Translations under genes and position numbers: made by a program | In this document: one piece after another, positions 1 through 64,000 of the stretch | How the letters are laid out: every line of letters begins with the position of its first letter | Position numbering within the stretch: position 1 is the first letter of the stretch | From: a bacterium | GTDB taxonomy: Bacteria; DUMJ01 | Assembly: GCA_014360335.1 (NCBI GenBank) | Contig: JACIXS010000100.1 | Coordinates: forward strand, 24,431 to 88,430 | Direction: 5' to 3' | Length of the DNA stretch: 64,000 bases | Notes under the pieces: generated by a model | What the model saw: only the letters and a program-made list of their open reading frames with translations | Databases searched by the model: none | What the model was told of the DNA's origin: nothing

Positions 1-926
<926 letters not shown>

Positions 927-948
927 AAAAGAACCTACAAGGATTAAT

Positions 949-3900
949 ATGAGTAATTTTACTAAGATCCAGATAAAACTTGCTTCTCCAGAGAAGATCA
1001 GAGAGTGGGGAACTAGAAGGGTAGGAGGCCAGGTTATATATGGAGAAGTGAAAAAGCCGGAGACTATAAACTATCGCACATTTAAACCTGAAATGGACGG
1101 GCTATTCTGTGAGAGGATATTTGGTCCAACTAAGGATTGGGAATGTTACTGCGGTAAGTATAGAAAGCTAAGATACAAAGGAATAGTCTGTGATAAATGT
1201 GGGGTAGAGGTTACCTCTTCTAAGGTAAGAAGAGAGAGGATGGGCTATATAGAGCTTGCTGCTCCTGTAGCCCATATATGGTTTGTCAAAAGTGTCCCTT
1301 CTAGGATAGGGCTAGTTTTGAATATGAATTCGAAAGACTTAGAAAGGGTGATCTATTTTGCTGCTTATGTAGTACTAGACCCTGGAGATACACCTTTACA
1401 GAAGGGACAGGTATTAAGTGATGTTGAATATGAGGAATACCTGCAGAAATATGGGAATAAATTTAGAGTAGGGATGGGAGCGGAGGCAATAAGGGAACTT
1501 TTATCCGAGATAGACTTAGAAAAATTATCTAAGGAGCTGAGAAAGGAATTAGAAACTGCTAATGGTCAGAAGAAGGTCAAGATACTCAAGAGATTAGATG
1601 TAGTAGAAGGGTTACTTAAGTCTGGAAATAGACCGGAATGGATGATTTTGGAAGTGCTTCCTGTTATACCACCAGAATTAAGACCAATGGTTCCCTTAGA
1701 TGGAGGAAGGTTTGCTGTTAGCGACTTAAATGACCTCTATAGAAGGGTTATAAATCGTAATAATAGACTTAAGAAACTTATCGAGCTTCAGGCTCCCGAG
1801 ATAATCATCAGAAATGAGAAGAGGATGTTACAAGAGGCGGTAGATGCCCTTATAGATAACGGAAGGAGAGGAACAGTAGTAACCGGTTCTAACAGAAGAC
1901 CTTTAAAGTCTCTCAGTGACCTACTCAAAGGGAAACAGGGACGCTTCAGACAGAATCTTCTCGGTAAGAGGGTGGATTACTCTGGACGTTCTGTTATAGT
2001 TGTAAATCCAGAATTAAAGTTGAACCAATGTGGTTTACCTAGAGAGATGGCTCTAGAGCTCTTTAAACCTTTTGTTATGAGAAGGCTAGTGGAGCGTAAA
2101 CTGGCTCACAATATCAAGAATGCGAAACGTATGGTTGAAAGAATGCGTCCTGAGGTATGGGATGTCCTTGAAGAGGTCATAAAGGACTATCCTGTATTAC
2201 TTAATCGTGCTCCTACATTACACAGATTGAGTATCCAAGCGTTTTATCCCGTATTAGCTAAGGGAAGAGCTATAGAGATTCATCCTATGGTATGCCCTCC
2301 GTATAACGCAGACTTTGATGGAGATCAGATGGCTGTTCATGTCCCACTATCTTTAGCTGCAAGGGCAGAGGCGGAACTTTTGATGGCATCTCCCTATAAT
2401 ATACTTTCACCTGCGCATGGAAAACCTTTAGTTGCACCAACTCAGGATATGGTTATAGGTCTATTCTACCTCACTTTAGAAAACCCAAACGCTAAAGGGG
2501 TAGGGAAGATATTTGCAAGTTATGAAGAAGCTTTGATGGCTTATGAATTTGGAGAGCTAGATATACATGCACCGATAAAGATAAGATACAAAGGTAAGTT
2601 ACGTGATACTACACTTGGTAGAGTAATATTTAACAATATCCTACCTGAAGATTGGGAGTATATAAATGAGCCTCAGGACAAAAAGGCACTAGGAAATCTT
2701 ATAGAAGCTTGTTTCAAAGAGAAAGGCTATACCGCTACTATAAATCTCTTGGACGATATGAAAGAATTAGGATTTAAATGGGCTACTAAGGCAGGGCTTA
2801 CCATATCTGTAAAGGACGTTGAAATTCCAGAAGGAAAGGATGAACTTATAGCAAAGGCAGAAGAAGAGGTTGAGTCTCTAAATAAGCAGTACGAAACGGG
2901 ACTACTTACAGACTCCGAGAGATATCAAGAGATAGTAAAACTCTGGAACAATGTAACTGATACTATAACAGAAAAGATAAAGAGTAATATGACTCCATTT
3001 AATCATCTCTATATGATGACAATATCTGGAGCTAGAGGTAATATCCAACAGATAAGACAGTTAGCCGGAATGAGAGGACTTATGGCTGACCCATCTGGTC
3101 GTATCATAGAATTTCCAATCGTGCATAACTTTAGAGAAGGTTTAAGTGTAGTAGAGTACTTTATCTCTACCCATGGTGCAAGAAAGGGTTCTACTGATAC
3201 TGCTCTTAGAACCGCCGACTCTGGTTATCTTACTAGACGACTTATAGATGTTGCCCAGGAAGTTATTGTTGAAGAAAAGGATTGTGGGGATACAGAGGGT
3301 ATATACATCTATCCTTTGAAAGAAGGGGAAGAGATTATAGAACCCCTTTCTAAGAGAGTCCTGTATAGGATCTCTGCGGAGGATGTAATAGACCCTAATA
3401 CTGGCGAAATTATAGTAAGAGCTAATGAACCTATAGATGATGATAAGGCTAAAAAGATTGATTCTGCTGGGATAGAAAGGATTAGAGTCTTTTCTGTTCT
3501 TACCTGTAAGTCTAAGCGTGGCGTATGTGCTAAATGCTATGGGGTCAATCTAGCTACTAATAAACTGGTAGATGTTGGAGAGGCGGTTGGAGTTATCGCA
3601 GCTCAATCTATAGGAGAGCCTGGGACTCAGCTGACCTTAAGGACATTCCATACTGGAGGAGTAGCACTGGAAGATATAACTCAAGGTCTTCCTAGAGTAG
3701 AAGAGCTATTTGAAGCTAGGAAGCCAAAGGGTCAGGCTATTATGAGTGAAGTTTCTGGAATAGTTAAGATAGAGGAGAGTAAAGGTGTAACATATATCTA
3801 TATTATTAGCGAAGATAATATAGAAAAAGCTAGATATCAGGTTCCATTTGGAGCTAAGATTAGAGTCCAAAACGGAGATAGGGTTGTTCCAGGTACTCCT

Positions 3901-4434
3901 CTTACAGAGGGTCCTTTGAATCCTCACGAAATCTTAAGAATCAAAGGAGTGGAGGAGGTAGAAAGATATCTAGTAGATGAAGTCAAAAAGGTTTATATAT
4001 CTCAAGGGGTTGACCTACACGACAAGCATATAGAGTTAATTGTGAAGAGGATGTTACAGAAGGTAAGGGTGGATGACCCTGGAGATACCGACTTAATAAT
4101 AGGAAACCTTATAGACATAAATGATTTTGAAGCACTCCAAGATTGGGCTATTAAAAACAACTTAAAGCCCCCAAGAGGTAAAAGGGTCTTGTTAGGGATT
4201 ACTAGAGCTTCACTTACTACTGATAGCTTCTTAGCTGCTGCGTCCTTCCAAGAAACTACTAGGGTATTAACGGAAGCAGCTGTAAAGGGCAAGATAGATA
4301 CACTCTCTGGCTTGAAGGAGAACGTTATTATAGGTAACCTTATACCTGCTGGAACTGGATTCCCTGGGTATAGGAATATTGAGGTAGAAAGACTCGAAGA
4401 AGAGGAAGAAGGGGTTAGATTGGAGGATTTCTAG
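949..4434 (+). CDS. rpoC: DNA-directed RNA polymerase beta' subunit
   Basis: RpoC motifs are present ([14 protein letters not shown] catalytic loop, zinc-finger cysteines [20 protein letters not shown]). The first ATG is at 913, inside rpoB; the ATG at 949 ([15 protein letters not shown]) matches bacterial RpoC N-termini and has an AGGA 5 nt upstream. Confidence 0.9.
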
Positions 4435-4452
4435 ATAATATAGGAGGAGATT

Positions 4453-5121
4453 ATGGCTTTTATAAGTGAGAAAGACAGAAACTATTTGAGGGACGTATTT
4501 ACTAGGGAACTTGTAAATAATGTAAGGTTAGTATTCTTTACTCAAAAATTAGGACTTTTTGTCCCTGGGGTAGAGTGCGAATACTGTAGAGAAACAGGAG
4601 AATTGTTAAAAGAATTATCAGAGACATCTGATAAGATAAAACTGGAGGTTTATGATTTTATTTCAGATGAAGAGATGGTAAAGAGATATGGAATAGAAAG
4701 GATACCCGCTATTGTTATAGCTGGAGAAGAAGATTACGGGATAAGATTCTATGGAATACCTTCTGGTTATGAGTTTTCTTCTCTAATAGAGACCATTATA
4801 GATGTAAGTAAGAGAGAGACCAAGCTATCTAAAGAAGTAAAAGAGAGATTAGCTAGGATTGACAAGGATGTTGTGATTCAGGTCTTTGTAACTCCAACCT
4901 GTCCCTACTGTCCTAGGATGATCCATACCGCTTATCAATTTGCTCTGGAGAATAAGTATATAACAGCTAAAGGGATAGAGGTTATAGAATTTCCACAACT
5001 CGGGAACTACTATAATGTAAGTGGTGTTCCTAAAACTGTTATAAATGACAAAGAGGAGATAGTAGGGGCTGTTCCAGAATCTGTATTTTTAGAAAGTATA
5101 GAAAAGGCACTAGAAGAGTAA
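4453..5121 (+). CDS. Glutaredoxin-like protein disulfide oxidoreductase with two thioredoxin-fold halves (CEYC and CPYC)
   Basis: Two CXXC motifs in a roughly 220-aa protein, the architecture of thermophile PDO (PfPDO-like). A GGAGG RBS lies 6 nt upstream. Confidence 0.75.
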   Translation: MAFISEKDRNYLRDVFTRELVNNVRLVFFTQKLGLFVPGVECEYCRETGELLKELSETSDKIKLEVYDFISDEEMVKRYGIERIPAIVIAGEEDYGIRFYGIPSGYEFSSLIETIIDVSKRETKLSKEVKERLARIDKDVVIQVFVTPTCPYCPRMIHTAYQFALENKYITAKGIEVIEFPQLGNYYNVSGVPKTVINDKEEIVGAVPESVFLESIEKALEE

Positions 5122-5127
5122 TTAACT

Positions 5128-5160
5128 GAGGGCTACCAAAACTCTTTGGTAGCCCTCTTT
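5128..5160. terminator. Perfect 13-bp inverted repeat (GAGGGCTACCAAA/TTTGGTAGCCCTC) followed by a T-run; convergent or bidirectional terminator
   Basis: Seen directly in the sequence between two convergent transcription units. Confidence 0.55.
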
Positions 5161-5165
5161 GTTCT

Positions 5166-5288
5166 TTAGACATTAGCAGAGAAGGTAGCACCACAGTTCT
5201 TACACTCCCACTTAGACGGATCCCCTTTCTTTGGTAGTATCTTTGTACTACCACACTTTGGACATCTTGCTGGAGCCTTTTTACCCAT
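5166..5288 (-). CDS. Small zinc-ribbon protein, 40 aa (MGKKAPARCPKCGSTKILPKKGDPSKWECKNCGATFSANV)
   Basis: Complete ORF below the 60-aa cutoff of the ORF track. It has two CxxC pairs and a GGTGAG RBS 5 nt upstream, and sits 33 nt after the rpe stop on the same strand, just before the terminator. Confidence 0.5.
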   Translation of the reverse strand: MGKKAPARCPKCGSTKILPKKGDPSKWECKNCGATFSANV

Positions 5289-5321
5289 AACTCTCACCTG
5301 CCTTTTTATTGGACTGAAGCT

Positions 5322-5993
5322 CTAAGAGAGCTTTCTACTTCTTTTTATTATGCTGTCTAATTCTGACAGCCTTGACTTCCTATCTTTACTCCTAGTTATG
5401 GCAGAGCCTATAACTAGCATATTTACACCAAGCTCTAAAAGTTTTTCTATGTTCTCCCCGTTTATACCACCATCTACCTCTATAAGAGGAGAGATATTTA
5501 AAGCTTTACATAACCTCCTTAGGTCACTTAACCTTTTAAAGGTATTCTCAATAAATTCTTGTCCCCCAAAGCCTGGATTTACACTCATTATCAATACTAA
5601 GTCTACTTCCTTTATAATATCTTCTAGGAGAAACACAGGTGTCCCTGGATTTATAGCAATACCTGTCCTACAACCCATAGACTTTATATACGAGATGACC
5701 TTATGTATATGAGGAGTTGATTCCAAATGAACTGTTAGTAAATCTGCTCCTGCCTTTACAAATAAGTCTAAAAAATCCTCTGGAGGAGTCACCATAAGAT
5801 GTACATCCAGTAGAAAGTTGCTATTTCCTTTTATGGATTCTACAAACTGAGGTCCGAAGCTTAAATTTGGCACAAAGTGCCCATCCATTATATCTATATG
5901 TAGCCATTCTATTCCAAAATCCTTAAATTCTTCTAATAGCTCTTTGAGCTCTAATATATCTGCCGAGAGAAGGGATGGAACTATCTGTGCCAT
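5322..5993 (-). CDS. rpe: Ribulose-phosphate 3-epimerase
   Basis: HIDIMDGHFVPNLSFG and VNPGFGGQ motifs. Confidence 0.9.
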   Translation of the reverse strand: MAQIVPSLLSADILELKELLEEFKDFGIEWLHIDIMDGHFVPNLSFGPQFVESIKGNSNFLLDVHLMVTPPEDFLDLFVKAGADLLTVHLESTPHIHKVISYIKSMGCRTGIAINPGTPVFLLEDIIKEVDLVLIMSVNPGFGGQEFIENTFKRLSDLRRLCKALNISPLIEVDGGINGENIEKLLELGVNMLVIGSAITRSKDRKSRLSELDSIIKRSRKLS

Positions 5994-6808
5994 AGTTTGA
6001 TCCCTCCCTCTTCCCTAAGGTTTATGTGTTTCACCTTAATAGGTCTATTGATAAAGACAGTAGCCTTCTCTCTAAATTCATAGGCATCTCCAGTAGTAAA
6101 GAATCTAATTTCACCCGTTCCCCTTTCTGTTATACCCATTTCCTTTAATTCTTTCAATAGTTCTTCTACCGCATATACCGCTGGATCAACTATATCTGTC
6201 CTTTTTTTATACTTCTCTAATAGAATACTACTAATCTCTTCTAAGTACAAGGGATAATGACTACATCCTAAGATGAGTGTATCTATATCTGCGTTTGCAA
6301 GCGGTTCTAGATAGATGGTTAAGGCTTTAATAAGAACCTCTCTTTTTACCCTATTTTCTATAAATGGAACTAGCAGTGGTGCAGATTTTTCTATAACCTG
6401 AATATTAGGATTATATCTCTTTATGGCTAATGTATATGCTAAAGAAGATACGGTGGCTCTGGTAGCTAGGATACCTACCTTTTTAATATATCTTCTTTGG
6501 GATATCCTTTTTGCGGTAGGTTCAATAAGTCCAACTATAGGTAGGGATATAATGCTTTTTATATAACTCAAAGCCAGAGCAGAACTTGTATTACATGCCA
6601 CAAGTATCGCTTTTACATTCATCCTTTCTAAAAAGGATACTATCTGTTTCATATACCCTACTATCTCTTGAACCGACCTGTTTCCATAAGGCATATGGAT
6701 GGTATCTGCTACATATATGACGTCCTCGTGAGGAGCAATCTTCATAAGTTCTTTTAATACAGTAAGCCCCCCTAATCCTGAATCAAATATACCAATAGGA
6801 TTATTCAT
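5981..6808 (-). CDS. murI: Glutamate racemase
   Basis: GIFDSGLGGLTV at the N-terminus and a conserved CNT(S/A) region; about 275 aa. Confidence 0.9.
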   Translation of the reverse strand: MNNPIGIFDSGLGGLTVLKELMKIAPHEDVIYVADTIHMPYGNRSVQEIVGYMKQIVSFLERMNVKAILVACNTSSALALSYIKSIISLPIVGLIEPTAKRISQRRYIKKVGILATRATVSSLAYTLAIKRYNPNIQVIEKSAPLLVPFIENRVKREVLIKALTIYLEPLANADIDTLILGCSHYPLYLEEISSILLEKYKKRTDIVDPAVYAVEELLKELKEMGITERGTGEIRFFTTGDAYEFREKATVFINRPIKVKHINLREEGGIKLWHR

Positions 6809-8106
6809 CGTTTCTTCTCCAAATACTTTAATATGCCTGTTACTATTCCCCCTGCAATCTTTCTTCTATATAAAGGGTCCATAAGTAGTTTTTCTTCTAT
6901 AGGGTTTGATATAAATAGTGCTTCTACTAGTATAGCAGGTATGTTTGTATTCTTTAAAAGGAAAAATTCTGCCTTTTTAGCGCCTCTATTATATCTGCCT
7001 GTTATTTCTACTAGGGAGCTACATACCTTTTCAGCAAAGAATTTATCTTCATCTCTGTAATAAAAGACCTCTATACCGCCTGGTATAGGGGAATTAGCTG
7101 AATTGCAGTGCACACTTACTAGTATTGCAGAGTTATGATTATTTATAATTACGACCCTAGCATTTAATTCATCTCTAGAGTTTTGAGGATTTTGAGACAC
7201 GTTATAATCTCCATCTCTAGTTAGAACAACTTGATATCCTGCGGACTCTAACAGTCCTTTCATATATAGGACAATATCTAGGGTGACATCCTTTTCTTTT
7301 AATCCGCTAGGACCTATAGCCCCAGGGTCATTCCCTCCATGTCCAGGGTCTAGTATAATGATAGGCTTAGTTATTTTTTCAGGCTGTAACATAGGAAGTC
7401 GAAGTAGAATTGTTCCCGGCTCTTGTACTTCTCCTATCCGCCATTCATTCCTAATATTACCCTTTATGACGATCCTGATAGATGGAGGATATATACTAAA
7501 CTGACTTATCTTTAGTTCTATAGGAGTAGAAGTATTTATATAATTATCATACATAAGAGTTGTATTAGGTATATCTATCACTACCCTATCAGGATTGGTT
7601 AGACAGAATATTTCCGGATTTAGCTCTTTCTTATGACTGGATACTATCTTTAGAGATAGCTCTTCTAGATCAGTTTCTAGAGTAACCTCTTTTAATCTAG
7701 GAGGAAATGCTATACTAATGCCATACTCTTCTCGTTTTACTTCCTTATATCTTATAGGTCCGCTGAGATCAAAAACGACTCTTATCTTGTCATCGTTCTG
7801 CTTTGCTAACCTTATCTTTTCTATCCCAGAGGTTCCTATGGGTATTTCTACTTTATCTATATTAATATTAACTGGAAATATATCTATAAAAAACCTATAT
7901 GGATTCTGGAGGTACGAATAGTTAAACTCAAAACTACCAGATATTATTATCTTGAATATATCTCCATCTTCTGTCTTTTCCCAAGATATACCTTCTATCG
8001 GCGAATAGGGTAAAGAATAGAGAATTTCTTCGCCGTATACTAGAGAAACTATAAGTAAGGAGCTAAAAATAAAAATAACATAGAGATATATCTTTTTACT
8101 TTTCAT
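6805..8106 (-). CDS. N-acetylmuramoyl-L-alanine amidase (Amidase_3) with N-terminal AMIN-like repeats and a signal peptide
   Basis: Hydrophobic N-terminus. The C-terminal part shows an Amidase_3 signature (ILDPGHGGNDPGA ... HCNS). Confidence 0.85.
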   Translation of the reverse strand: MKSKKIYLYVIFIFSSLLIVSLVYGEEILYSLPYSPIEGISWEKTEDGDIFKIIISGSFEFNYSYLQNPYRFFIDIFPVNINIDKVEIPIGTSGIEKIRLAKQNDDKIRVVFDLSGPIRYKEVKREEYGISIAFPPRLKEVTLETDLEELSLKIVSSHKKELNPEIFCLTNPDRVVIDIPNTTLMYDNYINTSTPIELKISQFSIYPPSIRIVIKGNIRNEWRIGEVQEPGTILLRLPMLQPEKITKPIIILDPGHGGNDPGAIGPSGLKEKDVTLDIVLYMKGLLESAGYQVVLTRDGDYNVSQNPQNSRDELNARVVIINNHNSAILVSVHCNSANSPIPGGIEVFYYRDEDKFFAEKVCSSLVEITGRYNRGAKKAEFFLLKNTNIPAILVEALFISNPIEEKLLMDPLYRRKIAGGIVTGILKYLEKKR

Positions 8107-8116
8107 TTAATAATCT

Positions 8117-8469
8117 TGGTGGAGGCGGCGGGAATCGAACCCGCGTCCGAGAATGAGACGCCAAAAGGCTCCTACAGGATTAGCCTCTGTTTACTTTTCC
8201 TTCTATAGGACCCCAGAGGCAGGGCTATAGAAGTAAGCTCACCTTTAATTTCCTCTTCCCCCTGTGAGCACCGGAGGAAGAGTTAGCCTGCTAGTGTCAG
8301 GCCATTTCCTACCTCGCAGGCTAAGGTAGGAATGACCTCTGCCTATCTAATTAGGCAGCTAGTGCTAACTGATTGTCAGCAGTTATTCTTTTACCGCATT
8401 TTTACGAGCCTGCGGTGACTCGTCCTGCTCCTTTTGACCTCTCCATCCCCGTCGAATCCTTACGCCCCC
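8117..8469 (-). ncRNA. ssrA: tmRNA (SsrA)
   Basis: The minus strand reads 5'-GGGGGCGUAAGGAUUCGACGGGGAU... and ends ...GGACGCGGGUUCGAUUCCCGCCGCCUCCACCA-3'. The acceptor stem has the G3:U pair. An internal tag reading frame GCU GAC AAU CAG UUA GCA CUA GCU GCC UAA encodes ADNQLALAA. Confidence 0.92.
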
Positions 8470-8924
8470 TTATACTCTTTTAAGGCTCTTTCAAGTTCTC
8501 TTACCTTTTCTTTTTCTATAAGTAGCTTCTTTTTATCTACTAATTTTCTACCCTTTGCTAAAGCTATCTCTAGCTTAGCTCTTCCTCTTCTAAAGTATAC
8601 CTTTAATGGGATTATAGAGTATCCTCGTAATTGGCTCCTACCTGCGAGGTACTCTATCTCTTCTTTATGGAGGAGAAGCTTTCTTGTCCTATCAGGGTCC
8701 AAATTATATCTACCACCCTCTTTATAAGGTGGTATATGCATATTTATTATCCATGCTTCTCCATCCTTTATCTGTATATAACTATCTCTTAGATTACAAC
8801 TCCCTCTTCTAAGACTCTTTACTTCAGTTCCAGATAATACTATTCCTGCCTCTAATGTCTCTTCTATATCGTAATCATGATAAGCCTTTCTGTTAACTGT
8901 TACTACCTTTTCTTCCTCTTTCAA
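8460..8924 (-). CDS. smpB: SsrA-binding protein
   Basis: SmpB family (NRKAYHDY...LSGTEVKS...), 154 aa. Its stop codon overlaps the 5' end of tmRNA by about 10 nt. Confidence 0.93.
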   Translation of the reverse strand: MKEEEKVVTVNRKAYHDYDIEETLEAGIVLSGTEVKSLRRGSCNLRDSYIQIKDGEAWIINMHIPPYKEGGRYNLDPDRTRKLLLHKEEIEYLAGRSQLRGYSIIPLKVYFRRGRAKLEIALAKGRKLVDKKKLLIEKEKVRELERALKEYKGA

Positions 8925-8926
8925 GA

Positions 8927-9139
8927 CTATTCTTTCTCTCCTAAGTTAAACTTCCTTCTAAACTTCTCTACCCTTCCTTCGGTATCTACAATCTTCTGTT
9001 GCCCTGTGAAGAACGGATGACATTTAGAGCACGATTCTACCCTAAGCTCCTTCTTCGTAGAGCCCGTTGTAAATGTATTACCACAAGCACATATAACTAT
9101 CGCATCTGTATAATATGTTGGGTGTATATCTTTCTTCAT
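8927..9139 (-). CDS. rpmE: 50S ribosomal protein L31 (zinc-binding type)
   Basis: 70 aa, MKKDIHP start, CxxC...CxxC. Confidence 0.9.
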
Positions 9140-9216
9140 TTTATCTTCCTCCTTGGCTTTAAGTCCTTTCCACGTAATATTATACCATAAGTTTCAAGGA
9201 ATTTTGCCTTTTACTA

Positions 9217-10314
9217 CTAAACGTATATTCTCCTTATCCTTCCCTTTAAGTTTGTAATTATGCTGTATGGAATCTCTCCGCATCTCTTTGCTATCTCATT
9301 AGCTGAAATACTTTTCTCTCCTTGGCTTCCTATTATAACAACCTCATCTTCTAGCTTTGCTTCAGGTATGTTAGTCAGGTCAATTATCATATAATCCATA
9401 CAGATACGGCCTAAAATTGAAGCCTTTTTGCCTTTTACTAGGACATATCCATTGTTGGATAGTTGGAATGGGATACCATCTCCATAACCTATAGGGATTA
9501 TTCCTATCTTCATAGGTTTCTCTGAGATAAATGTCCTATCATATCCTACTGACCAATTATTTGGTATTTCTCTAATTGAGAGTATCTTTGACTTTAGGCT
9601 CATAACTGGTAATAGCCCTACAGGACTATCTGTCCCTATAGGGTTAATCCCATACATAGCGATACCTACTCTCACCATATCCATAGTAGTATAGGGATGA
9701 AATAGTACCGCTGGACTATTTGCTATATGCCTAATAGAGAAGAAGACCTTTTTCCTTTCTAGGGCAGATATCAACTCTAAAAATCTTCTAAACTGCAAGT
9801 CTACATACTCTTTATCTGTCCCTGCTGTGCTAAAATGACTAAAGATACCTTCTAATTTTAGATTACTTAAGCTCAATATCTCATCAATAACCTTTAACAA
9901 TTCTTCAGGTAAAAATCCAAATCTTCCCATACCTGTATCCACTTTTATATGTATAGGTATCTCTCTATCTTCCTTTTCTCCATATTTAGAAATTAGTCTT
10001 GCAATCTCAAGGTTTGATATAGATGGGGTTATATCGAAGTGTATAATCTCTTTTATATCCTTTGGGAATATATCGCCCATTATAAGAATTGGTTTTCTTA
10101 TGTTAAGTTCTCTTAGAATTATCCCCTCTTCTACATTAGCTACACCAAATCCGTCTACATTATCAAGGTGTACCGCTATATCCTTAAGCCCATGCCCGTA
10201 GGCATCTGCCTTTACAACAGCCATAAACTTTACATAAGGACCTATATACCCCTTTAGTACCTCTATATTGTGTTTAAGGTTATTAATATTAATCTCAATG
10301 ATATTTGCTTCCAT
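9217..10314 (-). CDS. alr: Alanine racemase
   Basis: PLP-lysine motif AVVKADAYGHG; 365 aa. Confidence 0.9.
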   Translation of the reverse strand: MEANIIEININNLKHNIEVLKGYIGPYVKFMAVVKADAYGHGLKDIAVHLDNVDGFGVANVEEGIILRELNIRKPILIMGDIFPKDIKEIIHFDITPSISNLEIARLISKYGEKEDREIPIHIKVDTGMGRFGFLPEELLKVIDEILSLSNLKLEGIFSHFSTAGTDKEYVDLQFRRFLELISALERKKVFFSIRHIANSPAVLFHPYTTMDMVRVGIAMYGINPIGTDSPVGLLPVMSLKSKILSIREIPNNWSVGYDRTFISEKPMKIGIIPIGYGDGIPFQLSNNGYVLVKGKKASILGRICMDYMIIDLTNIPEAKLEDEVVIIGSQGEKSISANEIAKRCGEIPYSIITNLKGRIRRIYV

Positions 10315-10360
10315 AACAAATAGTATATTACACCTAACTCCTTAAGTAAACTATCACTAC

Positions 10361-11227
10361 TTAGAGCTTTGAGATAGTTTTCTTTAACTCTAACGCCTTT
10401 TTATAGACCTGATTCCTTGGCAGATTAAAGCTCTTAGAGACCCTTTCTACAGCTTCCTTTAGGGTAATATCTTCTTTAATTATGAAGTCTACTAATAGTG
10501 CCTCTATACTTGTTTCGAGTCTATTCTCTTGTGTAGGTTTTTCTCTATTGTAGATTATTACTGTATATTCTCCAAGATTGGTCTTTGTGTCATTTTTTAG
10601 GTTTTCCAGGACGGTTTTTATATCTCCTATGTAAGACCTCTCAAAGACCTTAGTAAGTTCGCAGAAAAAACATACTGTAGCATTGGGCAGTTCTTTAGCA
10701 ATAAGCTCAGCAAGTGATATTATCCTCTTTGGTGACTCGTATAAGACTACTGTCTCTATCCCTTTTTGTTTTATATCTCTTATAATATTTTCTCTTTCTG
10801 ACTCCTTCTTAGGTAGAAATCCTAGAAATAAAAAATGTTCTATGGGTATCCCAGATACAGATAAGGCTGTCATAACAGCAGATGGACCGGGTATCGGAAT
10901 AACATCTATACCTCTTTCTCTTGCATCTCTTACAATCCTATATCCAGGGTCTGATATACACGGCGTCCCAGCGTTAGATACTAAAGCCACATCCATTCCT
11001 TTCTCTACAATATACTTTATAAGTAACTTAGACCTTTCTTCTTCGTTATATTTATGGTATGAGATTAATTTAGTCTTTATATTGTAATGCTTTAGAAGTA
11101 TCGAAGTATGCCTAGTATCTTCAGCAGCTATCAGGTCACAGCTACTAAGAATCTCTACAGCCCTATAAGTGATATCTTTCAGATTACCTATAGGTGTGGC
11201 TACTACGTAAAGTTTTCCCACCTTCAT
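10361..11227 (-). CDS. rsmI: 16S rRNA (cytidine1402-2'-O)-methyltransferase
   Basis: Tetrapyrrole-methylase fold with the RsmI N-terminus (LYVVATPIGNLKDIT...AAEDTR). Confidence 0.88.
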   Translation of the reverse strand: MKVGKLYVVATPIGNLKDITYRAVEILSSCDLIAAEDTRHTSILLKHYNIKTKLISYHKYNEEERSKLLIKYIVEKGMDVALVSNAGTPCISDPGYRIVRDARERGIDVIPIPGPSAVMTALSVSGIPIEHFLFLGFLPKKESERENIIRDIKQKGIETVVLYESPKRIISLAELIAKELPNATVCFFCELTKVFERSYIGDIKTVLENLKNDTKTNLGEYTVIIYNREKPTQENRLETSIEALLVDFIIKEDITLKEAVERVSKSFNLPRNQVYKKALELKKTISKL

Positions 11228-12015
11228 CCTCTTTCTATCAGAATGTAAAACATTTCATTTTTAAAGATGAATCTTTTTATAATCTTATATTTCTCCTTAA
11301 GGATTGGTTCAAAGGTCTTGCTGTAGTTTTCTAGCATTCCTTTTTCCTTTCCACTAATACTCTTTAGGGGAAAAGAAACTATTAAAAATTTACTATTAAG
11401 ACTGTTTAATAATTTTAAAGAAAATCCCTTTTTTATCCGCTCAGCTATAGGGAGAAACTTAAATATAAAACATATATCTGTGCGGTCTTCAATATCTTCA
11501 AAGAGAATATCCTTTCTCTTAGCTAGTCTTGGATAAGATAAGATGTCTAAGAACTTATTTATGCTTTCTATTAGCGTAGAGTCTATATCATAGGCATAGT
11601 ACAATATAGGACCCTCTATATTCATAAAAGGTATGGAAAAGGGGTTGAGTCCACAGGCTAAATCTAGTACAGAATTTGGTTTTCCAGTAACCTCAAATAT
11701 CCCTCTATATACCTCTTCATATATATCCATCCGTTCTCTAGTAGACTGATGGAGTTTTAGTATCTCTTTTGCTATTTCTCTAATATTTCTATCACCTCTT
11801 TCCAATACTAAAAGTAAGTCTTTGACTTTTTCAACATCTTTACTACCTAAGAATGCTCCATGAATCTGGTGAAGCTTACTCTTGACCGCTTTTATTAAAT
11901 CCCTTTCATTCCTATGCTTGGGCAATTCTATCTTTACTATCTCTAAGATTGTCTTTTCGTTTATGTCTTTATATTTACTAGAAAGTCTTATCCTCTCTAC
12001 AATCTCTTCAATCAT
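11224..12015 (-). CDS. FmrO/ArmA/Rmt-family 16S rRNA (guanine1405-N7)-methyltransferase homologue
   Basis: Blocks match those I recall from ArmA/RmtB/Sgm: KLHQIHGAF, HQSTRERM, VLDLACGLNPFSIP (SAM motif I), YYAYDID, and the C-terminal FLIVSFPLKSISGKEKGMLENY. 263 aa, the same length as the resistance methyltransferases. Confidence 0.75.
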   Translation of the reverse strand: MIEEIVERIRLSSKYKDINEKTILEIVKIELPKHRNERDLIKAVKSKLHQIHGAFLGSKDVEKVKDLLLVLERGDRNIREIAKEILKLHQSTRERMDIYEEVYRGIFEVTGKPNSVLDLACGLNPFSIPFMNIEGPILYYAYDIDSTLIESINKFLDILSYPRLAKRKDILFEDIEDRTDICFIFKFLPIAERIKKGFSLKLLNSLNSKFLIVSFPLKSISGKEKGMLENYSKTFEPILKEKYKIIKRFIFKNEMFYILIERG

Positions 12016-13087
12016 TGTCTTTCTCTTTTATAAGCCTTATAAGCTCGTTGTAAAAATGCAAATTATGGATAGTGGCTAGTCTAAAGGCTAGGCAATCTTC
12101 CAGTTCAAAGAGATGATGTATGTAAGCCCTTGAAAAATTTCTACAGGTATAACAGTTACAGTATTCAGATATGGGTCTTTCATCTCTAGTGTATTTTTCT
12201 TCTTTTATAAATATGTTGGAATAGAAATTCTTACTTTTCAAATCTATCTCTGAGTTAAATACATATAACTTACCGTGTCTAGCCTCTCTTGTTGGCACAA
12301 CACAGTCAAAGAGGTCATAACCAAGTTCTGCACATATAACAATATTTTCTGGTTTTCCTATCCCCATTGCATATTTGGGAAGGTTATCAGGCATTAGATT
12401 GGCTGTATACTCCAAGATATCTATTACTAAATTCCCCTCTCTATCTAGGGGCCAACCTCCAAATCCATATCCATCAAATCCTATCTCTATAAGAGAATCT
12501 GCGCATCTTTTCCTTAAATCTTTATCTTTTCCCCCTTGTATTATCCCAAATATAAGGGGACGGCTATCTTTAGGATAAATATCTAAGAGTCTATTATACT
12601 CCTCCTTACATCTCTTAGCCCATTTAATAGTGCTATCTACAGATAGTTTGTTAATCTCAAGCGGGTCATCTGGATGGGTACAGTAGTCTAGACACATTAT
12701 TATATCAGCGTCACATAGATATTGAGCCTGAATACACTTTTCTGGTGTAAGCTCTATCTTCTCCCTAGGAGATGGCCTAAAAATTATGCCTTTATCTGTC
12801 ACTGTTCCATATTTGGTATTCTCTCTTAACATAGAAAATACTTGAAACCCACCAGAATCTGTAAGAATAATGCCATCCCAGTTTATAAACCTATGTAGTC
12901 CCCCTAACTCCTTAATTACACTAATTCCAGGACTTCTCATAAGGTGTAATGTATTCATTACTATACCTTGAGTGTTAGTAGTATGAAGATCCTCTTTATC
13001 TAGAGAACGAACAACTCCATTGGTACCATCTGGGAAAAAGGCGGGTAATTCTATATATTTAGTAGGTAGTCTTAGAATCTTCTTCAT
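12008..13087 (-). CDS. tgt: Queuine tRNA-ribosyltransferase
   Basis: TIM-barrel TGT with the zinc motif CNCYTCRNFSRAYIHHL. Confidence 0.88.
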   Translation of the reverse strand: MKKILRLPTKYIELPAFFPDGTNGVVRSLDKEDLHTTNTQGIVMNTLHLMRSPGISVIKELGGLHRFINWDGIILTDSGGFQVFSMLRENTKYGTVTDKGIIFRPSPREKIELTPEKCIQAQYLCDADIIMCLDYCTHPDDPLEINKLSVDSTIKWAKRCKEEYNRLLDIYPKDSRPLIFGIIQGGKDKDLRKRCADSLIEIGFDGYGFGGWPLDREGNLVIDILEYTANLMPDNLPKYAMGIGKPENIVICAELGYDLFDCVVPTREARHGKLYVFNSEIDLKSKNFYSNIFIKEEKYTRDERPISEYCNCYTCRNFSRAYIHHLFELEDCLAFRLATIHNLHFYNELIRLIKEKDND

Positions 13088-13239
13088 AAATAATCCCTAG
13101 TATTTCTAGGTTTATTATAACATACAGGTTAAATCACAATCATCAAAACGATCACTTTTAAATCCTGCAATAGCATAAAGTTTCTCAGTATAGTATAATA
13201 AGTATCGAAAGTAAAATACTATAACGATAGGAGTGATAT

Positions 13240-14904
13240 ATGGAAAGTTTCCCTTTATCTCTTAAGGACTTGGGACTTCTTCTTGGGGGGTTAAGTCTAT
13301 TCCTTTATGGTATCTTACAGATGAGTTCTGGTTTAGAGAAGGCTGCTGGAGCAAAGATGAGGGCTATCTTCGAAAAGATTAGTGCTTCTCCCTGGAGAGG
13401 TTTATTAATTGGAACAGTGGCAACCTCTATAGTTCAGAGTAGTAGCGCAATAACCGTTCTAGTTGTTGGTTTTGTAAATGCAGGGTTACTTACTCTGGAA
13501 GGGTCATTAGGAATTATCTTTGGGGCAAATATAGGTACTACTATAACCGCTCAGTTGGTGGCATTTAAGCTTACCCTAGTGGCGCCATATTTTTTACTAT
13601 TAGGATTTATCCTTGTATTTGCTGGTAGAAGAAGGTATATAAAGTATATAGGAGAGGCATGTTTTGGTTTTGGTATGGTGTTTTTAGGGATTAATCTTAT
13701 GGATTCCTCTCTCACTCTTCTTAAAAACTGGCCTCCATTCTCAAAAGCAATGATTACTATGGGTAAGAACCCTATCTTAGGCATTCTTACTGGAGCAGTA
13801 GTGACTGCAATTATTCAGAGTAGTAGTGTAACTACAAGTACAGTTGTTGCTTTAGCCTCTAAAGGAGCAATGCCTTTAAATTCTGCTATCCCTATCATCC
13901 TAGGAGCGAATATTGGCACATGTGTGACCGCCCTTTTAGCTAGTATAGGAACGAATCTCTCTGCTAAGAGGACAGCTCTATCCCATTTACTTTTTAATGT
14001 GATAGGGGTTGTCTTGGTATTTCCCTTCTTGAGTCCCTTTATTAATCTGGTTTCATATACTACTAGTGATGTTGCAAGACAGGTGGCAAATGCCCATACG
14101 CTTTTTAATGTTATCTGGACATTTGTTTGGATATGGTTTACAAGACAGTATGCCTCTCTTATAAGAAAACTTTTACCTGGTAAAGAGCGAATATATCAGC
14201 GTCCTACTCTCATACTTAATCCTATCCTATTAAATGCTCCATCTACCGCATTGGAAAGTGCTATAAAGGAACTTATAAGGATGACAGATATAGTCAAAGA
14301 GATGTACATTTTAGCTTTTGAAGACCTAGAGAATAATTCGTTAAGTCATTACAAAGATATCTTGACTATGGAAAATATTACCGATGAGCTTAAATCTTCT
14401 CTTATTAAATTCTTAACAAAGCTTTCCGCTACACCACTCTCCGAGGATGAAGCTAGGGAATTAAATGCTATACTAAGGGCGGTAGATGATGTAGAGAGGA
14501 TAGCTGACCACATAACTAATATTATGGAGAAGGTGGAGTTAAAGATCTCTGATAGGGTAGAATTTACTGAATATGCAAAGAAGGACCTTCAGGAGTTAAA
14601 GGAACTTATTCTAGAAAATCTAGATGAATCCTTTGAGATGATTAGGGAGAGTAATATATCTAACCTTGATAGGGTATATTCTAGAGAAGAGAGGATAGAT
14701 ATAAAGGTTAAAGAGTCTAAGGATAGCCACCTAGAAAGGATGAAGCAGGGTATATGTCTTCCGATGGCAGGTGTAATCTATACAGATATCCTGACAGACC
14801 TAGAAAGAATCAGTGACCACTGTATGAATATAGCTCAAGAATTTCATGAGGTAAACTTAGTGAAGAAAAATAGAGAAACAAACAAGCCCTTGTCAAGTGT
14901 CTAA
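13240..14904 (+). CDS. Na+/phosphate cotransporter (NptA family) with a C-terminal PhoU-like domain
   Basis: Two Na_Pi_cotrans repeats (QSSSA/QSSSV) followed by a soluble helical PhoU-type C-terminus. Confidence 0.85.
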   Translation: MESFPLSLKDLGLLLGGLSLFLYGILQMSSGLEKAAGAKMRAIFEKISASPWRGLLIGTVATSIVQSSSAITVLVVGFVNAGLLTLEGSLGIIFGANIGTTITAQLVAFKLTLVAPYFLLLGFILVFAGRRRYIKYIGEACFGFGMVFLGINLMDSSLTLLKNWPPFSKAMITMGKNPILGILTGAVVTAIIQSSSVTTSTVVALASKGAMPLNSAIPIILGANIGTCVTALLASIGTNLSAKRTALSHLLFNVIGVVLVFPFLSPFINLVSYTTSDVARQVANAHTLFNVIWTFVWIWFTRQYASLIRKLLPGKERIYQRPTLILNPILLNAPSTALESAIKELIRMTDIVKEMYILAFEDLENNSLSHYKDILTMENITDELKSSLIKFLTKLSATPLSEDEARELNAILRAVDDVERIADHITNIMEKVELKISDRVEFTEYAKKDLQELKELILENLDESFEMIRESNISNLDRVYSREERIDIKVKESKDSHLERMKQGICLPMAGVIYTDILTDLERISDHCMNIAQEFHEVNLVKKNRETNKPLSSV

Positions 14905-15001
14905 CTATATGTTATACTTTCACAAGAATTCGCATGCCTCACACCTCTAAGTCCACTTAGGTGGCGGTGGGGCAGAAGTTTAACTTAGAGGAGGAGAATG
15001 T

Positions 15002-15796
15002 ATGGCAATAGTAACTATTAAACAGCTTTTAGAGGCAGGTGTCCATTTTGGACATCAAACTAAACGTTGGAATCCCAAGATGAAACCATATATCTTTGCT
15101 GAGCGTAATGGGATTCACATAATAGACCTACAGAAGACTGTGGTTTGTATGGAGAAGGCTTATGAAGTGGTAAGAGATGTTTCTGGTAATGGAGGGAAAG
15201 TCCTTTTTGTCGGCACAAAGAAGCAGGCTTATGAGGTGATAAAGGCAGAGGCAGAGAGATGCGGAATGCCTTATGTAAATCAGAGATGGCTAGGAGGTCT
15301 CCTTACCAATTTCCAAACGATTAAAAGAAGTGTAGAGAAGTTAAAGAGGCTGAGAGAAGAAAAAGACAAAGGTTTATGGGAATCCTATACGAAGAGAGAG
15401 AGGAAACACCTAGAGATCGAGCTTAATAGGCTTGAGAAGTATGTAGGAGGCATAGAAAACCTTACAGATCTACCTGAGCTTCTCTTTATAGTAGATACAA
15501 AGAAGGAAGAAAACGCAGTTAAAGAAGCCAAAAGGCTTGGGATTCCTATTGTTGGTGTAGTAGATACAAATGGTGACCCTGAGATAATAGATTATCCAAT
15601 ACCTGGAAATGATGATGCTATTAGGGCTATAAGACTCTATTGTAGTAAGATAGCAGATGCGGTCCTAGAGGGTATAGGTATGAGGAAAGAGGAAGTTGAA
15701 GAAGAGATGACAGAAATGCCAAGTATAGAAGAGATTTCTATAGAGGAAATCGAAGAAAAAGTTGCCAGTGAATACGAGGAGGAGACGTTAAATTGA
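15002..15796 (+). CDS. rpsB: 30S ribosomal protein S2
   Basis: [13 protein letters not shown] motif. Confidence 0.95.
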
Positions 15797-16389
15797 GTAT
15801 CAATATGGACTTAATAAAAGAACTTAGAGAAAAGACGGGGGCAGGTGTGATGGATTGTAAAAAAGCCCTTATTTCTGCTAATGGGGATTTAGAGAAGGCT
15901 ATAGAAATACTTAGGAAAGAAGGAATTGCAATAGCAGAAAAGAAGGGTGCAAGGGTTGCTAAAGAGGGAAGGATAGAGAGCTATATACATCCAGGAAGTA
16001 AGATTGGTGTTCTTGTTGAGGTTAACTGCGAGACGGATTTTGTCGCTAGGACAGACGAATTTAAGAATCTAGCTAAAGAGATAGCTATGCATATAGCAGC
16101 AAGTAGTCCCAGATATATATCTACAAGCGATGTCCCCCAGGACGTCCTAGATAAGGAAAAGGAGATATACGCTACTCAGGCTAGAAACGAGGGAAAGCCT
16201 GAGAAGGTTATAGATAGGATTGTTCAGGGAAGGATAGAGAAGTTTTATCAAGAAGTATGTCTCTTAGAGCAACCTTGGATTAGAGACCCTGAAAAAAAGA
16301 TAAAGGACCTTATTAACGAAACTATAGCCAGATTGGGTGAGAATATTATAATTAGGAGATTTGTTAGATTTGAATTAGGGAAGGATTGA
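15793..16389 (+). CDS. tsf: Elongation factor Ts
   Basis: LRERTGAGMMDCKKAL-type N-terminus; TTG start with GAGGAGGAG 8 nt upstream. Confidence 0.93.
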
Positions 16390-17105
16390 TGAGTGAAGAG
16401 ATAAAGTATAAAAGAATCTTACTCAAATTGAGTGGTGAGGCTTTTAGAGAAGACTCCGAACCAATAGGATATTCCTCCCTAGTAAGGATTGCGGAAGAGA
16501 TTGAGTCTATATATAAGCTTGGAGTCCAGATAGCTATAGTTGTTGGTGGAGGTAATGTCATTAGAGGCATTACCTCCAGTTCTCTCTCTATAGATAGAGC
16601 TACTGCGGATTATATGGGTATGTTGGCTACAGTTATAAATGCCCTTGCATTACAGGCACGATTGGAGTCTATGGATATACCAACCAGGGTTCAGACTTCT
16701 ATAGAGATGAGACAGGTCGCTGAACCATATATACGTAGGAGGGCTATAAGACATTTAGAAAAGGGAAGGGTAGTTATATTTGGAGGTGGTACAGGCAATC
16801 CCTTCTTCAGCACAGATACCGCTGCTGCTTTAAGAGCAGCTGAAATCAATGCAGAAGTTATGATAAAAGCTACTAAAGTTGATGGGATATACGATTCTGA
16901 CCCAATTAAAAATCCCAGTGCAGTTAGATATCCAGAGATAAAATATATGGACATACTTAGTAAAGAGTTAAAGGTTATGGATGCCACAGCGGTATCCCTC
17001 TGTATGGAAAATAGGATTCCGATAATAGTATTTAATATATCAGAGAAGGGAAATCTTAAGAAGCTTATCTGTGGAGAAAAGATAGGAACTCTAGTAAAGG
17101 GGTGA
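16389..17105 (+). CDS. pyrH: UMP kinase
   Basis: [10 protein letters not shown]...VVGGGN motifs; ATGA overlap with the tsf stop. Confidence 0.93.
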
Positions 17106-17111
17106 GAAGAT

Positions 17112-17672
17112 ATGGATGAAAAGGCGTTCACCCGTAGTGTAGAGGAAAAGATGAAGCAATCTATAACTGTTTTCCAGAAGGAACTTGTTGGGATTAGAAC
17201 AGGAAGGGCTAATCCAGCCTTAGTAGAAGAATTGATGGTTGATTACTATGGAACTTCTACTCCACTTTTTCAGTTGGCTAAGATAACCACCCCTGACCCT
17301 AGGACTATACTTATTCAGCCGTGGGATAAACAGGCGATTCAAAGTATCGAAAAGGCTATATTAAAGTCTAATCTTAGCTTAACACCTATAAATGACGGCA
17401 CTTCTATAAGACTTAATATCCCTTCCCCTACTGAGGAGAGAAGAAAAGAGCTAGTGAAGTTAGTAAAGAAAAAGGGAGAGGATGCTAAGGTTATAATAAG
17501 AAATATAAGGAGGTCGGGGATAGAAGAGTTAGAAAAGGAGAAGAAGAACGGAAAGATTTCAGAAGATTTGGAGAAGAGACTCAAAGACCAACTCCAGAAG
17601 ATTACAGACAAGTATATAGAAGAGATTGATAAGATCTTGGCAGAAAAAGAGAAAGAGATAATGGAGGTATAA
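17112..17672 (+). CDS. frr: Ribosome recycling factor
   Basis: 186 aa, RRF family. Confidence 0.93.
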   Translation: MDEKAFTRSVEEKMKQSITVFQKELVGIRTGRANPALVEELMVDYYGTSTPLFQLAKITTPDPRTILIQPWDKQAIQSIEKAILKSNLSLTPINDGTSIRLNIPSPTEERRKELVKLVKKKGEDAKVIIRNIRRSGIEELEKEKKNGKISEDLEKRLKDQLQKITDKYIEEIDKILAEKEKEIMEV

Positions 17673-17674
17673 TT

Positions 17675-18382
17675 TTGGAATCAAATAATTTACCCATCCA
17701 TATAGCTATCATTATGGATGGTAATGGGCGTTGGGCTCAAGCTAGGGGATTACCAAGGATCTATGGACATCAAGAGGGAAAGAAGAATGTAAAGAGGATA
17801 GTCAGACATGCAGCTAATCTGGGTATAAAATATCTTAGCCTTTTTGCTTTCTCTACTGAGAATTGGAAGAGACCTAAAGAAGAAGTAGATGGGCTAATGG
17901 AGATTCTAAAAGTTGGTCTTCAGGAGGAGAGACCTGAATTTATTAGGGAGGGAATAAGGGTTGTTTTCTTCGGTGATAGAACCAAGCTACCTAAAGATGT
18001 AATTGAGGAGATGGAATTGACAGAATCTTCAACAGCATCAAATTCTAGGCTTCATCTGGCTTTCGCTATTAATTACAGTGGAAGGGACGATATACTGAGA
18101 GCGATAAAGAGGATTTCTCAGAAAGTAGCGGATGGTAAAATTAATATAGATGATATAAATAATGACCTGATCTCCAAGGAGTTGGATACTAAAGATTTCC
18201 CAGATCCTGACCTTATAATACGAACCAGTGGAGAGTTAAGGATAAGTAACTTCTACCTATGGCAATCTGCCTACAGCGAATTCTACTTTACTCCAGTCTT
18301 GTGGCCCGACTTTGACGAAAAGGCTCTTGAATCTGCTATAGAAGCCTACCAAAGTAGAAAGAGACGGTTTGGAGGCATCTAA
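17675..18382 (+). CDS. uppS: Undecaprenyl diphosphate synthase
   Basis: HIAIIMDGNGRWA motif. Confidence 0.93.
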   Translation: MESNNLPIHIAIIMDGNGRWAQARGLPRIYGHQEGKKNVKRIVRHAANLGIKYLSLFAFSTENWKRPKEEVDGLMEILKVGLQEERPEFIREGIRVVFFGDRTKLPKDVIEEMELTESSTASNSRLHLAFAINYSGRDDILRAIKRISQKVADGKINIDDINNDLISKELDTKDFPDPDLIIRTSGELRISNFYLWQSAYSEFYFTPVLWPDFDEKALESAIEAYQSRKRRFGGI

Positions 18383-18389
18383 AAGATTA

Positions 18390-19166
18390 ATGTTAAAAAG
18401 AATTATAAGTGCACTTGTAGGTATCCCAGTAGTTCTAATTCTTATAAGATATGGAGGCGTCCCACTTCAACTCTTTCTTCTAGTCCTTTTTACGGTAGCC
18501 TTCTTTGAATATAGTAGGCTTGCAGAGTATATGAATATAAAGATAAAATTTTGGGAGGGTTTACTCGGAGGAGTCTTTATACTTCTCTGGAGTTGGGAAT
18601 ATGCTACAAGTGTTTTACAGACACTTATAATCCTTTGGGTTTATCTTATGCTTTATTTTATAATTATGCAGGATATAGAGAATAGTCTTTCTATCATCTC
18701 AGCAACAATTTTTGGTCTGCTATATCTCTCGGTCCCACTATCTATGTTCCTAATAATGAGAAAATTTGACCCTAATGGTTACTGGTGTACTATGGTGATG
18801 GTTGGAACTTGGGCTTTTGATTCTACAGCCTATTTTGTTGGGAGAAAGTTTGGAAGGCATAAGCTTGCCTCTGTTTTGAGCCCTCTTAAATCCTGGGAAG
18901 GATTCATTGGAGGATTATTGGCGACCATAGTAGTTACTTTCTTATTTTTGAGTGATTTTAGAGGTATTCTAATAGGTTTGCTTCTTGGGTTAGGGGTTCA
19001 GGCTGGAGATCTCTTTGAGTCACTCCTTAAAAGGGAGGCTAATGTGAAAGATTCTGGTAATATCATTCCTGGCCACGGAGGGGTTTTAGACAGATTTGAT
19101 GGATTTCTAGTTGGAGTAGTTTTTGTCTTTCCATTAATAAGATTCATAGTTGGTGGAGTATGGTAA
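18390..19166 (+). CDS. cdsA: Phosphatidate cytidylyltransferase
   Basis: Polytopic membrane protein with the CdsA C-terminal signature (SxxKRxxxVKDxGxxIPGHGGxLDRxD). Alternative TTG start at 18369. Confidence 0.85.
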   Translation: MLKRIISALVGIPVVLILIRYGGVPLQLFLLVLFTVAFFEYSRLAEYMNIKIKFWEGLLGGVFILLWSWEYATSVLQTLIILWVYLMLYFIIMQDIENSLSIISATIFGLLYLSVPLSMFLIMRKFDPNGYWCTMVMVGTWAFDSTAYFVGRKFGRHKLASVLSPLKSWEGFIGGLLATIVVTFLFLSDFRGILIGLLLGLGVQAGDLFESLLKREANVKDSGNIIPGHGGVLDRFDGFLVGVVFVFPLIRFIVGGVW

Positions 19167-20332
19167 AAAAGTTGATTCTTATAGGCTCTACTGGTGCTCT
19201 AGGCACTCAGGTTCTTGAAGTTATAAGAGAATTTAGAGATAGATTTGAGATATTAGGTTTAGGAGCTAGGAGAGATTCCGAACGATTAGCCTTACAAGTA
19301 AATGAGTTTCACCCAAAGTATGTACTTCTTACGGAAGAAGATAACATGTCTTCTTCTTTAAGGTCTGCCATAGAGTCTAGTAATAGTACTTTTTTCTCTG
19401 GGATAGAAGGACTTAAAAAGATTGTCTCTGTAGATGATGCAGACCTGGTTGTAATAGTTATGGGCGGAGCTTTAGGGATATATCCCCTTTGGGAGGCTAT
19501 AAGATATAATAAAAATATAGCGATAGCTAATAAGGAATCTATTGTTATGATGGGAGAGATTATAAGAGATTTGGCAGATAGTAAAGGTATAAACCTCATA
19601 CCTATAGATAGCGAACCTAGCGCCATTTTTCAATGCCTAAAGGCTTTAGATAGTAGGGATGAATTAGATAGTGTTATTCTTACTGCTTCTGGTGGTCCAT
19701 TTAGGAGGTTTACTAGAGAGCAGTTAGAGAGAGTAACCCCTGAAGAGGCTACAGCTCATCCTGTATGGAGGATGGGAAAGAGGATAAGTGTAGATTCTGC
19801 TACTTTAATGAATAAAGGACTTGAATATATAGAGCTTCATAAGTTTTTCAATATCCCTTATGAAAAGATACATATAGTTGTACATCCCCAGGGTATTATG
19901 CACGGAGCTATAAATTTAAGAGATGGAACTCTCATATCTCTTATGAGTGTCCCTGATATGAGGATACCTATACTCTATGCACTCTCTTACCCTGAAAGGA
20001 TAAGGACACCTTGGAAGAAGTTAAATCTTATGGAATTGAAAGAACTTACATTTGAACCACCAGATATTGAACGGTTTCCTGCATTAAAGATAGCAATGGA
20101 AGCTGGTAGAAAGGGAGCTTCCTATCCTATAGTTCTCAATGCATCAGATGAGGTAGCGGTTGATCTTTTCCTTAATAGAAGAATAAGGTTTACAGATATA
20201 CCTATTCTAGTAGAGGAAGTTCTGTGTAGACATAATCCATCAACTGTAGATTCTATAGATACAGTGATGGAGATAGATAGTTGGGCAAGAAAGGAAACTG
20301 TGAATATATTTAATAAGGTGATGAAACGATGA
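19160..20332 (+). CDS. dxr: 1-deoxy-D-xylulose 5-phosphate reductoisomerase
   Basis: ILGSTGSIG-type N-terminus; 390 aa. Confidence 0.93.
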   Translation: MVKKLILIGSTGALGTQVLEVIREFRDRFEILGLGARRDSERLALQVNEFHPKYVLLTEEDNMSSSLRSAIESSNSTFFSGIEGLKKIVSVDDADLVVIVMGGALGIYPLWEAIRYNKNIAIANKESIVMMGEIIRDLADSKGINLIPIDSEPSAIFQCLKALDSRDELDSVILTASGGPFRRFTREQLERVTPEEATAHPVWRMGKRISVDSATLMNKGLEYIELHKFFNIPYEKIHIVVHPQGIMHGAINLRDGTLISLMSVPDMRIPILYALSYPERIRTPWKKLNLMELKELTFEPPDIERFPALKIAMEAGRKGASYPIVLNASDEVAVDLFLNRRIRFTDIPILVEEVLCRHNPSTVDSIDTVMEIDSWARKETVNIFNKVMKR

Positions 20333-21345
20333 ATCTATTTTATTTCCTTATATTAGTAGGAATATTAGTCTTAGTCCATGAGTATGGCCATTTCTTAATG
20401 GCTAGGTTACATAAGGTTGGAGTTATTGAATTTTCTATAGGTTTTGGTCCAGTTGTAATCTCTTTTGAGAAGAATAAGACCAAGTTTTCTATAAGATTAC
20501 TTCCGTTTGGAGGTTATGTAAAGCTTGCAGGATTAGATGCAGTAGAGACCGTAGAAGATGAGACTAATTTTTATAAGAAGAGTTGGTTAGCAAGATTTTC
20601 TATACTAGCCTCTGGTGGAATTATGAATTTTTTGTTGGCTATAGTTATCTTATTCTTGCTTTTTGTTTGGGGTGTTCCTACCGTTGTCCCTACAGGGATT
20701 AACTCGGTACTTTCTGGTTCTCCTGCTGAATTGATAGGTTTAAAACCTGGAGATAAGATTATCTCTATAAATGGAAATCCAGTTTTTACAGCTCAGGATA
20801 TAACTCAGGCGATACAGAACTCGAAGAATAAGATAGTATTAGTCGTCGAGAGAGAAGGGAATAGGTTAACCTTTGAGGTGACACCTAAGTATGATGCAGA
20901 ACAAAAGAGAAGACTAATAGGTATTACTGTTCCATTCTTTACTGAAGTTAAGTATCCTTTCTTTAGCGCTTTTAGAATGGCTTTGGGTGAGTTTGGTACT
21001 ATTATATTAGGAACTTTAGATGCCCTTTGGAGGCTTATGACAGGCAGACTTAGTGCTGAATCATTTAGTGGTCCTATTGGAGTGGCTAGGATGACTGGAG
21101 TAGCTGTTCAGATGGGGATAAAGGTCTTTCTACAGCTTATGGCTTTCTTAAGCATACAATGGGGGCTATTTAATCTGTTACCTATCCCTGCGTTAGATGG
21201 TGGAAGAATACTATTTCTTACATTGAATCTGTGGAAGAAGGCAAAAATCTCACCTGAGAGGGAGAATTTTATTCACTATATAGGATTCCTCGTTCTTTTA
21301 GTACTGATGATAATAGTTACTATAGGAGATGTGAGACGATTCTAA
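20329..21345 (+). CDS. rseP: RIP zinc metalloprotease (site-2 protease) with a PDZ domain
   Basis: HEYGHF zinc motif, a PDZ segment, and the C-terminal LxxLPxxxLDGG. Confidence 0.88.
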   Translation: MNLFYFLILVGILVLVHEYGHFLMARLHKVGVIEFSIGFGPVVISFEKNKTKFSIRLLPFGGYVKLAGLDAVETVEDETNFYKKSWLARFSILASGGIMNFLLAIVILFLLFVWGVPTVVPTGINSVLSGSPAELIGLKPGDKIISINGNPVFTAQDITQAIQNSKNKIVLVVEREGNRLTFEVTPKYDAEQKRRLIGITVPFFTEVKYPFFSAFRMALGEFGTIILGTLDALWRLMTGRLSAESFSGPIGVARMTGVAVQMGIKVFLQLMAFLSIQWGLFNLLPIPALDGGRILFLTLNLWKKAKISPERENFIHYIGFLVLLVLMIIVTIGDVRRF

Positions 21346-22439
21346 TGTGGAGAAGAGAGGATACTTTACCTATAAAGATTGGGAATATAGTTATAGGTGG
21401 AGGAAATCCTGTTGCTGTTCAATCTATGACGAATACCCGTACAGAAGATGTTCCGGCTACGGTATCTCAGATAAAGAGATTGGAAAAGGCTGGATGTGAG
21501 TTGGTAAGGGTAGCGGTTCCTACAAAGGACTCTGCTTTAAAACTTGGAGAGATAAAGAAAAGTATCTCTATACCTCTTATTGCGGACTTACACTTTGACT
21601 TATCTTTGGGTTTTATCGCATTAGAAATGGGAGTAGATAAGATAAGGATAAATCCAGGAACTGTTCCCAATAGACAGATATTAAAGGACTTAGTCTTGGA
21701 AGCTAAAGCTAGGAATGTTCCTATAAGAGTCGGTGTAAATAAGGGCTCATTACCAGATTCTTACAGTAAAGATAGAGAAGGCTTAGTAAAATGTGCCTTA
21801 GATTATGTAAAACTTATAGAGGATTGGGGTTATACTAATCTAGTGGTATCAATCAAATCTTCTGACCCAGAGGAGACAGTAAACGCAAATGTGCTTCTTG
21901 CTTCTTATGTTAGATACCCGATATCTTTAGGAGTAACGGAGGCAGGAGGAGGATGGAGGGGCATAGTTAAGTCCTCTATTGGTTTGGCACTGGCATTAAA
22001 AGAGGGGATAGGAGATACTGTTAGGGTCTCTCTTACTGGTGACCCTGTTATGGAGGTAAAAGTCGCATATGAAGTATTAAGAAGTTTGAATTTGAGAAGA
22101 CGCGGTGTAAATCTGATAGCCTGCCCTACCTGTGGAAGATGTCAAGTCGATTTAGAGTCTTACTATCAAGAGGTTGAATCCGCACTAGAGAATATAACAG
22201 TACCTATAGATGTCGCTGTTATGGGTTGTAGTGTAAACGGACCTGGAGAGGCAAGGTTGGCTGACTGTGGTGTTGCATTTGGAAAAGATAAAGCTGTATT
22301 CTTTATAAAGGGAAATATAATAGGAACGTTTAGTCCCAGAGAAGCTATTAAAAAACTCATTAGCTATGTAAAGGAGGCAGAGAGATATAAAGATGAGAAT
22401 GTCACAGCTTTTCTATTATCCACAGAAGGAGATGCCTAA
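21345..22439 (+). CDS. ispG: 4-hydroxy-3-methylbut-2-enyl diphosphate synthase
   Basis: GcpE family with a C-terminal 4Fe-4S cysteine triad (CPTCGRC...GC). Confidence 0.93.
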   Translation: MWRREDTLPIKIGNIVIGGGNPVAVQSMTNTRTEDVPATVSQIKRLEKAGCELVRVAVPTKDSALKLGEIKKSISIPLIADLHFDLSLGFIALEMGVDKIRINPGTVPNRQILKDLVLEAKARNVPIRVGVNKGSLPDSYSKDREGLVKCALDYVKLIEDWGYTNLVVSIKSSDPEETVNANVLLASYVRYPISLGVTEAGGGWRGIVKSSIGLALALKEGIGDTVRVSLTGDPVMEVKVAYEVLRSLNLRRRGVNLIACPTCGRCQVDLESYYQEVESALENITVPIDVAVMGCSVNGPGEARLADCGVAFGKDKAVFFIKGNIIGTFSPREAIKKLISYVKEAERYKDENVTAFLLSTEGDA

Positions 22440-24078
22440 AGATGTAGAGGCTATAAGCCATATGCTCATGCTTAAGAGCTGTATGATAGAAAGGGTTGCC
22501 TCTGGTATATATAACTTTTTGCCGTTAGGCTTTCGTGTTCTAAAGAAGATAGAGGATATAATTAGAAGAGAGATGTTAGCGATAGGTGCTCAGGAGGTTC
22601 TTCTTCCAGCACTTCATCCTAGTGAATTATGGAAGATGACTGGAAGGTGGGACGAGTATGGGGAAGAGTTGTTTAAACTTACAGATAGACATAACCGTAT
22701 GATGTGTCTAGGTCCCACCCATGAGGAGATTATAACTGCTCTGGTAAAAGCTAAGATAAACTCTTATAGACAGCTTCCTTTTATGCTTTTTCAGATTCAG
22801 ACAAAGTTTCGAGATGAACCAAGGCCTAGGTTTGGAATTATAAGAAGTAGAGAGTTCATTATGAAAGACCTATATAGTTTTCATGCAGATGAAGAGAGCC
22901 TAAACGAAGGGTATTATAAGGTCTATCAAGCATATAAGAAAATCTTTGATGCGATAGGTTTAGATTATAAGATTGTCGAAGCAGAAAGCGGTCCTATAGG
23001 TGGAGATGTCTCTCATGAGTTTGTAATAATAGCTGAAAGTGGAGAGGATGAGATAGCCTATTGTTCCTCTTGTAGTTATTCTGCTACTACTGAGAAGGCA
23101 GAGTATAAGTCTGTAATAGTAGAAGATAATGAGGAGTTACTGCCGATAGAGAAAGTCTATACTCCAGGTTTGAAGAGTGTAGAAGAGGTGTCCAATTATC
23201 TAAACGTCCCACCGTCTAAGTTAATCAAGACTATTATGATAAAAGCAGATGGTAGGGATATTGCTTTACTAGTGAGAGGAGATAGCGAAGTAAATTTAAA
23301 GAAGATAGAGAAACTTTTAGGTGTTAAAAATGTTTCTCTTATAGAGGATAGTGAGACCTCAGTCCCATTAGGTTTTGTTGGCCCAGTTGGCTTAGGGGGA
23401 ATTGAGATTATAGCTGACCCGGAGATAAAGGGTATAAAGAACGGTGTTGTAGGGGCTAATGAGAAGGACCATCATCTCATGAATGTCAATATTGGTAGAG
23501 ATTTTGAGCCTACTTATTTTCTTCCTATAAGAAAGGCAAAGAGAGGAGACCTATGTCCTAGATGTGGAGGAGAGCTTATTATCTCCAAAGGAATAGAGGC
23601 AGGACATATATTTAAGTTAGGAACAAAATACAGCGAACCTATGGGAGCGGTCTTTCAAACTGCTACAGGGCAGTTAAAGCCTATTATAATGGGGTGTTAT
23701 GGGATAGGAGTAAGTAGGCTTGTTGCTGCCAGTATAGAACAGAATAATGATAAGAATGGTATTATCTGGCCAAGAAATATTGCCCCTTATGAAGTATACA
23801 TACTACCCACAGATTGGACTAATAAGACAATAAGAGATTTTGCGGAAGGTTTATATGACAGGCTTTTACAAAAAGGTTATGAAGTACTATTAGATGATAG
23901 GGATGAAAGGGCAGGGGTTAAATTTATGGATGCCGACCTTTTAGGGATTCCACTACGAATAACTATAGGCAATAAGTTTATAAAATCAGGTATTGTAGAA
24001 CTAAAGAATAGAAGAAGATCAGATATATTAGAGGTTTCTGCCGAAGAGGCTATAGATCGATTAGAAGAGGTATTCTAA
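22393..24078 (+). CDS. proS: Prolyl-tRNA synthetase, bacterial type with an INS editing domain
   Basis: N-terminus MRMSQLF...DVEAISHMLMLKS parallels E. coli ProS (MRTSQYLL...AEVISHQLMLRA). Overlaps the ispG 3' end by 47 nt. Confidence 0.92.
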   Translation: MRMSQLFYYPQKEMPKDVEAISHMLMLKSCMIERVASGIYNFLPLGFRVLKKIEDIIRREMLAIGAQEVLLPALHPSELWKMTGRWDEYGEELFKLTDRHNRMMCLGPTHEEIITALVKAKINSYRQLPFMLFQIQTKFRDEPRPRFGIIRSREFIMKDLYSFHADEESLNEGYYKVYQAYKKIFDAIGLDYKIVEAESGPIGGDVSHEFVIIAESGEDEIAYCSSCSYSATTEKAEYKSVIVEDNEELLPIEKVYTPGLKSVEEVSNYLNVPPSKLIKTIMIKADGRDIALLVRGDSEVNLKKIEKLLGVKNVSLIEDSETSVPLGFVGPVGLGGIEIIADPEIKGIKNGVVGANEKDHHLMNVNIGRDFEPTYFLPIRKAKRGDLCPRCGGELIISKGIEAGHIFKLGTKYSEPMGAVFQTATGQLKPIIMGCYGIGVSRLVAASIEQNNDKNGIIWPRNIAPYEVYILPTDWTNKTIRDFAEGLYDRLLQKGYEVLLDDRDERAGVKFMDADLLGIPLRITIGNKFIKSGIVELKNRRRSDILEVSAEEAIDRLEEVF

Positions 24079-24079
24079 T

Positions 24080-25195
24080 GTGAAGATATTATTTCTTACC
24101 GCTAGTATAGGAACAGGACATAACAAGGCGATAGAGTCTGTAGCTAATGCGTTAAATATAATCTGCCGAGAAAAAGGATTAGAAGATATCGAGTATAAGA
24201 TTGTTGATGTATATAATTACATAAATGTGGCTTTGGGTAAGTTTGTTTCTAAGAGTTATGAGAGGATAGTAAATCTTGCACCAAATCTCTATGGTTATTT
24301 CTACACTTTAGGGGAAGATTCTACCGCTTTAAAGGAATTCCTACACCATATAGGCGTAGGAAGGGTAAAGACCCTTATTGAAGAGTATAATCCAGATATT
24401 ATCGTTTCCTCCCATGAATCTCCCTCAGGCATGGTGGCTAGTCTTAAAAAGGAGCAAGGTTTGAAGACAGAATTAATAGGTATAGTTACTGACTTTAGAG
24501 CCCATCCTTTTTGGGTTTATAATGAGATAGACAAGTATATGGTCCCTAACGAATTTACTAAGAACTACTTAATTAAGGAGGGAATTTCTCCAGAGAAGAT
24601 ATATATTACTGGTATACCAGTAGACTTAAGATTTGCCCAAGAATATGATAAGGCAGAGCTGAAGAGAAGGTTTAATCTTGACCCTGATAAGTTTACTATA
24701 CTTTTAATGGGAAGCTGGCTCGATATAGGCATAGATAGTCTTATAGAAGCCTTAGATAAGGCATCTTTGCCTATTCAGATTATTGCTGTATCGGGTAAGA
24801 ATGAGAGGTTGAAAGAACGCTTAGAAAGGATAAAGAGTAAGACAAATATACCTCTAGTAGTTTTTGGCTTCATCACTAATGTTTATGAAGTTATGCATGC
24901 GTCTGACATAATAATAACAAAACCTGGAGGACTTATCTCCTCTGAAACTTTGGCGTCTGGACTTCCTATGATTATAGTAAATCCAATACCTGGACAGGAA
25001 GAATTTAATGCTATATATCTTACTACCGAAGGTGCTGGGTTAAGGGTAAACAAACTCTCCGAAGTTCCTACCGTAATAGAGTTACTATTGGGAAGTCCAG
25101 AGAGGATTAAGGAAATGTCTAATAATGCTAAGAGGATAGGAAAACCTAGAGCAAGTTTTGAAATAGCAGAGATTATTCTATGCAGAAGGGATTAG
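24080..25195 (+). CDS. Glycosyltransferase of the MGDG-synthase / UgtP (GT28) family; putative glycolipid synthase
   Basis: The N-terminal LFLTASIGTGHNKA motif is typical of the MGDG_synth N-domain, and a GT-B C-domain follows. GTG start. Confidence 0.7.
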   Translation: MKILFLTASIGTGHNKAIESVANALNIICREKGLEDIEYKIVDVYNYINVALGKFVSKSYERIVNLAPNLYGYFYTLGEDSTALKEFLHHIGVGRVKTLIEEYNPDIIVSSHESPSGMVASLKKEQGLKTELIGIVTDFRAHPFWVYNEIDKYMVPNEFTKNYLIKEGISPEKIYITGIPVDLRFAQEYDKAELKRRFNLDPDKFTILLMGSWLDIGIDSLIEALDKASLPIQIIAVSGKNERLKERLERIKSKTNIPLVVFGFITNVYEVMHASDIIITKPGGLISSETLASGLPMIIVNPIPGQEEFNAIYLTTEGAGLRVNKLSEVPTVIELLLGSPERIKEMSNNAKRIGKPRASFEIAEIILCRRD

Positions 25196-25704
25196 TAGAG
25201 GTATATACTGGAGATGGAAAAGGAAAGACTACATCTGCATTTGGACTTGTATTGAGAGCTTTAGGAAGGGGCAAGAAGGTCATTATCTTTCAGTTTATAA
25301 AATCTAGCACCTCTCCATCTGGAGAGGTTATTGCTTTAAGAAAGGCTTTTCCTGAGGTAGAGATCATTCAGGGGGGTAGTGGAAGATTTATAACCACTAA
25401 ACCTACAGAGGAGGATATAGCTCTAGCTAAAGCCCTTTATGAAAGGATTCTTTTGGCTGTCTCATCTGGGAGATACGATATAGTAGTTGTAGATGAGATA
25501 TTCCCAGCATATAATGTTGGACTTATCACTTTGGAAGAGATAATAGGTCTTATAGAGAGAAAGGCTGAGAATACTGAGCTTGTCCTTACTGGTAGGGGAG
25601 CCCCTGAAGAGATAATAAGATTGTCTCATCTTGTCACAGAGATGAGAGATGTCAAACATCCTTATAGAGAGGGGATAAAGGCTAGGATTGGAATAGAATA
25701 TTAA
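25180..25704 (+). CDS. cobO: Cob(I)yrinic acid a,c-diamide adenosyltransferase (CobO/BtuR-type)
   Basis: EVYTGDGKGKTTSAFG P-loop and the hallmark KxxxxxEVxIIQ... regions; 174 aa. Confidence 0.82.
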   Translation: MQKGLVEVYTGDGKGKTTSAFGLVLRALGRGKKVIIFQFIKSSTSPSGEVIALRKAFPEVEIIQGGSGRFITTKPTEEDIALAKALYERILLAVSSGRYDIVVVDEIFPAYNVGLITLEEIIGLIERKAENTELVLTGRGAPEEIIRLSHLVTEMRDVKHPYREGIKARIGIEY

Positions 25705-25721
25705 AAAAGGAGGCGATTCCC

Positions 25722-27287
25722 TTGAATGGGTATTTTATGCTTGTACTCCATACCCATCTTCCTTTTGTCAAAGGAAAAGGTATGTGGCCCTTTGGGGAGG
25801 AGTGGCTCTATGAGGTTATGTATGGTTCTTACATCCCTTTAGTTAAGATGCTAGAAGAGTTATACGAAGATAGTATAATTCCTAATATTACTGTTAGCAT
25901 AACCCCTGTTCTCCTTTCTCAGCTTATAATGCCTGAATGTATAGATGGGTTTAGAAGATACATAGCTAGAAAGATAGAGCTTATAAATGCTGATAGGAAT
26001 TATTTTAAACATACTCAAGAGACAGAACTATTTAACCTCACATTTTATTATAGAGACCTTTTGGAAGAGAGATTGCGATATTTTGAGGAATCTGGTGGTA
26101 ATTTAGTAAAGAAACTCTCACAATTGGCAAAGAGTGGAGCGATAGAACTTATCACTTCCTCCGCTACACATGCCTATCTACCCCTTTTGAAAAATGAAAG
26201 GTCTATAAGACTTCAGCTAAAAGTGGGTAGAGAGGAGCATGTTAATATTATAGGACTTATACCTTATGGGATGTGGCTGCCGGAGTGTGCCTATAGGCCA
26301 GGGCTTGAGAATCTTATGTCTGAAATGGGTTACAGATTCTCATTTTTTGAAGAACATGCCATTCGCGGGGGTAAGGCTTATAGTCCCTATGGAGAAGATG
26401 TAGAATCTAAGGTGCTCCCTAAAGATTACTCTGTATTTAGGCCTTATCATATAAGAGATTCTAACGTATCTGCTTTTGGAAGGGCTGGAGAGCTATCAGG
26501 ACAGATATGGTCTAAGGATTTGGGATATCCTGGGGAGGCTCTTTATAGAGAATTTCATAAACGTAAGGAAGGCTCTGGATTGCAGTATTGGAGAGTTACT
26601 GGTCCTAATGTTAACCTAGGAGCAAAGGAGCCTTATAATCCAGACCTTGCCTTGAAAAAGGTAAAGGAGCACGCTGGGCATTTCCTCTGGAGGTTGGAGA
26701 GGACGATAGAAAATGCGAATGTAGATAATCCTGTTGTAGTAACTCCGTTTGATACTGAGCTCTTTGGTCACTGGTGGTGGGAAGGGGTTGACTTTATAAA
26801 AGAACTGCTTATAAGGATAAATTCTTCAAATCTAGTAAGAACAATAACTCCTAGTAAATATCTTGCCAGTTTTCCTCCCAGAGAATCTATAGATATACCA
26901 GAGTCAAGCTGGGGAGTTGGTGGAGGACATGAAGTTTGGTATAACGAAAATACAAGGTGGATGTGGGAAAAGATATATGAGGTCGAGAATAAGATAGATA
27001 GAGTTTTCTCCAATAGGGATTTCTCTGGTTGGCAGGAGAGGATAGCAGACCAGATAATGAGAGAATTTTTACTCCTTACTAGCTCCGACTGGGAATTTCT
27101 GATATATACAAAATCGGCTGGAGACTATGGTGAGAAGAGGTTTAATGAGCATTTGACTAACATAAAACTACTTTTTGACCTACTTGAGAAATCGGTTTTA
27201 TCTGGTGAAGACAAAGAGTTTATTATAGACTTAGAGAGACGCCATTCTCTATTTCCAAAACATAAACTATGGTCTCTCTGGAGGTGA
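25722..27287 (+). CDS. GH57-family 1,4-alpha-glucan branching enzyme
   Basis: LVLHTHLPFV N-terminus and about 520 aa, the length and architecture of the Thermus/Thermococcus GH57 branching enzymes. TTG start with GGAGG 8 nt upstream. Confidence 0.78.
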   Translation: MNGYFMLVLHTHLPFVKGKGMWPFGEEWLYEVMYGSYIPLVKMLEELYEDSIIPNITVSITPVLLSQLIMPECIDGFRRYIARKIELINADRNYFKHTQETELFNLTFYYRDLLEERLRYFEESGGNLVKKLSQLAKSGAIELITSSATHAYLPLLKNERSIRLQLKVGREEHVNIIGLIPYGMWLPECAYRPGLENLMSEMGYRFSFFEEHAIRGGKAYSPYGEDVESKVLPKDYSVFRPYHIRDSNVSAFGRAGELSGQIWSKDLGYPGEALYREFHKRKEGSGLQYWRVTGPNVNLGAKEPYNPDLALKKVKEHAGHFLWRLERTIENANVDNPVVVTPFDTELFGHWWWEGVDFIKELLIRINSSNLVRTITPSKYLASFPPRESIDIPESSWGVGGGHEVWYNENTRWMWEKIYEVENKIDRVFSNRDFSGWQERIADQIMREFLLLTSSDWEFLIYTKSAGDYGEKRFNEHLTNIKLLFDLLEKSVLSGEDKEFIIDLERRHSLFPKHKLWSLWR

Positions 27288-27292
27288 ATCTT

Positions 27293-28693
27293 ATGAAAGT
27301 ACTTATTGTAGCTAGTGAGGTAAACCCATTTGTAAAAGTAGGGGGACTAGCAGATGTTGCTGGAGCTTTACCAAAGGCTCTTGCTAATCTGGGTTGCGAG
27401 GTATCTATAGTAATGCCAATGTATAGGCAGATAAATCTAGCTGAGTATGAGGTATATGAGTTTATAAAAACTCTAGATGTTCCGCTTGGGTATGGCAATG
27501 AGACTGCAAGTATAAAGAGAGTTTCCTTATCTAAGGATATACATCTGTACCTAATAGATAATGGCGCATATTTTCAAAGGGAAGCTCTATATAACTTTCC
27601 TGATGATCCTAGACGTTTTATCTTTTTCTCCAAAGCTAGCTTTGAGTTGGCTAAGATTTTAGAGCCAGATATAATTCATTGTAATGATTGGCATACCGCT
27701 TTGGTGCCTGGTTATGTGAAATACTATTGGGATAAAAAACAGGTAGGAACACTTTTTTCGATACATAACTTAGCTTATCAAGGTCTCTGTGAAAGAGATA
27801 TGTTTATATATTCTGGTCTACCTGAGGTTGCATTTAACCCTGAGGGAGTGGAATTCTATGGAAAGTTCAACATTATGAAGTCTGGCATAGTCTATAGTGA
27901 TATGATAAATACAGTTAGTCCTACCTATGCCGAAGAGATTAAGACCCCAGAATTTGGCTGTGGTTTGGATGGATTACTAAGGAGTAGGTCAGACGTCTTG
28001 GTCGGTATATTAAATGGGATAGATGAAGATGAGTTTAATCCTCAGATAGATAGATATCTTCCAGTAAGATTTTCGGTTGATTCTTTAGAGAAGAAAGAGG
28101 AAAATAAAAGATTTTTACTTAGTGAATTAGGTCTTATCTATGATAGAAATATTCCAGTAGTAAGTTTTATAGGTAGGCTTTGGGAGCAGAAGGGTATAGA
28201 TATTATTCTTCAAGCTATACCTGAGCTTATGAGTAGAAATATTTATCTAATAATCTTAGGAACAGGTTCTGAATACTATCACCAAGTATTGAGTCAATTT
28301 AAAGAACAATATCCAGATAAGGTCTCAGTAAATTTAAAATTCGATAATAGACTTGCCCATCTCATATATGGAGGTTCTGATTTTCTATTAATGCCATCTA
28401 GGTTCGAACCTTGCGGTTTAGGACAGATGATAGCTATGAAGTATGGGACTATTCCTATAGTTAGGGGTGTTGGTGGACTGAAAGATACCGTAAGAGAAAA
28501 CGACACAGGTTTTGTATTTTTTGATTACACCTATAACGCCCTAATTGAAAGTGTAGATAGGGCAATCAATCTTTATAATGATAGAGACAGACTTGAGAAG
28601 ATGCGTAAGAGGATTATGTTAGAAGACTATTCTTGGGGTAATTCTGCAAAGAAGTATCTAGATGTTTATGATAGAATACTAAAGAAGAGGTGA
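27293..28693 (+). CDS. glgA: Glycogen (starch) synthase
   Basis: GT5 N-terminus EVNPFVKVGGLADV; GGAGGTG RBS 7 nt before the ATG at 27293. Confidence 0.9.
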   Translation: MKVLIVASEVNPFVKVGGLADVAGALPKALANLGCEVSIVMPMYRQINLAEYEVYEFIKTLDVPLGYGNETASIKRVSLSKDIHLYLIDNGAYFQREALYNFPDDPRRFIFFSKASFELAKILEPDIIHCNDWHTALVPGYVKYYWDKKQVGTLFSIHNLAYQGLCERDMFIYSGLPEVAFNPEGVEFYGKFNIMKSGIVYSDMINTVSPTYAEEIKTPEFGCGLDGLLRSRSDVLVGILNGIDEDEFNPQIDRYLPVRFSVDSLEKKEENKRFLLSELGLIYDRNIPVVSFIGRLWEQKGIDIILQAIPELMSRNIYLIILGTGSEYYHQVLSQFKEQYPDKVSVNLKFDNRLAHLIYGGSDFLLMPSRFEPCGLGQMIAMKYGTIPIVRGVGGLKDTVRENDTGFVFFDYTYNALIESVDRAINLYNDRDRLEKMRKRIMLEDYSWGNSAKKYLDVYDRILKKR

Positions 28694-28702
28694 AAAGACT
28701 AG

Positions 28703-29722
28703 ATGTCAGAACTTAGGAAAGACCCTGTTACTAGGAGATGGGTAATAATAGCTACAGAAAGGGCTAGAAGACCTACTGATTTTGCAAAACCTAAGACGGA
28801 AGAAAAGATTCTACCAGAATATGTAGATAATTGCCCTTTTTGTGAAGGGAATGAGTCCCTTACACCTTCTGAACTTATGGCTTATAGGCATGCTGGAACG
28901 CAAAGAGATGGTAAAGGATGGTGGATAAGGGTAATACCAAATAAGTATTCGGCAGTAAGACCGGATACTCCCTTAGAGAGAAGAGGAATCGGGATGTACG
29001 ATGTGGCTACCGGCTATGGCGCACATGAGATTATAATAGAAAGCCCATACCATAACAGAACTATGGCTAATATGTCTGAGAAGGAGATAGAAGAGGTCCT
29101 CTGGGCTTATAGAGATAGAATCTTAGAGCAGGCAAAGAATCCAGATATCAAATACGCCATAATCTTTAAAAATTATGGACCGGAGGCAGGAGCTTCTCTA
29201 GAACATCCACATTCCCAGCTTATAGCTTTACCTGTAGTGCCCAAGAGGGTCTTAGAAGAGTATGAGGGAGCTAGAGATTACTATGCTTATAAAGAGAGAT
29301 GCCCATACTGTGATATTATTAGACAGGATAAGAGTGATGGGGAAAGGGTGATCTATGAGAATGACCTTTTTATAGCTCTTGCCCCATTTGCCTCTCCATC
29401 TCCATATGAAGTGGATATCTTACCTAAACAACATTCATCTACTTTTGAAAAGATAGGTAAGATAGAAATTATGGAACTTGCTAAGATATTCAAGATTATA
29501 TTCTGGGCTCTCTCAGAAGTCCTTAATGACCCTCCTTACAACTTTATACTACACAATATTCCTTTTAGAGGAAATGGAACAGAATTCTTCCACTGGCATT
29601 TTAATCTTGTTCCAAGAATCACTAAACTTGCAGGTTTTGAATTGGGTTCAGGTTTCTATATTAATCCGGTGAAACCAGAAGATTCTGCCAAAGCTCTAAG
29701 GGATAAGATTAATTCTATGTAG
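28703..29722 (+). CDS. GalT-family (HIT superfamily) hexose-1-phosphate nucleotidyltransferase-like protein
   Basis: CPFCEGNE zinc site and an HPHSQ active-site variant of the GalT H-x-H-x-Q motif; 339 aa. Confidence 0.78.
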   Translation: MSELRKDPVTRRWVIIATERARRPTDFAKPKTEEKILPEYVDNCPFCEGNESLTPSELMAYRHAGTQRDGKGWWIRVIPNKYSAVRPDTPLERRGIGMYDVATGYGAHEIIIESPYHNRTMANMSEKEIEEVLWAYRDRILEQAKNPDIKYAIIFKNYGPEAGASLEHPHSQLIALPVVPKRVLEEYEGARDYYAYKERCPYCDIIRQDKSDGERVIYENDLFIALAPFASPSPYEVDILPKQHSSTFEKIGKIEIMELAKIFKIIFWALSEVLNDPPYNFILHNIPFRGNGTEFFHWHFNLVPRITKLAGFELGSGFYINPVKPEDSAKALRDKINSM

Positions 29723-29733
29723 GGGGCTATAGT

Positions 29734-31353
29734 ATGGTTTCGACACTCTATGTTGCATTGGTCTGGCATCATCATCAACCGACATATAAAGACCCAAAAA
29801 CAGGCAAGTATTTACTTCCATGGACTAGGATGCATGCGGTAAAAGACTATTTCTATATGGCTAATCTCCTTGCCTATTTTCCCGATGTTCATTACACAGC
29901 TAATATAACTCCGGTTCTTATTTCTCAGTTAAATGACTATATCTCTAATTATGCAAGTGATGTATATCTAGAAGTGATAAATAAACCCGTGGAAGAGTTA
30001 ACTGCAGATGAGAAAAGACTCTTGATCGAGTATTCGTTTGTGTTGAATCCTGAGTATTTTATAGAACCGTACCCTAATTTTTACTCCATCTATAAAAGGA
30101 TAAATTCTCTTGGTATAGATAGGGCGGTAGAAGAATTGTCAGATCAAGAACTCCTTGACCTTCAGGTTTGGGGACACTTAGTTTGGTTTGATCCCCATTT
30201 TAAAAAGAATGACCCTGTAATAAGGAGACTAATAGAGGAAGAACACTTTACTGAAAGACATAAGAGGCTTGTGATAAGGAAACAGTTAGAAGTGATGAGT
30301 TTGATCCTACTTAGATATAGTGAACTTTTAGACCTAAATCAGGCTGAGATTATTACATCGCCATTTTATCATCCAATACTTCCTCTTCTTATAGATACTA
30401 ATATCGCTAGTTTAACTGGAATAAGTAGTCTACCAAGATTTAATTTCCAATATCCAGATGATGCAAGACTCCAGATGAAATATGCTATAGACCTATATAC
30501 TTCTACCTTTGGAGGAGTTCCAAATGGTATCTGGCCCTCTGAATTGGCTGTAAGCTATGAGGCGTTAAATATTATTAGTTCCCTCGGTTCTAGGTGGGTA
30601 ATAACCGATGAGGATATCTTGGCTAAGACTTTAGGGAAGAGCCTTAGGGGACCTGAAGATAAGCTATTAAATCCAGAAGTTTTATATAGACCTTACTGGC
30701 TAAAGACCCAAAGTGGAAAGTTGATAGTGGTATTTAGAGATAAGTTTTTATCGAATCTAATAAGTTTTTATTATTACAAAATAGATCCTCAGGATGCAGC
30801 TATAGACCTTATAAAGAGGCTAGAAGAGGTAAGATTCAATCTTCCATCCGGTAAAAAGTACCTTGTAGTTATAGCATTAGATGGAGAAAATTGTTGGAAT
30901 TACTATCCTGAGAATGGCTGGAAGTTCCTTACCTCACTCTATATGAGACTTTCAGAGACTGCAGGCTTAAAGCCTGTGACTATTTCAGAATTTATAGAGT
31001 TAGATGGAAATTTTGAGGTATTGACTACAATCTCTCCTGGCTCTTGGATAAATATGTCTTTTGATACCTGGATAGGTGAGCCTGCTACAAACCTAGCATG
31101 GGACTATCTGTGGCAGGTAAGAAAGGAGTTAGAAGATTCAAAAGAAGAGATCAATAGAGAGACTTATGAATCTGCCTTAAGAGAGTTATTTACTGCGGAA
31201 GGAAGTGACTGGTTTTGGTGGTACAATAGTCATCATAGAGTAAAAGAGGAGTGTATATTTGACAAGCTTTTTAGAGCCCATCTTAGGGAGGTGTATATTA
31301 AACTTAATAAGCCTGTTCCACGGTTTATTGATGAACCAATTAAGAAGTCTTAA
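29734..31353 (+). CDS. GH57-family alpha-amylase / 4-alpha-glucanotransferase-like enzyme (AmyC-like)
   Basis: VWHHHQP...DYFYM GH57 N-terminal signature; about 540 aa. Confidence 0.78.
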   Translation: MVSTLYVALVWHHHQPTYKDPKTGKYLLPWTRMHAVKDYFYMANLLAYFPDVHYTANITPVLISQLNDYISNYASDVYLEVINKPVEELTADEKRLLIEYSFVLNPEYFIEPYPNFYSIYKRINSLGIDRAVEELSDQELLDLQVWGHLVWFDPHFKKNDPVIRRLIEEEHFTERHKRLVIRKQLEVMSLILLRYSELLDLNQAEIITSPFYHPILPLLIDTNIASLTGISSLPRFNFQYPDDARLQMKYAIDLYTSTFGGVPNGIWPSELAVSYEALNIISSLGSRWVITDEDILAKTLGKSLRGPEDKLLNPEVLYRPYWLKTQSGKLIVVFRDKFLSNLISFYYYKIDPQDAAIDLIKRLEEVRFNLPSGKKYLVVIALDGENCWNYYPENGWKFLTSLYMRLSETAGLKPVTISEFIELDGNFEVLTTISPGSWINMSFDTWIGEPATNLAWDYLWQVRKELEDSKEEINRETYESALRELFTAEGSDWFWWYNSHHRVKEECIFDKLFRAHLREVYIKLNKPVPRFIDEPIKKS

Positions 31354-31380
31354 GAATAAAGTTTTAGGAGGTGAAGTTTT

Positions 31381-32916
31381 ATGGTTAAGAAATTTTTCAA
31401 TAAGTTAACAGTAACTTTAATGCTGGTCCTGTTTCTTTTATCTCTAATTCCCTCTCTGTCATTTTCTGCTGATACGTTTAGTATTACTATCCTCCATACA
31501 AACGACACCCATGCTCATTTAGAGGAAATTGCCCGTAGGGTTACTCTTATAAGACAGGTTCAAAAGGAGGTAGGTAAGGATAAGGTTCTTCTCTTAGATG
31601 CTGGTGATGTATTTTCAGGAACACCTTATTTTACCATCTATAAAGGTTCTGCTGATGTAAGATTTATGAATTATGCAGGTTATACCGCTATGACACTTGG
31701 AAATCATGAGTTTGATGTGGGACCTAATGTTTTGGCAAGATTTATAGAGAAGGCTAAGTTCCCTATCTTATGTGCCAATTTTGATTTCTCTAAAGAGGAG
31801 GCATTAAAAGATAAGGTGAAAAGCTGGGTAATAGTAGAGAAGGGGGGAGAAAAACTCGGTATCTTTGGTTTGACTACGCCTGAAACTGCAGAGATATCTA
31901 GCCCTGGTAAGAACATAGTCATTAATGACTATGTAGAGATTGCGAAAGCAATGGTAAAAGAATTAGAGTCTAGAGGAATAAATAAAATCATAGCCCTTAC
32001 GCACATAGGATGGGATAATGATGTGAAGTTGGCAAAAGAGGTCGAAGGGATCGATATTATTGTTGGTGGACATTCTCATACACTACCCAAGTCTTATCCA
32101 ACAGTAGTCGCTGATGATAGTACCCCTACTTTAATTGTTCAGGCTAACGAATATGGTAAATACCTTGGACGTCTAGATGTTGTTTTTAATAATACTGGTG
32201 TTATCCAGAGCTGGAAAGGGAATCTAATAACTATTGACAATAAGATTGAAGAAGAATCTCTCTGCAAGATTAAGATTGAGGATTATAAAAAGCCTGTTAC
32301 AAAGATGATGAATGCGGTAGTAGGAGAATCACTGGTTGACCTTGATGGAGATAGAAGTAGAGTAAGGTCTCAGGAGACAAATCTAGCTAATCTTATTACT
32401 GATGCGATGTTAGCTAAGGCAAAGGTTGTAAATGCAGTTATTGCTATTCAAAATGGTGGAGGGATAAGAGCATCTATTCCAAAAGGTAAGGTAACTCTTG
32501 GGCAGATTATGACTGTCCTACCCTTTGGAAATTATCTAGTTGCACTAGACCTTACTGGCCAGCAGATTATAGAGGCGTTAGAAAATGGTGTAAGTCAGGT
32601 AAAAGATTTAGCTGGTAGATTTCCGCAGGTATCTGGTTTGAGGTTTGTTTGGGATTCAAGTGCAGAGATTGGAAAGCGAATCGTTAGTGTAGAAGTAAAG
32701 AATCCAGATGGAACATATCAACCAATCGATCCTTCTAAGACTTATAGAATAGTAACCAATAACTTCTTGGCACAGGGTGGAGATGGTTATACTGTCTTTC
32801 AGAAAGGAACTAACTTTATAAATCTTGGTTTTGTAGATTATGAAGTCTTAAGAGAGTACATTCAGAATAATTCTCCGGTTAATCCACAGATAGAAGGGCG
32901 CATCATTAAGAAGTAA
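31381..32916 (+). CDS. Secreted bifunctional metallophosphatase / 5'-nucleotidase (UshA family)
   Basis: Signal peptide, the calcineurin-like metal motifs (ILHTNDTHAH, GNHEFD), and a C-terminal 5'-nucleotidase domain. Confidence 0.85.
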   Translation: MVKKFFNKLTVTLMLVLFLLSLIPSLSFSADTFSITILHTNDTHAHLEEIARRVTLIRQVQKEVGKDKVLLLDAGDVFSGTPYFTIYKGSADVRFMNYAGYTAMTLGNHEFDVGPNVLARFIEKAKFPILCANFDFSKEEALKDKVKSWVIVEKGGEKLGIFGLTTPETAEISSPGKNIVINDYVEIAKAMVKELESRGINKIIALTHIGWDNDVKLAKEVEGIDIIVGGHSHTLPKSYPTVVADDSTPTLIVQANEYGKYLGRLDVVFNNTGVIQSWKGNLITIDNKIEEESLCKIKIEDYKKPVTKMMNAVVGESLVDLDGDRSRVRSQETNLANLITDAMLAKAKVVNAVIAIQNGGGIRASIPKGKVTLGQIMTVLPFGNYLVALDLTGQQIIEALENGVSQVKDLAGRFPQVSGLRFVWDSSAEIGKRIVSVEVKNPDGTYQPIDPSKTYRIVTNNFLAQGGDGYTVFQKGTNFINLGFVDYEVLREYIQNNSPVNPQIEGRIIKK

Positions 32917-32922
32917 AAGTTA

Positions 32923-32952
32923 GGGGCTCTAATAGAGCCCCTTTATTATTTT
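32923..32952. terminator. GGGGCTCT/AGAGCCCC hairpin followed by a T-run, between two convergent genes
   Basis: Seen directly in the sequence. Confidence 0.55.
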
Positions 32953-33952
32953 AAACCATTTTTATGCCATCACTCTTTAAGAAGTCTATAATCTCATCTA
33001 CATAGCCAAAGGCAAGACAGACTACAGTGTCTGCTCCTCCATAGTATATAGCTATTCTTCCTGTTTGAGAATCACACAATGCAGCACAGGGAAATACAAC
33101 ATTCGGGACATCTCCCACACATTCGTATAACTCTTGAGGTGAAAGTAGATAACTTCTAGACCGATATTTTACTATCCAAGGTTTCTCATTATCTAATAAA
33201 GCACAGCCAAAGCTATATACATATCCATTACAGGATAGTAATACTCCATGATATATGAGTAGCCAACCTTCGCTTGTCTCTATGGGAGTTGGTCCAGCCC
33301 CTATCTTAAGTGATTGCCAAGAGGAGTATTGGTGCCCTGCAGACATTACAAATCTGTGACAGCCCCAATGAATCATATCTAGACTTTCACTATAGAATAT
33401 ATCGCCAAAGGGTGTGTGTCCTCTATCTGAGGGTCTACTTAACATTGCATATTTCCCATTAATCTTTCTTGGAAAAAGTACACCATTCCTATTGTAAGGG
33501 AGAAATGCATTTTCTATCTGATAGAACTTCTCAAAATCGAAAGTGTAACCCAACCCAATAGTAGGTCCATAGTATCCATTACACCAAGTGATATAGTATC
33601 TATCCTCTAACCAGGTTACTCTAGGATCATACTTATACATACTTACTAGAGGGTCTCTCGTTTCTTGAATGAAATCTATCGGTTCCTCACTAAGAGTCCA
33701 ATTAATTCCATCATCACTAAATCCGCTGTGAATATTCATAGCCCTGCTCTTATCATCCACCCTGAATACTCCAGCGAATCTATCTTTAAACTTTACCACT
33801 GCACTGTTAAATATGCTGTTTGCTCTTTTAATATGGTTCCTCTTTATAATAGGGTTCTTTGAGTATCTCCATATGACATCTTTACAGCCAGCTGGTCTTT
33901 CCTCCCATGGCATATTAGGGATAGACTCAGTATAGATTGTTATCTTGCCCAT
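32951..33952 (-). CDS. GH130-family glycoside phosphorylase (beta-mannoside phosphorylase-like)
   Basis: Roughly 330-aa five-bladed-propeller glycosidase. The family assignment is from overall similarity recalled for GH130 proteins. Confidence 0.65.
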
Positions 33953-34125
33953 ATCTGACCTCCTAAAGTATGTAGTTTATCTATATTATAACCTACAAAA
34001 TGTCCTATTTTTAACGATAGATTTTACCGGAAATTCCTCATATTTTAGTTAAAAATTTACTTCAGAAATAACCCAAAAACCTCATCGGAGTAGCGGTCTC
34101 TACTGCTTTGGATCTAATGCCTTCC

Positions 34126-34144
34126 ATAATAATGATAATTCGTA
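34126..34144. promoter_or_regulatory. Candidate Fur-box-like element (AATAATGATAATTCGTAAA)
   Basis: Its first two hexamers match the GATAATGATAAT core of the Fur consensus. It lies in the 408-nt divergent intergenic region upstream of the ferritin-like/VIT1 iron-handling gene. Confidence 0.25.
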
Positions 34145-34360
34145 AATTCTTTAGTCTATAGTTTATCATATCTACCTGTCGTTGCGAGCGATAGCGAAGC
34201 AATCTAATAATTTTATTCCATTCAGAAGTTCATAGAACTTCCCATATAGATCCAGGCACTTTTCAGACTAGGGGAAAAGGAAAGGGTAGAAAAGTGATAT
34301 AGACACGTACAGAATGTAGGTTATAGTATAATATTCTCTAAAAAGGAGGTTTTACTAACT

Positions 34361-35209
34361 ATGGAGCTTATAGAACTACAGAGAAATGAGATAACGGAAC
34401 ATCTAATTTATAGTCATTTGATAAGAGATGCTAAGGATCAGCACAATAGAGAAGTTCTAAATAGATTGGCTCGAGAGGAGTATGGTCATTATGAGAGGTT
34501 AAAGAAGATTACTGGAAGAGATGTTTCTCCGAATAGAATTAAGGTATGGTTTTATCTTTTTGTAATAAAGATTTTTGGGATTACGTTTGGGTTGAAGTTG
34601 ATGGAATCTGGAGAGGAGATGGCTCAAAAGAGTTATAATAATATTGCTCAAAAGTATCCTGAAGTGAATAGTATTATTGGAGATGAAAAGGCTCATGAGA
34701 AAGAACTTTTAGATATCTTAGATGAAGAAAGACTAAAATATGTTGGTTCTATAGTTTTAGGTCTGAGTGATGCGCTAGTTGAATTTACAGGAGCCTTAGC
34801 AGGCTTTACCTTTGCGTTGAGAAACACTTCTCTTATAGCTCTCACCGGCATTATTACAGGTATCTCTGCTTCGCTATCTATGGGTGCTTCAGAGTATCTC
34901 TCTACTAAAGCTGAAGGTGGAGATAGAAATCCTTTGGTTGCATCTCTTATCACCGGTATGACATATATATTTGCTGTATTTTTCTTAATTCTGCCATATG
35001 TTTTACTTAAAAACTGCCTTTTTGCCTTTGGTTTTACCCTATTATTCGCTGTAATTCTTGTCCTATTCTTTACCTTTTATATATCAGTGGCAAGGGACCT
35101 TGAATTTAAAAAGAGATTCTTAGAGATGATAGCTATTATATTTGGAGTATCTATCGTTTCTTTTGGCATTGGTCTTTTGGTAAGGGTATTTTTTAATATA
35201 GAGATTTAG
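34361..35209 (+). CDS. Ferritin-like (rubrerythrin-type) domain fused to a VIT1/CCC1 iron/manganese transporter domain
   Basis: N-terminal di-iron helix motifs (E..H pairs in REEYGHYERL and EKAHEKEL). The C-terminal half has the VIT1 hydrophobic core (LGLSDALVEFTGALAG...). Confidence 0.8.
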   Translation: MELIELQRNEITEHLIYSHLIRDAKDQHNREVLNRLAREEYGHYERLKKITGRDVSPNRIKVWFYLFVIKIFGITFGLKLMESGEEMAQKSYNNIAQKYPEVNSIIGDEKAHEKELLDILDEERLKYVGSIVLGLSDALVEFTGALAGFTFALRNTSLIALTGIITGISASLSMGASEYLSTKAEGGDRNPLVASLITGMTYIFAVFFLILPYVLLKNCLFAFGFTLLFAVILVLFFTFYISVARDLEFKKRFLEMIAIIFGVSIVSFGIGLLVRVFFNIEI

Positions 35210-35274
35210 ATAGAAAATATTTTCTATACGTGGTAGAATTTTAATATTCTATTAAAGTTAGTGGAGGTGATAGT

Positions 35275-37242
35275 ATGGTTAGGAGATTTAGATTATTATG
35301 CTTCATCTTTTTGGTAATGTTGTTAACCTTTACATCCTTGCCAATTTCTTTTGCCCAAAAGGTTCCTAAGACTAATTTCTACAATACGCCATCCGATTAT
35401 CAAAGGGTTACCGGAAAGAGAATAACTAAGTTCGGGGAATCTCCTATGTTGGCTGAATTAGTGAAACAGGGGAAACTTCCGCCAGTCGATAAAAGGCTAC
35501 CAAAGGACCCACTAGTAGTTGTCCCTGTAGAAGAGATTGGACAGTATGGAGGACAGGTGAACCTATTCACGAATTCTCCAAATAGTCTTGGAGAGGCAGA
35601 TTATTTTACCGGATATGAGCATATACTTGGTATAGCTACCGATGGCTCTTCTGTAACTCCTCGTATAGCAAGGGCTTGGAAATTTACAGATGGTGGAAAA
35701 ACTCTTACTATATATCTACGCAAAGGGATGAGATGGTCTGATGGGGCACCATTTACTGCAGATGATATCATCTTTTGGTATGAGGATATTATTCTGAATG
35801 ATGAGCTTACTCCTGTAAAGCCTGTATACTGGTCTCCAGGTGGTAAATTAATGAAAGTAGAAAAAATAGATGATTATACAGTCAAGCTAAGCTTCGCAGT
35901 TCCATACCCCTTGGCAATCTATAGATTAGCCCATGAAACAGGGGCGATATATAGACCTAAGCACTTCCTAAAGCAGTTTCATCCAAGATATACACCTATT
36001 GAGGAGATAACTAAAAGGGCAAAGGCCGAAGGATTTGAAAAGTGGTATCAGCTCTTCGGTAAATATAACACCATTAATGCTACTGAAGTGAATTGTCCTA
36101 CTTTAAGGTCATTTGTATTAACTAAGAGAGGGACAGATTTCTTAGTTATGGAAAGGAATCCTTATTTCTGGCAGATCGATATCGCTGGGAATCAATTACC
36201 ATACATAGATAGGATATTTATTAGTGTAGTTCAAAGCATAGATGTTATGGATATGAAAGCTATTTCGGGAGAGGCAGATTTTGCCGGAAGAAGAACTAGT
36301 TTAGAGAACTATACACTTTATAAGGAAAATGAGAAGAAAGGAAATTATAGGGTACTCTTATGGCAAGGATTATGGGGGTCAAACTTTATTATTGAGATTA
36401 ATCAGACCTATAAAGAGGACCCTGTCCTAAGGGATATATTTAGGGATGTAAGATTTAGAAGGGCTATGTCCTTAGCTATAAATCGTGAAGAACTAAATCA
36501 AATGTTGTATTTTGGTTTAGGGGTTCCTAGACAGACTACTGTAATTCCACAATCTCCATACTATGAAGAATCCTTTGCCAATGCTTATGCCAAGTATGAC
36601 CCTGAAACTGCAAATAAATTATTAGATGAGATGGGACTGAAGAGAGGTCCTGATGGATATAGATTAAGACCTGATGGAAAGAGATTAGAAATCCTACTAG
36701 AACACGTTCCAGATGCTACTGCTACAAGGCTGGGGGAGATGTTGGTTCGTTATTGGGATGCGATAGGTGTTAAAGTAGCAGTAAAAGAGATTGCTAGAGA
36801 GCTACAAAGCCCTAGGGCAATGGGCAATCTTATCCAGATGGGATTCTGGACAGGTGATAGATGTGCTTTCTTATTTCCTCTTGAGCCTTACTGGTGGGTT
36901 CCAATGAATTATGGCTGGGAGAATACCTGGTGTCCTCTCTGGGCTCAGTGGTATGCTACTGGTGGGAAATCTGGAGAAGAACCTCCAAAAGAAGTGAAAA
37001 AGCTTTTAACCTTATGGGGGAAGATGCAGACAACTTTAAGTGATAAAGAGAGGATAAGATTGGGTAAAGAGATACTTAAATCTAACGCTGAAAATCTCTG
37101 GACAATAGGAACTGTTGGATTAACCCCTCAACCAATCATAGTAAAAAATTATTTGAGAAACATTCCTGCTGAAGGTCTCTGGGGTTATGATAACCTGAGG
37201 ACATATGCATATTTCCCTGCACAGATTTTTATAAAGAAGTAA
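35275..37242 (+). CDS. ABC transporter substrate-binding protein, family 5 (oligopeptide/oligosaccharide type), secreted
   Basis: Signal peptide and a 655-aa SBP_bac_5 architecture. No permease or ATPase genes are adjacent. Confidence 0.8.
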   Translation: MVRRFRLLCFIFLVMLLTFTSLPISFAQKVPKTNFYNTPSDYQRVTGKRITKFGESPMLAELVKQGKLPPVDKRLPKDPLVVVPVEEIGQYGGQVNLFTNSPNSLGEADYFTGYEHILGIATDGSSVTPRIARAWKFTDGGKTLTIYLRKGMRWSDGAPFTADDIIFWYEDIILNDELTPVKPVYWSPGGKLMKVEKIDDYTVKLSFAVPYPLAIYRLAHETGAIYRPKHFLKQFHPRYTPIEEITKRAKAEGFEKWYQLFGKYNTINATEVNCPTLRSFVLTKRGTDFLVMERNPYFWQIDIAGNQLPYIDRIFISVVQSIDVMDMKAISGEADFAGRRTSLENYTLYKENEKKGNYRVLLWQGLWGSNFIIEINQTYKEDPVLRDIFRDVRFRRAMSLAINREELNQMLYFGLGVPRQTTVIPQSPYYEESFANAYAKYDPETANKLLDEMGLKRGPDGYRLRPDGKRLEILLEHVPDATATRLGEMLVRYWDAIGVKVAVKEIARELQSPRAMGNLIQMGFWTGDRCAFLFPLEPYWWVPMNYGWENTWCPLWAQWYATGGKSGEEPPKEVKKLLTLWGKMQTTLSDKERIRLGKEILKSNAENLWTIGTVGLTPQPIIVKNYLRNIPAEGLWGYDNLRTYAYFPAQIFIKK

Positions 37243-37250
37243 ATTTATAA

Positions 37251-37275
37251 AGGGGGAAGAAATTTCCTTCCCCCT
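37251..37275. terminator. AGGGGGAAG...CTTCCCCCT hairpin between convergent genes
   Basis: Seen directly in the sequence. Confidence 0.5.
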
Positions 37276-37278
37276 AAT

Positions 37279-38292
37279 TTATCTAAAATTCTTTCCTGTA
37301 TTTATAAACGCTTCTATATTTTCTAGAGGGGTGTCTTTTGGCAAATCACAGCCTGAACTCAGTATAAAATTTTTAATTCCTTTCATCTTTTTTAATAGAT
37401 CTTTGGTAGCATTAACTACCTCTTGAGGTTTGGCTAAAAGGAATATTTTTACTGGATCGAGATTTCCTACAAGGTATATATCATTCGGTATAATATCTGA
37501 AGCTTCTTTTAGGTCTACTGGACTATCTAAGCTTAGTCCTATCGCTTTAGTTTTAGCCATTTCCTCTAAAAGATGCTTAGTGTTACCGCATATATGTAAT
37601 ATCAAAGGAGCTTTTAATTCTTCTGCAAGTATAGAAAAATATCCTCCTGAAAATTCTCTAAACTGAGAGGGGGAGAGCATTACTGAGGTTGGTTCTAATA
37701 CAGCTACTACATCTGCTCCTGCATTTAGTAATGCATTTGCATAGTCTTTTATTACTATAGTAGTAAATTCTAGAAACTTATGTACCAAGTCAGGATTTAA
37801 TATGAGATTCATCATCAAATCCTCTACCCCTATTAATTCTCCTGCTAAGGTAAATGGACCTATAGTGTAGGCACCCTTTAATAGAGAGTAGTTTTTAGCC
37901 AAATCTTCTACTACCTTTATAAATACAGGCATCCGTCCGGAAATCCCTTTGTAAAGTGTTCTAATTTTTTCTAACTCATCTAGTGTTTTTATATTATGCC
38001 TTCTTACAGAAGGATTATCATTTTCAGGAAAATCTATCTTTAGACCCAAAGCCTCTGCTTCTACAGTAAGATCCATAAATACAAATATACCATCAGGCTG
38101 AAACTTCTCTATGAGGAGTTTTAAACTTTTTATCTGGGTAGAAGCATCTGTTAGATTAGCTCTTAACGTAGTATTAGAAAGCTGTACTCCTGGTGCCCCT
38201 AGAAGAGGGATTACAGGGACTCTATCTTTCGGCAGATTAATACTCACTCTATCACTCCCTCTCGATTCGTAATTTACTAGATATCCTATCAA
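37279..38292 (-). CDS. Uroporphyrinogen decarboxylase (URO-D) family protein, MtaA/CmuA-like corrinoid methyltransferase type
   Basis: 337-aa TIM-barrel of the URO-D superfamily, called by overall pattern. Confidence 0.65.
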   Translation of the reverse strand: MIGYLVNYESRGSDRVSINLPKDRVPVIPLLGAPGVQLSNTTLRANLTDASTQIKSLKLLIEKFQPDGIFVFMDLTVEAEALGLKIDFPENDNPSVRRHNIKTLDELEKIRTLYKGISGRMPVFIKVVEDLAKNYSLLKGAYTIGPFTLAGELIGVEDLMMNLILNPDLVHKFLEFTTIVIKDYANALLNAGADVVAVLEPTSVMLSPSQFREFSGGYFSILAEELKAPLILHICGNTKHLLEEMAKTKAIGLSLDSPVDLKEASDIIPNDIYLVGNLDPVKIFLLAKPQEVVNATKDLLKKMKGIKNFILSSGCDLPKDTPLENIEAFINTGKNFR

Positions 38293-38354
38293 AATAATCG
38301 GTATTAATCAAGAAGGAACCTTTGAGATATTTTACTTGACTTGTGTTGATTCTT

Positions 38355-38383
38355 TTGATATTATCTCTAAACAACATAATATA
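38355..38383 (+). promoter_or_regulatory. Putative sigma-70-type promoter (TTGATA-N16/17-TAATAT) for the ilv-leu leader
   Basis: Hexamers read directly from the sequence upstream of the T-box leader. Confidence 0.35.
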
Positions 38384-38394
38384 GTAAAAGCTGT

Positions 38395-38575
38395 GAAGAG
38401 GAGTAGTAGCCATTTAAGGTGAACTCGCCTCAGAGCTGGATAGGTGAAATAGTAGTAGCTTATCCCGGGAATTCCCGTTATAGAATAGAGAGTGGGCTTA
38501 AAAGCCAATTAGGGTGGTACCGCGGAAAGCTTTCCGTCCCTAGCAGTTTGCTGTGGAGGGAAAGCTTTTTTATAA
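38395..38575 (+). promoter_or_regulatory. T-box riboswitch leader, with its intrinsic terminator spanning roughly 38526-38571
   Basis: Canonical T-box sequence AATTAGGGTGGTACCGCGG at 38507-38525. It is immediately followed by a terminator stem AAAGCUUUCC...GGAAAGCUUU plus UUUUUU whose 5' arm overlaps the T-box, which is the antiterminator/terminator alternation. A possible CUC (Leu) specifier lies in a GAACUCGCC context. Confidence 0.8.
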
Positions 38576-38595
38576 CCTAAAAAGGAGTTGATAAT

Positions 38596-40260
38596 ATGCG
38601 TAGTGATGAAGTTAAAAAAGGAATTGAGAGGGCTCCACATAGGTCACTTTTAAAGGCATTGGGTATAGACGATGAGGAACTAGATAAACCTTTTATAGGG
38701 GTAATAAATAGCTATTCGGAGATAATTCCTGGCCATATACATTTGGCAAAGATAGCAGAGGGGGTAAAGGCTGGCATAAGAGAAGCAGGTGGAATTCCGT
38801 TTGAGTGTGAAACGATAGGTATATGCGATGGAATAGCTATGAATCACAGTGGAATGTGTTTTTCTCTTCCGTCTAGGGAACTTATTGCAGATAGTGTTGA
38901 ATCACTTGCCGAGGCATATAAATTTGATGGCATTGTAGTCATTCCTAACTGTGACAAGATTGTCCCTGGTATGATTATGGGATTGGCAAGGGTAAATATC
39001 CCTTCTATACTTGTCAGTGGTGGACCTATGTTGCCTGGAGAATATAACGGAAAAAGGATAGACCTTTCTACTATATTCGAAGCGGTTGGAGCTGTTGCTA
39101 GTGGTAAGAAAGATATGGAATATTTAAGAGAGCTGGAATACTCTGCCTGTCCTGGGTGTGGATCTTGCGCTGGAATGTTTACAGCAAATTCTATGAATTG
39201 TCTATCTGAGGCTATTGGAATAGCCCTTCCTGGAAATGGTACTATACCTGCAGTTGAAGCGGGAAGAATAAGATTAGCCAAAGCTACAGGAAGAGCAATA
39301 GTAAGACTAGTTAAGGAGAACATTATACCTAGTATGATTCTTACCAAGTCAGCGTTCTTGAATGGAATAGCCTTAGATATGGCTTTGGGTTGTTCCACTA
39401 ATACGATCTTGCATCTTACTGCTATAGCTAACGAGCTAGGTATCGGATTAGATTTTGACGAGATAAATAGTATAGCTGATAAGACTCCTTATCTTTGCTA
39501 CTTGAGTCCTGTAGGTCCATACTATGTAATAGACCTTTATAGGGCTGGTGGAGTTATGGCTGTTTTAAAAGAGCTTAACAAGAAAGAGCTTGTAGATAGG
39601 AATACACTTACGGTTAGCGGAAAGAAGCTAGGAGAGTTGATAGATAGTGCTGAGGTAAAAGATTATAATGTGATAAGGCCCATAGATAATCCTATAAGAG
39701 AAACGGGTGGATTATCTATACTTAGGGGAACTTTAGCTCCAGATGGGGCGGTAGTTAAGAGATCAGGAGTAGCAGAGTCTCTTTATAGATTTATTGGAAA
39801 GGCTAAGGTTTTTGATGGTGAAGACGAGGCCACAAAAGCCATATTTGGTAATAAGATAGAAAAGGGTGATGTAGTTATAATTAGATACGAGGGACCTAAG
39901 GGTGGTCCTGGAATGAGAGAGATGCTTACTCCTACATCTGCTCTTGTTGGTATGGGATTAGATTTAGATGTTGCTCTTATTACTGACGGTAGATTCTCTG
40001 GTGCTACTAGAGGATTAGCTATAGGCCATGTATCTCCAGAGGCTTGGGAAGGTGGACCTATAGCTTATGTACGAGATGGAGACCTTATAGAGATAGACTT
40101 GAATAAGAGAGAAGTGAATCTTCTAGTTGATAAGGAAGAGATTGCTAGAAGAACCTATAAGGTTCCAGAGAGTCATAAGCGTAAAGGATATCTTGGTAGA
40201 TATCAGAAATTAGTATCCTCTGCTTCATTTGGAGCAGTTATGGAGGTAAATAGAAGATGA
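38596..40260 (+). CDS. ilvD: Dihydroxy-acid dehydratase
   Basis: ILVD_EDD family with Fe-S cysteine motifs (CDKIVPG, CPGCGSC). Confidence 0.95.
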
Positions 40261-41924
40261 GATTAACCGGGGCACAGATAGTTATTGAAGCATTGAAACA
40301 TGAAGGGGTAGATGTTATCTTTGGAATCCCAGGAGGAGCAATCATTGATGTCTATGATGCCTTATATGATTCAGGTATAAGACATATCCTTGCCCATCAT
40401 GAGCAGGGTGCAGCCCATATGGCTGATGGTTATGCTAGAGCTACTGGAAGAGTAGGAGTATGTTTTGCTACCTCAGGCCCTGGAGCAACTAATCTTACTA
40501 CAGGAATAGCTAATGCTTATATGGATTCTATCCCTATAGTAGCGATTACAGGACAGGTAGCTACTCATTTGATAGGGAAAGATGCATTTCAGGAGGCAGA
40601 TACAACTGGTATTACTTCACCAATAACAAAGCACAATTATCTTGTAAAAGACGTTAATGAATTAGCCAGAATTATAAAGGAAGCATTCTATATAGCAAGA
40701 ACTGGACGACCTGGGCCTGTCCTTATAGACATACCTAAAAATATACAAACTGCTACTGCTGATTTTGATTACTCTTCTATAGAGATTGATATAAGGGGTT
40801 ACAAGCCTTCAATAACCGGACATATAAGACAGATAAAGGAAGCGGCTAGGCTTATAAATGATGCTAAGAAGCCTTGTATATTAGCTGGAGGCGGAGTTAT
40901 AACTGCAGGTGCAAGTGAGGAGCTCTTTAAATTAGCCACGAAAGCTAATATACCTGTGGCAACAACCTTTATGGGTATAGGAAGCTTCCCTCAAGACCAC
41001 CCATTATCCTTAAAATCCGCTGGTATGCATGGTAATTATGCTGCGAACTATGCCCTTATGGAGTGTGACCTACTCATAGCTATAGGATGTAGATTTAGTG
41101 ATAGGACTACTGGTAAGGTTTCTAGTTTTGCTTCTAAGGCTAAAAAGATTCATATAGATATAGACCCTGCCGAGATAAATAAGAACGTAATAGTAGATGT
41201 CCCTATAGTTGGAGATGCTAAGATTATCTTGAAAGCACTTATAGAATACGTTCAAGAGAAGAGGGAAGAGGAATGGCTAAGTTATATTATGGAACTCAAA
41301 GCTACTCATCCCCTTACATATGCAGATGGACCTACAATTAAGCCTCAATTTGTTATAGAGAAGCTCTGTGAGATAGTCCCAGATAATACAATTATAGTAA
41401 CAGAGGTAGGACAGAATCAGATGTGGTCCGCTCTATTTTTCACCCATAAAAAGCCTAGACACTTTATATCTTCTGGTGGTTTAGGAACTATGGGTTTTGG
41501 TTTTCCTGCTTCTATTGGAGCTAAGGTTGGTAGACCTGACGCGCTTGTAATCGATATAGCAGGGGATGGAAGTTTTCTAATGAACATTCAAGAACTTGCC
41601 ACTGCAGTAGAGAATAACATACCTATTAAAGTAGTTGTAATAAATAACAGGGCTCTTGGAATGGTTAGACAGTGGCAAGAGTTGTTCTATAAAAGGAGAT
41701 ATTCTGCTACTATCTTGAAAGAGGTTAATTTTGCTGAGATAGCAAAGGCTTTTGGAGCTAAGGGGATAAGGGTGACTGAGAAGGAAGGACTAGTTCCTGC
41801 TCTATACAGCGCTTTTGAATATCCAGGACCTGCGGTGGTGGATGTAGTAGTAGAACAGGAAGAGAATGTGGTACCGATGGTTCCTCCGGGTGCTCCAATA
41901 GACCAAATTATTGGAGGTAAGTAG
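40257..41924 (+). CDS. ilvB: Acetolactate synthase, large subunit
   Basis: TPP enzyme with the [21 protein letters not shown]-binding motif. Confidence 0.93.
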
Positions 41925-41925
41925 G

Positions 41926-42414
41926 ATGAGACATACTATTGCAGTCTTAGTAGAAAATAAATCTGGAGTATTAGCAAGGATATCTAACCTCTTTAGAAGA
42001 AGGGGGTACAATATAGAGAGTATTACTGTTGGAAAGTCGGAGAGGGAGGGAATAGCTAGGATAACATTAGAAGTAGACGGAGATGAATTAGTTATAGAAC
42101 AAGTAACAAAACAGCTAAATAAGCTTATAGATGTGATAAAAGTGAGCGACATAACTCATGATGAGATGATAGAGAGAGAACTTATGCTTATAAAGGTTAG
42201 TGCTGATGCTTCTACTAGGTCTGAGATACTTCAGATTGTTGATATATTTCGTGCAAGCGTAGTTGATGTGAGCCCTAAGGCTTTGGTGATAGAGATTACT
42301 GGTGATAGAGATAAGCTAGAAGCTTTTGAGACATTACTTCGACCCTTTGGAATAAAGGAGATAGCTTGCACAGGTAAGGTTGCTATGGTTAGGCATCCTA
42401 AGGAAATTAAATAA
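41926..42414 (+). CDS. ilvN: Acetolactate synthase, small (regulatory ACT) subunit
   Basis: [26 protein letters not shown]-domain start. An ATG at 41926 with GGAGGT upstream is preferred over the upstream in-frame start at 41911. Confidence 0.88.
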
Positions 42415-42432
42415 AAAAGGAGGCGTTTACTT

Positions 42433-43431
42433 ATGGCAAAAATATACTATGAACAAGATGTAAAGTATGATGCGTTATCTGGAAAGACAGTTGCTGTTAT
42501 AGGTTATGGAAGTCAAGGAAGAGCACAATCGAGAAACTTAAAGGATAGTGGGGTAAAGGTTATTGTAGGACTAAGAAAAGGAGGAAGGTCTTGGGAATTA
42601 GCCAAGTCTGAAGGTATGGACGTTACGACAATAGAAGAGGCATCAGAAGTAGGAGATGTTATACAGATCCTTATCCCTGATCAGATGCAACAAGAAGTGT
42701 ATGAAACTTCTATTAAGAAGCATCTAAATGAGGGAAAAGCACTAGGTTTTTCCCATGGTTTTAACATACACTATCATCAGATTATCCCTCCTGAGGGAGT
42801 GGATGTTTTTATGGTAGCACCTAAAGGACCTGGACCATTAGTAAGAAGAATGTACGAAGAGGGTAAGGGTGTTCCTAGCCTAATAGCTGTTTATAAAGAC
42901 TATTCAGGTAAAGCTAAAGATATAGCCCTTTCTTATGCAAAGGCTATTGGTTCTTTAAGGGCTGGGGTCATAGAGACTACATTCAAAGAAGAGACTGAGA
43001 CAGACCTCTTTGGTGAACAGGCTGTTCTCTGCGGAGGAGTAAACGAACTTATCAAGTATGGTTTTGAGGTCTTAGTAGAAGCTGGCTATCAACCTGAGAT
43101 TGCATACTTTGAATGTCTTAACGAGCTAAAGTTAATAGTAGACCTGATCTACGAGGGTGGAATTATAAATATGTGGAAAGGTGTAAGTGACACTGCTAAA
43201 TATGGTGGTTTGACGGTAGGACCTAAAATTATAACTAAGGAAGTAAAAGAACTTATGAGGAAAGCTTTGGAAAGGATACAGAATGGCGAATTTGCTAGAG
43301 AATGGGTGTTGGAGAATAAATCAGGTCAGGTAGTTCTTAAGGCTAGTATCGAATCCGCAGAGAATCATCCTATAGAAAAGGTTGGAAAGACTTTAAGGGA
43401 TATGATGCCATGGATAAAGAGGGGAGAGTAA
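42433..43431 (+). CDS. ilvC: Ketol-acid reductoisomerase
   Basis: [17 protein letters not shown] Rossmann motif; 332 aa. Confidence 0.95.
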
Positions 43432-43432
43432 A

Positions 43433-44923
43433 ATGAGAAAGGTCTTTATATTTGATACTACTCTTAGGGATGGCGAGCAAACCCCTAGAGTTACACTTGA
43501 ACCTCAAGAGAAACTTAGGATAGCTAAACAGCTTGAGGAAATGGGGGTAGATGTTATAGAGGCCGGTTTTCCCATTGCGTCTCCAGGTGATGTAGAAGCG
43601 GTTACTATAATCTCTAAAGAGATAAAGAATAGTATAGTATGTGGGTTGGCTAGGTCTATTAGGAAGGATATAGATACAGCGTGGTCTGCCCTTCAGTATG
43701 CAAAAAGACCTAGGATACACGTGTTTATAGCAACTAGCGATATACATATGAAGTATAAGCTGAGAAAGACTAAGGAGGAAGTATTAGAACAAGCTGTGGA
43801 GGCGGTAAGATATGCCAAATCTCTCTGTGAGGATGTGGAATTCTCCGCTGAAGATGCCACTAGGTCAGACCCAGAATTCTTAAGAGAGATTTTCTTACGA
43901 GTTATAGAGGCAGGAGCTACAGTTATAAATGTTCCTGATACTGTCGGTTACTGTGTGCCAAGTGAGTTCGGAAATCTTATAGCTCAGGTAAGAAGTTATA
44001 TCCCAGAAGATATCATTTTAAGTGTCCACTGCCATAATGACTTAGGTCTAGCTACTGCTAATTCCTTAGTTGGTGTACTTAATGGAGCTAATCAGGTAGA
44101 GGTAGCTATGAATGGATTGGGAGAAAGGGCAGGGAATGCTGCCTTTGAAGAAGTGGTAATGGCTATAAAAACAAGAAAAGACATATTTAACGCATATACA
44201 GATATAAAGACAGAGTATATTATGAGTCTAAGTAGGCTTGTAAGTGGGCTTACCGGCATACCAGTTCAGCCAAACAAAGCTATTGTTGGCATTAATGCCT
44301 TTGCTCATGAAGCGGGAATTCACCAGGATGGTATTCTTAAGGAGAGAAGCACTTACGAGATAATGAATCCTAAAGATATAGGTCTAGATTCCTCCGAGAT
44401 AGTGCTAGGTAAACATTCTGGTAGACATGCCCTTAATGAAAGGCTTAAACAGTTAGGTTACGTTCTCTCGGAAGAAGAACTGACTAGGGTTTTTGAAAGG
44501 TTTAAGGTGCTTGCTGATAAAAAGAGAGAGATCCTAGATAGAGACCTTATAGCCCTTTTAGAGGAAAAGCCTGTAGAATTACCTGTGTATAGACTCGTTA
44601 ATATGGAGGTAACAACAAAGATAAATAATAGCTCATATGCAAAGGTAGACCTTGAAAAAGCCGAAGAGAGATTCCATGGAGAATCAGAAGGAGATGGACC
44701 TATTGAGGCGCTTTTTAATGCTATAGAAAACGCTATTAATATGCACTTTGACCTTATAGACTTTTCTCTAAAGTCTGTTACTATGGGTAAAGATGCTTTG
44801 GGAGAAGCCTTAGTTAAGCTGAAAAAGGATGGAGAGGTTCATTCTGGTAGAGGCACTAGCAAGAACATTCTTGAGGCTAGTGTTATAGCATATATAAACG
44901 CTATAAATAGGGCTCTTGCTTAA
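43433..44923 (+). CDS. leuA: 2-isopropylmalate synthase / (R)-citramalate synthase family (short LeuA/CimA form)
   Basis: FDTTLRDGEQ N-terminal motif, HxH (HCHNDLGLA), and a C-terminal regulatory domain; 496 aa. Confidence 0.85.
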   Translation: MRKVFIFDTTLRDGEQTPRVTLEPQEKLRIAKQLEEMGVDVIEAGFPIASPGDVEAVTIISKEIKNSIVCGLARSIRKDIDTAWSALQYAKRPRIHVFIATSDIHMKYKLRKTKEEVLEQAVEAVRYAKSLCEDVEFSAEDATRSDPEFLREIFLRVIEAGATVINVPDTVGYCVPSEFGNLIAQVRSYIPEDIILSVHCHNDLGLATANSLVGVLNGANQVEVAMNGLGERAGNAAFEEVVMAIKTRKDIFNAYTDIKTEYIMSLSRLVSGLTGIPVQPNKAIVGINAFAHEAGIHQDGILKERSTYEIMNPKDIGLDSSEIVLGKHSGRHALNERLKQLGYVLSEEELTRVFERFKVLADKKREILDRDLIALLEEKPVELPVYRLVNMEVTTKINNSSYAKVDLEKAEERFHGESEGDGPIEALFNAIENAINMHFDLIDFSLKSVTMGKDALGEALVKLKKDGEVHSGRGTSKNILEASVIAYINAINRALA

Positions 44924-44962
44924 TCCCTACTAGGTTGATATAATCTAATATAGGTAAGAAAG

Positions 44963-46219
44963 ATGGGAATGACACTTACAGAAAAGATTATTTCTGCGCA
45001 TACAAATAAGGATGAGGTTCATAGCGGGGAATTTGTAATAGCTAAAGTCGATTTTTCTCTTGCCAATGATATAACTGGTCCTTTAGCTATTAAAGAGTTT
45101 GAGAAGATAGGGGTAGATAGGGTTTTCGATAAAGAGAGAATTGCACTTATCCCCGACCATTTTACCCCTAATAAGGATATCCCTAGTGCCGAGCAGTGTA
45201 AAGTCTTGAGAGAATTTGCCCGTAGGATGGACCTTAAATATTACTATGAAGTAGGACGGGTAGGTATCGAACATGCCCTTCTACCTGAAGAAGGCTTAGT
45301 TGTCCCCGGTGATGTAGTTATAGGTGCAGATTCGCATACATGTACCTATGGAGCTTTAGGGGCTTTCTCAACAGGTGTAGGAAGTACAGATTTGGCTAAT
45401 GTCTGGGCTACAGGTGATATATGGCTTAGAGTCCCTGAGAGTATAAAGTTTATACTATATGGTAAGCCTCAAAAGTGGGTCACTGGTAAAGATATTATCC
45501 TGAACATTATAGGACGTATAGGGGTAGAAGGGGCAAATTATATGGCGATGGAATTTTCAGGCGAAGCTCTAAAGTATATTTCTATGGACTCAAGATTTAC
45601 TATATGTAATATGGCTATCGAAGCTGGTGCAAAAAATGGTATTATCCCTTTTGATGATATTACAGCTAACTATATGAAGGGTAGAAACAAGAGACCTTAT
45701 AAGATATATCTTCCAGATGAGTCTGCAGATTATAAAGAGATAATAGAGATAGATGTCTCTAGCATCCCACTAGAAGTGGCTCTCCCTCATTTACCTTCTA
45801 ATGTAAAGTCTGTAGAGGACATTGGAGAGATATATATAGACCAAGTAGTCATAGGTTCTTGCACAAACGGAAGAATGGAAGACTTAAGGATAGCTGCTCA
45901 GATTTTAAAGGGCAAAAAGGTCCATCCATACGTTAGATTAATAGTCATTCCTGCCACCCAAGAGATATATCTACAGGCTTTAAAGGAGGGACTTATAGAG
46001 ATATTTATCTCTGCCGGTGCTAGTGTTTCTACACCTACCTGTGGTCCATGCTTAGGTGGACATATGGGTATCTTGGCTAAGGGGGAAAAAGCATTAGCAA
46101 CTACTAATAGGAATTTTATAGGCAGAATGGGTCATCCAGAAAGTGAAGTCTATCTCTGTGGACCAGCTGTAGCAGCTGCCTCTAGCATAGAAGGAAAGAT
46201 AACTGCTCCATATGATTAG
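44963..46219 (+). CDS. leuC: 3-isopropylmalate dehydratase large subunit (archaeal-type, about 420 aa, aconitase family)
   Basis: Aconitase-family cysteine triad region (GSCTNGR...CGPCLG). Confidence 0.85.
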
Positions 46220-46442
46220 ACCTCTTTCTACGCTAAAGGTAGGAGAAAAGGGTAAGATAGTTAGATTGATAGGCGGAACTGGAATGATTAAAAGATTATC
46301 CGATTTGGGGTTTGTCCCTGAACAGGAGGTAGAAGTTGTAAGGTCTGCACCCCGAGGTCCTATAGCTATAAGAGTAAAAGGAACAATTTATGCTCTCGGT
46401 AGAGGGGTTGCAGATAAGATATATGTTGACGACATCCAGTGA
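46212..46442 (+). CDS. feoA: Ferrous iron transport protein A
   Basis: 76-aa FeoA SH3-like domain ([15 protein letters not shown]). Overlaps the leuC stop by 8 nt. Confidence 0.8.
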
Positions 46443-48387
46443 AAAGACAGAATCATCATATATATCAAGTAGAGAGATTACAATTGCTCTTGCCGGTAAT
46501 CCAAATGCCGGTAAGAGTGTAGTTTTTAATCAACTTACTGGTGGAAATCAGATTATAGGTAACTGGCCCGGTAAGACAGTAGAAAGGACTGAAGGCTGGG
46601 TAAGGTATAGGGGAAGAAGGATAAGGATAGTAGACCTACCTGGTATTTATAGCCTATCTACCTATACAGAAGAAGAACTGATAGCTCGCGAGTTCATCAT
46701 CTCAGGTACTCCAGATGTGATAATAAATGTTATCGATGCCTCTCTTTTAGAGAGAAGTCTTTTCTTAACCCTGCAACTCTTAGAGATGGAAAGACCCGTA
46801 CTTTTAGCAGTAAATCAACTAGATGTAGCAGAATCAAAAGGGTTAAGGACAGACATAAATACCCTTTCTAAGTTATTGGGAGTTCCTGCAGTAGGTATTA
46901 TAGCTACCAAAGGGACAGGGCTTAATAAACTGTTAACTACTGCCATTGAGTTAGCAGAGAAAAAAGAGAGGATTATTCCTCCAGCGTATGGTGGAGAGAT
47001 AGAGCAGAGTATACTTGAATTAACAAGATTGCTAGATGGAATCTATCAAGAATATCCTACTAGATGGTTGGCTATAAAGATTATAGAAAAAGATGAGTGG
47101 TTAAAAAATTTAGATATACCTAAATCTATTCTGACTAGGGCTGAGGAGATTAGGGAAGAGATAGAAAGGACTCATAAAGAGCCAATAGAGGTGATAGTGT
47201 CTTCTGAAAGGTATGCCCTAGCTAGTCGTATTGCTAGAAGTTCTCAGTATTATGAAAAGAGAAAGAAGAGTTTCCTACAAAATCTAGACCTAGTTCTTCT
47301 TCATCCCATTCTAGGCTATGTATCAATGGTTTTATTCCTCTTTGTTGCTTTTGTAAGTCTATTTAAGATAGGAGCAATCGGTTCTTCCTTTCTAGAAGAG
47401 CTCTTCTCTCATTTGGACCCGATTATTAAGAGTATCTCTATTCCAGAAACTCTTAAGAACCTTTTATGGGATGGGGTATTAAATGGATTCATCTCTGGTG
47501 TAACTATAGCCCTGCCATATATACTCCCATTCTATATCTTCTTATCTTTTCTAGAAAATAGTGGATATCTAGCTAGAATCGCCTTTCTTACAGATAGTAT
47601 TATGCATAAACTTGGGCTTCATGGTAAAGGGGCTATTCCGATTATTATGGGTTATGGATGTAATGTTCCAGCTATATTAGGGACTAGGATCTTAGAGAGT
47701 AAGAGAGAAAGAATCATTGCGAGTTTTCTTTCTATGCTTATACCATGTTCTGCTAGGACAGTTGTAATATTGGGGTTAGTGGGTATCTTTTTAGGTATAA
47801 AGTGGGCACTTGTTATATACATTTTAGACCTGATTGTTATCTATATTGTTGGTCTTTTTATGAATAGATATTACCCTGGAGAAACACCAGGACTGATAAT
47901 GGAAGTTCCAGACCTTAGAGTTCCAGTTCTTAAACCAACATTAAGGCAGTCTTGGTTTAGGATAAAGGAGTTTCTCTATGTGGCTCTTCCTTACATTATA
48001 TTGGGTTCGGTATTACTAGAGATAATAAAACTGTTAGGTTGGTTCAATGCGATAAATAGGATACTGAGTCCTATTATAGTAAATTGGCTTGGTTTACCTC
48101 CCATTACTGGAATAGTCCTTATATTTGGTTTACTAAGAAAAGAGTTAACTTTAATCTTGCTATCAACCTTTAGTGGAACGACTGATTTTTCATTAATTCT
48201 AAACCCTAGACAGATGTTTATTTTCTCGTTTTTTGTAACCTTATATATACCCTGTTTGGCTACTATAGCATCTCTTAGAAAGGAGTTAGGAAGATTTATC
48301 GCTTTTATACTTGTGTTTTTAGAGATACTGTTATCTCTTTTACTTGCTGGCATTTTGAATCATCTCTGGATGTATATAGCTAGTTGA
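46423..48387 (+). CDS. feoB: Ferrous iron transport protein B
   Basis: N-terminal G-domain (IALAGNPNAGKS) followed by a polytopic permease. The longest ORF starts at 46390; the ATG at 46423 is preferred but the true start is uncertain. Confidence 0.85.
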   Translation: MLTTSSEKTESSYISSREITIALAGNPNAGKSVVFNQLTGGNQIIGNWPGKTVERTEGWVRYRGRRIRIVDLPGIYSLSTYTEEELIAREFIISGTPDVIINVIDASLLERSLFLTLQLLEMERPVLLAVNQLDVAESKGLRTDINTLSKLLGVPAVGIIATKGTGLNKLLTTAIELAEKKERIIPPAYGGEIEQSILELTRLLDGIYQEYPTRWLAIKIIEKDEWLKNLDIPKSILTRAEEIREEIERTHKEPIEVIVSSERYALASRIARSSQYYEKRKKSFLQNLDLVLLHPILGYVSMVLFLFVAFVSLFKIGAIGSSFLEELFSHLDPIIKSISIPETLKNLLWDGVLNGFISGVTIALPYILPFYIFLSFLENSGYLARIAFLTDSIMHKLGLHGKGAIPIIMGYGCNVPAILGTRILESKRERIIASFLSMLIPCSARTVVILGLVGIFLGIKWALVIYILDLIVIYIVGLFMNRYYPGETPGLIMEVPDLRVPVLKPTLRQSWFRIKEFLYVALPYIILGSVLLEIIKLLGWFNAINRILSPIIVNWLGLPPITGIVLIFGLLRKELTLILLSTFSGTTDFSLILNPRQMFIFSFFVTLYIPCLATIASLRKELGRFIAFILVFLEILLSLLLAGILNHLWMYIAS

Positions 48388-48406
48388 GCCGAGGAGGTGA
48401 ATTTGT

Positions 48407-49057
48407 TTGCCAATAATAACCATATCAAGAGAGGTAGGCAGTGGTGGAGATGAGGTAGCCCATAGATTGTGCGAAGTATTAGGTTACCGATACTTTGATA
48501 AGGCACTTATGACAGAAGTTGCTGTTAAGATGGGGATATCGGAAGTAGAGGTTATAGACTACTCTGAAGATAGCTATAAACTACGTTCCTTTATAGATAA
48601 TCTTTTTAGACGTCGTGAGCCTCTAGCCACCATAACGATTAGAGGGACAAATTCTGCAGGAGAGATAACTCATATGACTGAGGTTTTAGATGAAGAGAGA
48701 GCTCTCAAACTTATACAGAGAACTATAGAAAGACTAAGAGAAAAAGGTAACATAGTTATAGTAGGACGTGGAAGTCAAGTAATACTTAGAGATGCTCCAG
48801 GGGTTCTTCATGTAAGGATAGTTGCCCCAATAGAACAGCGTATAAGCTATATAATGATAAATCGTAGTCTTACTAGAAACGAAGCTAGAGAATACCTGGA
48901 AGCTAAAGATAGGGCATCTGCAGAATATCTACGGAGATTTTATGGAGTAGATTGGAATGACCCTTCCCTTTATCATCTTGTGATAAATATGGGTAGATGG
49001 AATACCGATGAGGCGGTAGAGATTATTCAATATGCTCTAAAGAAGATACAAGGCTAG
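48407..49057 (+). CDS. Cytidylate-kinase-like family P-loop protein
   Basis: Degenerate P-loop REVGSGGDEV and a roughly 215-aa Cytidylate_kin2-like layout. TTG start with GGAGGTG 9 nt upstream. Confidence 0.6.
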   Translation: MPIITISREVGSGGDEVAHRLCEVLGYRYFDKALMTEVAVKMGISEVEVIDYSEDSYKLRSFIDNLFRRREPLATITIRGTNSAGEITHMTEVLDEERALKLIQRTIERLREKGNIVIVGRGSQVILRDAPGVLHVRIVAPIEQRISYIMINRSLTRNEAREYLEAKDRASAEYLRRFYGVDWNDPSLYHLVINMGRWNTDEAVEIIQYALKKIQG

Positions 49058-50178
49058 GAAGGATCTGTATAAGAAGATATCTTACCTTCGAAGTTTCTAA
49101 GTAATATCTGGTCTCCATTCCTTCCTATGATATACTGTGGACTTACTGGTATCTTGCCCATACCTGGAGCATCTATTACAAATGTGGGAACAGCTAATCC
49201 TGAGGTAAACCCTTGAAGCGCTTCTATAATTTCTATCCCCTTTTCTACAGGAGTCCTAAAATGAGAAAGTCCTTCAACCATATCACATTGATATAAATAG
49301 TAAGGCCTTACTCTTATTTTTAACAATCCTTGAACTAGTTTCTTCATAACTGCTACGTCATCGTTTATCCCCTTTAAAAGGACCGATTGATTCCCTAAGG
49401 GTATTCCGGCATCTGCTAACATCTCACAAGCCCGAGATGATTCAGGGGTAATCTCATTTGGATGATTAAAATGAGTATTTATCCATATAGGATGATATTT
49501 CCGTAGCATACTGCATAATTCAGGGGTAACTCTTTGAGGTAGAGTTACTGGGACTCTTGTCCCTATTCTAATAATCTCAATATGGCTTATGTTCCTTAGA
49601 TTAGAAATTATCACCTCTATCATTCGATCAGGAAGGATTAGAGGGTCACCACCAGAGATGATTACATCTCTAATCTCTCTATGAGAAGCGATATATTCAA
49701 ATGCTTTATTTAGTTCTATATGATTACTGCTCTTTTTTACCTTCTCAGTTAATCTCCTCCTAGTACAGTGCCTACATAAAGTTGGACAGGAATCTGTCAC
49801 TAATAAGAGGACTCTATCTGGATATCTATGGACTAATCCAGGTAAAGGGGAATAGACATCCTCTTTTAAAGGGTCTTCTGTCTCATATGGCATATGCTCT
49901 AATTCGTGTATACTTGGTATCGACTGAAGTCTTATAGGGTCATTATAATTTGATTGATCTATCAGTGAAAGATAATAAGGGGTTATAGCCATTTTTAAAT
50001 ATTTCAAACTCTTTTCTATATCTTCCTTCTCTTGTTCTGCTAAATCCAGAATCCTCTCTAAGTCTTCCAATCTGGTGGTTCTATTTCTAAGTTGCCATCT
50101 CCAATCATTCCATACTTCTTTATCTACATCAAAAAAATCCCTAACTCTGAATTCTGATTTAGTTGACTCTGTCTCCAT
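49054..50178 (-). CDS. kamA: L-lysine 2,3-aminomutase (KamA, radical SAM/PLP), short form
   Basis: Collinear with Clostridium KamA as recalled (WNDWRWQLRNR, CPTLCRHCTRR radical-SAM cluster, VRPYYLYQCD, PTFVIDAPG). It lacks the roughly 40 C-terminal residues of the clostridial enzyme. Confidence 0.85.
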   Translation of the reverse strand: METESTKSEFRVRDFFDVDKEVWNDWRWQLRNRTTRLEDLERILDLAEQEKEDIEKSLKYLKMAITPYYLSLIDQSNYNDPIRLQSIPSIHELEHMPYETEDPLKEDVYSPLPGLVHRYPDRVLLLVTDSCPTLCRHCTRRRLTEKVKKSSNHIELNKAFEYIASHREIRDVIISGGDPLILPDRMIEVIISNLRNISHIEIIRIGTRVPVTLPQRVTPELCSMLRKYHPIWINTHFNHPNEITPESSRACEMLADAGIPLGNQSVLLKGINDDVAVMKKLVQGLLKIRVRPYYLYQCDMVEGLSHFRTPVEKGIEIIEALQGFTSGLAVPTFVIDAPGMGKIPVSPQYIIGRNGDQILLRNFEGKISSYTDPS

Positions 50179-50181
50179 CCT

Positions 50182-51198
50182 TTAACTCCCTTCCTTATTT
50201 AAGAGAGCTGGATATCTTGAAATTCCAGCCTTTAAGATTCTAGCAATTAAATCTTTATAACTTATACCTTTAACCATAGCCATACTGGGAAAGTTTCCCT
50301 CTTTTGGATCAAGGTCTGGTAACGGATTTACTTCTAGGACGTATGGGATTTCATCTTTAGAAACTCTAATATCTAGTCTAGCTAGATCTCTGCACCTAAG
50401 AACTCTATATACTTTTAGTGAAATATTACATATCTTTTCGTATAGGCTTTTAGTTAGAGAAGCTGGACAGTAATGTTTCACCAAATGCCAGTATTTAGCT
50501 TTTATTATTCCACTAGCAAACTTACCAAGTTCGTCAGGGATAGATGAAAAATCAAGTTCTTTTATCGGTAGGACCTCTGGAGGAGCATTTCCCAATATGC
50601 CTACAGTGAGTTCTCGACCTTCTACAAATTCTTCGACTAGTGCAGGCTGACGATAAAGGTCGATAATCTTTGCAATCTGTTCTTTTAATTCTTTGAATGA
50701 GTACACTATGCTTCTACTATCTAGTCCCATACTAGAACCTTCATGGCTCGGCTTTACAATTATAGGAAATCGCAAATCTCCTATATTTTGTGTCTCTTTA
50801 AGATTGGATATAACGGTATATCTAGGTGTAGGAATATGCTCCGCGATAAAGATTTGTTTTGTTATAGGTTTATCTAAAGTTATAGCCATTGTCAGCGGAC
50901 CAGAACCGGTATAGGGTATTCCTAGCCATTCTAAAATAGCAGGAACATGAGATTCCCTAGATTCTCCTCTTATCCCTTCTCCAATGTTGAATACTATATC
51001 TGGCGAAAGCTCCTTTAAATTTTCAACAAAGGACTCATTTGCCTCAACAGGGAAAACCTTATGGCCTAAAGACTCTAAAGCCTGAACTATAGCCTCTATA
51101 GTCCGGGGCGGATCAAACTCCGCGTATCGGTCTGGAGGTTCATCATCCTCCACTATAATCTCTTCTGGTTTTTTATTAAAAGCCAAGACTATTTTCAT
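50182..51198 (-). CDS. ATP-grasp ligase of the D-alanine--D-alanine ligase family (divergent)
   Basis: Ddl-like blocks (GEGIRGES...LEWLGIPYTGSGP, KPSHEGSSMG, EVNPLPDL). Its context (kamA, no mur genes) argues against canonical Ddl. Confidence 0.7.
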   Translation of the reverse strand: MKIVLAFNKKPEEIIVEDDEPPDRYAEFDPPRTIEAIVQALESLGHKVFPVEANESFVENLKELSPDIVFNIGEGIRGESRESHVPAILEWLGIPYTGSGPLTMAITLDKPITKQIFIAEHIPTPRYTVISNLKETQNIGDLRFPIIVKPSHEGSSMGLDSRSIVYSFKELKEQIAKIIDLYRQPALVEEFVEGRELTVGILGNAPPEVLPIKELDFSSIPDELGKFASGIIKAKYWHLVKHYCPASLTKSLYEKICNISLKVYRVLRCRDLARLDIRVSKDEIPYVLEVNPLPDLDPKEGNFPSMAMVKGISYKDLIARILKAGISRYPALLNKEGS

Positions 51199-51207
51199 AC
51201 TTGCTAA

Positions 51208-51235
51208 ATTATACTTCGACCTTTATAAAAGTCAA
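51208..51235 (-). promoter_or_regulatory. Putative promoter TTGACT-N16-TATAAT whose -10 ends 9 nt before the ATP-grasp ATG (very short leader or leaderless)
   Basis: Hexamers read directly on the minus strand. No Shine-Dalgarno lies between the -10 and the ATG. Confidence 0.35.
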
Positions 51236-51270
51236 TACTTCAAGGAGAGATTTTATAATTTTGGTTCTTA

Positions 51271-51300
51271 CAAAAAAGGCGAGGGAAGTCTCCCTCGCCT
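51271..51300 (-). terminator. Rho-independent terminator after hppA (GGCGAGGGAGACUUCCCUCGCC followed by UUUUUUG on the minus strand)
   Basis: Seen directly in the sequence. Confidence 0.65.
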
Positions 51301-51317
51301 CTAAAATATAACAGATT

Positions 51318-53288
51318 TTACCTGAATATTATACCAAATACTAGCGCAATTATAGACATAAGCTTTATCAAGATATTCATAGAGGGACCTGCGGTATCCT
51401 TAAACGGATCACCAACAGTATCTCCAATTACAGCTGCTGCATGAGTGGGTGTTCCCTTACCACCTAAATTCCCAGCTTCGATGTACTTCTTAGCGTTATC
51501 CCAAGCACCACCGCTATTTGCCATCATAATAGCTAATGCTACCCCTGTCAATATAGCACCAAGTAGAAAACCTCCTACAGCTTCTTTACCCAACACTAGT
51601 CCTATAATAATGGGGGCAACAACCGCTGTAATGCTAGGAGCTAGCATCTCTCTTAAAGCTCCTTTAGTGGCTATGTCTACGCAACGTGCATACTCTGCTC
51701 TTGCCTTTCCTTCCATTAGCCCCTTAATCTCTCTAAATTGCCTCCTTACTTCTTCTACTATCAGATTAGCGGTTCTACCTACTGCTTCCATAGCAAATGC
51801 AGAGAACATAAATGGCATTAAGGCTCCTATAAATGCTCCTATTAGAGACTTAACAGAGAGGATATTCACTATACTTAGACCTACAGTATGTGTATAGGCA
51901 CTGAATAGGGCAAGAGCGGTTAATGCTGCAGAACCAATAGCAAAACCCTTCCCTATGGCAGCAGTGGTATTCCCTAGAGCATCTAGTCTATCTGTTATCT
52001 TACGAATATTAGCTCCAAGTCCAGCCATCTCAGCTATACCACCTGCATTATCTGCTATTGGTCCATAGGCATCTGTTGACATCACTATGCCTATAGTGGC
52101 TAACATTCCAACTCCGGCTATAGCTACACCATAGAGTCCATTCAGAGCCCAAGATATACCAATAGCACCTGCAATCATTATTACTGGCACTATGATGCTC
52201 TTCATTCCAAGGGCAAGTCCCCTTATAATAACCGTACCAGCACCGGTCTGTGCACTTTCAGCTAGAGATACTATAGGTTTACCAGATGTATAATACTCAG
52301 AGACAAGACCAATAATTATCCCCACTATAAGCCCAGCCAATAATGCAAAGAGTGGATTATAGGTATTTAGTAGGGATTTTGTTAAAGGTATAGCTACTAT
52401 TACTAAAATGATCGCAGATACATAGGTTCCCCATCTAAGAGCAGATTGGGGGTCTCCTTTCCCAAATAACTGTACATAGAAAGATCCAATTATAGATGCT
52501 ACGGTTCCTACAGCTATAAGGATAAGAGGATATAGGATTGCATTTAGGGATAACTCTTTAGAGAATGCAGTAAGTCCTATTACCATAGCAGCAATAACAG
52601 CTCCTACGTATGATTCAAAGAGGTCTGCACCCATCCCTGCAACGTCTCCAACGTTATCTCCTACGTTATCCGCTATGACACCCGCATTTCTTGGGTCATC
52701 CTCAGGTATATTCTTCTCTACTTTACCTACTAAGTCTGAGCCAACATCAGCGCTTTTTGTATATATACCTCCTCCTACACGGGCAAATAGAGCTACTGAG
52801 CTAGCACCCATTCCAAATGCATTTATAACGTTAGGGTCTTTAAAGATTAGGTAGGCTATAGAAAGACCAAATACCCCAAGACCTGCAACTGCAAGCCCCA
52901 TTACAGAGCCACCAGTGAAGGCAACTCTCAAAGCTTGAGACTGACCCTTCTTTGCTGCTTCTGTAGTCCTTACATTGGCTCTAGTAGCAGCTTGCATACC
53001 AAACCATCCTGCAAATATAGAAGATATACTACCCATAACGTATGCGATAGCACTGTACGGATTGATAAATATGGCTATTACAGCAGTCATAACGATAATA
53101 AAGTATACAAGAGTCAGATACTCCCTCTTTAAAAATGCTACTGCTCCTTCGTGTATAGCGGATGCTATCTCCCGCATTCTCTCTGTTCCAGCTGGTTGCT
53201 TTGATACCCAGGTATAGAAATAATATGCGAGCAGTAGCGTCCCACCTCCTATGATTGTAGAAAGCGTTAATAAGGTATTACTGCTCAT
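51318..53288 (-). CDS. hppA: Membrane-bound proton-translocating pyrophosphatase (V-type H+-PPase)
   Basis: Multiple PPase acidic motifs ([26 protein letters not shown]) and about 16 transmembrane helices. The ATG at 53288 (MSSNTLL...) is preferred because a GGAGGAAGGAG RBS sits 8 nt upstream; the ORF-track start at 53309 falls inside that RBS. Confidence 0.9.
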
Positions 53289-53308
53289 ATACGTCACTCC
53301 TTCCTCCA

Positions 53309-53869
53309 CTAGGATTTTATAGAATTAATTTTTTGCTTTTGTTTATGTCTTTTCTCTAACTCCCTGTATACATCTTGAGGAGTCAGCTTTAAATTTGCTA
53401 GTAAGACCAATATGTGATAGAAAAGGTCAGAGACTTCATATATCACCTCACCACGATCCTCTTTCATTCCTGCCAGAAGGACCTCTACTATCTCTTCCCC
53501 TATCTTTTTAAGTATCTTTTCTTTACCCTCTTTAAAGAGTTGAGATGTATAAGAACCTTCGGTAGGGTTAAGTTTTCTGGATAGGATGATTTCGTAAAGG
53601 GTATCCAGATTAAATCTAGTATAGTCTTCTTTAGAATACAACTCTTGGAAAAAGCATGATAGATGTCCTGTATGGCAGGCTACTCCCCTTTGTTCTACTA
53701 GTACAAGTAATGCATCATTATCGCAATCCAATCTAATCTCTTTTACCTTTTGTATATTGCCACTAGTTTCCCCCTTATTCCATAACTTTTGCCTCTCTCT
53801 ACTCCAAAACCAAGTAGTCCCTGTTTCTATTGTCCTTCTCAGAGACTCCTCATTCATATAACCCAACAT
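53309..53869 (-). CDS. hisIE: Bifunctional phosphoribosyl-AMP cyclohydrolase / phosphoribosyl-ATP pyrophosphatase
   Basis: HisI motifs ([27 protein letters not shown]) and a HisE C-terminus. The conserved HisI N-terminal segment continues in frame upstream of this ATG without a canonical start codon (see findings). Confidence 0.85.
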
Positions 53870-53952
53870 AAGGACTTCACCTGAGTTAGCCTCCTGAATA
53901 ATAGCCGGGATCAGTCCGTCTTTGTTATATTTTATGTTAGATAACTCTATAT

Positions 53953-54714
53953 TTATAATCGTACAGGGATCCCTTCCTCTTTTAGATACTCTTTTATTTC
54001 TCTTATAGTATACTTTTTATAGTGGAGTAGAGAGGCTATTAATGCAGCGCTTGCCTTTCCATCTTTCAATACATCTCTTATATGTTCTAGGCTTCCAGCT
54101 CCACCAGATGCTATAACAGGTATATTAACCGCTTCTGCTACAGCTCTAGTAAGGGCTATATCATACCCTTGCTGAGTTCCATCAGCATCTATGCTTGTAA
54201 GTAAGATCTCTCCTGCCCCTAAACTTTCTACCTCTTTTGCCCAGCTTATTGCTTCTAGGTTAGTAGGTGTAGTTCCTCCATTTATGTAAACCCTCCATCC
54301 TTTCATATCTTCATCTCTTTTTGCATCTATGGCTACAACAATACATTGTGACCCAAAGATTTTTGATGCTTCTGTTATAAGGGATGGATTTTTTACCGCT
54401 TGAGTATTTATAGAGACCTTATCTGCTCCTGACCTCAGTATTTCCTTTATCTCTTCTATACTCCCTATACCACCTCCTACCGTAAAGGGGATAAACACCT
54501 TAGATGCTGTTCTCTTTACAAATTCTACAATAGTTCTTCTTCTCTCAAGAGATGCTGTTATGTCTAAAAATACTAATTCGTCCGCTCCTTCCTTATCATA
54601 ATATTCTGCTAGCTCTACAGGGTCTCCAGCATCTTTTAAGTCGATAAAGTGCATCCCTTTTACTACCCTTCCATCTTTTACATCAAGACAGGGAATTATC
54701 CTCTTAGTGAGCAT
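53953..54714 (-). CDS. hisF: Imidazole glycerol phosphate synthase, cyclase subunit
   Basis: [17 protein letters not shown]-terminus. Confidence 0.95.
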
Positions 54715-55417
54715 AACTTATCGCCTCTTCTAAGTTGATCTTACCCTCATATAGGGCTTTACCTATAATAGCCCCAGTAGCACCAGCCTCTTTTATCCTC
54801 TTTATATCCTCTATAGTGCCTATTCCACCAGAGGCTATAGTTGATACCCCTACAAAGGCTATAAACCTCTTTAATCCTTCTATATCTGGGCTATTTAGAG
54901 TTCCATCCCTCTCTATATTGGTATAAATAAATTCCTTAACTCCAAAGTCTTTTAATTTCTTGCCAATATCTATATAGTTAAATCCTGTCTCTTTTAACCA
55001 TCCGTGTATAAGAATCTTTTCCTCTTTTACATCTAAACTTACTATAATGTTCTCCTGATGCTTCGAAAGGGCTTCCTCTAAGAGCTTCTCGTCCTCAAAC
55101 ACTATACTACCAAGTATCACCTTTTTAACTCCACTATTTATGTACTCCTCTATGTATTCTAAAGACCTAATTCCACCGCCAACTTGAACTGGAACTTTCA
55201 ACTCCTTTATAATTTTCAGTATGATATCTCTATTTACTGGCCTTCCCAATCTAGCACCGTCTAAATCTACAATATGTATCCTATCTGCTCCTTTACTTTC
55301 CCAATTCTTTGCTACCATTACAGGGTCATCACTGTAAACGGTCTTCTTACTAAAGTCCCCTTTAACAAGTCTAACACATCTTCCTTCTATTATATCAATA
55401 GCTGGTATTATCTCCAT
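54704..55417 (-). CDS. hisA: ProFAR isomerase
   Basis: IIPAIDI...G start and a (beta/alpha)8 HisA pattern. Confidence 0.92.
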
Positions 55418-56018
55418 AGACGATATCTAAAAAGTTCTTATAGATTTTTAATCCTTCCTTACTACTTTTCTCAGGGTGGAATTGGACAGCAAATACATTA
55501 TCCTGCCATATAGCAGATGGAAAGATGATTCCATACTCTGTTTCTCCACAGATCACTCTTTCATCTATAGGCTCTCCGTAGTATGAATGAACAAAATAGA
55601 AGAACCCTTCTGAGTTAATTTCTCTAAAGATTGGTGCGTCCTTTACAATTTTAACTTGATTCCAACCTATGTGTGGAAGAGGAAGATTATTTGGAAGCTT
55701 TTTCACTTTACCCTTTATAATACCTAGTCCTTTCACTTCTGGAGACTCTTCACTTTCTTCAAAGAGAAGCTGTAACCCAAGACAGACTCCAAATAAGGGT
55801 ATCCCTTTATCTATTGCCTCTTTAATAGCCTCACATAATCTCTTTTCTTCTAGAAGCTTCATTCCCCAGCCAAAGGCTCCAACTCCGGGAAGGACAAGCC
55901 CTTTTGCCTTGAGTATATCAGTAGAAGCATCTGAGACTACCACGTTAGCTCCAAAATATTCTAAAGCCTTTCTTACACTGAATAGATTTCCTGCACCGTA
56001 GTCTATTATGGTGATCAA
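55395..56018 (-). CDS. hisH: Imidazole glycerol phosphate synthase, glutaminase subunit
   Basis: Class I glutamine amidotransferase (GVCLGLQ, HPE). Confidence 0.92.
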   Translation of the reverse strand: MITIIDYGAGNLFSVRKALEYFGANVVVSDASTDILKAKGLVLPGVGAFGWGMKLLEEKRLCEAIKEAIDKGIPLFGVCLGLQLLFEESEESPEVKGLGIIKGKVKKLPNNLPLPHIGWNQVKIVKDAPIFREINSEGFFYFVHSYYGEPIDERVICGETEYGIIFPSAIWQDNVFAVQFHPEKSSKEGLKIYKNFLDIVYGDNTSY

Positions 56019-56021
56019 CTT

Positions 56022-56597
56022 TTACAGAACCCCTTTGGTTGAGAGGATATCATCTATTTTTCTTGTAGCTTCTTTTAGAGATATTCCTAATGATTTTATA
56101 AGACACTCTGCTATATGGTGAGAATTATTCCCTCTAAGTTTTAAGATGTGAAGAGTCATCCTACTATTCATAGCGAAAGCTCTCAAGAACTCTGTAAGCC
56201 ATTCGGTTTGAAAGGTTCCTATAAAGCTATCAGTAAATAGATCGTTAGTTTCAAAATAAGGTCTCCCACTGATATCTATACTTGAGATTATTAGTGCATC
56301 ATCCATAGGAATTATCGAATAACCAAATCGTGCTATTTTAAAGTCTCCTAATGCCTTGTTGAGTGCAGAACCTAGGACTATCCCGACATCCTCACATAGA
56401 TGATGCCCATCTACTTCTAGGTCCCCTTTGGCAGAGATATCTATATCAAAACCACTATAAAGGGCAAATGAGGTTAAAAGATGATTAAAGAAGCCAATAC
56501 CCGTATCAATATTACCTCTTCCAGTTCCATCTATATTTAAACTTATCTTTATATCTGTCTCTTTAGTTGTTCTAGCTATAGAAATCTCTCTAGCCAC
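56022..56597 (-). CDS. hisB: Imidazoleglycerol-phosphate dehydratase
   Basis: IGPD family (TKETDIKISLNIDG; D/H-rich metal motifs). Confidence 0.92.
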   Translation of the reverse strand: MAREISIARTTKETDIKISLNIDGTGRGNIDTGIGFFNHLLTSFALYSGFDIDISAKGDLEVDGHHLCEDVGIVLGSALNKALGDFKIARFGYSIIPMDDALIISSIDISGRPYFETNDLFTDSFIGTFQTEWLTEFLRAFAMNSRMTLHILKLRGNNSHHIAECLIKSLGISLKEATRKIDDILSTKGVL

Positions 56598-56643
56598 TTT
56601 ATATCCTTAACTTTTTTGAGATTTTGAATACACACCTAAGGTA

Positions 56644-56671
56644 TTATACTATAAAGAGACCCATAAGACAA
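56644..56671 (-). promoter_or_regulatory. Putative promoter TTGTCT-N17-TATAAT for hisB-hisH-hisA-hisF-hisIE
   Basis: Read on the minus strand in the 75-nt gap between the glxK stop and the hisB start. Confidence 0.3.
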
Positions 56672-56672
56672 C

Positions 56673-57815
56673 TTAGCAAGATTTAAGTGCCTTTATTAAG
56701 CTACCAATCTGATAAGAAATCCATTCCAACTGTTCTTTAGTGCGCCTTATTGATTCTTCTAAGGTTATAGGGCCTCTAGTAACTGAGAATAGGGCGTCTG
56801 CCAATCCCTCCTCTATTAGAATTTCAGCATCTTCGTCTACAGCTCCACCTAATAGTATCACAGGTATAGCCTTCTCTTTAGCCTTTTTAGCTATTCCCGC
56901 TGGACCCTTCCCAAATATTGTTTGTCCATCTATCTTTCCTTCACCACTTATAACTATGTCTACTCCTTCTAATTTTCTCTCTATATCTAAAGTCTCTAAA
57001 ACAACTTCAATTCCAGGCTTTAGCTTGGCATTTAAAAAGGCAACTAGTCCTCCTCCTAATCCTCCAGCCGCTCCTGCTCCTGGAAGGTTCAATATATCCT
57101 TACCCAAGTCTCTTTTAACCACTTGAGCAAAATTAAATAATGCCCTATCTAATTCTTCTATTAACTCTTTGGTTCCACCCTTCTGTGGACCATAAACATA
57201 AGAAGCTCCTTCAGGTCCACATAGGGGATTTTTTACATCCGCCATTACTATAACTTCACACTCTTTTGCCAAAGGATGAAAATTACTCATATCAATAGTG
57301 TGAAGTTCTTTAAGTGCCAGTCCACCAAAGGGTAACTCTCTACCCTCTTTATCTAATAGCCTTGCTCCTAAAGCCTGTGACATTCCTGCACCGCCGTCAT
57401 TAGTAGCACTTCCACCTATTCCCACTAGTATTCTCTTTACTCCTCTATCTAATGCTTCCCTTATGAGTTCACCAACACCATAGGTAGTAGTAATAGCAGG
57501 GTTTCTTTTTTCTTTCGGAACTAAGGCTAAACCAGAAGCCCTTGCCATTTCTATAACAGCAGTCTTACCGTCACCTAGAATGCCAAACTTTGCTATTATT
57601 CTTTCTCCTAGAGGACCGGTTACCTCTTTTTCTATAAACTGTCCATTGGTAGCCTCTACTAAGACCTCAATTGTCCCATCCCCACCATCTGCTATTGGTA
57701 GAACGATAATATCACTATTAGGGAGGGCTTTTAAGAGCCCTCCCTTTATAGCCTCTCCAGCCTCTCTGGCGGAAAGAGCTTCCTTAAATGCGTTAGGAGC
57801 CACCAGTATCTTCAT
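56673..57815 (-). CDS. glxK: Glycerate kinase (GK-I / GlxK family)
   Basis: [12 protein letters not shown]...IADGGDGT N-terminus typical of the glycerate kinase family; 380 aa. Confidence 0.85.
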
Positions 57816-58795
57816 TTTTTCAACACTTCCGGATTTACCGGATTGGGTGGCATCTTTCCTGCTAATACCGCTAGGAGATTCTCTGCAGCCATCGTAGCCA
57901 TCTTGGTCCTTGTCTCTACACTTGCACTGGCTATATGAGGTAGTAGAACTGCATTCTCACATTCTGCTAATCCTGGGACAAGCTTAGGCTCAAACTCATA
58001 GACATCCAATCCTGCTCCTGCTATCCACCCTTCTTTTAGAGCCTTTACTAATGCATTTTCATCTACTACTGGTCCCCTTGAAGTGTTTATAAGATAAGCG
58101 GTCTTTTTCATCTTCTTTAGTCTCTCTTCATTTATCAGGTGATAAGTCTCAGGAGATAGATAGGTATGAAGTGAGACAAAATCGCTCTGCTCTAGAAGCT
58201 CATCTAAAGAGACAAATGTGGCATTTAATTCTTTTTCAAGTTCTTCAGGTATTCTCCTTATATCATTGTATAGGACCTTCATATTGAAACCTTTTGCTCT
58301 TCTTGCTACAGCCTGTCCAATCCTTCCCATGCCTATGATACCTAGTGTCTTTCCATAAACATCCTGCCCAAGAAAGAGCATAGGAGCCCAGCCTTCATAC
58401 TTTCCTGCTCTCGTAAACTTATCCGCTTCTACTACTCTTCTAGCGGTAGCTAAAATAAGAGCCCATGCCAAGTCTGCTGTAGTCTCAGTAAGAACCCCTG
58501 GGGTATTTGTTACTACTATACCTCTTTTAGTTGCCTCATTTACATCTATATTGTCATAACCTACCGCATAATTACTTACAACCTTTAACTGGGGCCCAGC
58601 AGCATCAAACACTTCCGCATCTATCTTATCTGTTAAGAGACAGAGTATGCCATCCTTGCCCTTTACTGCTTGAAGTAACTCCTCTCTTGTTAATACCCTA
58701 TCGTATGGATTTATCTCTACCTCATGCTCCTTTCTTATCATTTCTATTCCGGGCTCTGGAATACGCCTGGTTATATAAACCTTCAATGTATACAC
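57812..58795 (-). CDS. D-isomer-specific 2-hydroxyacid dehydrogenase (glyoxylate/hydroxypyruvate reductase type)
   Basis: NAD-binding GxGxxG ([12 protein letters not shown]) and the catalytic R/E/H arrangement; 327 aa. Confidence 0.85.
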
Positions 58796-58798
58796 CTC

Positions 58799-60145
58799 CT
58801 AGCTTAGTAAAAATCCTGATGATGATATTATATCACCTAAACCTACTGTAAGCTTTGGTGACTGAACTACCTTGGTAGGAACTATTACAAGGCTGAAATT
58901 GTCTATATTCTTAATACCTTCGTACCCAGTTAATGTTATAGTTGGAACTCCTAAGCCTTTCTCTAAGTCTTCTAATGTCTCGTATCTGCCAAGTAGAGAC
59001 CTTGTGGCAGCTAAGATAGCAGAGAATAGAAGAGCGGTTCTCTCATTTCGCTCATTCTTTTCCCTAGTAATAGATATATAATGCCCAAGAGTGTGAAGTT
59101 GAATCCTCTTAAGAGGAGTCCTTTCCATAATCTTTAGCAAACCATCCACCAATTTTACTATAGGGAATCTTGTGTCTTTAAGTTCTTTTGCTAAATCTTG
59201 CTCTCCAAAATCACTAAGCAGTGTGGCAAATTCAATCTCGTTTAATCCGAGACTATCTATAACGGGGAATATATGCTTTACCACTAGACTTCTTATCAGA
59301 GAACTTCCGATAGAGGCAAATTCATAGTGGACCTTTAAACCTAATCTTTCTTTCATCTGGCTTACGAATTCGGCAACTGGAACTATAAAGTCTTCGCAGG
59401 TTTTACCCTCAGGATACCTTTCTAAAAGAATATGAAAGCCTGATACTAAGAAGTGTGTAAATTTATCTGGTATGAGGAATATATCTCTTTTAAACTCTTC
59501 ACTTACCCTTAATCTACAATTTACAGGATTCCAAGCTGCTATGAACCTATTGGCTCTTGGAGATTCATAGGTTGTTCCATCGAGCTCTATCTTTAATCCT
59601 TTATTGTATTCTAATATCCAGTGTATAGCAAATATCCCCTGGTCCTTCCATGCTTTTCTAGGAGAACGGAGTACTGGTTTATCATTCTCTCTAGTTAAAA
59701 CAAAGAGATTTTTTCTTTCAGGGAAGAGTTCAGCAAGTTCTTTGGTTAATGGATTTGCATATACTAGAATCTTTGAGAGTGGTAAAGGGGACAATAGACT
59801 AGCCATATTTGCCGAAGTTCCGCCAAGCCTCAATTGGTCATATCCAATGTTTTCTAAGGTCCATCTAAAGGTCTCTTCATTCTCTATCATCCTCTGATAG
59901 GCTAAACCTTCTCTTATGGAGATAAGGAGGTCAACAAGTAAGTCCTCTGGACTCCTTATAACCGATGTTGGTTCACTAGGAATACTTTTAATATGTGGAA
60001 ATTGCTCTAGAAGCCTCTTTAAGAGGTCTTCTTCTACTCTCTTTAATCCATCTATCGTTGAATGAAATCCAGTTATTACACCTGGAATCCTCTGTAGTTT
60101 TTTCCAGCCCTCCTCTAAAGCCTCTCTATACAGTTCTTCCCACAT
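58799..60145 (-). CDS. ADP-dependent sugar kinase family protein (archaeal ADP-glucokinase / ADP-phosphofructokinase family)
   Basis: Collinear blocks with Thermococcus/Pyrococcus ADP-GK/PFK as recalled: WEELY...GFHSTIDGL (archaeal WKRLY...AYNTNIDAI), LRLGGTSANMA, PRANRFIA, LGLNEIEFA, RIQLHTLGHY, ALLFSAILAA, and the C-terminal IVPTKVVQSPKLTVGLGDIISSSGF (archaeal [25 protein letters not shown]). Confidence 0.8.
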   Translation of the reverse strand: MWEELYREALEEGWKKLQRIPGVITGFHSTIDGLKRVEEDLLKRLLEQFPHIKSIPSEPTSVIRSPEDLLVDLLISIREGLAYQRMIENEETFRWTLENIGYDQLRLGGTSANMASLLSPLPLSKILVYANPLTKELAELFPERKNLFVLTRENDKPVLRSPRKAWKDQGIFAIHWILEYNKGLKIELDGTTYESPRANRFIAAWNPVNCRLRVSEEFKRDIFLIPDKFTHFLVSGFHILLERYPEGKTCEDFIVPVAEFVSQMKERLGLKVHYEFASIGSSLIRSLVVKHIFPVIDSLGLNEIEFATLLSDFGEQDLAKELKDTRFPIVKLVDGLLKIMERTPLKRIQLHTLGHYISITREKNERNERTALLFSAILAATRSLLGRYETLEDLEKGLGVPTITLTGYEGIKNIDNFSLVIVPTKVVQSPKLTVGLGDIISSSGFLLS

Positions 60146-60995
60146 TGTCTAAAGCCTCCTTGTACGCCTCTTCGGAAGAATAGTTCTTGTGTAGTATAAG
60201 TTTCATAGCTAAAGCCATAACCTCAGGTTTATCACTTAGGAATACATTTCTACCAACCACGAAACCACTAGCTCCAGCCTTTACGCCATCTTCGAAGTCT
60301 CTAAGGACATCTAAAGGATTTTCTCTCTTTGGACCTCCTAAAAGTAGTACCTTAGCATTTACACTATCTATTATCCTCTTAAATAGTTCTATACCCTCTT
60401 CCCTGGAGTTACTCTTTACATAGGGGATTTTAAGTATCGGCACCCTAAAGTCGTTAGTTATTATAGAGACCCACTTTATAGCCTCATAAGACCTATCCAT
60501 AACCAACTTTCCATCCTCTAGATTCATATAGAGGGGTTCTACCATAAGAGGCATAGACCATTTCTCGCACTCTTCTACCACATTAGCTAGAAGTGTTAAC
60601 TGCTCATTAGTAAACTGATTATTCTTATTGAACTTTATTAGAAGTTTTACTCCATCTAGTCCCCATCTAAGAGCGGTTTCTACCGTACAAACACATCTAT
60701 CATCCATCTCAAAAGTTGTTCCAGCTAGCCCAGTTCTATTAAGGCTTAATACTAATCCTTTATCTCTTAGGTTACCATTGACTATAAGTTGAGCTAAAGG
60801 CTCTTTTGTGGTCATTATAGCATCCAGATAGGGGGCTAATCTTTCTATGAGAGAAACCAAATTAGCAAAGTTATCTATCCCTTCTTGAATGCCTCGCTGT
60901 CTATGGTCTATAGCTAGAACCATGGACTTTCCATCTTTTGCAAAGATCCGAGACATCCTATTGGTTATTCCTACATCATAAAAAAGTGACTCCAT
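60126..60995 (-). CDS. Archaeal-type class I fructose-bisphosphate aldolase family (DeoC/FbaB-like) aldolase
   Basis: RIFAKDGKSMVLAIDH (Schiff-base aldolase N-terminal block) and C-terminal GASGFVVGRNVF, as in class IA FBA and ADH synthase. Confidence 0.78.
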   Translation of the reverse strand: MESLFYDVGITNRMSRIFAKDGKSMVLAIDHRQRGIQEGIDNFANLVSLIERLAPYLDAIMTTKEPLAQLIVNGNLRDKGLVLSLNRTGLAGTTFEMDDRCVCTVETALRWGLDGVKLLIKFNKNNQFTNEQLTLLANVVEECEKWSMPLMVEPLYMNLEDGKLVMDRSYEAIKWVSIITNDFRVPILKIPYVKSNSREEGIELFKRIIDSVNAKVLLLGGPKRENPLDVLRDFEDGVKAGASGFVVGRNVFLSDKPEVMALAMKLILHKNYSSEEAYKEALDNVGRTV

Positions 60996-61006
60996 CGAAT
61001 TCCTCC

Positions 61007-62029
61007 TTAGTCGTTTATTACTACAGCCTTTCCAGTCTTACTAGATTCATAGACCGCAAGTATAAATTGTATAGCTCTTCTACCATCCTCTCCAGTTATA
61101 CTAGGGGTCCTATTGTATAATACTGCTTCTGCCATATCTCTTATCTGTGCTATATGCCCTTTTATAAAGAGAGCTCTAGGGTCACTTGATGCTGATTCTC
61201 CTTGAGTAGATAAGCCTTTTCTCTCTTCTCCCTTTATAAACCAGTCTCTTACGAAAGGACCTTCTACCACTACACTACCATTTGTCCCATGAACCTCTAT
61301 CCTCTCTTTGAAGCCGGGATAACAGGCAGTTGAACCCTGTATTACACCTAAGGCTCCATTTTTGTACTTTATAATGGCTATAGCCACATCCTCCACCTCT
61401 ATATTGTGTGCTAGAGTCCCACAGTATGCAGTTATCTCTTTGACAGGTCCTGCAAGATAGAGAAGTTGATCCACAAAATGTACGGATTGATTCATTAGTG
61501 CTCCTCCACCATCTAGAGCCCAAGTTCCACGCCAATCTGCACTATCATAATATTCCTGTGTTCTCCACCACTTTACATAGGCATCAGCCATAACAATCTT
61601 ACCAAGTTTTCCTGAATCTATGGCAGATTTTAGTTCTTGAATTCCAGGGTCAAATCTATGCTGTGATATAACACTAAGTTTAACTCCTGCTTTTTGACAG
61701 GCCTCTATAAGGGCATCAGCCTTTTCTAATGTAATATCTATTGGTTTTTCCACCAAAACGTGCTTTCCTTTTTTCGCAGCCTTTATACCCAAATCTGCAT
61801 GTAATCCACTAGGGACACAGATATTTATTACATCTATGTCATTTCTAGCTAACATCTCATCGTAATCAGCATACCAGTCCACGCCGTACTTTTCTCCTAA
61901 AGCCTTGGCTCTTTCCGGTATAATATCACATACAGCCTTTAACTCTGCTATCTCTATATTCTTTATAGCTTCCGCATGTGTTGGACCTATAACGCCACAT
62001 CCAACTATACCAAATCTTACTTTATTCAT
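61007..62029 (-). CDS. Gfo/Idh/MocA-family NAD(P)-dependent oxidoreductase (inositol 2-dehydrogenase-like)
   Basis: RFGIVGCGVIG Rossmann N-terminus and a C-terminal Gfo/Idh/MocA domain; 340 aa. Confidence 0.85.
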   Translation of the reverse strand: MNKVRFGIVGCGVIGPTHAEAIKNIEIAELKAVCDIIPERAKALGEKYGVDWYADYDEMLARNDIDVINICVPSGLHADLGIKAAKKGKHVLVEKPIDITLEKADALIEACQKAGVKLSVISQHRFDPGIQELKSAIDSGKLGKIVMADAYVKWWRTQEYYDSADWRGTWALDGGGALMNQSVHFVDQLLYLAGPVKEITAYCGTLAHNIEVEDVAIAIIKYKNGALGVIQGSTACYPGFKERIEVHGTNGSVVVEGPFVRDWFIKGEERKGLSTQGESASSDPRALFIKGHIAQIRDMAEAVLYNRTPSITGEDGRRAIQFILAVYESSKTGKAVVIND

Positions 62030-62033
62030 ATTA

Positions 62034-62855
62034 TCACCTCTCTATCTCAGACAATATTTTCTTTAATGCTTGAGAAGCTTTTTTAAAGAGCTCAGGACCA
62101 GAAAATCCTTGAAATTGCCCACTATGAGCAAGGTGTGGTTCAAGGCTCAAGAAATATTCTCTGCTTTTTTTCTTCAGAGACATCAAAAGTTCCTTTATTT
62201 CTCCATCTCCTTCTCCAGCAGGAACTTCAACTCCATCTGAGAAGTGCGCATCTTTTATATGAACATACTCTATATAATCTTCTAAAAGTGGATAAGCCTC
62301 TCTAAAGGGCTTAACATTGCACTGTATAAAGTTTGAAGGGTCAAATACCGCTTTTAGATTTGGAGAGTTTATACTCTTTAGTATATCGAGACACCTTTCA
62401 GGTGTATCTCCATATATCTTCTTTTCGTTTTCATGTAATAGTATAACTCCTTCTTTCTCTGCTATCTTTACAAGTTCTCCTAACCTTTCTAAGGATATCT
62501 TTCTAAGCTCATCTATGCTCATACCTTCTTCTGGATAGAATGAGAATATCCTGATATATGAGGTACCGAAGAAATGTGCTAGTCTTATGGCATTCTGTAG
62601 CTTCTCCTTTTGTCCTTCTATATCTTCCTTCGCTCTAACCTTTCCGATTGGAGATGCTATAGCAGATACCTTTATTCCATAATTATCTAACATCTCCTTT
62701 ATCTTCTTGCTATCTTCTTCGGTCAGAGTTACAACATTCTTACCAAAGGCGCTTCTTAACTCCAGGTAACCTATCTCCTCCTCTTTTAGTATTTTTAGCT
62801 GTTTCTCAAAGTCAGGTGATATTTCATCACCAAAACCAGAGAGTTTATACCACAT
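62034..62855 (-). CDS. Sugar phosphate isomerase/epimerase (xylose isomerase-like TIM barrel; IolE/IolI-like)
   Basis: AP_endonuc_2-type TIM barrel pattern (HENE..., metal ligands spaced as in inosose dehydratase/isomerase). Confidence 0.75.
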   Translation of the reverse strand: MWYKLSGFGDEISPDFEKQLKILKEEEIGYLELRSAFGKNVVTLTEEDSKKIKEMLDNYGIKVSAIASPIGKVRAKEDIEGQKEKLQNAIRLAHFFGTSYIRIFSFYPEEGMSIDELRKISLERLGELVKIAEKEGVILLHENEKKIYGDTPERCLDILKSINSPNLKAVFDPSNFIQCNVKPFREAYPLLEDYIEYVHIKDAHFSDGVEVPAGEGDGEIKELLMSLKKKSREYFLSLEPHLAHSGQFQGFSGPELFKKASQALKKILSEIER

Positions 62856-62868
62856 CTTTTTTCCCTCC

Positions 62869-63666
62869 TTATAACTCTTTAACTATCTGTTCTGCCCATT
62901 TTATCCAGGCGTGCTTTACATCATCTCTAGGAATATTTACAGGGTCCTCTCCTGCTAATACCCATAAATAGTATAACGAATATCCTGGTGCAGCTACTAC
63001 AGGATGATATCCTCTGGTGATGGGAAGGGCTGTATAATCCGTTACTGTATAGACCTCATCCATATCTCCCTCTTCTGTATATATCCTCTGAAAGCCAAAC
63101 CCACTAGGTGGATTTAGCCTATATAGGTAAACCTCCTCCATCTTCCACTCATAGGGAGGATTATGTTTATCATGCTTGTGTGGAGGATAGCTAGACCAGT
63201 TTCCTGGAGGATTGACAGTTTCTCCCATTATTATATGTTTTGCTCCAATCCTTTTATCTATAACCTGGGTTACATATCTCTTCCAGTTATGTGTACCAAC
63301 AACTCTTCTTTCTACTTCATTCGGATTTATTACTGTTACGTCTACATTATTTGGTTCTGACTTTACAGTTGCAAAGACTAATTCACTATTATCCAAAGCC
63401 TTGATATCTACTTTTTTCCCTGGAGGAATATATAATCCCCAAGGTTTACTGTTGAATATCTCACTCCTAGGTCCTAGTATATATCTACTATCGACCTCTA
63501 CCCTTCCAGTGCATAGAAGACATCCGATTTCCCTTTCTTTCTCTCCTAAAGATACAACTTCACTAGATTTCAATCTAAGGACAAATAACCTTGTCCATTC
63601 AAGACCCTGTACAGGAACTTCTAATATCCCTGTACCTTCTGGGACTTTAGCTAGTTTAGAACTCAT
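62869..63666 (-). CDS. iolB: 5-deoxy-glucuronate isomerase-like cupin (IolB/KduI family)
   Basis: PGNWSSYPPHKHD and EEVYLYR...GFGFQRIY blocks recalled as IolB hallmarks; 265 aa. Confidence 0.72.
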   Translation of the reverse strand: MSSKLAKVPEGTGILEVPVQGLEWTRLFVLRLKSSEVVSLGEKEREIGCLLCTGRVEVDSRYILGPRSEIFNSKPWGLYIPPGKKVDIKALDNSELVFATVKSEPNNVDVTVINPNEVERRVVGTHNWKRYVTQVIDKRIGAKHIIMGETVNPPGNWSSYPPHKHDKHNPPYEWKMEEVYLYRLNPPSGFGFQRIYTEEGDMDEVYTVTDYTALPITRGYHPVVAAPGYSLYYLWVLAGEDPVNIPRDDVKHAWIKWAEQIVKEL

Positions 63667-64000
63667 CTATTCCCACTCCTTTCTTAAGTATTCAAGACTT
63701 TTAGGTAATTCGTTCTTCTTATCCTCCCATCTGCACTCTATAGATATAGCCCCTTTATAGTTTGCCTCTTTAAGGGCATTAAATAGGGCTTTGAAATTAT
63801 AGTTGTTTTTCCCTGGTGCAACTCTTCCTCTATCGGATACGTGTACATGATAAAGTTTTTCTTTTATTTTATAGATATTAGATAATGGTTCATCCTCCAA
63901 ATCTGCATGATAATTGTCTATCAGTACCCCTATATTTGGGCTATTGACCCTCTCTGCAAACTCTAACCCTTCTAATGTGGTATTTATAATATTACTCTCC
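63667..64000 (-). CDS. Second xylose isomerase-like TIM-barrel protein, C-terminal part (5' end lies beyond the window)
   Basis: The frame is open to the window edge (…LEGLEFAERVNSPNIGVLIDNYHADMEDEPL…HVHVSD…). Confidence 0.7.
   Translation of the reverse strand, partial: ESNIINTTLEGLEFAERVNSPNIGVLIDNYHADLEDEPLSNIYKIKEKLYHVHVSDRGRVAPGKNNYNFKALFNALKEANYKGAISIECRWEDKKNELPKSLEYLRKEWE

Follow-up and report, generated by a model that had tools for sequence, protein, structure and literature searches.

An intact chromosomal tgt-rmt-rsmI operon encoding an FmrO/Rmt-family 16S rRNA methyltransferase with a predicted G1405 target

Described FmrO-family systems and the window locus

Gentamicin, amikacin, tobramycin and plazomicin lose their activity when an acquired m7G1405 methyltransferase is present, and antibiotic producers have been named, without proof, as the origin of these enzymes. 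The window (the whole 64,000-nucleotide stretch of DNA analysed here) carries a gene, rmt, related to the plasmid enzymes behind full gentamicin-type resistance in hospital bacteria but located on the chromosome. Its product belongs to the same Pfam and NCBIfam family as RmtA-H, ArmA and the structurally solved RmtC (PDB 6PQB, 6CN0, 8GHU). The predicted model suggests that it shares the N1/N2 plus Rossmann architecture of the acquired Arm/Rmt enzymes, and by alignment it appears to hold 30S-docking, SAM-binding, G1405-positioning and h44-distorting residues in common with them. Unlike the acquired genes, rmt is chromosomal, has no IS91, ISCR or IS26 flanks and is found in an uncultured Dictyoglomota-like bacterium. 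It is carried neither on a plasmid nor in a transposon or ISCR element, has no transposase genes at its flanks, and thus falls outside the acquired, mobile genes.

The Sgm, Kgm, Grm and FmrO enzymes, which are encoded by self-resistance genes of aminoglycoside-producing actinomycetes (PMC6283892), have the same family and fold as the window Rmt. In contrast to these, the window host is a low-GC non-actinomycete (38 % GC for the whole window) and no biosynthetic cluster is present among the window ORFs examined. As rmt lies neither in nor beside an actinomycete aminoglycoside cluster, it is not classed with the producer self-resistance genes. Environmental chromosomal FmrO-family genes also occur in the Chloroflexi, where the homologues were called "uncharacterized" by Nosrati et al. 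2019 (bioRxiv 10.1101/712810, Fig. 1A); identity to the window protein is 34-36 % for matches named Ktedonobacterales, Herpetosiphonaceae and Anaerolineae. These represent another phylum-level lineage, while the window clade additionally has rsmI downstream. The housekeeping decoding-centre methyltransferases RsmI, RsmH, RsmF and RsmE, whose site of action is the top of h44 in mature 30S subunits (PMC10054953), are encoded in operons or clusters with FmrO genes. They differ from FmrO in being of unrelated folds and families, in modifying other nucleotides and in being near-universal, whereas FmrO is patchy.

Family assignment, predicted structure and functional residues

The rmt ORF (Table 1) begins with an ATG codon, and an earlier note on this DNA had placed its 263-aa product in the FmrO family. 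The HMM search which that note proposed as a check bears this out, with a Pfam FmrO (PF07091) match of 134.5 bits (E 5.8e-39; cutoff 27) spanning residues 12-255 and profile positions 2-252 of 255, that is, the full length of the profile. The generic Rmt equivalog model of NCBIfam (NF000466) is matched marginally, 2 bits above its cutoff (252.2 against 250 bits), the closest solved structures by sequence in the PDB are those of RmtC (E 2.6e-41) and Sgm (E 1.4e-40), and the exact protein is already named "Rmt family" at NCBI. It lies below all cutoffs (500-550) of the NCBIfam allele-family models for RmtB, C, D, E, F, G and H, with the best score obtained for RmtE (147.9 bits; cutoff 525) in a table of models that includes none specific to ArmA or RmtA, and is 30-35 % identical to the clinical enzymes over the full length. 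Taken with the predicted structure and the comparison with RmtC residues, the profile matches confirm the gene product, as judged from sequence and model, as a full-length FmrO/Rmt-family enzyme.

The AF2 model of the window Rmt (pLDDT 93, pTM 0.90) is predicted to comprise two helical N-terminal subdomains (N1 and N2) and a class I Rossmann methyltransferase domain. It aligns with TM values of 0.84-0.90 to Sgm (3LCU/3LCV), RmtF and RmtB, with Sgm as the best match (0.88-0.90), and values of 0.88, 0.84 and 0.73-0.80 for RmtF, RmtB and RmtC, respectively. Assignment to another methyltransferase family was weighed and discarded, as SgvM, ChlM and TehB, the folds that match next best, reach a TM of at most 0.48.

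Both the SAM motif and the C-terminal signature quoted in the earlier note were located in the translation (residues 116-126 and 213-231), the signature reading VSFPLKSISGKEKGMLENY. Residues D118, C121, G122, N124 and P125 of the SAM motif are invariant (alignment A1). Of 19 RmtC positions whose roles have been demonstrated (PMC10054953), the window Rmt has the same residue, or one present in a validated enzyme, at 18 and differs conservatively at the remaining one (K43 to R38). The 30S-docking N1 residues (RmtC Lys20, Tyr21, Arg39, Lys47, Arg50 and His54) are represented by K14, Y15, K33, K42, K45 and H49, with the arginine to lysine changes among them also occurring in RmtE, ArmA and Sgm. 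For SAM binding, S91 and D143 (RmtC Ser107 and Asp160) are present together with VLDLACGLNP; among the environmental sequences the aspartate is invariant and the serine is found in 94/95. The G1405-positioning residues correspond to F55, K186 and K218 (RmtC Tyr60, Lys204 and Lys236), and RmtC is known to keep its activity when Tyr60 is replaced by phenylalanine (PMC10054953). The h44-distorting residues are R193, K223 and M227 (RmtC Arg211, Arg241 and Met245), with the lysine at K223 also seen in RmtE and ArmA, and within the stretch of residues 214-231 (the loop and its flanks), which holds K218, K223 and M227, S221 and N230 are the counterparts of RmtC S239 and N248.

Operon context, inheritance and clinical rmt loci

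The rmt gene is the second of three minus-strand genes (Table 1). That the neighbours are rsmI and tgt, as the earlier note had it, is upheld by matches of the window RsmI to TIGR00096 (249.6 bits; cutoff 167.9) and of the window Tgt to TIGR00430 (348.9 bits; cutoff 306.75), but its orientation is reversed, since transcription proceeds from tgt, the upstream gene, to rsmI. The overlapping start and stop codons it described were seen at both junctions (8 nt for tgt/rmt and 4 nt for rmt/rsmI). Promoter-like hexamers occur 5' of tgt at 13215-13187 and 13246-13218; in the scan for promoters and terminators, however, matches were no commoner than in shuffled sequence, so that the promoter call is weak evidence and it is the overlaps between the genes on which the transcription unit is based.

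Table 1. Features of the tgt-rmt-rsmI operon in the window
Feature	Position	Strand	Basis
tgt, tRNA-guanine transglycosylase, Rmt-linked subfamily, operon gene 1	12008..13087	-	PF01702 E 1e-108; TIGR00430
rmt, FmrO/Rmt-family 16S rRNA methyltransferase, predicted target G1405 N7	11224..12015	-	ORF, profiles, predicted fold, residues
rsmI, 16S rRNA C1402 2'-O-methyltransferase, operon gene 3	10361..11227	-	PF00590, weak RsmI_C match, TIGR00096
Overlap of 8 nt, tgt stop/rmt start (translational coupling)	12008..12015	-	Coordinates and sequence
ATGA overlap of 4 nt, rmt stop/rsmI start (translational coupling)	11224..11227	-	Coordinates and sequence
SAM-binding motif I, VLDLACGLNPF, Rmt residues 116-126	11638..11670	-	Translation; alignment to RmtC and Sgm
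h44-distorting loop and flanks, SFPLKSISGKEKGMLENY, Rmt residues 214-231	11323..11376	-	Mapping to RmtC
Divergent intergenic region 5' of tgt, likely operon promoter, consensus matches only	13088..13239	-	Hexamers, weak

The operon is surrounded by core genes (rpoC, smpB and the tmRNA gene ssrA, alr, and rpsB-tsf-pyrH-frr-uppS-cdsA-dxr), and rpe, rpmE and genes for an amidase and a Na/Pi transporter are likewise among the neighbours. No IS, transposase or other mobile-element genes were found among the examined neighbours of the operon, and no biosynthetic or other resistance genes around it among the window ORFs examined. A scan of a genome collection with the Rmt protein alone returned only two close relatives. 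The trio of tgt, rmt and rsmI is kept in 10 related loci (L001-L006, L011-L013), whose identities are 48-75 % and whose outer flanks differ. The dN/dS values of rmt (0.10-0.15) indicate purifying selection comparable to that on tgt and rsmI (0.07-0.11). The closest named relatives of the window Rmt are found in the Dictyoglomota. In the phylogeny suggested in the earlier note, here a neighbour-joining (NJ) tree, the window clade is recovered with bootstrap values of 0.81-0.98 and all clinical enzymes fall outside of it, but the deep branching order is weak (bootstrap 0.39-0.52) and therefore no claim is made on the environmental source clade of RmtC, ArmA, RmtB and RmtF. RmtE, for its part, groups with L019/L023, at 50 % identity.

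It would be very surprising if rmt had been acquired recently by horizontal transfer, or were a decayed and inactive homologue, in either of which cases its position would be uninformative on function. Its GC content is slightly lower than that of its neighbours (32-34 % versus 34-40 %), with no sharp break, and the protein changes faster than its operon partners, sharing 73-75 % amino acid identity with the L001 and L002 counterparts where the tgt and rsmI products share 85-87 %. Against this stand the retention of the trio in relatives as distant as 48 % identity, the monophyly of the window clade, the low dN/dS, the intact functional residues and the lack of mobile-element genes among the examined neighbours. 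Recent acquisition is largely refuted by the conserved synteny, and the dN/dS also argues against it. The earlier view of rmt as a native gene of a housekeeping region is thus supported by the conserved trio, purifying selection and neighbours without mobile elements. Family, predicted fold, conserved residues, operon structure, synteny and purifying selection are in this way shown for the window gene.

The same gene order can be recognised in clinical loci. Tgt linkage has reportedly been noted for rmtD. On K. pneumoniae pKP13f the array rsmH-tgt-rmtG-(truncated rsmI) has a core order of tgt>rmt>rsmI identical to that of the window, tgt-rmtD2 and truncated tgt-rmtE2 form further clinical pairs, and in the clinical arrays and the window operon alike the genes overlap or nearly so. 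The Tgt relics beside rmtG, rmtD2 and rmtE2 are 51-57 % identical to the window Tgt and belong to the GGWP/GGFP subfamily, and the truncated ORF following rmtG is 47.5 % identical to the N-terminus of the window RsmI. The two settings differ in that the clinical arrays are cut by IS91-family elements and located on conjugative plasmids, while the window operon is intact and on the core chromosome, and in that the window operon has no rsmH before tgt where the rmtG array does. The loci of rmtE1, rmtC, rmtB, rmtF and armA have no tgt alongside. On these comparisons, clinical rmtG, rmtD2 and rmtE2 carry relics of the same tgt-rmt-rsmI operon beside IS91-type elements, and the window would therefore show the kind of housekeeping locus from which they were captured. 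An intact chromosomal operon, fragments of which still flank the three clinical genes, suggests that the reservoir lies in the housekeeping operons of environmental non-producers. An operon of rmtG with rsmH, tgt and rsmI ("rsmL" in the review) is mentioned in PMC9311965, citing Passarelli-Araujo 2019, and the rmtG operon context also appears in PMC3904158. A literature search for tgt-FmrO linkage or housekeeping m7G1405 returned only this rmtG operon remark and a "tRNA ribosyltransferase" upstream of rmtG.

Linkage to tgt and candidate roles of the modification

Among 1.84 billion representatives in public data, the FmrO family forms 1,592 clusters at 50 % identity (340 at E<=1e-30). The majority of these clusters are chromosomal and environmental, and the earlier description of the family as one of producers and plasmids is therefore too narrow. 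Named matches are restricted to the Dictyoglomota, Chloroflexota and some Bacillota. This distribution is patchy and falls short of the near-universal spread expected of housekeeping rRNA modification genes, while conserved synteny with translation genes and purifying selection, which are also expected of a housekeeping trait, are both found for the window rmt. Among 66 determinable metagenome loci, 60 have the FmrO gene adjoining tgt or one gene away, often with rsmI and in some cases also with rsmF and rsmE. Adjacency to tgt is thus the rule for environmental FmrO genes and the arrangement is not specific to one lineage. A Tgt-FmrO fusion protein occurs in two lineages (59 % identity between them), and Tgt and FmrO distances co-vary (r = 0.87, reached in 0/999 permutations). 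By its sequence the tgt partner belongs to a distinct Tgt subfamily, with the window pocket reading GGWPLD where the canonical enzyme has GGLAVGE (or GGLSVGE); in all Rmt-linked Tgt proteins W/Y/F-P-x-x-x replaces the Leu231-Ala232-Val233-Gly234-Glu235 pocket segment. The window Tgt retains the catalytic Asp residues, Asp156, Gln203, Met260 and the zinc site. The window gene is an addition to a known family, and the coupling to tgt is its interesting part.

Judged from the sequence, the most likely function is intrinsic m7G1405 methylation of 16S rRNA, from which resistance to 4,6-disubstituted aminoglycosides would follow. Probably, then, the window gene encodes an active SAM-dependent Rmt/FmrO-type methyltransferase, which would be inherited vertically on the chromosome and expressed from the translationally coupled tgt>rmt>rsmI operon, so that ribosomes would constitutively bear m7G1405 beside Cm1402. 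The mark would serve primarily to tune the decoding centre and would automatically bring with it intrinsic resistance to 4,6-disubstituted deoxystreptamine aminoglycosides (kanamycin, gentamicin). That the enzyme methylates, that it does so at G1405 and that it serves housekeeping over defence are all three inferred. We are aware of no report of m7G1405 serving as a housekeeping mark in a studied organism. Records of the tgt-linked clinical RmtD, RmtG and RmtE describe G1405 N7 methyltransferases that confer aminoglycoside resistance (PMC9311965), and by analogy these names may count toward G1405 as the target. When ArmA introduces m7G1405 in E. coli, RsmI is hindered at C1402 and there is a cost in fitness (PMC3923132), so that coexistence with a co-translated RsmI would need host-specific compatibility. 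The patchiness of FmrO, unlike the universal Rsm enzymes, counts against a housekeeping m7G1405.

With the same m7G1405 product, the gene could instead be an intrinsic resistance determinant, kept as protection from the aminoglycosides of neighbouring organisms, with the operon as a mere convenient site of expression. Every characterised member of the family gives high-level resistance and a patchy distribution is typical of accessory traits, and in Anaerobacterium chartisolvens (GCA_003337415.1) the genes around tgt-FmrO include radical-SAM, DegT-type aminotransferase, TylF-like methyltransferase and glycosyltransferase genes, which could direct the synthesis of an aminosugar compound. Protection as the reason for retention is nevertheless rather unlikely, given that the window ORFs examined include no biosynthetic or further resistance genes near the operon, the linkage to tgt, rsmI, rsmH, rsmF and rsmE and not to efflux or drug-modifying enzymes, and a strength of selection similar to that on rsmI and tgt. 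Anaerobes are also poor in aminoglycoside uptake, a further point against it. The nearest named relatives belong to the Dictyoglomota, and cultured Dictyoglomus are strictly anaerobic extreme thermophiles (PMC5167688).

The constitutive mark leaves the tight coupling, and at times fusion, to a special Tgt subfamily unexplained. This coupling would be accommodated if Rmt and the GGWP-type Tgt formed one two-enzyme system acting on a common RNA, with a product beyond m7G1405 plus Q34-tRNA. The base m7G carries a positive charge and its glycosidic bond is labile; N7-methylation might ready the guanine for base exchange by Tgt, or Tgt might recognise m7G, for instance as the substrate of its Trp-containing pocket. 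Alternatively, Tgt might be recruited to the 30S decoding centre. The near-obligate adjacency of tgt and FmrO in several gene orders, the conserved fusion, the co-varying distances, the replaced pocket segment in all Rmt-linked Tgt and the co-mobilisation of the tgt-rmt pair into clinical plasmids are consistent with such a system. It is nonetheless improbable, as clinical Rmt enzymes act alone in E. coli (rmtE1, rmtC, rmtB, rmtF and armA being without tgt), the window Tgt scores above the cutoff of the Q-tRNA equivalog model and has its catalytic and zinc-binding residues kept, and the 16S sequence is C1404-G1405-U1406 and not the U-G-U of canonical Tgt recognition. Furthermore, one GGWP-type Tgt is found alone, without FmrO, a gene of the YhhQ-type (PF02592) transporter family near one cluster fits ordinary queuosine metabolism, and rsmI-tgt-FmrO is found on a 1.49-Mb contig, the contig being the scope of that observation. 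If a two-enzyme system did exist, it would entail a previously undescribed modification at G1405 or tRNA position 34, and the clinical enzymes would be the stripped-down half of it.

The locus makes testable whether m7G1405 occurs naturally on the ribosomes of some phyla and is compatible there with Cm1402, and what the reason is for the near-constant coupling, sometimes fusion, of this enzyme to a distinct Tgt subfamily. For such work there is at least one carrier in culture, Anaerobacterium chartisolvens.

The FmrO-family gene and its chromosomal setting

The open reading frame claimed in the earlier note, with a product of 263 amino acids, was borne out, and the proposed membership of the FmrO family was upheld by a near end-to-end match to the profile PF07091 (E 5.8e-39). 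The product clears the generic Rmt equivalog model NF000466 of NCBIfam (252.2 bits versus a cut-off of 250), and scores at most 148 bits against the allele-specific NCBIfam models for RmtB-H, which have cut-offs of 500-550 bits. RmtC (E 2.6e-41) is the solved structure closest in sequence, followed by the producer self-resistance enzyme Sgm (E 1.4e-40). An identical protein, MBC7319763.1, is already held by NCBI; the finding is real and was rightly interpreted, with the family-level annotation pre-existing.

An AlphaFold2 model built from 28 homologues (pLDDT 93, pTM 0.90) gives a predicted structure that superposes over the whole chain on Sgm (TM 0.88-0.90), RmtF, RmtB and RmtC. Another methyltransferase fold was rejected, with generic Rossmann methyltransferases ranked next at TM values of at most 0.48. 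Roles have been assigned to nineteen RmtC residues from the 30S-RmtC cryo-EM structure and MIC assays (PMC10054953), and these were mapped onto the window protein via an alignment of 104 sequences. K14, Y15, K42, H49, S91, D143, K186, R193, K218, S221, M227 and N230 are the same as in RmtC, R38 conservatively replaces RmtC K43, and K33, H34, K45, F55, P189 and K223 differ from RmtC, yet each of these residues occurs in a validated enzyme. Among 95 environmental sequences (RmtC numbering), His54 and Asp160 show no variation, Tyr21, Ser107 and Lys204 have one exception apiece (94/95), and position 245 is Met or Leu in all 95. The 30S-docking surface is thus conserved to the same degree as the catalytic site, which argues for 16S rRNA, rather than another RNA, as the substrate.

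Both neighbours named in the earlier note, rsmI and tgt, were confirmed, with overlaps of 8 nt and 4 nt, but their placement was reversed: transcription runs from tgt through rmt into rsmI, which puts tgt upstream and rsmI downstream.

Features of the window and of compared loci
Feature	Location	Strand	Remarks
rmt, FmrO/Rmt-type methyltransferase	window 11224-12015	minus	ATG start, 263 aa
tgt	window 13087-12008 on coding strand	minus	TIGR00430, 348.9 bits (cut-off 306.75)
rsmI	window 11227-10361 on coding strand	minus	TIGR00096, 249.6 bits (cut-off 167.9)
tmRNA gene	window 8117-8469	minus	RF00023, 211 bits
ORF taken to be smpB	window 8460-8924	minus	
T-box leader	window 38384-38544	plus	Rfam RF00230, 106.8 bits (threshold 93)
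ilvD	window 38596-40260		
Acetolactate-synthase-like TPP enzyme	window 40257-41924		
Tgt-FmrO single-chain fusion	L036:3873-5801	plus	643 aa; Pfam TGT then FmrO
Tgt-FmrO single-chain fusion	protein P0287		628 aa; Pfam TGT then FmrO
Tandem FmrO paralogues	L009:4192-5816		downstream of tgt
rmtE1	L091:2995-3816		
Truncated gene beside rmtG (pKP13f)	L098:5830-6126	plus	labelled "SAM-dependent methyltransferase"

The window covers a core part of the chromosome, with rpoC, rpe, an amidase gene, tmRNA/smpB, rpmE, alr and the operon, followed by a Na/Pi-PhoU transporter gene and rpsB-tsf-pyrH-frr-uppS-cdsA-dxr-rseP-ispG-proS. No transposase, integrase or antibiotic-biosynthesis genes were seen among the window ORFs examined, and the GC content shows only a slight dip over rmt. 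Relatives keep the order tgt>rmt>rsmI at 73-75 % identity in two MAGs, at 67-68 % in several metagenomes and at 48 % in a Dictyoglomaceae MAG, and outside this trio their flanking genes differ. The claim of a native gene in a housekeeping neighbourhood therefore holds. The window clade is monophyletic in a neighbour-joining tree (bootstrap 0.81-0.98), and dN/dS values (Nei-Gojobori) are 0.10-0.15 for rmt, 0.07-0.09 for tgt and 0.08-0.11 for rsmI. Named sequences in the adjacent 90 %-identity clusters carry the labels "Dictyoglomota bacterium" and "Dictyoglomus sp.", so the host is an uncultured Dictyoglomota-like bacterium.

Elsewhere in the window, the tmRNA gene starts inside the final 10 nt of the ORF taken, on its sequence, to be smpB, and these trans-translation partners would adjoin each other immediately downstream of rpmE and alr. 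The T-box leader lies directly 5' of ilvD and the gene for the TPP enzyme, apparently a branched-chain amino-acid operon under T-box control.

Linkage of FmrO genes to a Tgt subfamily

The tgt gene is found immediately upstream of FmrO in all four distant homologues (33-36 % identity) chosen solely for their long contigs, one of which has the order tgt>FmrO>FmrO>rsmF, with rsmE, an RsmI-like gene and a YhhQ-type transporter gene close by. Scanning of metagenome contigs with the 28-homologue alignment, with neighbours classified by BLASTP, yielded 80 FmrO loci. In 51 of these tgt directly adjoins FmrO, and in nine it lies one gene away, the gene between being rsmI or a second FmrO in 8/9. Six have no tgt despite 1.1 kb or more of flank on each side, and occur in ordinary chromosomal surroundings. 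With fourteen undeterminable loci left out, linkage is observed in 60/66; after clustering at 70 % identity, 49 clusters are linked and 6 are not. Gene orders include tgt>rmt, rsmI>tgt>rmt, rmt>rsmI>tgt, rmt>tgt and tgt>rmt>rsmI, and the GC content of the loci ranges from 35 to 68 %. In the reciprocal test, using four long contigs with close homologues of the window Tgt, FmrO adjoins tgt in three and is absent beside it in one; among the three are a cultured species, Anaerobacterium chartisolvens, and a contig of 1.49 Mb with the order rsmI>tgt>FmrO. Pairwise Tgt and FmrO distances for the same loci are correlated (r = 0.87; matched by 0/999 permutations). The tgt-rmt arrangement is general, with a consistent pairing to a distinct Tgt subfamily.

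In place of the GGLAVGE of E. coli, GG-[W/Y/F]-[P, once T] is found in each of the 58 Rmt-linked Tgt sequences and in all 120 best homologues of the window Tgt; the survey took in the window tgt, the Tgt ORFs of L001-L090, L097:5146-6231 and L098:3998-5089. In Z. mobilis Tgt this stretch, Leu231-Ala232-Val233-Gly234-Glu235, is the peptide switch of the base pocket, which reads base position 7. The window Tgt retains the other active-site parts (the DSGGFQ and FDCV aspartates, Asp156, Gln203, Met260 and the zinc site) and clears the Q-tRNA equivalog model TIGR00430. It is read as a genuine tRNA-guanine transglycosylase with a probably rigidified pocket, and proteins with GG-[W/Y/F]-[P, once T] are, by this motif, a distinct Tgt subfamily.

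Operon relics beside clinical resistance genes

By tblastn of plasmids, the window protein shares 30-35 % identity with RmtE, RmtC, RmtF, RmtD, RmtB and ArmA. In its annotated record, rmtD2 lies 18 nt after a complete tgt, with an IS91-family transposase behind it, while rmtE2 is preceded by a truncated tgt beside IS91. On pKP13f the array rsmH>tgt>rmtG ends in a fragment of 98 aa that an IS91-like element interrupts; this fragment is a TP_methylase N-terminus with 47.5 % identity to the window RsmI. The ORF after rmtG labelled "SAM-dependent methyltransferase" comprises the opening ~70 residues of a TP_methylase of RsmI type, truncated by ISVsa3, and as a relic it establishes tgt>rmtG>rsmI as the original order. 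The relic Tgt proteins carry GGWP or GGFP and share 51-57 % identity with the window Tgt, and ~39 % with that of E. coli. No operon relics were found in the annotated records beside rmtC, rmtB, rmtF, armA or rmtE1. RmtE is nested in an environmental clade (L019, L023, L061, L033 and L080; bootstrap 0.99) with the order rsmI>tgt>rmt where flanks allow (L019, L023 and L061), and is 50 % identical to its L019 homologue. The lineages behind these metagenome loci are candidate donors of rmtE.

Part of the rmtG context is already known, with a putative tRNA ribosyltransferase recorded upstream (PMC3904158), and uncharacterised Chloroflexi homologues have been mentioned (Nosrati et al. 2019, bioRxiv 10.1101/712810). 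The literature searched, of limited coverage, yielded no paper on the widespread linkage to tgt, on the Tgt subfamily or on the fusion. The window locus is of value for what it represents: in intact form, the operon that rmtG, rmtD and rmtE were taken from, and a very consistent association with a separate subfamily of Tgt.

Proposed role and variant loci

The N-terminal domain of Rmt would dock on the mature 30S subunit and, by analogy with RmtC, the enzyme would flip G1405 and methylate its N7 with SAM. Its translation would be coupled to that of RsmI, an enzyme that adds a 2'-O-methyl group to C1402 close by, likewise on the mature 30S (PMC10054953). In E. coli, RsmI is impeded by ArmA-made m7G1405 (PMC3923132). 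As the pair is native and translationally coupled, we infer that Rmt and RsmI are compatible or sequential in this host. A constitutive ribosome-tuning role is favoured for Rmt, given that its gene company consists exclusively of translation-modification genes, that rmt is under steady purifying selection, and that the nearest named relatives are Dictyoglomota. As regards the last, strictly anaerobic thermophiles are expected to take up aminoglycosides poorly, and cultured Dictyoglomus belong among them (PMC5167688). Resistance to 4,6-disubstituted aminoglycosides would be an automatic consequence.

Joint regulation of two modifications that come together at the decoding centre would be the simplest reading of the rmt-tgt coupling; in ribosome structures, Q34 of the tRNA is located at the top of helix 44. 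Tgt and Rmt may also form a more direct partnership, in favour of which natural Tgt-FmrO fusion proteins can be cited. The two fusions share 59 % identity across their entire length, and are thus conserved between lineages rather than the product of assembly error.

In L009, L031, L052 and L063, FmrO paralogues stand in tandem after tgt and are themselves followed by rsmF, rsmE or both. The KGM motif of the h44-distorting loop is missing from the second L009 copy (P0113), P0106 and P0115 in the environmental alignment A1, and this second copy may have a different decoding-centre target. In the Clostridia species A. chartisolvens (L101, QPJT01000027.1, genes 1-12888), tgt>FmrO occurs among three radical-SAM genes, together with a TylF-like methyltransferase, two DegT/DnrJ/EryC1 aminotransferases and a glycosyltransferase, a cluster which could direct aminosugar/aminoglycoside-like biosynthesis, or that of a surface glycan.

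Follow-up and report, generated by a model that had tools for sequence, protein, structure and literature searches.

A GH57-based glycogen operon whose GalT-like gene most likely encodes an ADP-glucose phosphorylase partnering glycogen synthase

Results

Composition and boundaries of the operon

The locus described here is a GH57-based glycogen operon with four conserved genes, the third of which, a GalT/HIT-family nucleotidyltransferase gene directly behind the glycogen synthase gene glgA, most likely encodes an ADP-glucose phosphorylase (ADP-glucose:phosphate adenylyltransferase) that would act as the partner of GlgA, as judged from sequence kinship and gene context. Five tightly packed open reading frames on the plus strand occupy positions 25722–32916 of the window, as we call the whole 64-kb stretch of DNA analysed, in exact agreement with the coordinates of the first-pass annotation:

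25722..27287, plus strand: GH57 glycogen branching enzyme (521 aa; GH57 and BE_C domains)
27269..28693, plus strand: GlgA, GT5 glycogen synthase, ADP-glucose type (TIGR02095; Glyco_transf_5 and Glycos_transf_1)
28703..29722, plus strand: GalT/HIT-family nucleotidyltransferase, At5g18200 type (GalT N- and C-terminal domains and HIT)
29734..31353, plus strand: cytoplasmic GH57 enzyme, AaApu-related (Pfam GH57, E = 3e-56)
31381..32916, plus strand: secreted UshA-like 5'-nucleotidase/nucleotide-sugar hydrolase (Metallophos and 5_nucleotid_C; signal peptide)
32922..32942, unstranded: bidirectional intrinsic terminator (hairpin and T-run)

A ribosome-binding site precedes every gene, the intergenic gaps are 5–27 nt, and no plus-strand terminator was found within the cluster. 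The terminator immediately 3' of the last stop (a 9-bp stem with six GC pairs and a 3-nt loop, then TTATTATTTT on the plus strand) serves both the end of the operon and a convergent GH130 gene. The first reading of this DNA as an alpha-glucan (glycogen) operon with two GH57 enzymes and GlgA is borne out by gene content, Pfam domains and PDB relatives, and its remark that GH13 GlgB, GlgC and GlgP are lacking holds across the window: a Pfam scan of all 46 substantial ORFs found no glgC, glgP, GH13 glgB, galK, galE or galM, and tblastn of the window with validated E. coli GlgC and a GT35 core probe as queries gave no match.

The first gene starts at a TTG codon that follows an AAGGAGG ribosome-binding site by 8 nt, and its product, in which no signal peptide was found, contains GH57 (E = 2e-44) and BE_C (E = 9e-19) domains and the GH57 regions HTHLP (residue 10), WLPE (185, with the nucleophile Glu), FDTELFGHWW (343, with the acid/base Asp) and SSDW (454). 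Its closest solved structures by phmmer against the PDB are GH57 branching enzymes (5wu7, 3n8t and 1ufa, 349–370 bits), with AmyC (2b5d) lower at 252 bits. It resembles the enzymes of Thermus thermophilus (1ufa/3p0b), Thermococcus kodakarensis (3n8t) and Pyrococcus horikoshii (5wu7) in its BE_C domain and catalytic Glu and Asp regions, but differs from known GH57 branching enzymes in missing the lineage-specific NCBIfam equivalog cutoffs (445 versus 1000 bits). Such an enzyme would add alpha-1,6 branches to the alpha-1,4 chains that GlgA would elongate with ADP-glucose as donor. GlgA itself scores 563 bits on TIGR02095, the 'ADP-glucose type' model (cutoff 328), and 467 bits on NF001899 (cutoff 459). 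Its true start is probably ATG 27293, giving 466 aa; the GGAGG ribosome-binding site of this codon shares bases with the TGA that ends the preceding gene, and the alignment to the HMM begins at residue 9.

The fourth gene had been called an amylase/glucanotransferase, of which the GH57 assignment stands and the glucanotransferase part does not: its only PDB sequence matches are the AaApu entries of Aquifex aeolicus (8zyi, 9iht and 9jlq, 253–257 bits), a GH57 amylopullulanase that is an endo alpha-1,4/alpha-1,6 hydrolase. The motifs HHHQP (12), WPSE (267), DGENCW (383) and EGSDW (489) match the conserved regions and catalytic Glu and Asp described for AaApu (PMC12106739). All five conserved regions of AaApu (8zyi) are retained in a protein that is 62 residues longer, and homologues in other phyla, at ~720 aa, carry an additional region at the C terminus. 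We therefore propose that the product, in which no signal peptide was found, is an endo alpha-1,4/alpha-1,6 glucan hydrolase that would trim or debranch glycogen. The last gene does encode a secreted 5'-nucleotidase, as first annotated: both domains are present behind an N-terminal signal peptide, MVKKFFNKLTVTLMLVLFLLSLIPSLSFS/AD, ending SFS/AD, and the UshA and NadN families are matched under cutoff. The gene is present in a 92% relative (L084) but absent from a syntenic 82% relative (L081) and from every other locus, and is probably a lineage-specific secreted add-on, co-transcribed with the conserved module but outside it.

Family placement of the GalT-like protein

By phmmer against the PDB, the GalT-like protein scores 251 bits with At5g18200 of Arabidopsis thaliana (1z84/2h39; 40% identity), 150 with Pyrobaculum GalT (32%) and 101 with E. 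coli GalT (24%), which places it in the At5g18200 branch rather than among Leloir GalTs. The Pyrobaculum enzyme has been deposited and cited as a uridylyltransferase/GalT. The protein aligns over its full length with At5g18200 (PDB 1z84, 1zwj and 2h39; McCoy et al., 2006) and has the same two-HIT-domain GalT fold. Its motifs are C44-P-F-C47, H108, H168-P-H170-S-Q172, C200-P-Y-C203 and H297-W-H299; the Cys and His of the zinc site and the nucleophile motif HxHxQ are invariant across the family and shared with At5g18200, as is a second CxxC site, which E. coli GalT lacks. Foldseek ranks At5g18200 structures highest, among them 2h39, the complex with ADP-glucose, for an AF2 model that is of only moderate confidence (pLDDT 67.6) and silent on ligand.

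Databases label homologues of this protein galT, but the automatic label is non-discriminating because At5g18200 itself clears TIGR00209 (galT_1, cutoff 102 bits) with 107 bits; the GalT-like protein scores 134 and E. coli GalT 594. On NF008724 the protein falls below the cutoff (149 versus 448 bits). Its K...GFE sugar-binding segment is conserved with GalT, and some family members also match the Ap4A_phos_N model. At5g18200 is reported to be an ADP-glucose phosphorylase and not a GalT (PMC6329318), with a Km of 7 µM for ADP-glucose, and to work phosphorolytically (PMC4136846). It is cytosolic, without operon context or an established physiological role, whereas the bacterial gene sits in a glycogen operon with glgA adjacent or fused. 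The literature searched yielded neither an assay of any enzyme from the bacterial branch nor a published physiological role for its pairing with GlgA. An identity of 40% to the sole characterised ADP-glucose phosphorylase does not settle nucleotide or acceptor specificity.

Gene neighbourhoods across phyla

Of 84 related loci, 34 have glgA within 300 bp of the GalT-like gene and on the same strand (30 of the 66 where both flanks are available); either gene may come first, and these loci carry about a dozen different phylum labels. Coprothermobacterota encode both as a single 814-aa fusion protein; its cluster has 19 members, of which at least nine, drawn from JGI, NCBI, ENA and Logan, are full-length, and two independent contigs each contain the uninterrupted ORF. 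Cross-phylum adjacency and natural fusion together support a functional tie between the GalT-like gene and glgA. In roughly half of the related loci the GalT-like gene has no glycogen gene next to it (Acidobacteriota, 0/18 with one; Methylomirabilota, 0/4), and a histidine kinase and response regulator neighbour it both with and without glgA. Across the 84 loci, galK occurs once, no convincing galE was found (two weak matches, 24–30%) and no GT35 gene was seen. At L062, the region ~5–10 kb upstream carries galK together with a melibiase-like and a GH1 gene, all on the same strand.

The module also occurs together with pyrophosphorylase genes. In L044 and L050 it shares one operon with a true glgC, in the order glgC-GH57-GH57-galTL(-glgA), and in L056, L062 and L085 it stands beside an NTP_transferase-LbH-PGM fusion (pyrophosphorylase-phosphoglucomutase), which is not a classical GlgC. 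No glgC was found within 10 kb at the loci of the three nearest relatives, L081, L082/L083 and L084.

Discussion

What we infer for the substrate specificity, in vivo direction and physiological role of the GalT-like enzyme is that it interconverts ADP-glucose + Pi and ADP + glucose-1-phosphate, coupled to GlgA and alongside a pyrophosphorylase, and runs mainly towards glucose-1-phosphate; on balance this is the reading towards which we lean. His170 would form an adenylyl-enzyme, and the protein would be a dedicated partner of GlgA. As the two enzymes would share the ADP-glucose/ADP pair, the synthase step would be linked to the cellular glucose-1-phosphate/Pi pool. The direction is suggested because cellular Pi far exceeds glucose-1-phosphate and the equilibrium favours ADP + glucose-1-phosphate; McCoy and colleagues are said to have put the constant for the plant enzyme at 5–40 towards these products. 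Phosphorolysis would drain or recycle ADP-glucose and so stop synthesis while keeping the phosphoanhydride bond, and were ADP-glucose held low enough, GlgA could run backwards. Of the first-pass suggestion of a 'supplier or recycler' of NDP-glucose, the recycler is thus the better fit, and the supplier sits poorly with this equilibrium.

The supply direction is nevertheless the first alternative to weigh. Here ADP + glucose-1-phosphate would give ADP-glucose + Pi to feed GlgA, ADP would be regenerated, and glycogen would be made without ATP or GlgC. The reaction is reversible in principle, glgC is missing from the window and from the 10-kb surroundings in the closest relatives, and the fusion and tight adjacency would suit two active sites that pass ADP and ADP-glucose back and forth in a closed cycle. 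Against this, the net reaction is that of glycogen phosphorylase in reverse and requires a glucose-1-phosphate/Pi ratio above roughly 0.3, and we estimate the equilibrium ADP-glucose concentration at ~0.06–0.5 µM, far below a typical synthase Km (taking the Keq of 5–40 against synthesis and assuming 0.5 mM ADP, 0.05 mM glucose-1-phosphate and 10 mM Pi). The module also shares operons with glgC or adjoins the NTP_transferase-PGM fusion, and ADP-glucose pyrophosphorylase, like the GH57 branching enzyme, is present in all Thermotogae, the former in all 42 sequenced (PMC6629080). We consider supply unlikely. Replacement of GlgC by the GalT-like enzyme is, for the same reasons of co-occurrence, not supported as a general rule, and the first-pass view of this gene as standing 'where GlgC would be expected' is likewise unsupported; the enzyme would work beside the pyrophosphorylase, not in its place. 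A fusion with GlgA would be more usual for an enzyme of a consecutive step than for an antagonist, which is a point against a recycler and fits a supply role too.

It is also conceivable, if quite unlikely, that the protein is a HIT nucleotidyltransferase that serves the synthase with another specificity, as a phosphorylase of UDP- or GDP-glucose or of the Ap4A type, or by exchange among NDP-glucose pools. Specificity in the superfamily shifts at 30–40% identity, with At5g18200 using ADP-glucose and the Pyrobaculum enzyme UDP-hexoses, some members match Ap4A_phos_N, and the pyrophosphorylase of L056, L062 and L085 is of the non-classical kind; yet by score the GlgA beside it is of the ADP-glucose type, and no other characterised relative comes nearly as close as an ADP-glucose enzyme.

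That the protein is a true Leloir galactose-1-phosphate uridylyltransferase whose gene has come to lie in a sugar-polymer operon by chance is very unlikely. The TIGR00209 score, the database names, the K...GFE segment and the genes upstream in L062 would agree with it, but the plant phosphorylase clears the same model, NF008724 is missed and identity to E. coli GalT is low. The gal genes that the first-pass annotation associated with such activity are absent from the window (galK, galE and galM alike), galK is nearly so from the 84 loci, and the conserved partner, even to the point of fusion, is glgA. Least probable of all is inherited synteny around a housekeeping gene apart from glycogen, as the loci without a glycogen neighbour and the recurrent histidine kinase and response regulator might suggest, since the adjacency recurs in both orders over about a dozen phyla, is fused in another phylum, and lies in operons that also contain GH57 glycogen enzymes and glgC.

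If the GalT-like protein is indeed an ADP-glucose phosphorylase coupled to GlgA, the synthase step may become phosphorolytically reversible. The reactions of GlgA and an ADP-glucose phosphorylase sum to glucan(n) + Pi <-> glucan(n-1) + glucose-1-phosphate, which is the reaction of GlgP (GT35), although the GlgA/GalT-like route needs two enzymes and catalytic ADP. In E. coli, the ADP-sugar pyrophosphatase AspP hydrolyses ADP-glucose to AMP and glucose-1-phosphate; the GalT-like enzyme would likewise withdraw ADP-glucose from the synthase but, unlike AspP, would retain ADP. The protein has no sequence or fold kinship to either GlgP or AspP. Compared with the classical glgB-glgX-glgC-glgA-glgP operon, the cluster likewise combines a GT5 GlgA of the ADP-glucose type with branching and degradative or debranching activity, but uses GH57 rather than GH13 enzymes for branching and degradation, adds the HIT-family ADP-glucose phosphorylase-like gene, and has no glgC or glgP in the cluster or the 64-kb window.

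Adjacency of glgA and the GalT-like gene is common to the window and the Thermotogota loci, all five of which have a CBS/ACT protein gene, then glgA, then the GalT-like gene. The corresponding pair in Thermotoga maritima is presumably TM0895-TM0896, and we take a separate canonical galT of that organism to adjoin galK. In Thermotogota the GH57 genes lie outside the glgA-galTL operon, whereas in the lineage of the window the pair lies between the branching enzyme gene and the AaApu-like gene.

Gene content and transcription of the operon

In bacteria, homologues of At5g18200, the ADP-glucose phosphorylase of Arabidopsis thaliana (PDB 1z84/2h39), are regularly partnered with glycogen synthase, usually within GH57-based glycogen operons. 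The window carries an ordinary example of this operon variant, which is widespread and uncharacterised. The features of the locus are as follows:

25722-27287, + strand: gene 1, GH57 protein with a BE_C domain (Pfam)
27269-28693, + strand: glgA (ORF as called), GT5 glycogen synthase, TIGR02095 'ADP-glucose type'
28703-29722, + strand: GalT-like protein, Pfam GalP_UDP_transf (N-terminal), GalP_UDP_tr_C and HIT
29734-31353, + strand: gene 4, second GH57 protein, by its GH57 domain
31381-32916, + strand: Metallophos/5'-nucleotidase protein, by its domains, with a clear signal peptide
32922-32942, both strands: strong bidirectional hairpin terminator, closing the operon against a convergent GH130 gene

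The five ORFs lie exactly where the first-pass annotation had placed them, all on the + strand. They are separated by gaps of 5-27 nt, a Shine-Dalgarno sequence precedes every gene, and no + strand terminator was found inside the operon. As called, the glgA ORF shares 19 nt with the branching-enzyme gene; its true start is most likely the ATG at 27293, where the GGAGG overlaps the upstream TGA stop. Directly upstream of the operon is a housekeeping run (rpsB-tsf-pyrH-frr-uppS-cdsA-dxr-rseP-ispG-proS), then a glycolipid synthase gene and cobA. A promoter scan did no better than chance (43 sites vs 43.9 expected), and the operon may be transcribed by read-through from the upstream housekeeping genes. 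On the other side, the converging GH130 gene (32951-33952, - strand) encodes a beta-mannoside phosphorylase-like protein, and between it and a rubrerythrin-VIT1 fusion gene (34361-35209) lies a 400-bp non-coding stretch (33953-34360), in which Rfam made no call.

The classical enzymes are missing from the window, as had been claimed for the operon: Pfam searches of all 46 substantial ORFs in these 64 kb found no GlgC-type nucleotidyltransferase, GT35 phosphorylase or GH13 enzyme. The same search found no GalK, GalE or phosphoglucomutase, and galM is likewise absent from the 64-kb window. Nor was there any match in the window to a GT35 core probe or, by tblastn, to an E. coli GlgC probe (a sequence that scores 992 bits against PDB 5l6s). 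The GH13 GlgB of the classical GlgC-GlgA-GlgB pathway has no counterpart with an Alpha-amylase domain in any window ORF, and branching is assigned to the GH57 protein with BE_C.

The GalT-like protein resembles a plant ADP-glucose phosphorylase

Against all solved structures, the GalT-like protein is closer to At5g18200 (251 bits, E 2e-73, 40% identity over 320 residues) than to the proven uridylyltransferases of Pyrobaculum (150 bits, E 1e-42, 32% identity) or E. coli (101 bits, E 6e-28, 24% identity). At5g18200 is its best relative by a wide margin. The first-pass annotation was right to assign it to the GalT family and to link it to NDP-glucose. The Pfam domains are those of the two-HIT-domain GalT fold, and Foldseek searches with an AF2 model returned chains of At5g18200 as the best six matches (E 5e-20 to 4e-18, TM about 0.65-0.71). 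The model is of moderate quality (pLDDT 67.6, with active-site loops below 50), as expected of an obligate intertwined dimer, and served for fold-level matching only.

H168-P-H170-S-Q172, the nucleophile motif, aligns with that of At5g18200, as do C44/C47/H108, which are zinc ligands, and the residues H297/H299; a second CxxC site, C200/C203, is present in both proteins but not in E. coli GalT. The motif residues (H168/H170/Q172, C44/C47/H108, C200/C203 and H297/H299) are invariant across 18 homologues. A residue-level prediction of nucleotide specificity was dropped, because the position of Asp78, which contacts uridine in E. coli GalT, does not discriminate: the window protein, At5g18200 and Pyrobaculum GalT all have K, L or R there.

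The automatic name 'galT' derives from TIGR00209 and is uninformative on specificity because At5g18200 also passes that model: against its cutoff of 102 bits, the scores are 594 for E. coli GalT, 134 for the window protein, 110 for Pyrobaculum GalT and 107 for At5g18200. With the stricter equivalog NF008724 the window protein falls below the cutoff (149 vs 448 bits). The 'galT' label is probably a widespread misannotation. At5g18200 itself is reported not to be a GalT; it is an ADP-glucose phosphorylase that converts ADP-glucose and Pi to ADP and glucose-1-P with a Km of 7 uM (PMC4136846, PMC6329318). For the window protein we predict the same phosphorolysis without GalT activity, with the adjacent or fused ADP-glucose-type GlgA as supportive context.

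Longer members of the family also exist: P0241 (871 aa) and P0242 (599 aa) carry two or three GalT-like stretches, as tandem or partial duplications, and one of them matches Ap4A_phos_N.

Partnership with glycogen synthase

Relatives of the GalT-like gene were collected by a pattern scan that took a single genome from each species and found 595; the best 80 of these, with 10-kb flanks, and four more from exact-protein look-ups make up the 84 loci to which the following counts refer. A glgA gene lies within 300 bp and on the same strand in 34 of the 84, and in 30 of the 66 for which both flanks were available; the order within the 34 adjacent pairs is GalT-like-glgA in 24 and glgA-GalT-like in 10. 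Among these best 80 of 595 plus four, adjacency is found in every sampled locus of Thermotogota (5/5, all in the order glgA-GalT-like), Bacillota (3/3), Planctomycetota including Brocadia (4/4) and Nitrospirota (2/2), and it recurs in Nitrospinota, Thermodesulfobacteriota, Binatota, Elusimicrobiota, Gemmatimonadota, Atribacterota and others, about a dozen phyla; it is absent from the sampled Acidobacteriota (0/18) and Methylomirabilota (0/4). In a subset of loci the pair is joined by GH57 genes of three kinds, which resemble AaApu (the amylopullulanase of Aquifex aeolicus), a 4-alpha-glucanotransferase or a branching enzyme, and one operon recurs, GH57(Apu-like)-GH57(4-alpha-GT-like)-GalT-like-glgA-histidine kinase.

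That the protein is a Leloir GalT is hard to square with its company, since galK, galE and galM are missing from the window and, across the 84 loci, GalK occurs once, about 9 kb from the GalT-like gene, with no convincing GalE (two weak partial matches, 24-30% identity). No GT35 phosphorylase was found in any of the 84 loci.

A 92% relative (GCA_026418035.1) has an identical layout, GH57 branching enzyme-glgA-GalT-like-GH57-5'-nucleotidase with a convergent GH130 gene. The 82% relative, L081 (JGI 3300029625), keeps the rest of the synteny (frr ... proS, glycolipid synthase, cobA) and has glgA-GalT-like-GH57 followed by bioY, with neither the GH57 branching enzyme nor the 5'-nucleotidase at this locus, so that the conserved core is glgA-GalT-like(-GH57).

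The two proteins are also found as one. The family comprises about 2,350 clusters (50% identity) at E<=1e-30, and in an 814-aa member residues 2-437 form a complete GT5 glycogen synthase and residues 478-810 a GalT-like enzyme, with all catalytic motifs intact in both halves. The 19 members of its 90% cluster include at least nine full-length copies, from JGI, NCBI, ENA and Logan, on contigs of up to 85 kb and named as Coprothermobacterota; the ORF is unbroken in two independent contigs. No other evidence speaks as strongly for joint action of GlgA and the GalT-like enzyme on the ADP-glucose/ADP pair as this genuine Rosetta-stone fusion.

In plants, ADP-glucose phosphorylase was known as an activity from the 1960s and as a gene from 2006 on; we know of no accepted physiological role for it. 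The family of every protein described here is known already, as are GH57-based glycogen gene sets. That an At5g18200-type enzyme regularly accompanies glycogen synthase is undescribed in the literature that we searched, where no paper connected GalT-like or ADP-glucose phosphorylase genes of bacteria to glycogen operons; a 2024 Chem Rev review of prokaryotic alpha-glucan enzymes makes no mention of GalT or galactose-1-phosphate uridylyltransferase. The partnership makes a role for ADP-glucose phosphorylase testable in bacteria, for example through the natural fusion protein, and the locus offers a clean experimental handle on that unexplained role.

Two other kinds of neighbour recur. In at least 18 loci from several phyla the gene immediately after the GalT-like gene, or after the GalT-like-glgA pair, encodes a histidine kinase, often accompanied by a response regulator (L005, L006, L021, L032, L053, L057, L071, L080 and Acidobacteriota and 'Deltaproteobacteria' loci), even where glgA is missing, and this kinase may be a dedicated regulator. 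In four loci from Clostridia, Elusimicrobia and unclassified MAGs (L018, L025, L029, L049), GalT-like-glgA is followed by genes for a DUF5693 protein and a polysaccharide pyruvyl transferase, with a Peptidase_M23 protein further downstream and scpA-scpB upstream.

The other enzymes of the operon

GlgA scores 563 bits with TIGR02095 (cutoff 328) and 467 bits with NF001899 (cutoff 459), as a GT5 synthase of the ADP-glucose type. Gene 1 is assigned as a predicted GH57 branching enzyme: among solved structures it is closest to characterised GH57 branching enzymes, those from Pyrococcus, Thermococcus and Thermus (349-370 bits), with T. maritima AmyC scoring lower (252 bits), and it has the conserved motifs HTHLP, WLPE, FDTELFGHWW and SSDW, the catalytic Glu and Asp, and the C-terminal BE_C domain.

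Gene 4 had been described as an amylase or glucanotransferase. Among solved structures it matches only entries of the recently solved AaApu (253-257 bits), and on this ground we rejected both a glucanotransferase and an AmyC-like assignment. It consists of a GH57 catalytic domain alone, with regions equivalent to those of AaApu (HHHQP, WPSE with the Glu of WPxE, DGENCW with the Asp, and EGSDW in the AEGSDW region), and has no signal peptide. On these grounds it is best read as a predicted intracellular trimming or debranching hydrolase and a candidate for dual alpha-1,4/alpha-1,6 hydrolysis.

The 5'-nucleotidase gene, 27 nt from gene 4 and sharing the terminator, is by all appearances co-transcribed with the operon. 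It occurs at this locus only in the window and in the 92% relative; being secreted and so confined, it is probably a lineage-specific passenger that serves extracellular nucleotide scavenging. We rejected it as an integral nucleotide-sugar recycler, as it is secreted and the 82% relative lacks it at the syntenic locus.

A predicted role in ADP-glucose removal

McCoy et al. reportedly found in 2006 that At5g18200 forms an adenylyl-enzyme at His186, with a Keq of 5-40 towards ADP and glucose-1-P. The GalT-like protein is most likely, as predicted from its sequence and setting, an ADP-glucose:phosphate adenylyltransferase dedicated to GlgA. It would equilibrate ADP-glucose and Pi with ADP and glucose-1-P through an adenylyl-His170 intermediate; the direction and role that we infer in vivo are mainly the removal of ADP-glucose, which would conserve both glucose-1-P and ADP and would shut off glycogen synthesis at high Pi.

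It is tempting to speculate further, though we think it improbable, that the pair of GlgA and GalT-like enzyme acts as an equivalent of glycogen phosphorylase, built from two enzymes and cycling ADP. Phosphorolysis by the HIT enzyme would then keep ADP-glucose in the micromolar range, GlgA would run in reverse (glucan + ADP to ADP-glucose), and the net reaction would be glucan + Pi to glucose-1-P with ADP catalytic; when a pyrophosphorylase raised ADP-glucose, the same GlgA would build glycogen. This would explain the adjacency and fusion, the company of debranching-type and 4-alpha-glucanotransferase-type GH57 enzymes, which with the pair resemble the set GlgX, MalQ and GlgP, and the lack of GT35 in the 84 neighbourhoods. 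A rough thermodynamic estimate permits it. The phosphorylase equilibrium is about 3.5. Combined with a Keq of 5-40, it gives only about 17-140 for the K of GlgA and an ADP-glucose concentration at GlgA equilibrium of about 4-30 uM at 0.5 mM ADP, the same range as the 7 uM Km of the plant enzyme, so that GlgA could be drawn into reverse by a phosphorylase fused or tightly coupled to it, with phosphorolytic mobilisation of glycogen as the result. Such coupled reversal, if true, would be a new route of glycogen mobilisation and a new control point on the ADP-glucose pool.

No glgC was found in the 64 kb of the window or, in its closest relatives, within 10 kb on either side. The proposal that the GalT-like enzyme would supply the donor in place of GlgC is unsupported in other lineages. 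In a Bdellovibrio MAG (L044) the operon glgC-GH57-GH57-GalT-like begins with a true glgC, with 42% identity to E. coli GlgC and with NTP_transferase and LbH_GLGC domains; a Nitrospinota MAG (L050) shows the same order with glgA after it. A fusion of about 800-850 aa comes after glgA in an Atribacterota MAG (L056) and in an unclassified MAG (L062), and it is also found in Coprothermobacterota (L085), 6 kb from the GlgA::GalT-like gene:

L056, 12434-14824: NTP_transferase, left-handed beta-helix and phosphoglucomutase/phosphomannomutase fusion
L062, 12360-14903: the same fusion
L085, 1601-4099: the same fusion

This fusion is a candidate bifunctional enzyme that would convert G6P via G1P to NDP-glucose. 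ADP-glucose pyrophosphorylase is also present in all 42 sequenced Thermotogae (PMC6629080). The evidence says that the GalT-like enzyme does not, in general, replace GlgC. Thermodynamics argues against replacement as well: GlgA and ADP-glucose phosphorylase sum to the glycogen phosphorylase reaction, so ATP-free synthesis would need a glucose-1-P/Pi ratio above roughly 0.3, and with a Keq of 5-40 against its formation, ADP-glucose at equilibrium would be sub-micromolar at ordinary metabolite levels, as a rough estimate at assumed concentrations.

The window also encodes a membrane H+-translocating pyrophosphatase (51318-53309, - strand, 872 bits), which is relevant only in that a cycle of GlgC and ADP-glucose phosphorylase would net ATP + Pi to ADP + PPi.

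Lineage and other features of the window

Outside the group to which the window belongs, ProS identity drops straight from about 76% to about 55%, and no close relative was found among GTDB representative genomes (best GalT-like match 59%), which together indicate a deep, unclassified lineage. Some of its synteny is Firmicutes-like, and a T-box leader (38384-38544, + strand, 107 bits) upstream of an ilvD-ilvB-ilvN-ilvC-leuA operon suggests a Firmicutes-like regulatory repertoire. A tmRNA gene lies at 8117-8469 (- strand, 211 bits). ADP-dependent sugar kinases are unusual in bacteria, and a gene of this kind (ADP_PFK_GK family, 58799-60145, - strand) lies inside a sugar/inositol-like catabolic operon (56673-63666, - strand) whose members include a glycerate kinase, a 2-hydroxyacid dehydrogenase, a DeoC/Cgl0159-like aldolase, a GFO_IDH_MocA oxidoreductase and a xylose-isomerase-like TIM barrel.

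Follow-up and report, generated by a model that had tools for sequence, protein, structure and literature searches.

Recurrent pairing of a lysine 2,3-aminomutase with a divergent Ddl-like ATP-grasp ligase suggests a beta-lysine-derived product

What becomes of beta-lysine when the aminomutase that makes it is encoded beside an ATP-grasp ligase? The well-known fates of beta-lysine are acetylation to an osmolyte, fermentation and modification of EF-P, and it is also found in a few antibiotics. A different arrangement is seen in the 64,000-nucleotide stretch of bacterial DNA analysed here (the window), where genes for a lysine 2,3-aminomutase (KamA) and a ligase resembling D-alanine–D-alanine ligase (Ddl) lie side by side. 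A full-text literature search found no published description of an aminomutase/ATP-grasp ligase pairing; a Pelobacter paper considered as a prior description covers the ordinary ablA/ablB genes. The features of the locus are as follows.

48407-49057, plus strand: cytidylate-kinase-like gene, convergent with the pair and overlapping the KamA stop by 4 nt
49054..50178, minus strand: lysine 2,3-aminomutase (KamA/LAM), 374 aa, short form without zinc site, second gene of the predicted operon; MBC7319796.1
50186..50194, minus strand: Shine-Dalgarno-like GGAAGGGAG, read directly from the sequence, within the 3´ end of the ligase gene and 7 nt ahead of the KamA ATG
50182..51198, minus strand: 338-aa A-type Ddl-like ATP-grasp ligase, leading gene of the predicted operon; MBC7319797.1, "ATP-grasp domain-containing protein"
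51208..51235, minus strand: predicted sigma-70-type promoter, TTGACT (51235-51230), 16 nt, TATAAT (51213-51208)
51271..51300, minus strand: intrinsic terminator belonging to the pyrophosphatase gene upstream, with a GC-rich stem of 10 bp and then U6

The open reading frame calls give a two-gene unit on the minus strand in which the ligase comes first and KamA follows after 3 nt (50179-50181). The first-pass annotation had the gap and the convergence with the cytidylate-kinase-like gene right but the order reversed; because the ATP-grasp gene is first on the minus strand, its wording that KamA is followed by the ligase holds only in plus-strand coordinates. In relatives, the two genes overlap by 4 nt or are separated by 1 nt. 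The internal Shine-Dalgarno-like element and the short spacing fit translational coupling, and the layout supports the prediction of a single transcription unit for the pair. Its upstream limit is the terminator of the pyrophosphatase gene, with a hairpin of -19.2 kcal/mol (z = -4.7) that was equalled in 0 of 200 shuffles. The candidate promoter stands just after this hairpin and agrees with the sigma-70 pattern at 11 of 12 positions. Its -10 element stops 9 nt ahead of the ligase ATG, so the predicted mRNA would be leaderless or nearly so. Promoter-like sites are not in excess in the region (9 vs 9.6 in shuffles), and the assignment draws on pattern plus conservation: both hexamers and a distance of 9-11 nt to the ATG are kept in two loci (L086 and L088), relatives whose ligases are 71-75% identical to that of the window. 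The proposal of an own promoter with a near-leaderless start is thus well matched by the sequence. Rfam revealed no riboswitch or leader upstream of the pair; its matches in the window, a tmRNA and a T-box, are both elsewhere. Nearby lie the gene of a membrane pyrophosphatase, his genes, the cytidylate-kinase-like gene and FeoAB, and no mur or dcw genes are found near the pair within the 64 kb, as the annotation had stated. From the composition of the proteome encoded by the window, a growth temperature of ~86 C is predicted (IVYWREL relation).

Several lines of evidence support the identification of KamA as a genuine lysine 2,3-aminomutase, in agreement with its first description as bona fide. 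The protein has the Radical_SAM and LAM_C domains (Pfam) and passes the AblA model TIGR03820 narrowly (535.3 bits, cutoff 525.4), and fails the NCBIfam models for glutamate and arginine aminomutases. It matches the crystallised Clostridium subterminale enzyme (LAM; PDB 2A5H) with 506 bits and ~62% identity, and is 60-63% identical to matches of canonical length (413-427 aa), several of which their sources annotate as lysine 2,3-aminomutase. Every residue that binds lysine, PLP or the cluster is present: the radical-SAM motif is CPTLCRHC (C131/C135/C138), R140 corresponds to the alpha-carboxylate arginine R134 of LAM, K342 to the PLP lysine K337, and D299/D336 to D293/D330. D293 and D330 bind the epsilon-ammonium of lysine; in glutamate 2,3-aminomutase their places are taken by K and N. 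The radical-SAM cysteines and the equivalents of R134, D293, D330 and K337 are kept in the window KamA and in all 55 cluster-linked homologs. Since all three functional groups of lysine appear to be recognised, free lysine is the expected substrate, and the ligase would act afterwards.

The enzyme departs from LAM in its zinc site. The zinc ligand C268 is replaced by D274, and with its last residue at the position of LAM P368 the protein stops short of the CxCxxC motif. This inter-subunit site (C268 plus the C-terminal CxCxxC) is missing in 55/55 of the ligase-linked homologs and present in four proteins of canonical length (P0145, P0217, P0190 and P0183). It is a subfamily marker, not a catalytic requirement. 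EpmB likewise is without the C-terminal zinc region. In a crude tree built by neighbour joining, the well-studied aminomutases with zinc, those of fermentation and AblB pathways, look like a derived offshoot of an older, ligase-linked lineage.

The second question is what kind of ligase accompanies KamA. The protein matches Dala_Dala_lig_C (Pfam, 1.8e-35), and its predicted structure (AF2 pLDDT 93.2) finds Ddl structures as the top Foldseek matches, with TM 0.77-0.86 at 26-29% identity. The equivalents of DdlB K97, K144, E180, E187, K215, R255, D257, E270 and N272 are all kept, so that the ligase looks catalytically competent and the shared ATP, Mg and catalytic residues imply the same acyl-phosphate chemistry. 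The substrate side differs. DdlB H63 is replaced by E74 (E in 102 of 108 family members), Y216 by A234 (W in most of the family) and S281/L282 by G301/N302; S150 is retained. The N-terminal GGxSxE motif containing DdlB E15 is absent, and an acidic insert with invariant E27 and D29 is found instead. Together, E27, D29, E74 and E82 are conserved acidic residues that the pocket appears to have gained.

Could this nevertheless be an ordinary D-Ala-D-Ala ligase that lies beside kamA by chance? The fold is that of Ddl, the nearest solved structures are all Ddl, some sources name homologs "D-alanine–D-alanine ligase", and the 64-kb window holds no other DdlB-like match. Against this, the ligase stays under the cutoff in the best 25 of 44 matching curated Ddl/Van models (NCBIfam), with NF002378 as the best Ddl model at 199.4 bits against a cutoff of 243, and the D-Ala-binding residues are altered. 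The comparison with Ddl by phylogeny that the annotation had proposed, here a simple neighbour-joining tree, clusters the protein with A-type ligases, far from E. coli DdlB. Add to this the adjacency to KamA kept in at least 10 phyla, often with two tandem copies of the ligase, as well as four fusions to KamA, and an ordinary Ddl placed there by chance is highly improbable. The cutoffs, substrate residues and context support a protein that belongs to the Ddl fold family and is not a standard Ddl, much as the first-pass annotation had described a Ddl-family but divergent enzyme. Many genes now labelled "D-alanine–D-alanine ligase" or "ATP-grasp domain-containing protein" are probably misnamed or under-named.

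The pairing is not peculiar to the window. In a synteny survey of the ligase family, KamA was found within a few hundred bases of the ligase in 57 of 80 genome loci, from at least 10 phyla; in all 57 it is on the same strand, and in 52 directly downstream. The co-occurrence that the annotation had proposed to examine is widespread. The layout of the window, with an A-type ligase directly upstream of a LAM without zinc site on the same strand, is matched in L028, L070, L071, L074, L082 and L086-L089, and the cassette is present in Melioribacter and Ignavibacterium, genera with cultured members. Groundwater, marine, peat and soil-type MAGs are among the record titles of cassette loci; going by titles and not by sample temperatures, the cassette also occurs outside thermophile lineages.

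More intimate associations are seen in four independent aminomutase-ligase fusion proteins, each called as a gene on a single contig of a metagenome or MAG. The domains are fused in both orders (KamA-ligase in P0262, P0351 and P0380; ligase-KamA in P0387), and the ligase domain is in every case of the A-type, as in the window. In many lineages the system is extended to four genes, with KamA, ligase A, a second ligase (ligase B) and a small GNAT that is not AblB: these GNATs score 17-18 bits against the AblB model TIGR03827 (cutoff 205) and match RimI, a protein N-acetyltransferase, best but below cutoff. One locus (L097) encodes a KamA-ligase A fusion with separate ligase B and GNAT, and in another (L095) the same fusion is accompanied by a ligase B-GNAT fusion, the one case in which the latter two are joined. 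Double ligases, in tandem or fused, abound in the ligase family. A 507-aa ligase B-GNAT fusion at L017 was discarded as an artefact of naive ORF calling, the GNAT occupying residues 337-502 only. The window, which holds no second ligase or GNAT homolog in its 64 kb, is the minimal core of this wider system.

Taken together, the conserved arrangement makes a strong sequence-based case for a functional linkage of KamA and ligase. Co-regulation of KamA with a ligase whose substrate is unrelated to beta-lysine is very unlikely, as fusions in both orders favour consecutive or physically coupled reactions and the gene spacing is compatible with translational coupling. What speaks for it is the occurrence of the ligase family without an adjacent KamA: in 23 of the 80 loci (Myxococcota with fused double ligases and some Bacillota) none lies within the fetched flank. 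In those genomes KamA may be encoded elsewhere, or beta-lysine may not be the substrate of the whole family.

We propose that the two genes are co-transcribed and encode enzymes that make beta-lysine and then ligate it in an ATP-dependent, amide-forming step, a model that we regard as probable from the sequence evidence. In a first step, the radical-SAM/PLP enzyme KamA would turn free L-lysine into beta-lysine (3,6-diaminohexanoate), as its sequence determinants indicate. In a second step, the A-type ligase would use ATP to form an acyl-phosphate and couple beta-lysine to another small molecule by an amide bond. The partner could be a common amino acid or, by analogy with Ddl and its two identical substrates, a second beta-lysine. 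The outcome would be a dipeptide-like metabolite containing beta-lysine, and we infer a beta-lysyl amide or dipeptide as the product. In the larger clusters, the B-type ligase and the GNAT would extend and N-acetylate it, as in the synthesis of N-acetylglutaminylglutamine amide. Our leading guess is that it serves as a solute in the cytoplasm or as a cation akin to polyamines. The compatible solute of a thermophile suggested in the annotation is speculative. Beta-lysyl-beta-lysine would be cationic, which is unusual in compatible solutes.

Two other destinations for beta-lysine have to be weighed. One is a macromolecule, with the ligase attaching beta-lysine to a protein lysine (in EF-P or elsewhere, the ligase then standing in for EpmA), an envelope polymer or a peptidoglycan precursor. 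A ligase paired with an aminomutase repeats the logic of EpmA/EpmB, the preference of the larger-cluster GNATs for RimI would suit such a target, and the long basic tails that many cluster KamAs bear could be docking or substrate segments. We nevertheless consider this unlikely: no efp homolog occurs in the window or in 84 loci, KamA is far below the EpmB cutoff (254.6 bits vs 369.3), the ligase carries no extra protein-recognition domain, the conserved core is without mur or envelope genes, and two ligases with a GNAT better suit stepwise assembly of a small molecule. The other destination, suggested by analogy, is a polymer, a cationic poly-beta-lysine made non-ribosomally by the ATP-grasp enzymes. 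That Ddl-type enzymes couple two like substrates and that double ligases are so frequent would fit, and the pocket acids E27, D29, E74 and E82 would suit a diamino acid. The conserved core, on the other hand, is without an exporter, a membrane-associated component or a primer-type gene, and capping by a GNAT suggests that the product has a defined length, which makes polymerisation quite improbable. In a broader form, the A- and B-type ligases could constitute a new ATP-grasp beta-lysylation machinery unrelated to EpmA, yielding a cationic oligomer or attaching beta-lysine to protein or envelope, to which we give an outside chance.

The pairing, recurring and fused across at least 10 phyla, points to an undescribed beta-lysine-derived product. 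It indicates a further route for beta-lysine, ATP-grasp ligation, encoded in at least 10 bacterial phyla, several of them with few cultured members. The natural fusion proteins reveal which enzymes of the system act together. As the system is small (2-4 genes), occurs in genera with cultured members and offers informative natural fusions, heterologous expression combined with mass spectrometry should bring its product within reach.

Among known systems, AblA/AblB (YodP-type), which makes N-epsilon-acetyl-beta-lysine, is similar in that a lysine 2,3-aminomutase is followed by a dedicated beta-lysine-derivatising enzyme, and the window KamA passes the AblA model. It differs in that the partner here is an ATP-grasp ligase instead of a GNAT, with no AblB, and in that the aminomutase of an AblB context (P0217) has the zinc site that the window KamA lacks. 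In a search for KamA homologs, followed by three inspections of gene context, full-length LAMs with the zinc site are found in the kce-kdd-kamA-kamDE fermentation cluster or beside a GNAT of 285 aa that takes the AblB position, and no ligase accompanies them. The lysine fermentation cluster shares its first enzyme with the pair, and P0145, among the non-lineage matches and 62% identical to the window KamA, sits in such a cluster. Its LAM is of full length with the zinc site, however, and the 64-kb window holds no kamD, kamE, kdd, kce or AblB-like gene. EpmB/EpmA likewise pairs a KamA-family aminomutase with an enzyme that spends ATP to activate beta-lysine. There the partner is a LysRS paralog, whereas in the window it is an ATP-grasp protein, the EpmB model is failed and no efp is nearby. 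Ddl and VanA/B/C share the fold and the ATP, Mg and catalytic residues of the window ligase, which in turn is set apart by the missing N-terminal motif, the changed pocket, the absence of a mur context and its membership of a KamA-linked and KamA-fused family. Finally, Ngg is a fusion of GNAT and ATP-grasp domains that makes the osmolyte N-acetylglutaminylglutamine amide, an N-acetylated dipeptide. Its ATP-grasp subfamily and substrates are different, and the window has neither GNAT nor second ligase. The likeness would be one of logic only, in that an acetyltransferase and an ATP-grasp ligase cooperate, as the ligase B-GNAT fusion of L095 suggests for the larger form of the system.

The ORF calls agree with the coordinates that the first-pass annotation had given for the pair and reverse its gene order, in which KamA came first: transcription runs from the ATP-grasp gene into KamA. 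The features of this operon and of the region upstream are as follows.

51318-53309: membrane pyrophosphatase gene, upstream of the ligase
51300-51271: terminator hairpin of the pyrophosphatase gene, 10-bp GC-rich plus U6, from folding
51235-51208: promoter-like TTGACT-16-TATAAT after the hairpin, 11/12 matches
50182-51198, minus strand: ATP-grasp ligase ORF, 338 aa, first gene in transcription order (ORF call)
7 nt before the KamA ATG, within the end of the ligase gene: Shine-Dalgarno GGAAGGGAG, read from the sequence
49054-50178, minus strand: KamA ORF, 374 aa, second gene, 3 nt after the ligase (ORF call)

The hairpin has a folding energy of -19.2 kcal/mol (z = -4.7). The ligase ATG lies 9 nt past the end of the -10 hexamer, so the mRNA would have no leader or almost none. 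The region has no more promoter-like matches than expected by chance; the sequence and spacing of this predicted element are conserved in two relatives (ligase 71-75% identical), in agreement with the earlier proposal of an own promoter with a near-leaderless start. The pair is also, as proposed, convergent with the cytidylate-kinase-like gene, the end of which overlaps the KamA stop by 4 nt.

The description of the second gene as a bona fide KamA holds. Its match to the crystallised lysine 2,3-aminomutase (LAM; 2A5H) of Clostridium subterminale reaches 506 bits; it narrowly passes the AblA equivalog model (535.3 vs 525.4) and falls short of those for glutamate aminomutase, arginine aminomutase and EpmB. 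At the residue level it is catalytically competent: the cluster cysteines (C131, C135, C138), the carboxylate-binding R140, the PLP lysine K342, and D299 and D336, the aspartates for the lysine epsilon-ammonium group, are present here and in all 55 ligase-adjacent homologs, the roles being those known from the LAM structure and from work on glutamate 2,3-aminomutase. Recognition of all three groups (alpha-amino, carboxylate and epsilon-amino) points to free L-lysine as the substrate. The window KamA, which has Asp at C268 and ends just before the C-terminal CxCxxC, lacks the inter-subunit zinc site, as do 55/55 ligase-linked homologs; canonical-length relatives (413-425 aa, 60-63% identity) retain both elements. 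Many ligase-linked KamAs carry basic low-complexity C-terminal tails of 30-100 residues with NGNGK-type repeats (loci L014, L018, L024, L026, L032, L033, L037, L077 and others), which the window protein lacks; the tails of Ignavibacteriota frequently close with a short motif of hydrophobic and acidic residues, e.g. VPVLEEVE. Such basic tails may serve for docking or as carriers.

The ligase has a Ddl fold (AF2 pLDDT 93.2), and its best Foldseek matches are Ddl structures (TM 0.77-0.86, 26-29% identity). It retains all the ATP-site, Mg-site and catalytic residues of E. coli DdlB (K97, K144, E180, E187, K215, R255, D257, E270, N272), so the enzyme should catalyse the same acyl-phosphate ligation as Ddl. 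That it is a plain housekeeping Ddl is nevertheless extremely improbable. It misses the curated Ddl/Van cutoff in every model shown (best score 199.4 vs 243), and its substrate region is changed, in line with the divergent Ddl relative originally recognised: in place of the N-terminal GGxSxE motif there is an insert whose E27 and D29 are invariant, the H63 position is Glu in 102/108 family members, the Y216 position is Ala here but mostly Trp in the family, and the S281/L282 site is altered. The conserved acidic residues gained would, judged from sequence, suit a diamino acid. In a neighbour-joining tree the family as a whole is distant from DdlB. The B-type ligases, marked by signature changes in the EGSS loop, branch together as a separate clade; the window ligase is A-type.

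The suggested co-occurrence of the pair across genomes could be followed through a ligase-profile scan (one genome per species), which gave 80 loci from Omnitrophota, Ignavibacteriota, Gemmatimonadota, Desulfuromonadales, Planctomycetota, Bacillota, Chloroflexota, Myxococcota, Verrucomicrobiota, Margulisiibacteriota and others. Of these, 57 have a KamA homolog (45-57% identical) in the flank retrieved, always on the ligase strand and 52 times directly downstream; at the other 23 none was found in that flank. The arrangement takes three recurrent forms. Ligase-KamA is that of the window, of its Dictyoglomi-like relatives and of several Clostridia; Omnitrophota have ligase-ligase-KamA; Ignavibacteriota, Gemmatimonadota and other groups have ligase A-ligase B-GNAT-KamA. 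The GNAT (~160 aa) is not AblB, the beta-lysine acetyltransferase (17 bits vs 205); its best, sub-threshold match is RimI. Of this set the window has just the core, KamA and ligase A; neither a second ligase nor the GNAT was found in it. Myxococcota and related Deltaproteobacteria have fused double ligases of about 675-960 aa with no KamA found in the fetched flanks (L023, L036, L049, L058, L062, L063, L073, L083), so the family also works without an adjacent aminomutase. Four Bacillota loci (L001-L004, including Ca. Fermentithermobacillus carboniphilus CP062796.1) carry just one A-type ligase after lon, with 47% identity to the window ligase; next come a 224-231-aa Acetyltransf_3 GNAT and, convergent, an S9 prolyl-oligopeptidase-type peptidase, and KamA was not found nearby.

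Co-regulation of ligase and KamA without shared chemistry is very unlikely, given fusions of the two. A profile search over 1.84 billion representatives recovered many tandem double ligases and four Rosetta-stone proteins, from single metagenome or MAG contigs, in the order KamA-ligase (P0262, P0351, P0380) or ligase-KamA (P0387), with an A-type ligase domain in all four. The P0262 contig (L095) reads [KamA-ligase A] then [ligase B-GNAT], and that of P0351 [KamA-ligase A][ligase B][GNAT]; KamA therefore works with ligase A and the GNAT with ligase B. P0387 (L096:6001-8088), directly downstream of an aminotransferase gene, has Gln at the LAM D293 position (YQCQ instead of YQCD), and its aminomutase half may use a substrate other than lysine. 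In L093 an A-type ligase gene precedes that of P0136 (6001-7692), a 563-aa KamA homolog with a partial internal tandem duplication of the aminomutase core, which may be real or an assembly artefact.

The data show which enzymes the genes encode, their residue-level catalytic competence, the organisation as an operon, and conserved linkage and fusion; from these we infer the substrates, product and role of the module. Most likely, KamA turns free lysine into beta-lysine, and the A-type ligase would then use ATP to form an amide between beta-lysine and a further small molecule, perhaps beta-lysine again or a common amino acid. Where four genes are present, ligase B and the GNAT would lengthen the product and N-acetylate it. 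Attachment of beta-lysine to a protein or envelope target instead is unlikely, and formation of a beta-lysine oligomer or polymer more unlikely still. That the small-molecule amide is a compatible solute is a guess; beta-lysyl-beta-lysine, if the product, would be cationic. The cassette also occurs outside thermophile lineages. A connection with ion or osmotic homeostasis is hinted at by the single locus L095, where the fused pair (4684-7303) adjoins two Na_H_Exchanger genes, one of them containing a TrkA_N domain.

The window consists of ordinary chromosome, with rpoBC, ribosomal and ilv/leu/his genes and an even GC content of ~38%, and its nearest relatives are MAGs labelled Dictyoglomi. The IVYWREL fraction over all 56 ORFs, 0.449, gives a predicted growth optimum of ~86 C (Zeldovich relation), which makes the original label of thermophile reasonable and fits a Dictyoglomi-like (hyper)thermophile. 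Elsewhere in the window, a tmRNA gene (Rfam, 211 bits) lies immediately downstream of smpB, sharing a few bases with the end of its ORF call (8117-8469 and 8460-8924, both minus). A T-box leader (106.8 bits; 38384-38544, plus), upstream of ORF 38596-40260, appears to head the ilv/leu operon, and LeuA-like and aconitase-family (LeuC-like) genes occupy 43433-46219. Flanked by tgt and rsmI-like genes is a chromosomal gene (11224-12015, minus) for an rRNA methyltransferase of the FmrO family (Pfam, 5.8e-39), to which 16S rRNA methyltransferases of aminoglycoside resistance belong.

NCBI names the pair 'ATP-grasp domain-containing protein' and 'lysine 2,3-aminomutase', and full-text literature searches found no description of the pairing. 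Both enzymes belong to known superfamilies; together they would make up an additional route for derivatising beta-lysine. The known routes have other settings: P0145, a 416-aa LAM (62% identical), sits in a kce-kdd-kamA-kamD-kamE-CoA transferase fermentation cluster, and a 425-aa Acetivibrio LAM adjoins a 285-aa GNAT in the AblB position, with no ligase found near either; fermentation or AblB partner genes and efp were not found in the window. With E. coli EpmB as root, a crude neighbour-joining tree places the canonical Zn-site LAMs beside the window lineage, as one compact clade within the ligase-linked forms, which are more diverse; this hints that association with a ligase may have come first. 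N-acetylglutaminylglutamine amide is built by a GNAT plus an ATP-grasp enzyme, and the four-gene systems would resemble its synthesis in this GNAT and ATP-grasp assembly.

Follow-up and report, generated by a model that had tools for sequence, protein, structure and literature searches.

Probable near-cognate translation initiation of hisIE at the hisF stop codon in a bacterial clade

In plant organelle genes and in some eukaryotic viruses, ACG is found in the start position of conserved proteins, and the organelle ACG start is usually edited to AUG. In bacteria, neither C-to-U mRNA editing nor a validated ACG start of natural origin is known to us, and a literature search for a natural bacterial ACG start gave no example, its matches being mostly viral, organellar and eukaryotic together with engineered Escherichia coli systems. 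Non-canonical starts as a kind are nonetheless already known in bacteria. In E. coli, infC and pcnB start at AUU; in reporters in the same organism AUA, AUC, AUU and CUG support 1-2% of the AUG level and other codons, ACG among them, 0.1-1%, and a Met-initiated protein from ACG has been confirmed (bioRxiv 10.1101/063800). Messages that start at AUA can compete well in vitro (PMC5499595). In Staphylococcus aureus, infC, ccpN, citZ (AUA) and cvfC1 (AUU) carry extended Shine-Dalgarno (SD) sequences and reach approximately 10-30% of AUG (PMC13009471). Translational coupling at overlaps of the -4 type is likewise well documented (PMC6728339; PMC12548453).

By sequence-level criteria, the hisIE gene described here belongs with these non-canonical cases. 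It lies in a window, the whole stretch of 64,000 nucleotides that was analysed, and we consider it probable that the gene is functional and that its translation starts at a near-cognate codon within the 9-nt zone ACG-AUU-AUA (53962-53954). Like E. coli infC and pcnB, hisIE is a conserved gene that has no AUG, GUG or UUG, a near-cognate codon that follows an SD sequence and a low expected efficiency. Unlike them, it has AUU in only four of the 14 lineages compared, it offers ACG, AUA and AUU as candidates, and its initiation site overlaps the hisF stop; the likeness covers the type of start, hisIE giving no sign of autoregulation. With the AUA and AUU starts of S. aureus, which include those of metabolic genes, it shares a non-canonical start and a strong extended SD kept among relatives. 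It differs from them in an SD-to-AUA spacing of 16 nt and in the position of the site within an operon at a stop-start overlap, and whereas the S. aureus sites were mapped by ribosome profiling, the hisIE start is inferred from sequence. As at NTGA (-4) overlaps, the two genes are co-directional members of an operon, and ATA and TAA have two bases in common (ATAA) as in ATGA, but the overlapping start at hisIE is ATA rather than NTG and the coupling is a predicted one. ACG occupies a candidate hisIE start place, as it does in the plant organelle and viral examples. That ACG (0.1-1% of AUG) is weaker in E. coli than AUH (1-2%) counts against it as the start of hisIE (bioRxiv 10.1101/063800).

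The locus has the minus-strand order hisB, hisH, hisA, hisF, hisIE and then the membrane pyrophosphatase gene hppA (Table 1). The GC content is 38%. The 3' end of hisF reads ...GTA CGA TTA TAA, and the initiation zone proposed for the co-directional hisIE overlaps its last two sense codons and its stop; relative to that stop, a start at ATA corresponds to an overlap of -4, at ATT of -7 and at ACG of -10. In the hisIE frame, the bases at the junction are ACG ATT ATA AAT ATA GAG TTA TCT AAC ATA AAA TAT AAC AAA GAC GGA. The first canonical start in this frame is the ATG at 53869, and the frame is open for 49 codons upstream of it, back to a TAA at 54019.

Table 1. Positions, within the window, of the his genes, of the hisF-hisIE junction elements and of the candidate hisIE starts.
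Feature	Position	Strand	Evidence
hisB	56022-56597	minus	
hisH	55395-56018	minus	
hisA	54704-55417	minus	
hisF (253 aa), gene upstream of hisIE; 3' end holds the SD and overlaps the hisIE initiation zone	53953-54714	minus	PF00977 in relatives
Extended Shine-Dalgarno AGAGGAAGGGAUC in the last hisF codons	53968-53980	minus	duplex -13.6 kcal/mol
hisIE coding region, longest plausible form (ACG to stop TAG 53311-53309), PRA-CH (HisI) and PRA-PH (HisE)	53309-53962	minus	PF01502, PF01503; homology to 6j2l, 1zps, 7bgm
ACG, candidate near-cognate start; last base of hisF Val251 (GTA) and first two of Arg252 (CGA)	53960-53962	minus	14/14 lineages
ATT, candidate start	53957-53959	minus	4/14 lineages
ATA overlapping the hisF stop (ATAA, -4), candidate start	53954-53956	minus	11/14 lineages
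hisF stop codon TAA	53955-53953	minus	
N-terminal extension without ATG/GTG/TTG, encoding beta-strand 1	53870-53953	minus	pN/pS 0.125 (14 lineages), AlphaFold model, solved HisI structures
Downstream in-frame ATA, minor candidate	53933-53935	minus	11/14 lineages; no SD, -2.8 kcal/mol
Internal ATG (Met31 counted from ATT), Prodigal-type start, 186 aa	53867-53869	minus	SD-like AGGTGA upstream, moderate, -8.4 kcal/mol

A preliminary description of this DNA had proposed that the segment upstream of the ATG at 53869 is coding and that its frame contains no ATG, GTG or TTG. The latter was confirmed on recount (0 of 49 codons), the positions that it gave for this ATG, for ATT (53959-53957), for ATA (53956-53954) and for the hisF TAA were all correct, and the coding assignment is borne out by structural alignments and by codon substitution patterns. 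When the extended translation was aligned to solved structures, as that description had recommended, it matched the Shigella HisIE structure 6j2l over residues 13-206 (E 3e-48) and the Methanobacterium HisI structure 1zps from query residue 7, both alignments thus beginning upstream of the ATG; the resemblance of the upstream translation to HisI and HisIE proteins, on these alignments, exceeds chance. In all 91 pairwise comparisons among the 14 lineages taken together, pS is 0.78 and pN 0.10 for the 22 codons that precede the ATG (pN/pS 0.125), and pN/pS is 0.19 for the first 100 codons after it. By this measure the 22 codons, and the hisIE gene as a whole, are under purifying selection. The codons that follow the hisF stop encode a D/N, hydrophobic, S/T pattern in which changes among the 14 lineages are mostly synonymous or conservative, the indel within this stretch is of 6 nt and keeps the frame open, and the encoded sequence resembles the N-termini of Negativicutes HisIE proteins (M-x-I-D-I-S-K-V-K-F), for example MSIDISKVKF and MIDISKIKF. 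Since the codons past the hisF stop are both coding-like and matched by these N-termini, the hisIE start is expected at or upstream of 53954. None of the other long ORFs of the window has an unexplained open region ahead of its start; because hisIE stands alone in this respect, the feature is a property of the gene and not of the organism's code, and a genome-wide habit of non-canonical starts was rejected in the absence of a second case among these ORFs.

The importance of the upstream segment is also apparent from the predicted fold of the protein, whose product contains both the PRA-CH (PF01502) and the PRA-PH (PF01503) domains. In an AlphaFold model for which a small alignment served as input, beta-strand 1 comprises residues 17-23 (IPAIIQE), which are encoded upstream of the ATG and are covered by 10-residue pLDDT blocks averaging 92 and 85, and beta-strand 2 comprises residues 29-35, which puts Met31 inside the second strand. 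According to the description of the HISN2 structure (PMC8102479), the PRA-CH core is a beta-grasp sheet with its first and last strands at the centre, and the 186-aa product would therefore lack a strand of the core. Only if translation begins upstream of 53869 does the protein have the full beta-grasp core, strand 1 included, together with both HisIE domains. The Pfam PRA-CH model starts at MLGYMN and is wholly covered by the 186-aa form, so that Pfam by itself gives no sign of a truncation. On the comparative and modelled evidence, the upstream extension is shown to be translated and structurally needed.

We compared 14 distinct lineages, the window and 13 relatives, drawn from independent NCBI, ENA, JGI and Logan assemblies; further lineages were recovered by exact-protein look-ups, and an extra close relative (L082) was among the matches listed in the metagenome scan. 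The hisH-hisA-hisF-hisIE-hppA synteny is present in all 14. Protein identity to the window is 71-86% over HisA, HisF and HisIE, a range that does not include the closest relative, L183 (93% identity in HisIE). With synonymous divergence near saturation, the lineages are effectively independent witnesses. The orthologous loci, whose inspection the preliminary description had advised, have the same arrangement in 12 of the 13 relatives: a canonical start that covers the conserved strand is missing from these and from the window, that is, from 13 of 14 lineages. The sole exception is L173, which has an ATG (..D-I-S-M-V-K-F..) one codon upstream of the position equivalent to 53935; as this Met corresponds to an internal Met of Selenomonas HisIE (DISMVKF), the L173 ATG may not be a start. 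The aligned loci show that a canonical start is absent and that the arrangement and its SD are conserved across the clade. The sample names of two relatives (JGI) suggest an origin in Great Boiling Spring at 77 C, a reading drawn from the record names, and one member of the clade carries the label Dictyoglomota bacterium.

The SD-like sequence within the 3' end of hisF has the consensus AAGGA[A/G]GGGAU[C/U] in the junction alignment. Its pairing energy, computed like all SD energies here against a generic 16S anti-SD tail that was assumed, the host 16S gene lying outside the window, is stronger than that of 85% of the SDs of window genes, and an equal strength is reached at only 0.5% of internal coding sites. 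In all 14 lineages the sequence is held in identical register, with energies of -11.2 to -15.1 kcal/mol. Part of this sequence falls on the Gly248 codon of hisF. Of 13 complete hisF sequences, 12 use GGG there, as does L183, and L169, the one that does not, makes up for it with GGAGGGU. GGG accounts for 16% of the Gly codons in the window, and among 124 conserved Gly columns from four genes just two reach 85% GGG or more. By these counts, the SD is conserved against codon bias. Among the 33 window genes that have a GGAGG-like core, the spacer between core and start ranges from 3 to 15 nt, is mostly 5-12 nt and has its mode at 7-10 nt; at the junction, the core GGAAG (53977-53973) lies 10 nt from ACG, 13 nt from ATT and 16 nt from ATA. 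The strength and conservation of the SD indicate that initiation at the junction is at least partly SD-guided. Conserved RNA structure was looked for at the junction across the 14 lineages and none was found (consensus fold -0.9 kcal/mol, no covariation); RNA structure was accordingly rejected both as the cause of the conservation of TACG and as the basis of an unfolding-type coupling.

The preliminary description regarded ATT and ATA as the only plausible initiators, which proved too narrow, as ACG at 53962 and the ATA codons at 53950 and 53935 are also in frame. Its proposal that translation starts at ATT or ATA beside the hisF stop stands with regard to a non-canonical start in that place and to ATA, which occurs in 11 of 14 lineages, is the start in the NCBI record and has the geometry of an ATGA overlap; it fares poorly with regard to ATT, present in four. 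ACG is alone among the near-cognate codons in being present in all 14 lineages, is the best spaced from the SD, within the mode of 7-10 nt, and sits in a TACG that is invariant. Because hisF encodes Val/Ile251-Arg252 here, this invariance is largely forced, and the free choice is that of the Arg codon family. Arg252 is CGN in 14 of 14 lineages (CGA, CGG, CGT), in a window where AGR accounts for 90% of Arg codons and where eight other conserved hisF Arg columns are AGR in 103 of 104 instances. As a control, four of 33 conserved Arg columns were found to be all-CGN, the other three being CGT in hppA, and the tree requires only approximately four third-base changes at Arg252, versus no first-base changes; the use of CGN at Arg252 as proof of an ACG start was downgraded on this basis. 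The codon choice at Arg252 is best described as suggestive of an ACG start (p ~0.1).

ATT is the weakest of the three junction candidates when the lineages are compared, with three or more losses on the tree; elsewhere it is replaced by ACT, GCT, TCT, GAT or AAT, with ACT in the closest relative, L183. ATA participates in an ATAA or ATAG overlap in 11 of 14 lineages, and L171, L173 and L181, which have no such overlap, each have an ATA two codons on, at the position of 53950. Its distance of 16 nt from the SD core is long and outside the usual 5-12 nt. The A that forms ATA is invariant in clade A, where 15% of degenerate third positions, and six of 18 Leu columns (33%), are invariant too; with such a background the invariance is not significant, and it was rejected as evidence. 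The alternation of Asn and Asp at the codon after ATA merely tracks the choice of TAA or TAG. In terms of predicted geometry, the SD favours ACG and the stop-start relationship, a -4 overlap, favours ATA. We infer that ACG and AUA stand level as the codon used, each a serious candidate that nevertheless falls short of being the probable one, with a start elsewhere rather unlikely and AUU more unlikely again. The fuller proposition, that ACG (53962-53960) is the real start, conserved in the clade, made or kept through a rare CGN codon in hisF and served by an SD 10 nt upstream, is a tentative one that we think somewhat less likely than the use of ACG as such.

In the mechanism that we propose, the extended SD (53980-53968) at the 3' end of hisF would place the 30S subunit over the ACG-AUU-AUA zone, and ribosomes ending hisF at UAA (53955-53953) would be freed directly atop the same zone. 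Because terminating ribosomes would be released there, translation of hisIE is probably coupled to that of hisF, and a contribution of this coupling to hisIE initiation is plausible. The initiator tRNA would then pair imperfectly with one codon, or with a mixture, of ACG, AUU and AUA, and the protein would begin fMet-(I)-(I). When the window was scanned for tRNA genes in case it encoded an unusual initiator, only a tmRNA was found. The output of near-cognate starts ranges from several percent to several tens of percent of the AUG level, and synthesis of HisIE is expected to be below that of HisF. This implies that HisIE is made in a fraction of the amount of HisF, whether by design or because the shortfall is at least tolerated, and that a weak start has been kept clade-wide and for a long time on a housekeeping biosynthetic gene within an operon. 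The host is uncultured and its lineage is probably thermophilic, and the locus would thus offer a natural case in which to consider near-cognate initiation and stop-start coupling in such a lineage, where heat should further destabilise mismatched codon-anticodon pairing. If ACG were the true start, it would be, to our knowledge, the first natural and conserved ACG start in bacteria and would extend the bacterial start-codon set; if, in addition, the host lives at ~77 C, it would be an ACG start that works at high temperature.

The explanation nearest to initiation within the zone is a start further downstream, at the ATA of 53950 or that of 53935, by which the protein would begin just before K-Y-N-K-D-G-L and beta-strand 1 would be retained. 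Of the 14 lineages, 11 have the ATA at 53935, the three lineages that have no stop-overlapping ATA (L171, L173 and L181) all have the ATA at the 53950 position, and the ATG of L173, one codon upstream of the 53935 position, suggests that a short N-terminus could be viable. Neither codon is preceded by an SD, however (-4.0 kcal/mol for 53950 and -2.8 kcal/mol for 53935), and a start at either would leave the conserved SD 22-38 nt away. The 53935 position is GTA in L179, L173 and L181, with no replacement in L179 and L181, the stretch from the hisF stop to 53935 is coding-like and matches outgroup N-termini, and the L173 ATG, by its correspondence to the internal Met in Selenomonas, need not be a start; we consider a downstream ATA improbable. 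Further still from the zone is the internal ATG at 53869, from which only the 186-aa product would be made, the upstream frame being a relic and HisI working without strand 1 or the HisE half sufficing. In its favour are the moderate SD-like AGGTGA ahead of this ATG (-8.4 kcal/mol), the full coverage of the Pfam PRA-CH model by the 186-aa form and the 186-aa-type calls given by most metagenome gene predictions. A relic frame would nevertheless not be expected to show a pN/pS of 0.125 among 14 lineages whose synonymous sites are saturated, or to stay open through a 6-nt indel, and the strand that would be lost is confidently modelled (pLDDT blocks of 92 and 85) and central in the fold. These features make production of the 186-aa form alone very unlikely. 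The N-terminally truncated HisI that the preliminary description had entertained as an alternative is likewise rejected, in view of the recurrence of the arrangement in 13 of 14 lineages and of the purifying selection.

A programmed -1 frameshift near the end of hisF would dispense with a hisIE start by yielding a HisF-HisIE fusion. Relative to hisF, the hisIE frame is indeed -1, with its open stretch beginning at 54016, and five of 14 lineages have a dnaX-type heptamer, A_AAA_AAG, in frame with hisF and immediately before the SD-like sequence. The heptamer is not conserved, however, being A_AAA_GAG in the window and A_AAG_AAG, A_AAA_AGG, A_AGG_AAG or A_AAG_AGG in eight others. A conserved stimulatory structure is lacking downstream, as reflected in the consensus fold energy of -0.9 kcal/mol, and the hisIE-frame residues upstream of ACG are unconserved and merely follow synonymous changes in hisF. 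We know of no HisF-HisIE fusion, and we judge frameshifting to be as poor a prospect as the 186-aa product. A sequencing or assembly error, whether indel or substitution, or a decaying pseudogene is the least credible explanation and is refuted by the comparison of lineages: errors could be present in any one sequence taken from a MAG and the 177-186-aa calls do look truncated, but the same feature is found in 13 lineages whose synonymous sites mostly differ and whose sequences come from different projects and assemblers, and purifying selection over the whole of hisIE argues against both error and decay. The assembly indel that had been raised as an alternative at the outset is thereby rejected, the arrangement recurring in 13 of 14 independently assembled lineages under purifying selection. 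A start at a near-cognate codon in the zone at the hisF stop thus remains the preferred explanation.

The junction has informative counterparts in Negativicutes. The hisF gene of Pectinatus, of Megamonas and of an Acidaminococcaceae MAG has the end GTA AGA TTA/CTA TGA, and the ATG of hisI lies in an ATGA overlap, and in Schwartzia the hisF-hisI junction is a TGATG overlap. The ATA of the window sits at the position of the ATG in the Negativicutes ATGA overlap, and the TTATAA of the window equals the Negativicutes arrangement with a G-to-A change (ATGA to ATAA), by which the hisF stop is kept and the hisI start is degraded. Set against P. cerevisiiphilus (TTA TGA TAG ATA...), the clade resembles instead the outcome of a 3-nt deletion of the ATG/TGA triplet. 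On either reading, the clade appears to descend from a coupled junction of the ATGA type whose ATG was lost, either by G-to-A substitution or by a 3-nt deletion.

Existing annotation of the gene reflects the difficulty of placing its start. ACG is not among the starts allowed in translation table 11 and is therefore beyond the reach of annotation pipelines, and callers restricted to ATG, GTG and TTG remove 30 residues, including a core beta-strand. The 'annotated' start at ATG 53869 is output of the Prodigal type of gene caller (186 aa), and forms of 177-186 aa are common in the database entries of the clade; in a protein search, many close homologues were called at 177-186 aa from MLGYMNEE, with a few longer NCBI calls. 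The exact HisIE protein of the window is in NCBI as MBC7319799.1, of 215 aa, starting at ATA 53956 and encoded on a 95-kb contig, which means that the public record for hisIE already uses an ATA start. PGAP starts in the relatives are homology-guided and mutually inconsistent, being the equivalent ATA in L003 (MGC8971382.1), ATT in L081 and, in L181, an ATA that lies within hisF, nine codons before ACG.

Reliance on gene overlaps appears to extend across the whole his cluster, with hisH running into hisA and hisA into hisF, and no recognisable Shine-Dalgarno sequence was found for hisA. These overlaps throughout the cluster fit a scheme in which translation of each gene in the operon is coupled to that of the next. 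At hisIE, the non-canonical start chosen by the NCBI pipeline, PGAP, differs between orthologues: in the relative L081 it is ATT, in L003 as in the NCBI entry for the window itself it is the ATA overlapping the stop codon, and in L181 it is an ATA that precedes ACG by nine codons. Callers other than PGAP give hisIE as the ATG-truncated form. The internal ATG used in that form, Met31, is preceded at 8 nt by a moderate SD-like AGGTGA (-8.4 kcal/mol), and a minor 186-residue proteoform, intact only in its HisE half, may arise from it.

The hisF frame of five of the 14 lineages compared carries an exact dnaX-type slippery heptamer, A_AAA_AAG, downstream of which the hisIE (-1) frame is open in all five. 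This heptamer is absent from hisF of the window, which reads A_AAA_GAG. Two database HisIE entries, P0005 (318 residues) and P0139 (301 residues), contain an internally duplicated PRA-CH region, and in P0139 the junction residues of the hisF frame, ..GRDPCTAIDLSGIKF.., are read through; both entries appear to come from ENA contigs that are chimeric or in which tandem repeats were misassembled.

Features of the window, with positions and strand
Feature	Position	Strand	Detail
tmRNA gene	8117-8469	-	Rfam, 211 bits
ORF adjoining tmRNA gene	8460-8924	-	10-nt overlap with tmRNA 5' end
T-box leader	38384-38544	+	107 bits
ilvD	38596-40260		
Acetolactate-synthase-like TPP enzyme	40257-41924		
hppA CGT Arg positions	51318-53288 (gene)		alignment columns 177, 436 and 542
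hppA start region	53288-53311	-	
hppA start, option 2	53288	-	ATG, preceded by GGAGGAAGGAG; 656 aa
hppA start, option 1	53309	-	GTG, overlaps hisIE stop (TAGTG); 663 aa
Met31 ATG of hisIE with AGGTGA	53867-53890	-	
Equivalent of A_AAA_AAG heptamer	53977-53985		hisF codons 244-246; heptamer in L001, L003, L081, L169, L183
hisA/hisF overlap	54704-54714	-	11 nt
hisH/hisA overlap	55395-55417	-	23 nt

Downstream, the start of hppA is ambiguous between two codons, the shorter of the two products having the length called in several relatives. Three conserved arginine positions of hppA are encoded by CGT in nearly all lineages, in a genome that uses AGR for 90% of its arginine codons, a pattern that suggests site-specific selection for CGT in hppA.

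Elsewhere in the window, ilvD lies directly downstream of a T-box leader and is accompanied by the gene for the TPP enzyme; the two genes constitute a branched-chain amino-acid operon controlled by the T-box. The host lineage of this operon is labelled Dictyoglomota in one record. The tmRNA of the window encodes the tag peptide ADNQLALAA.
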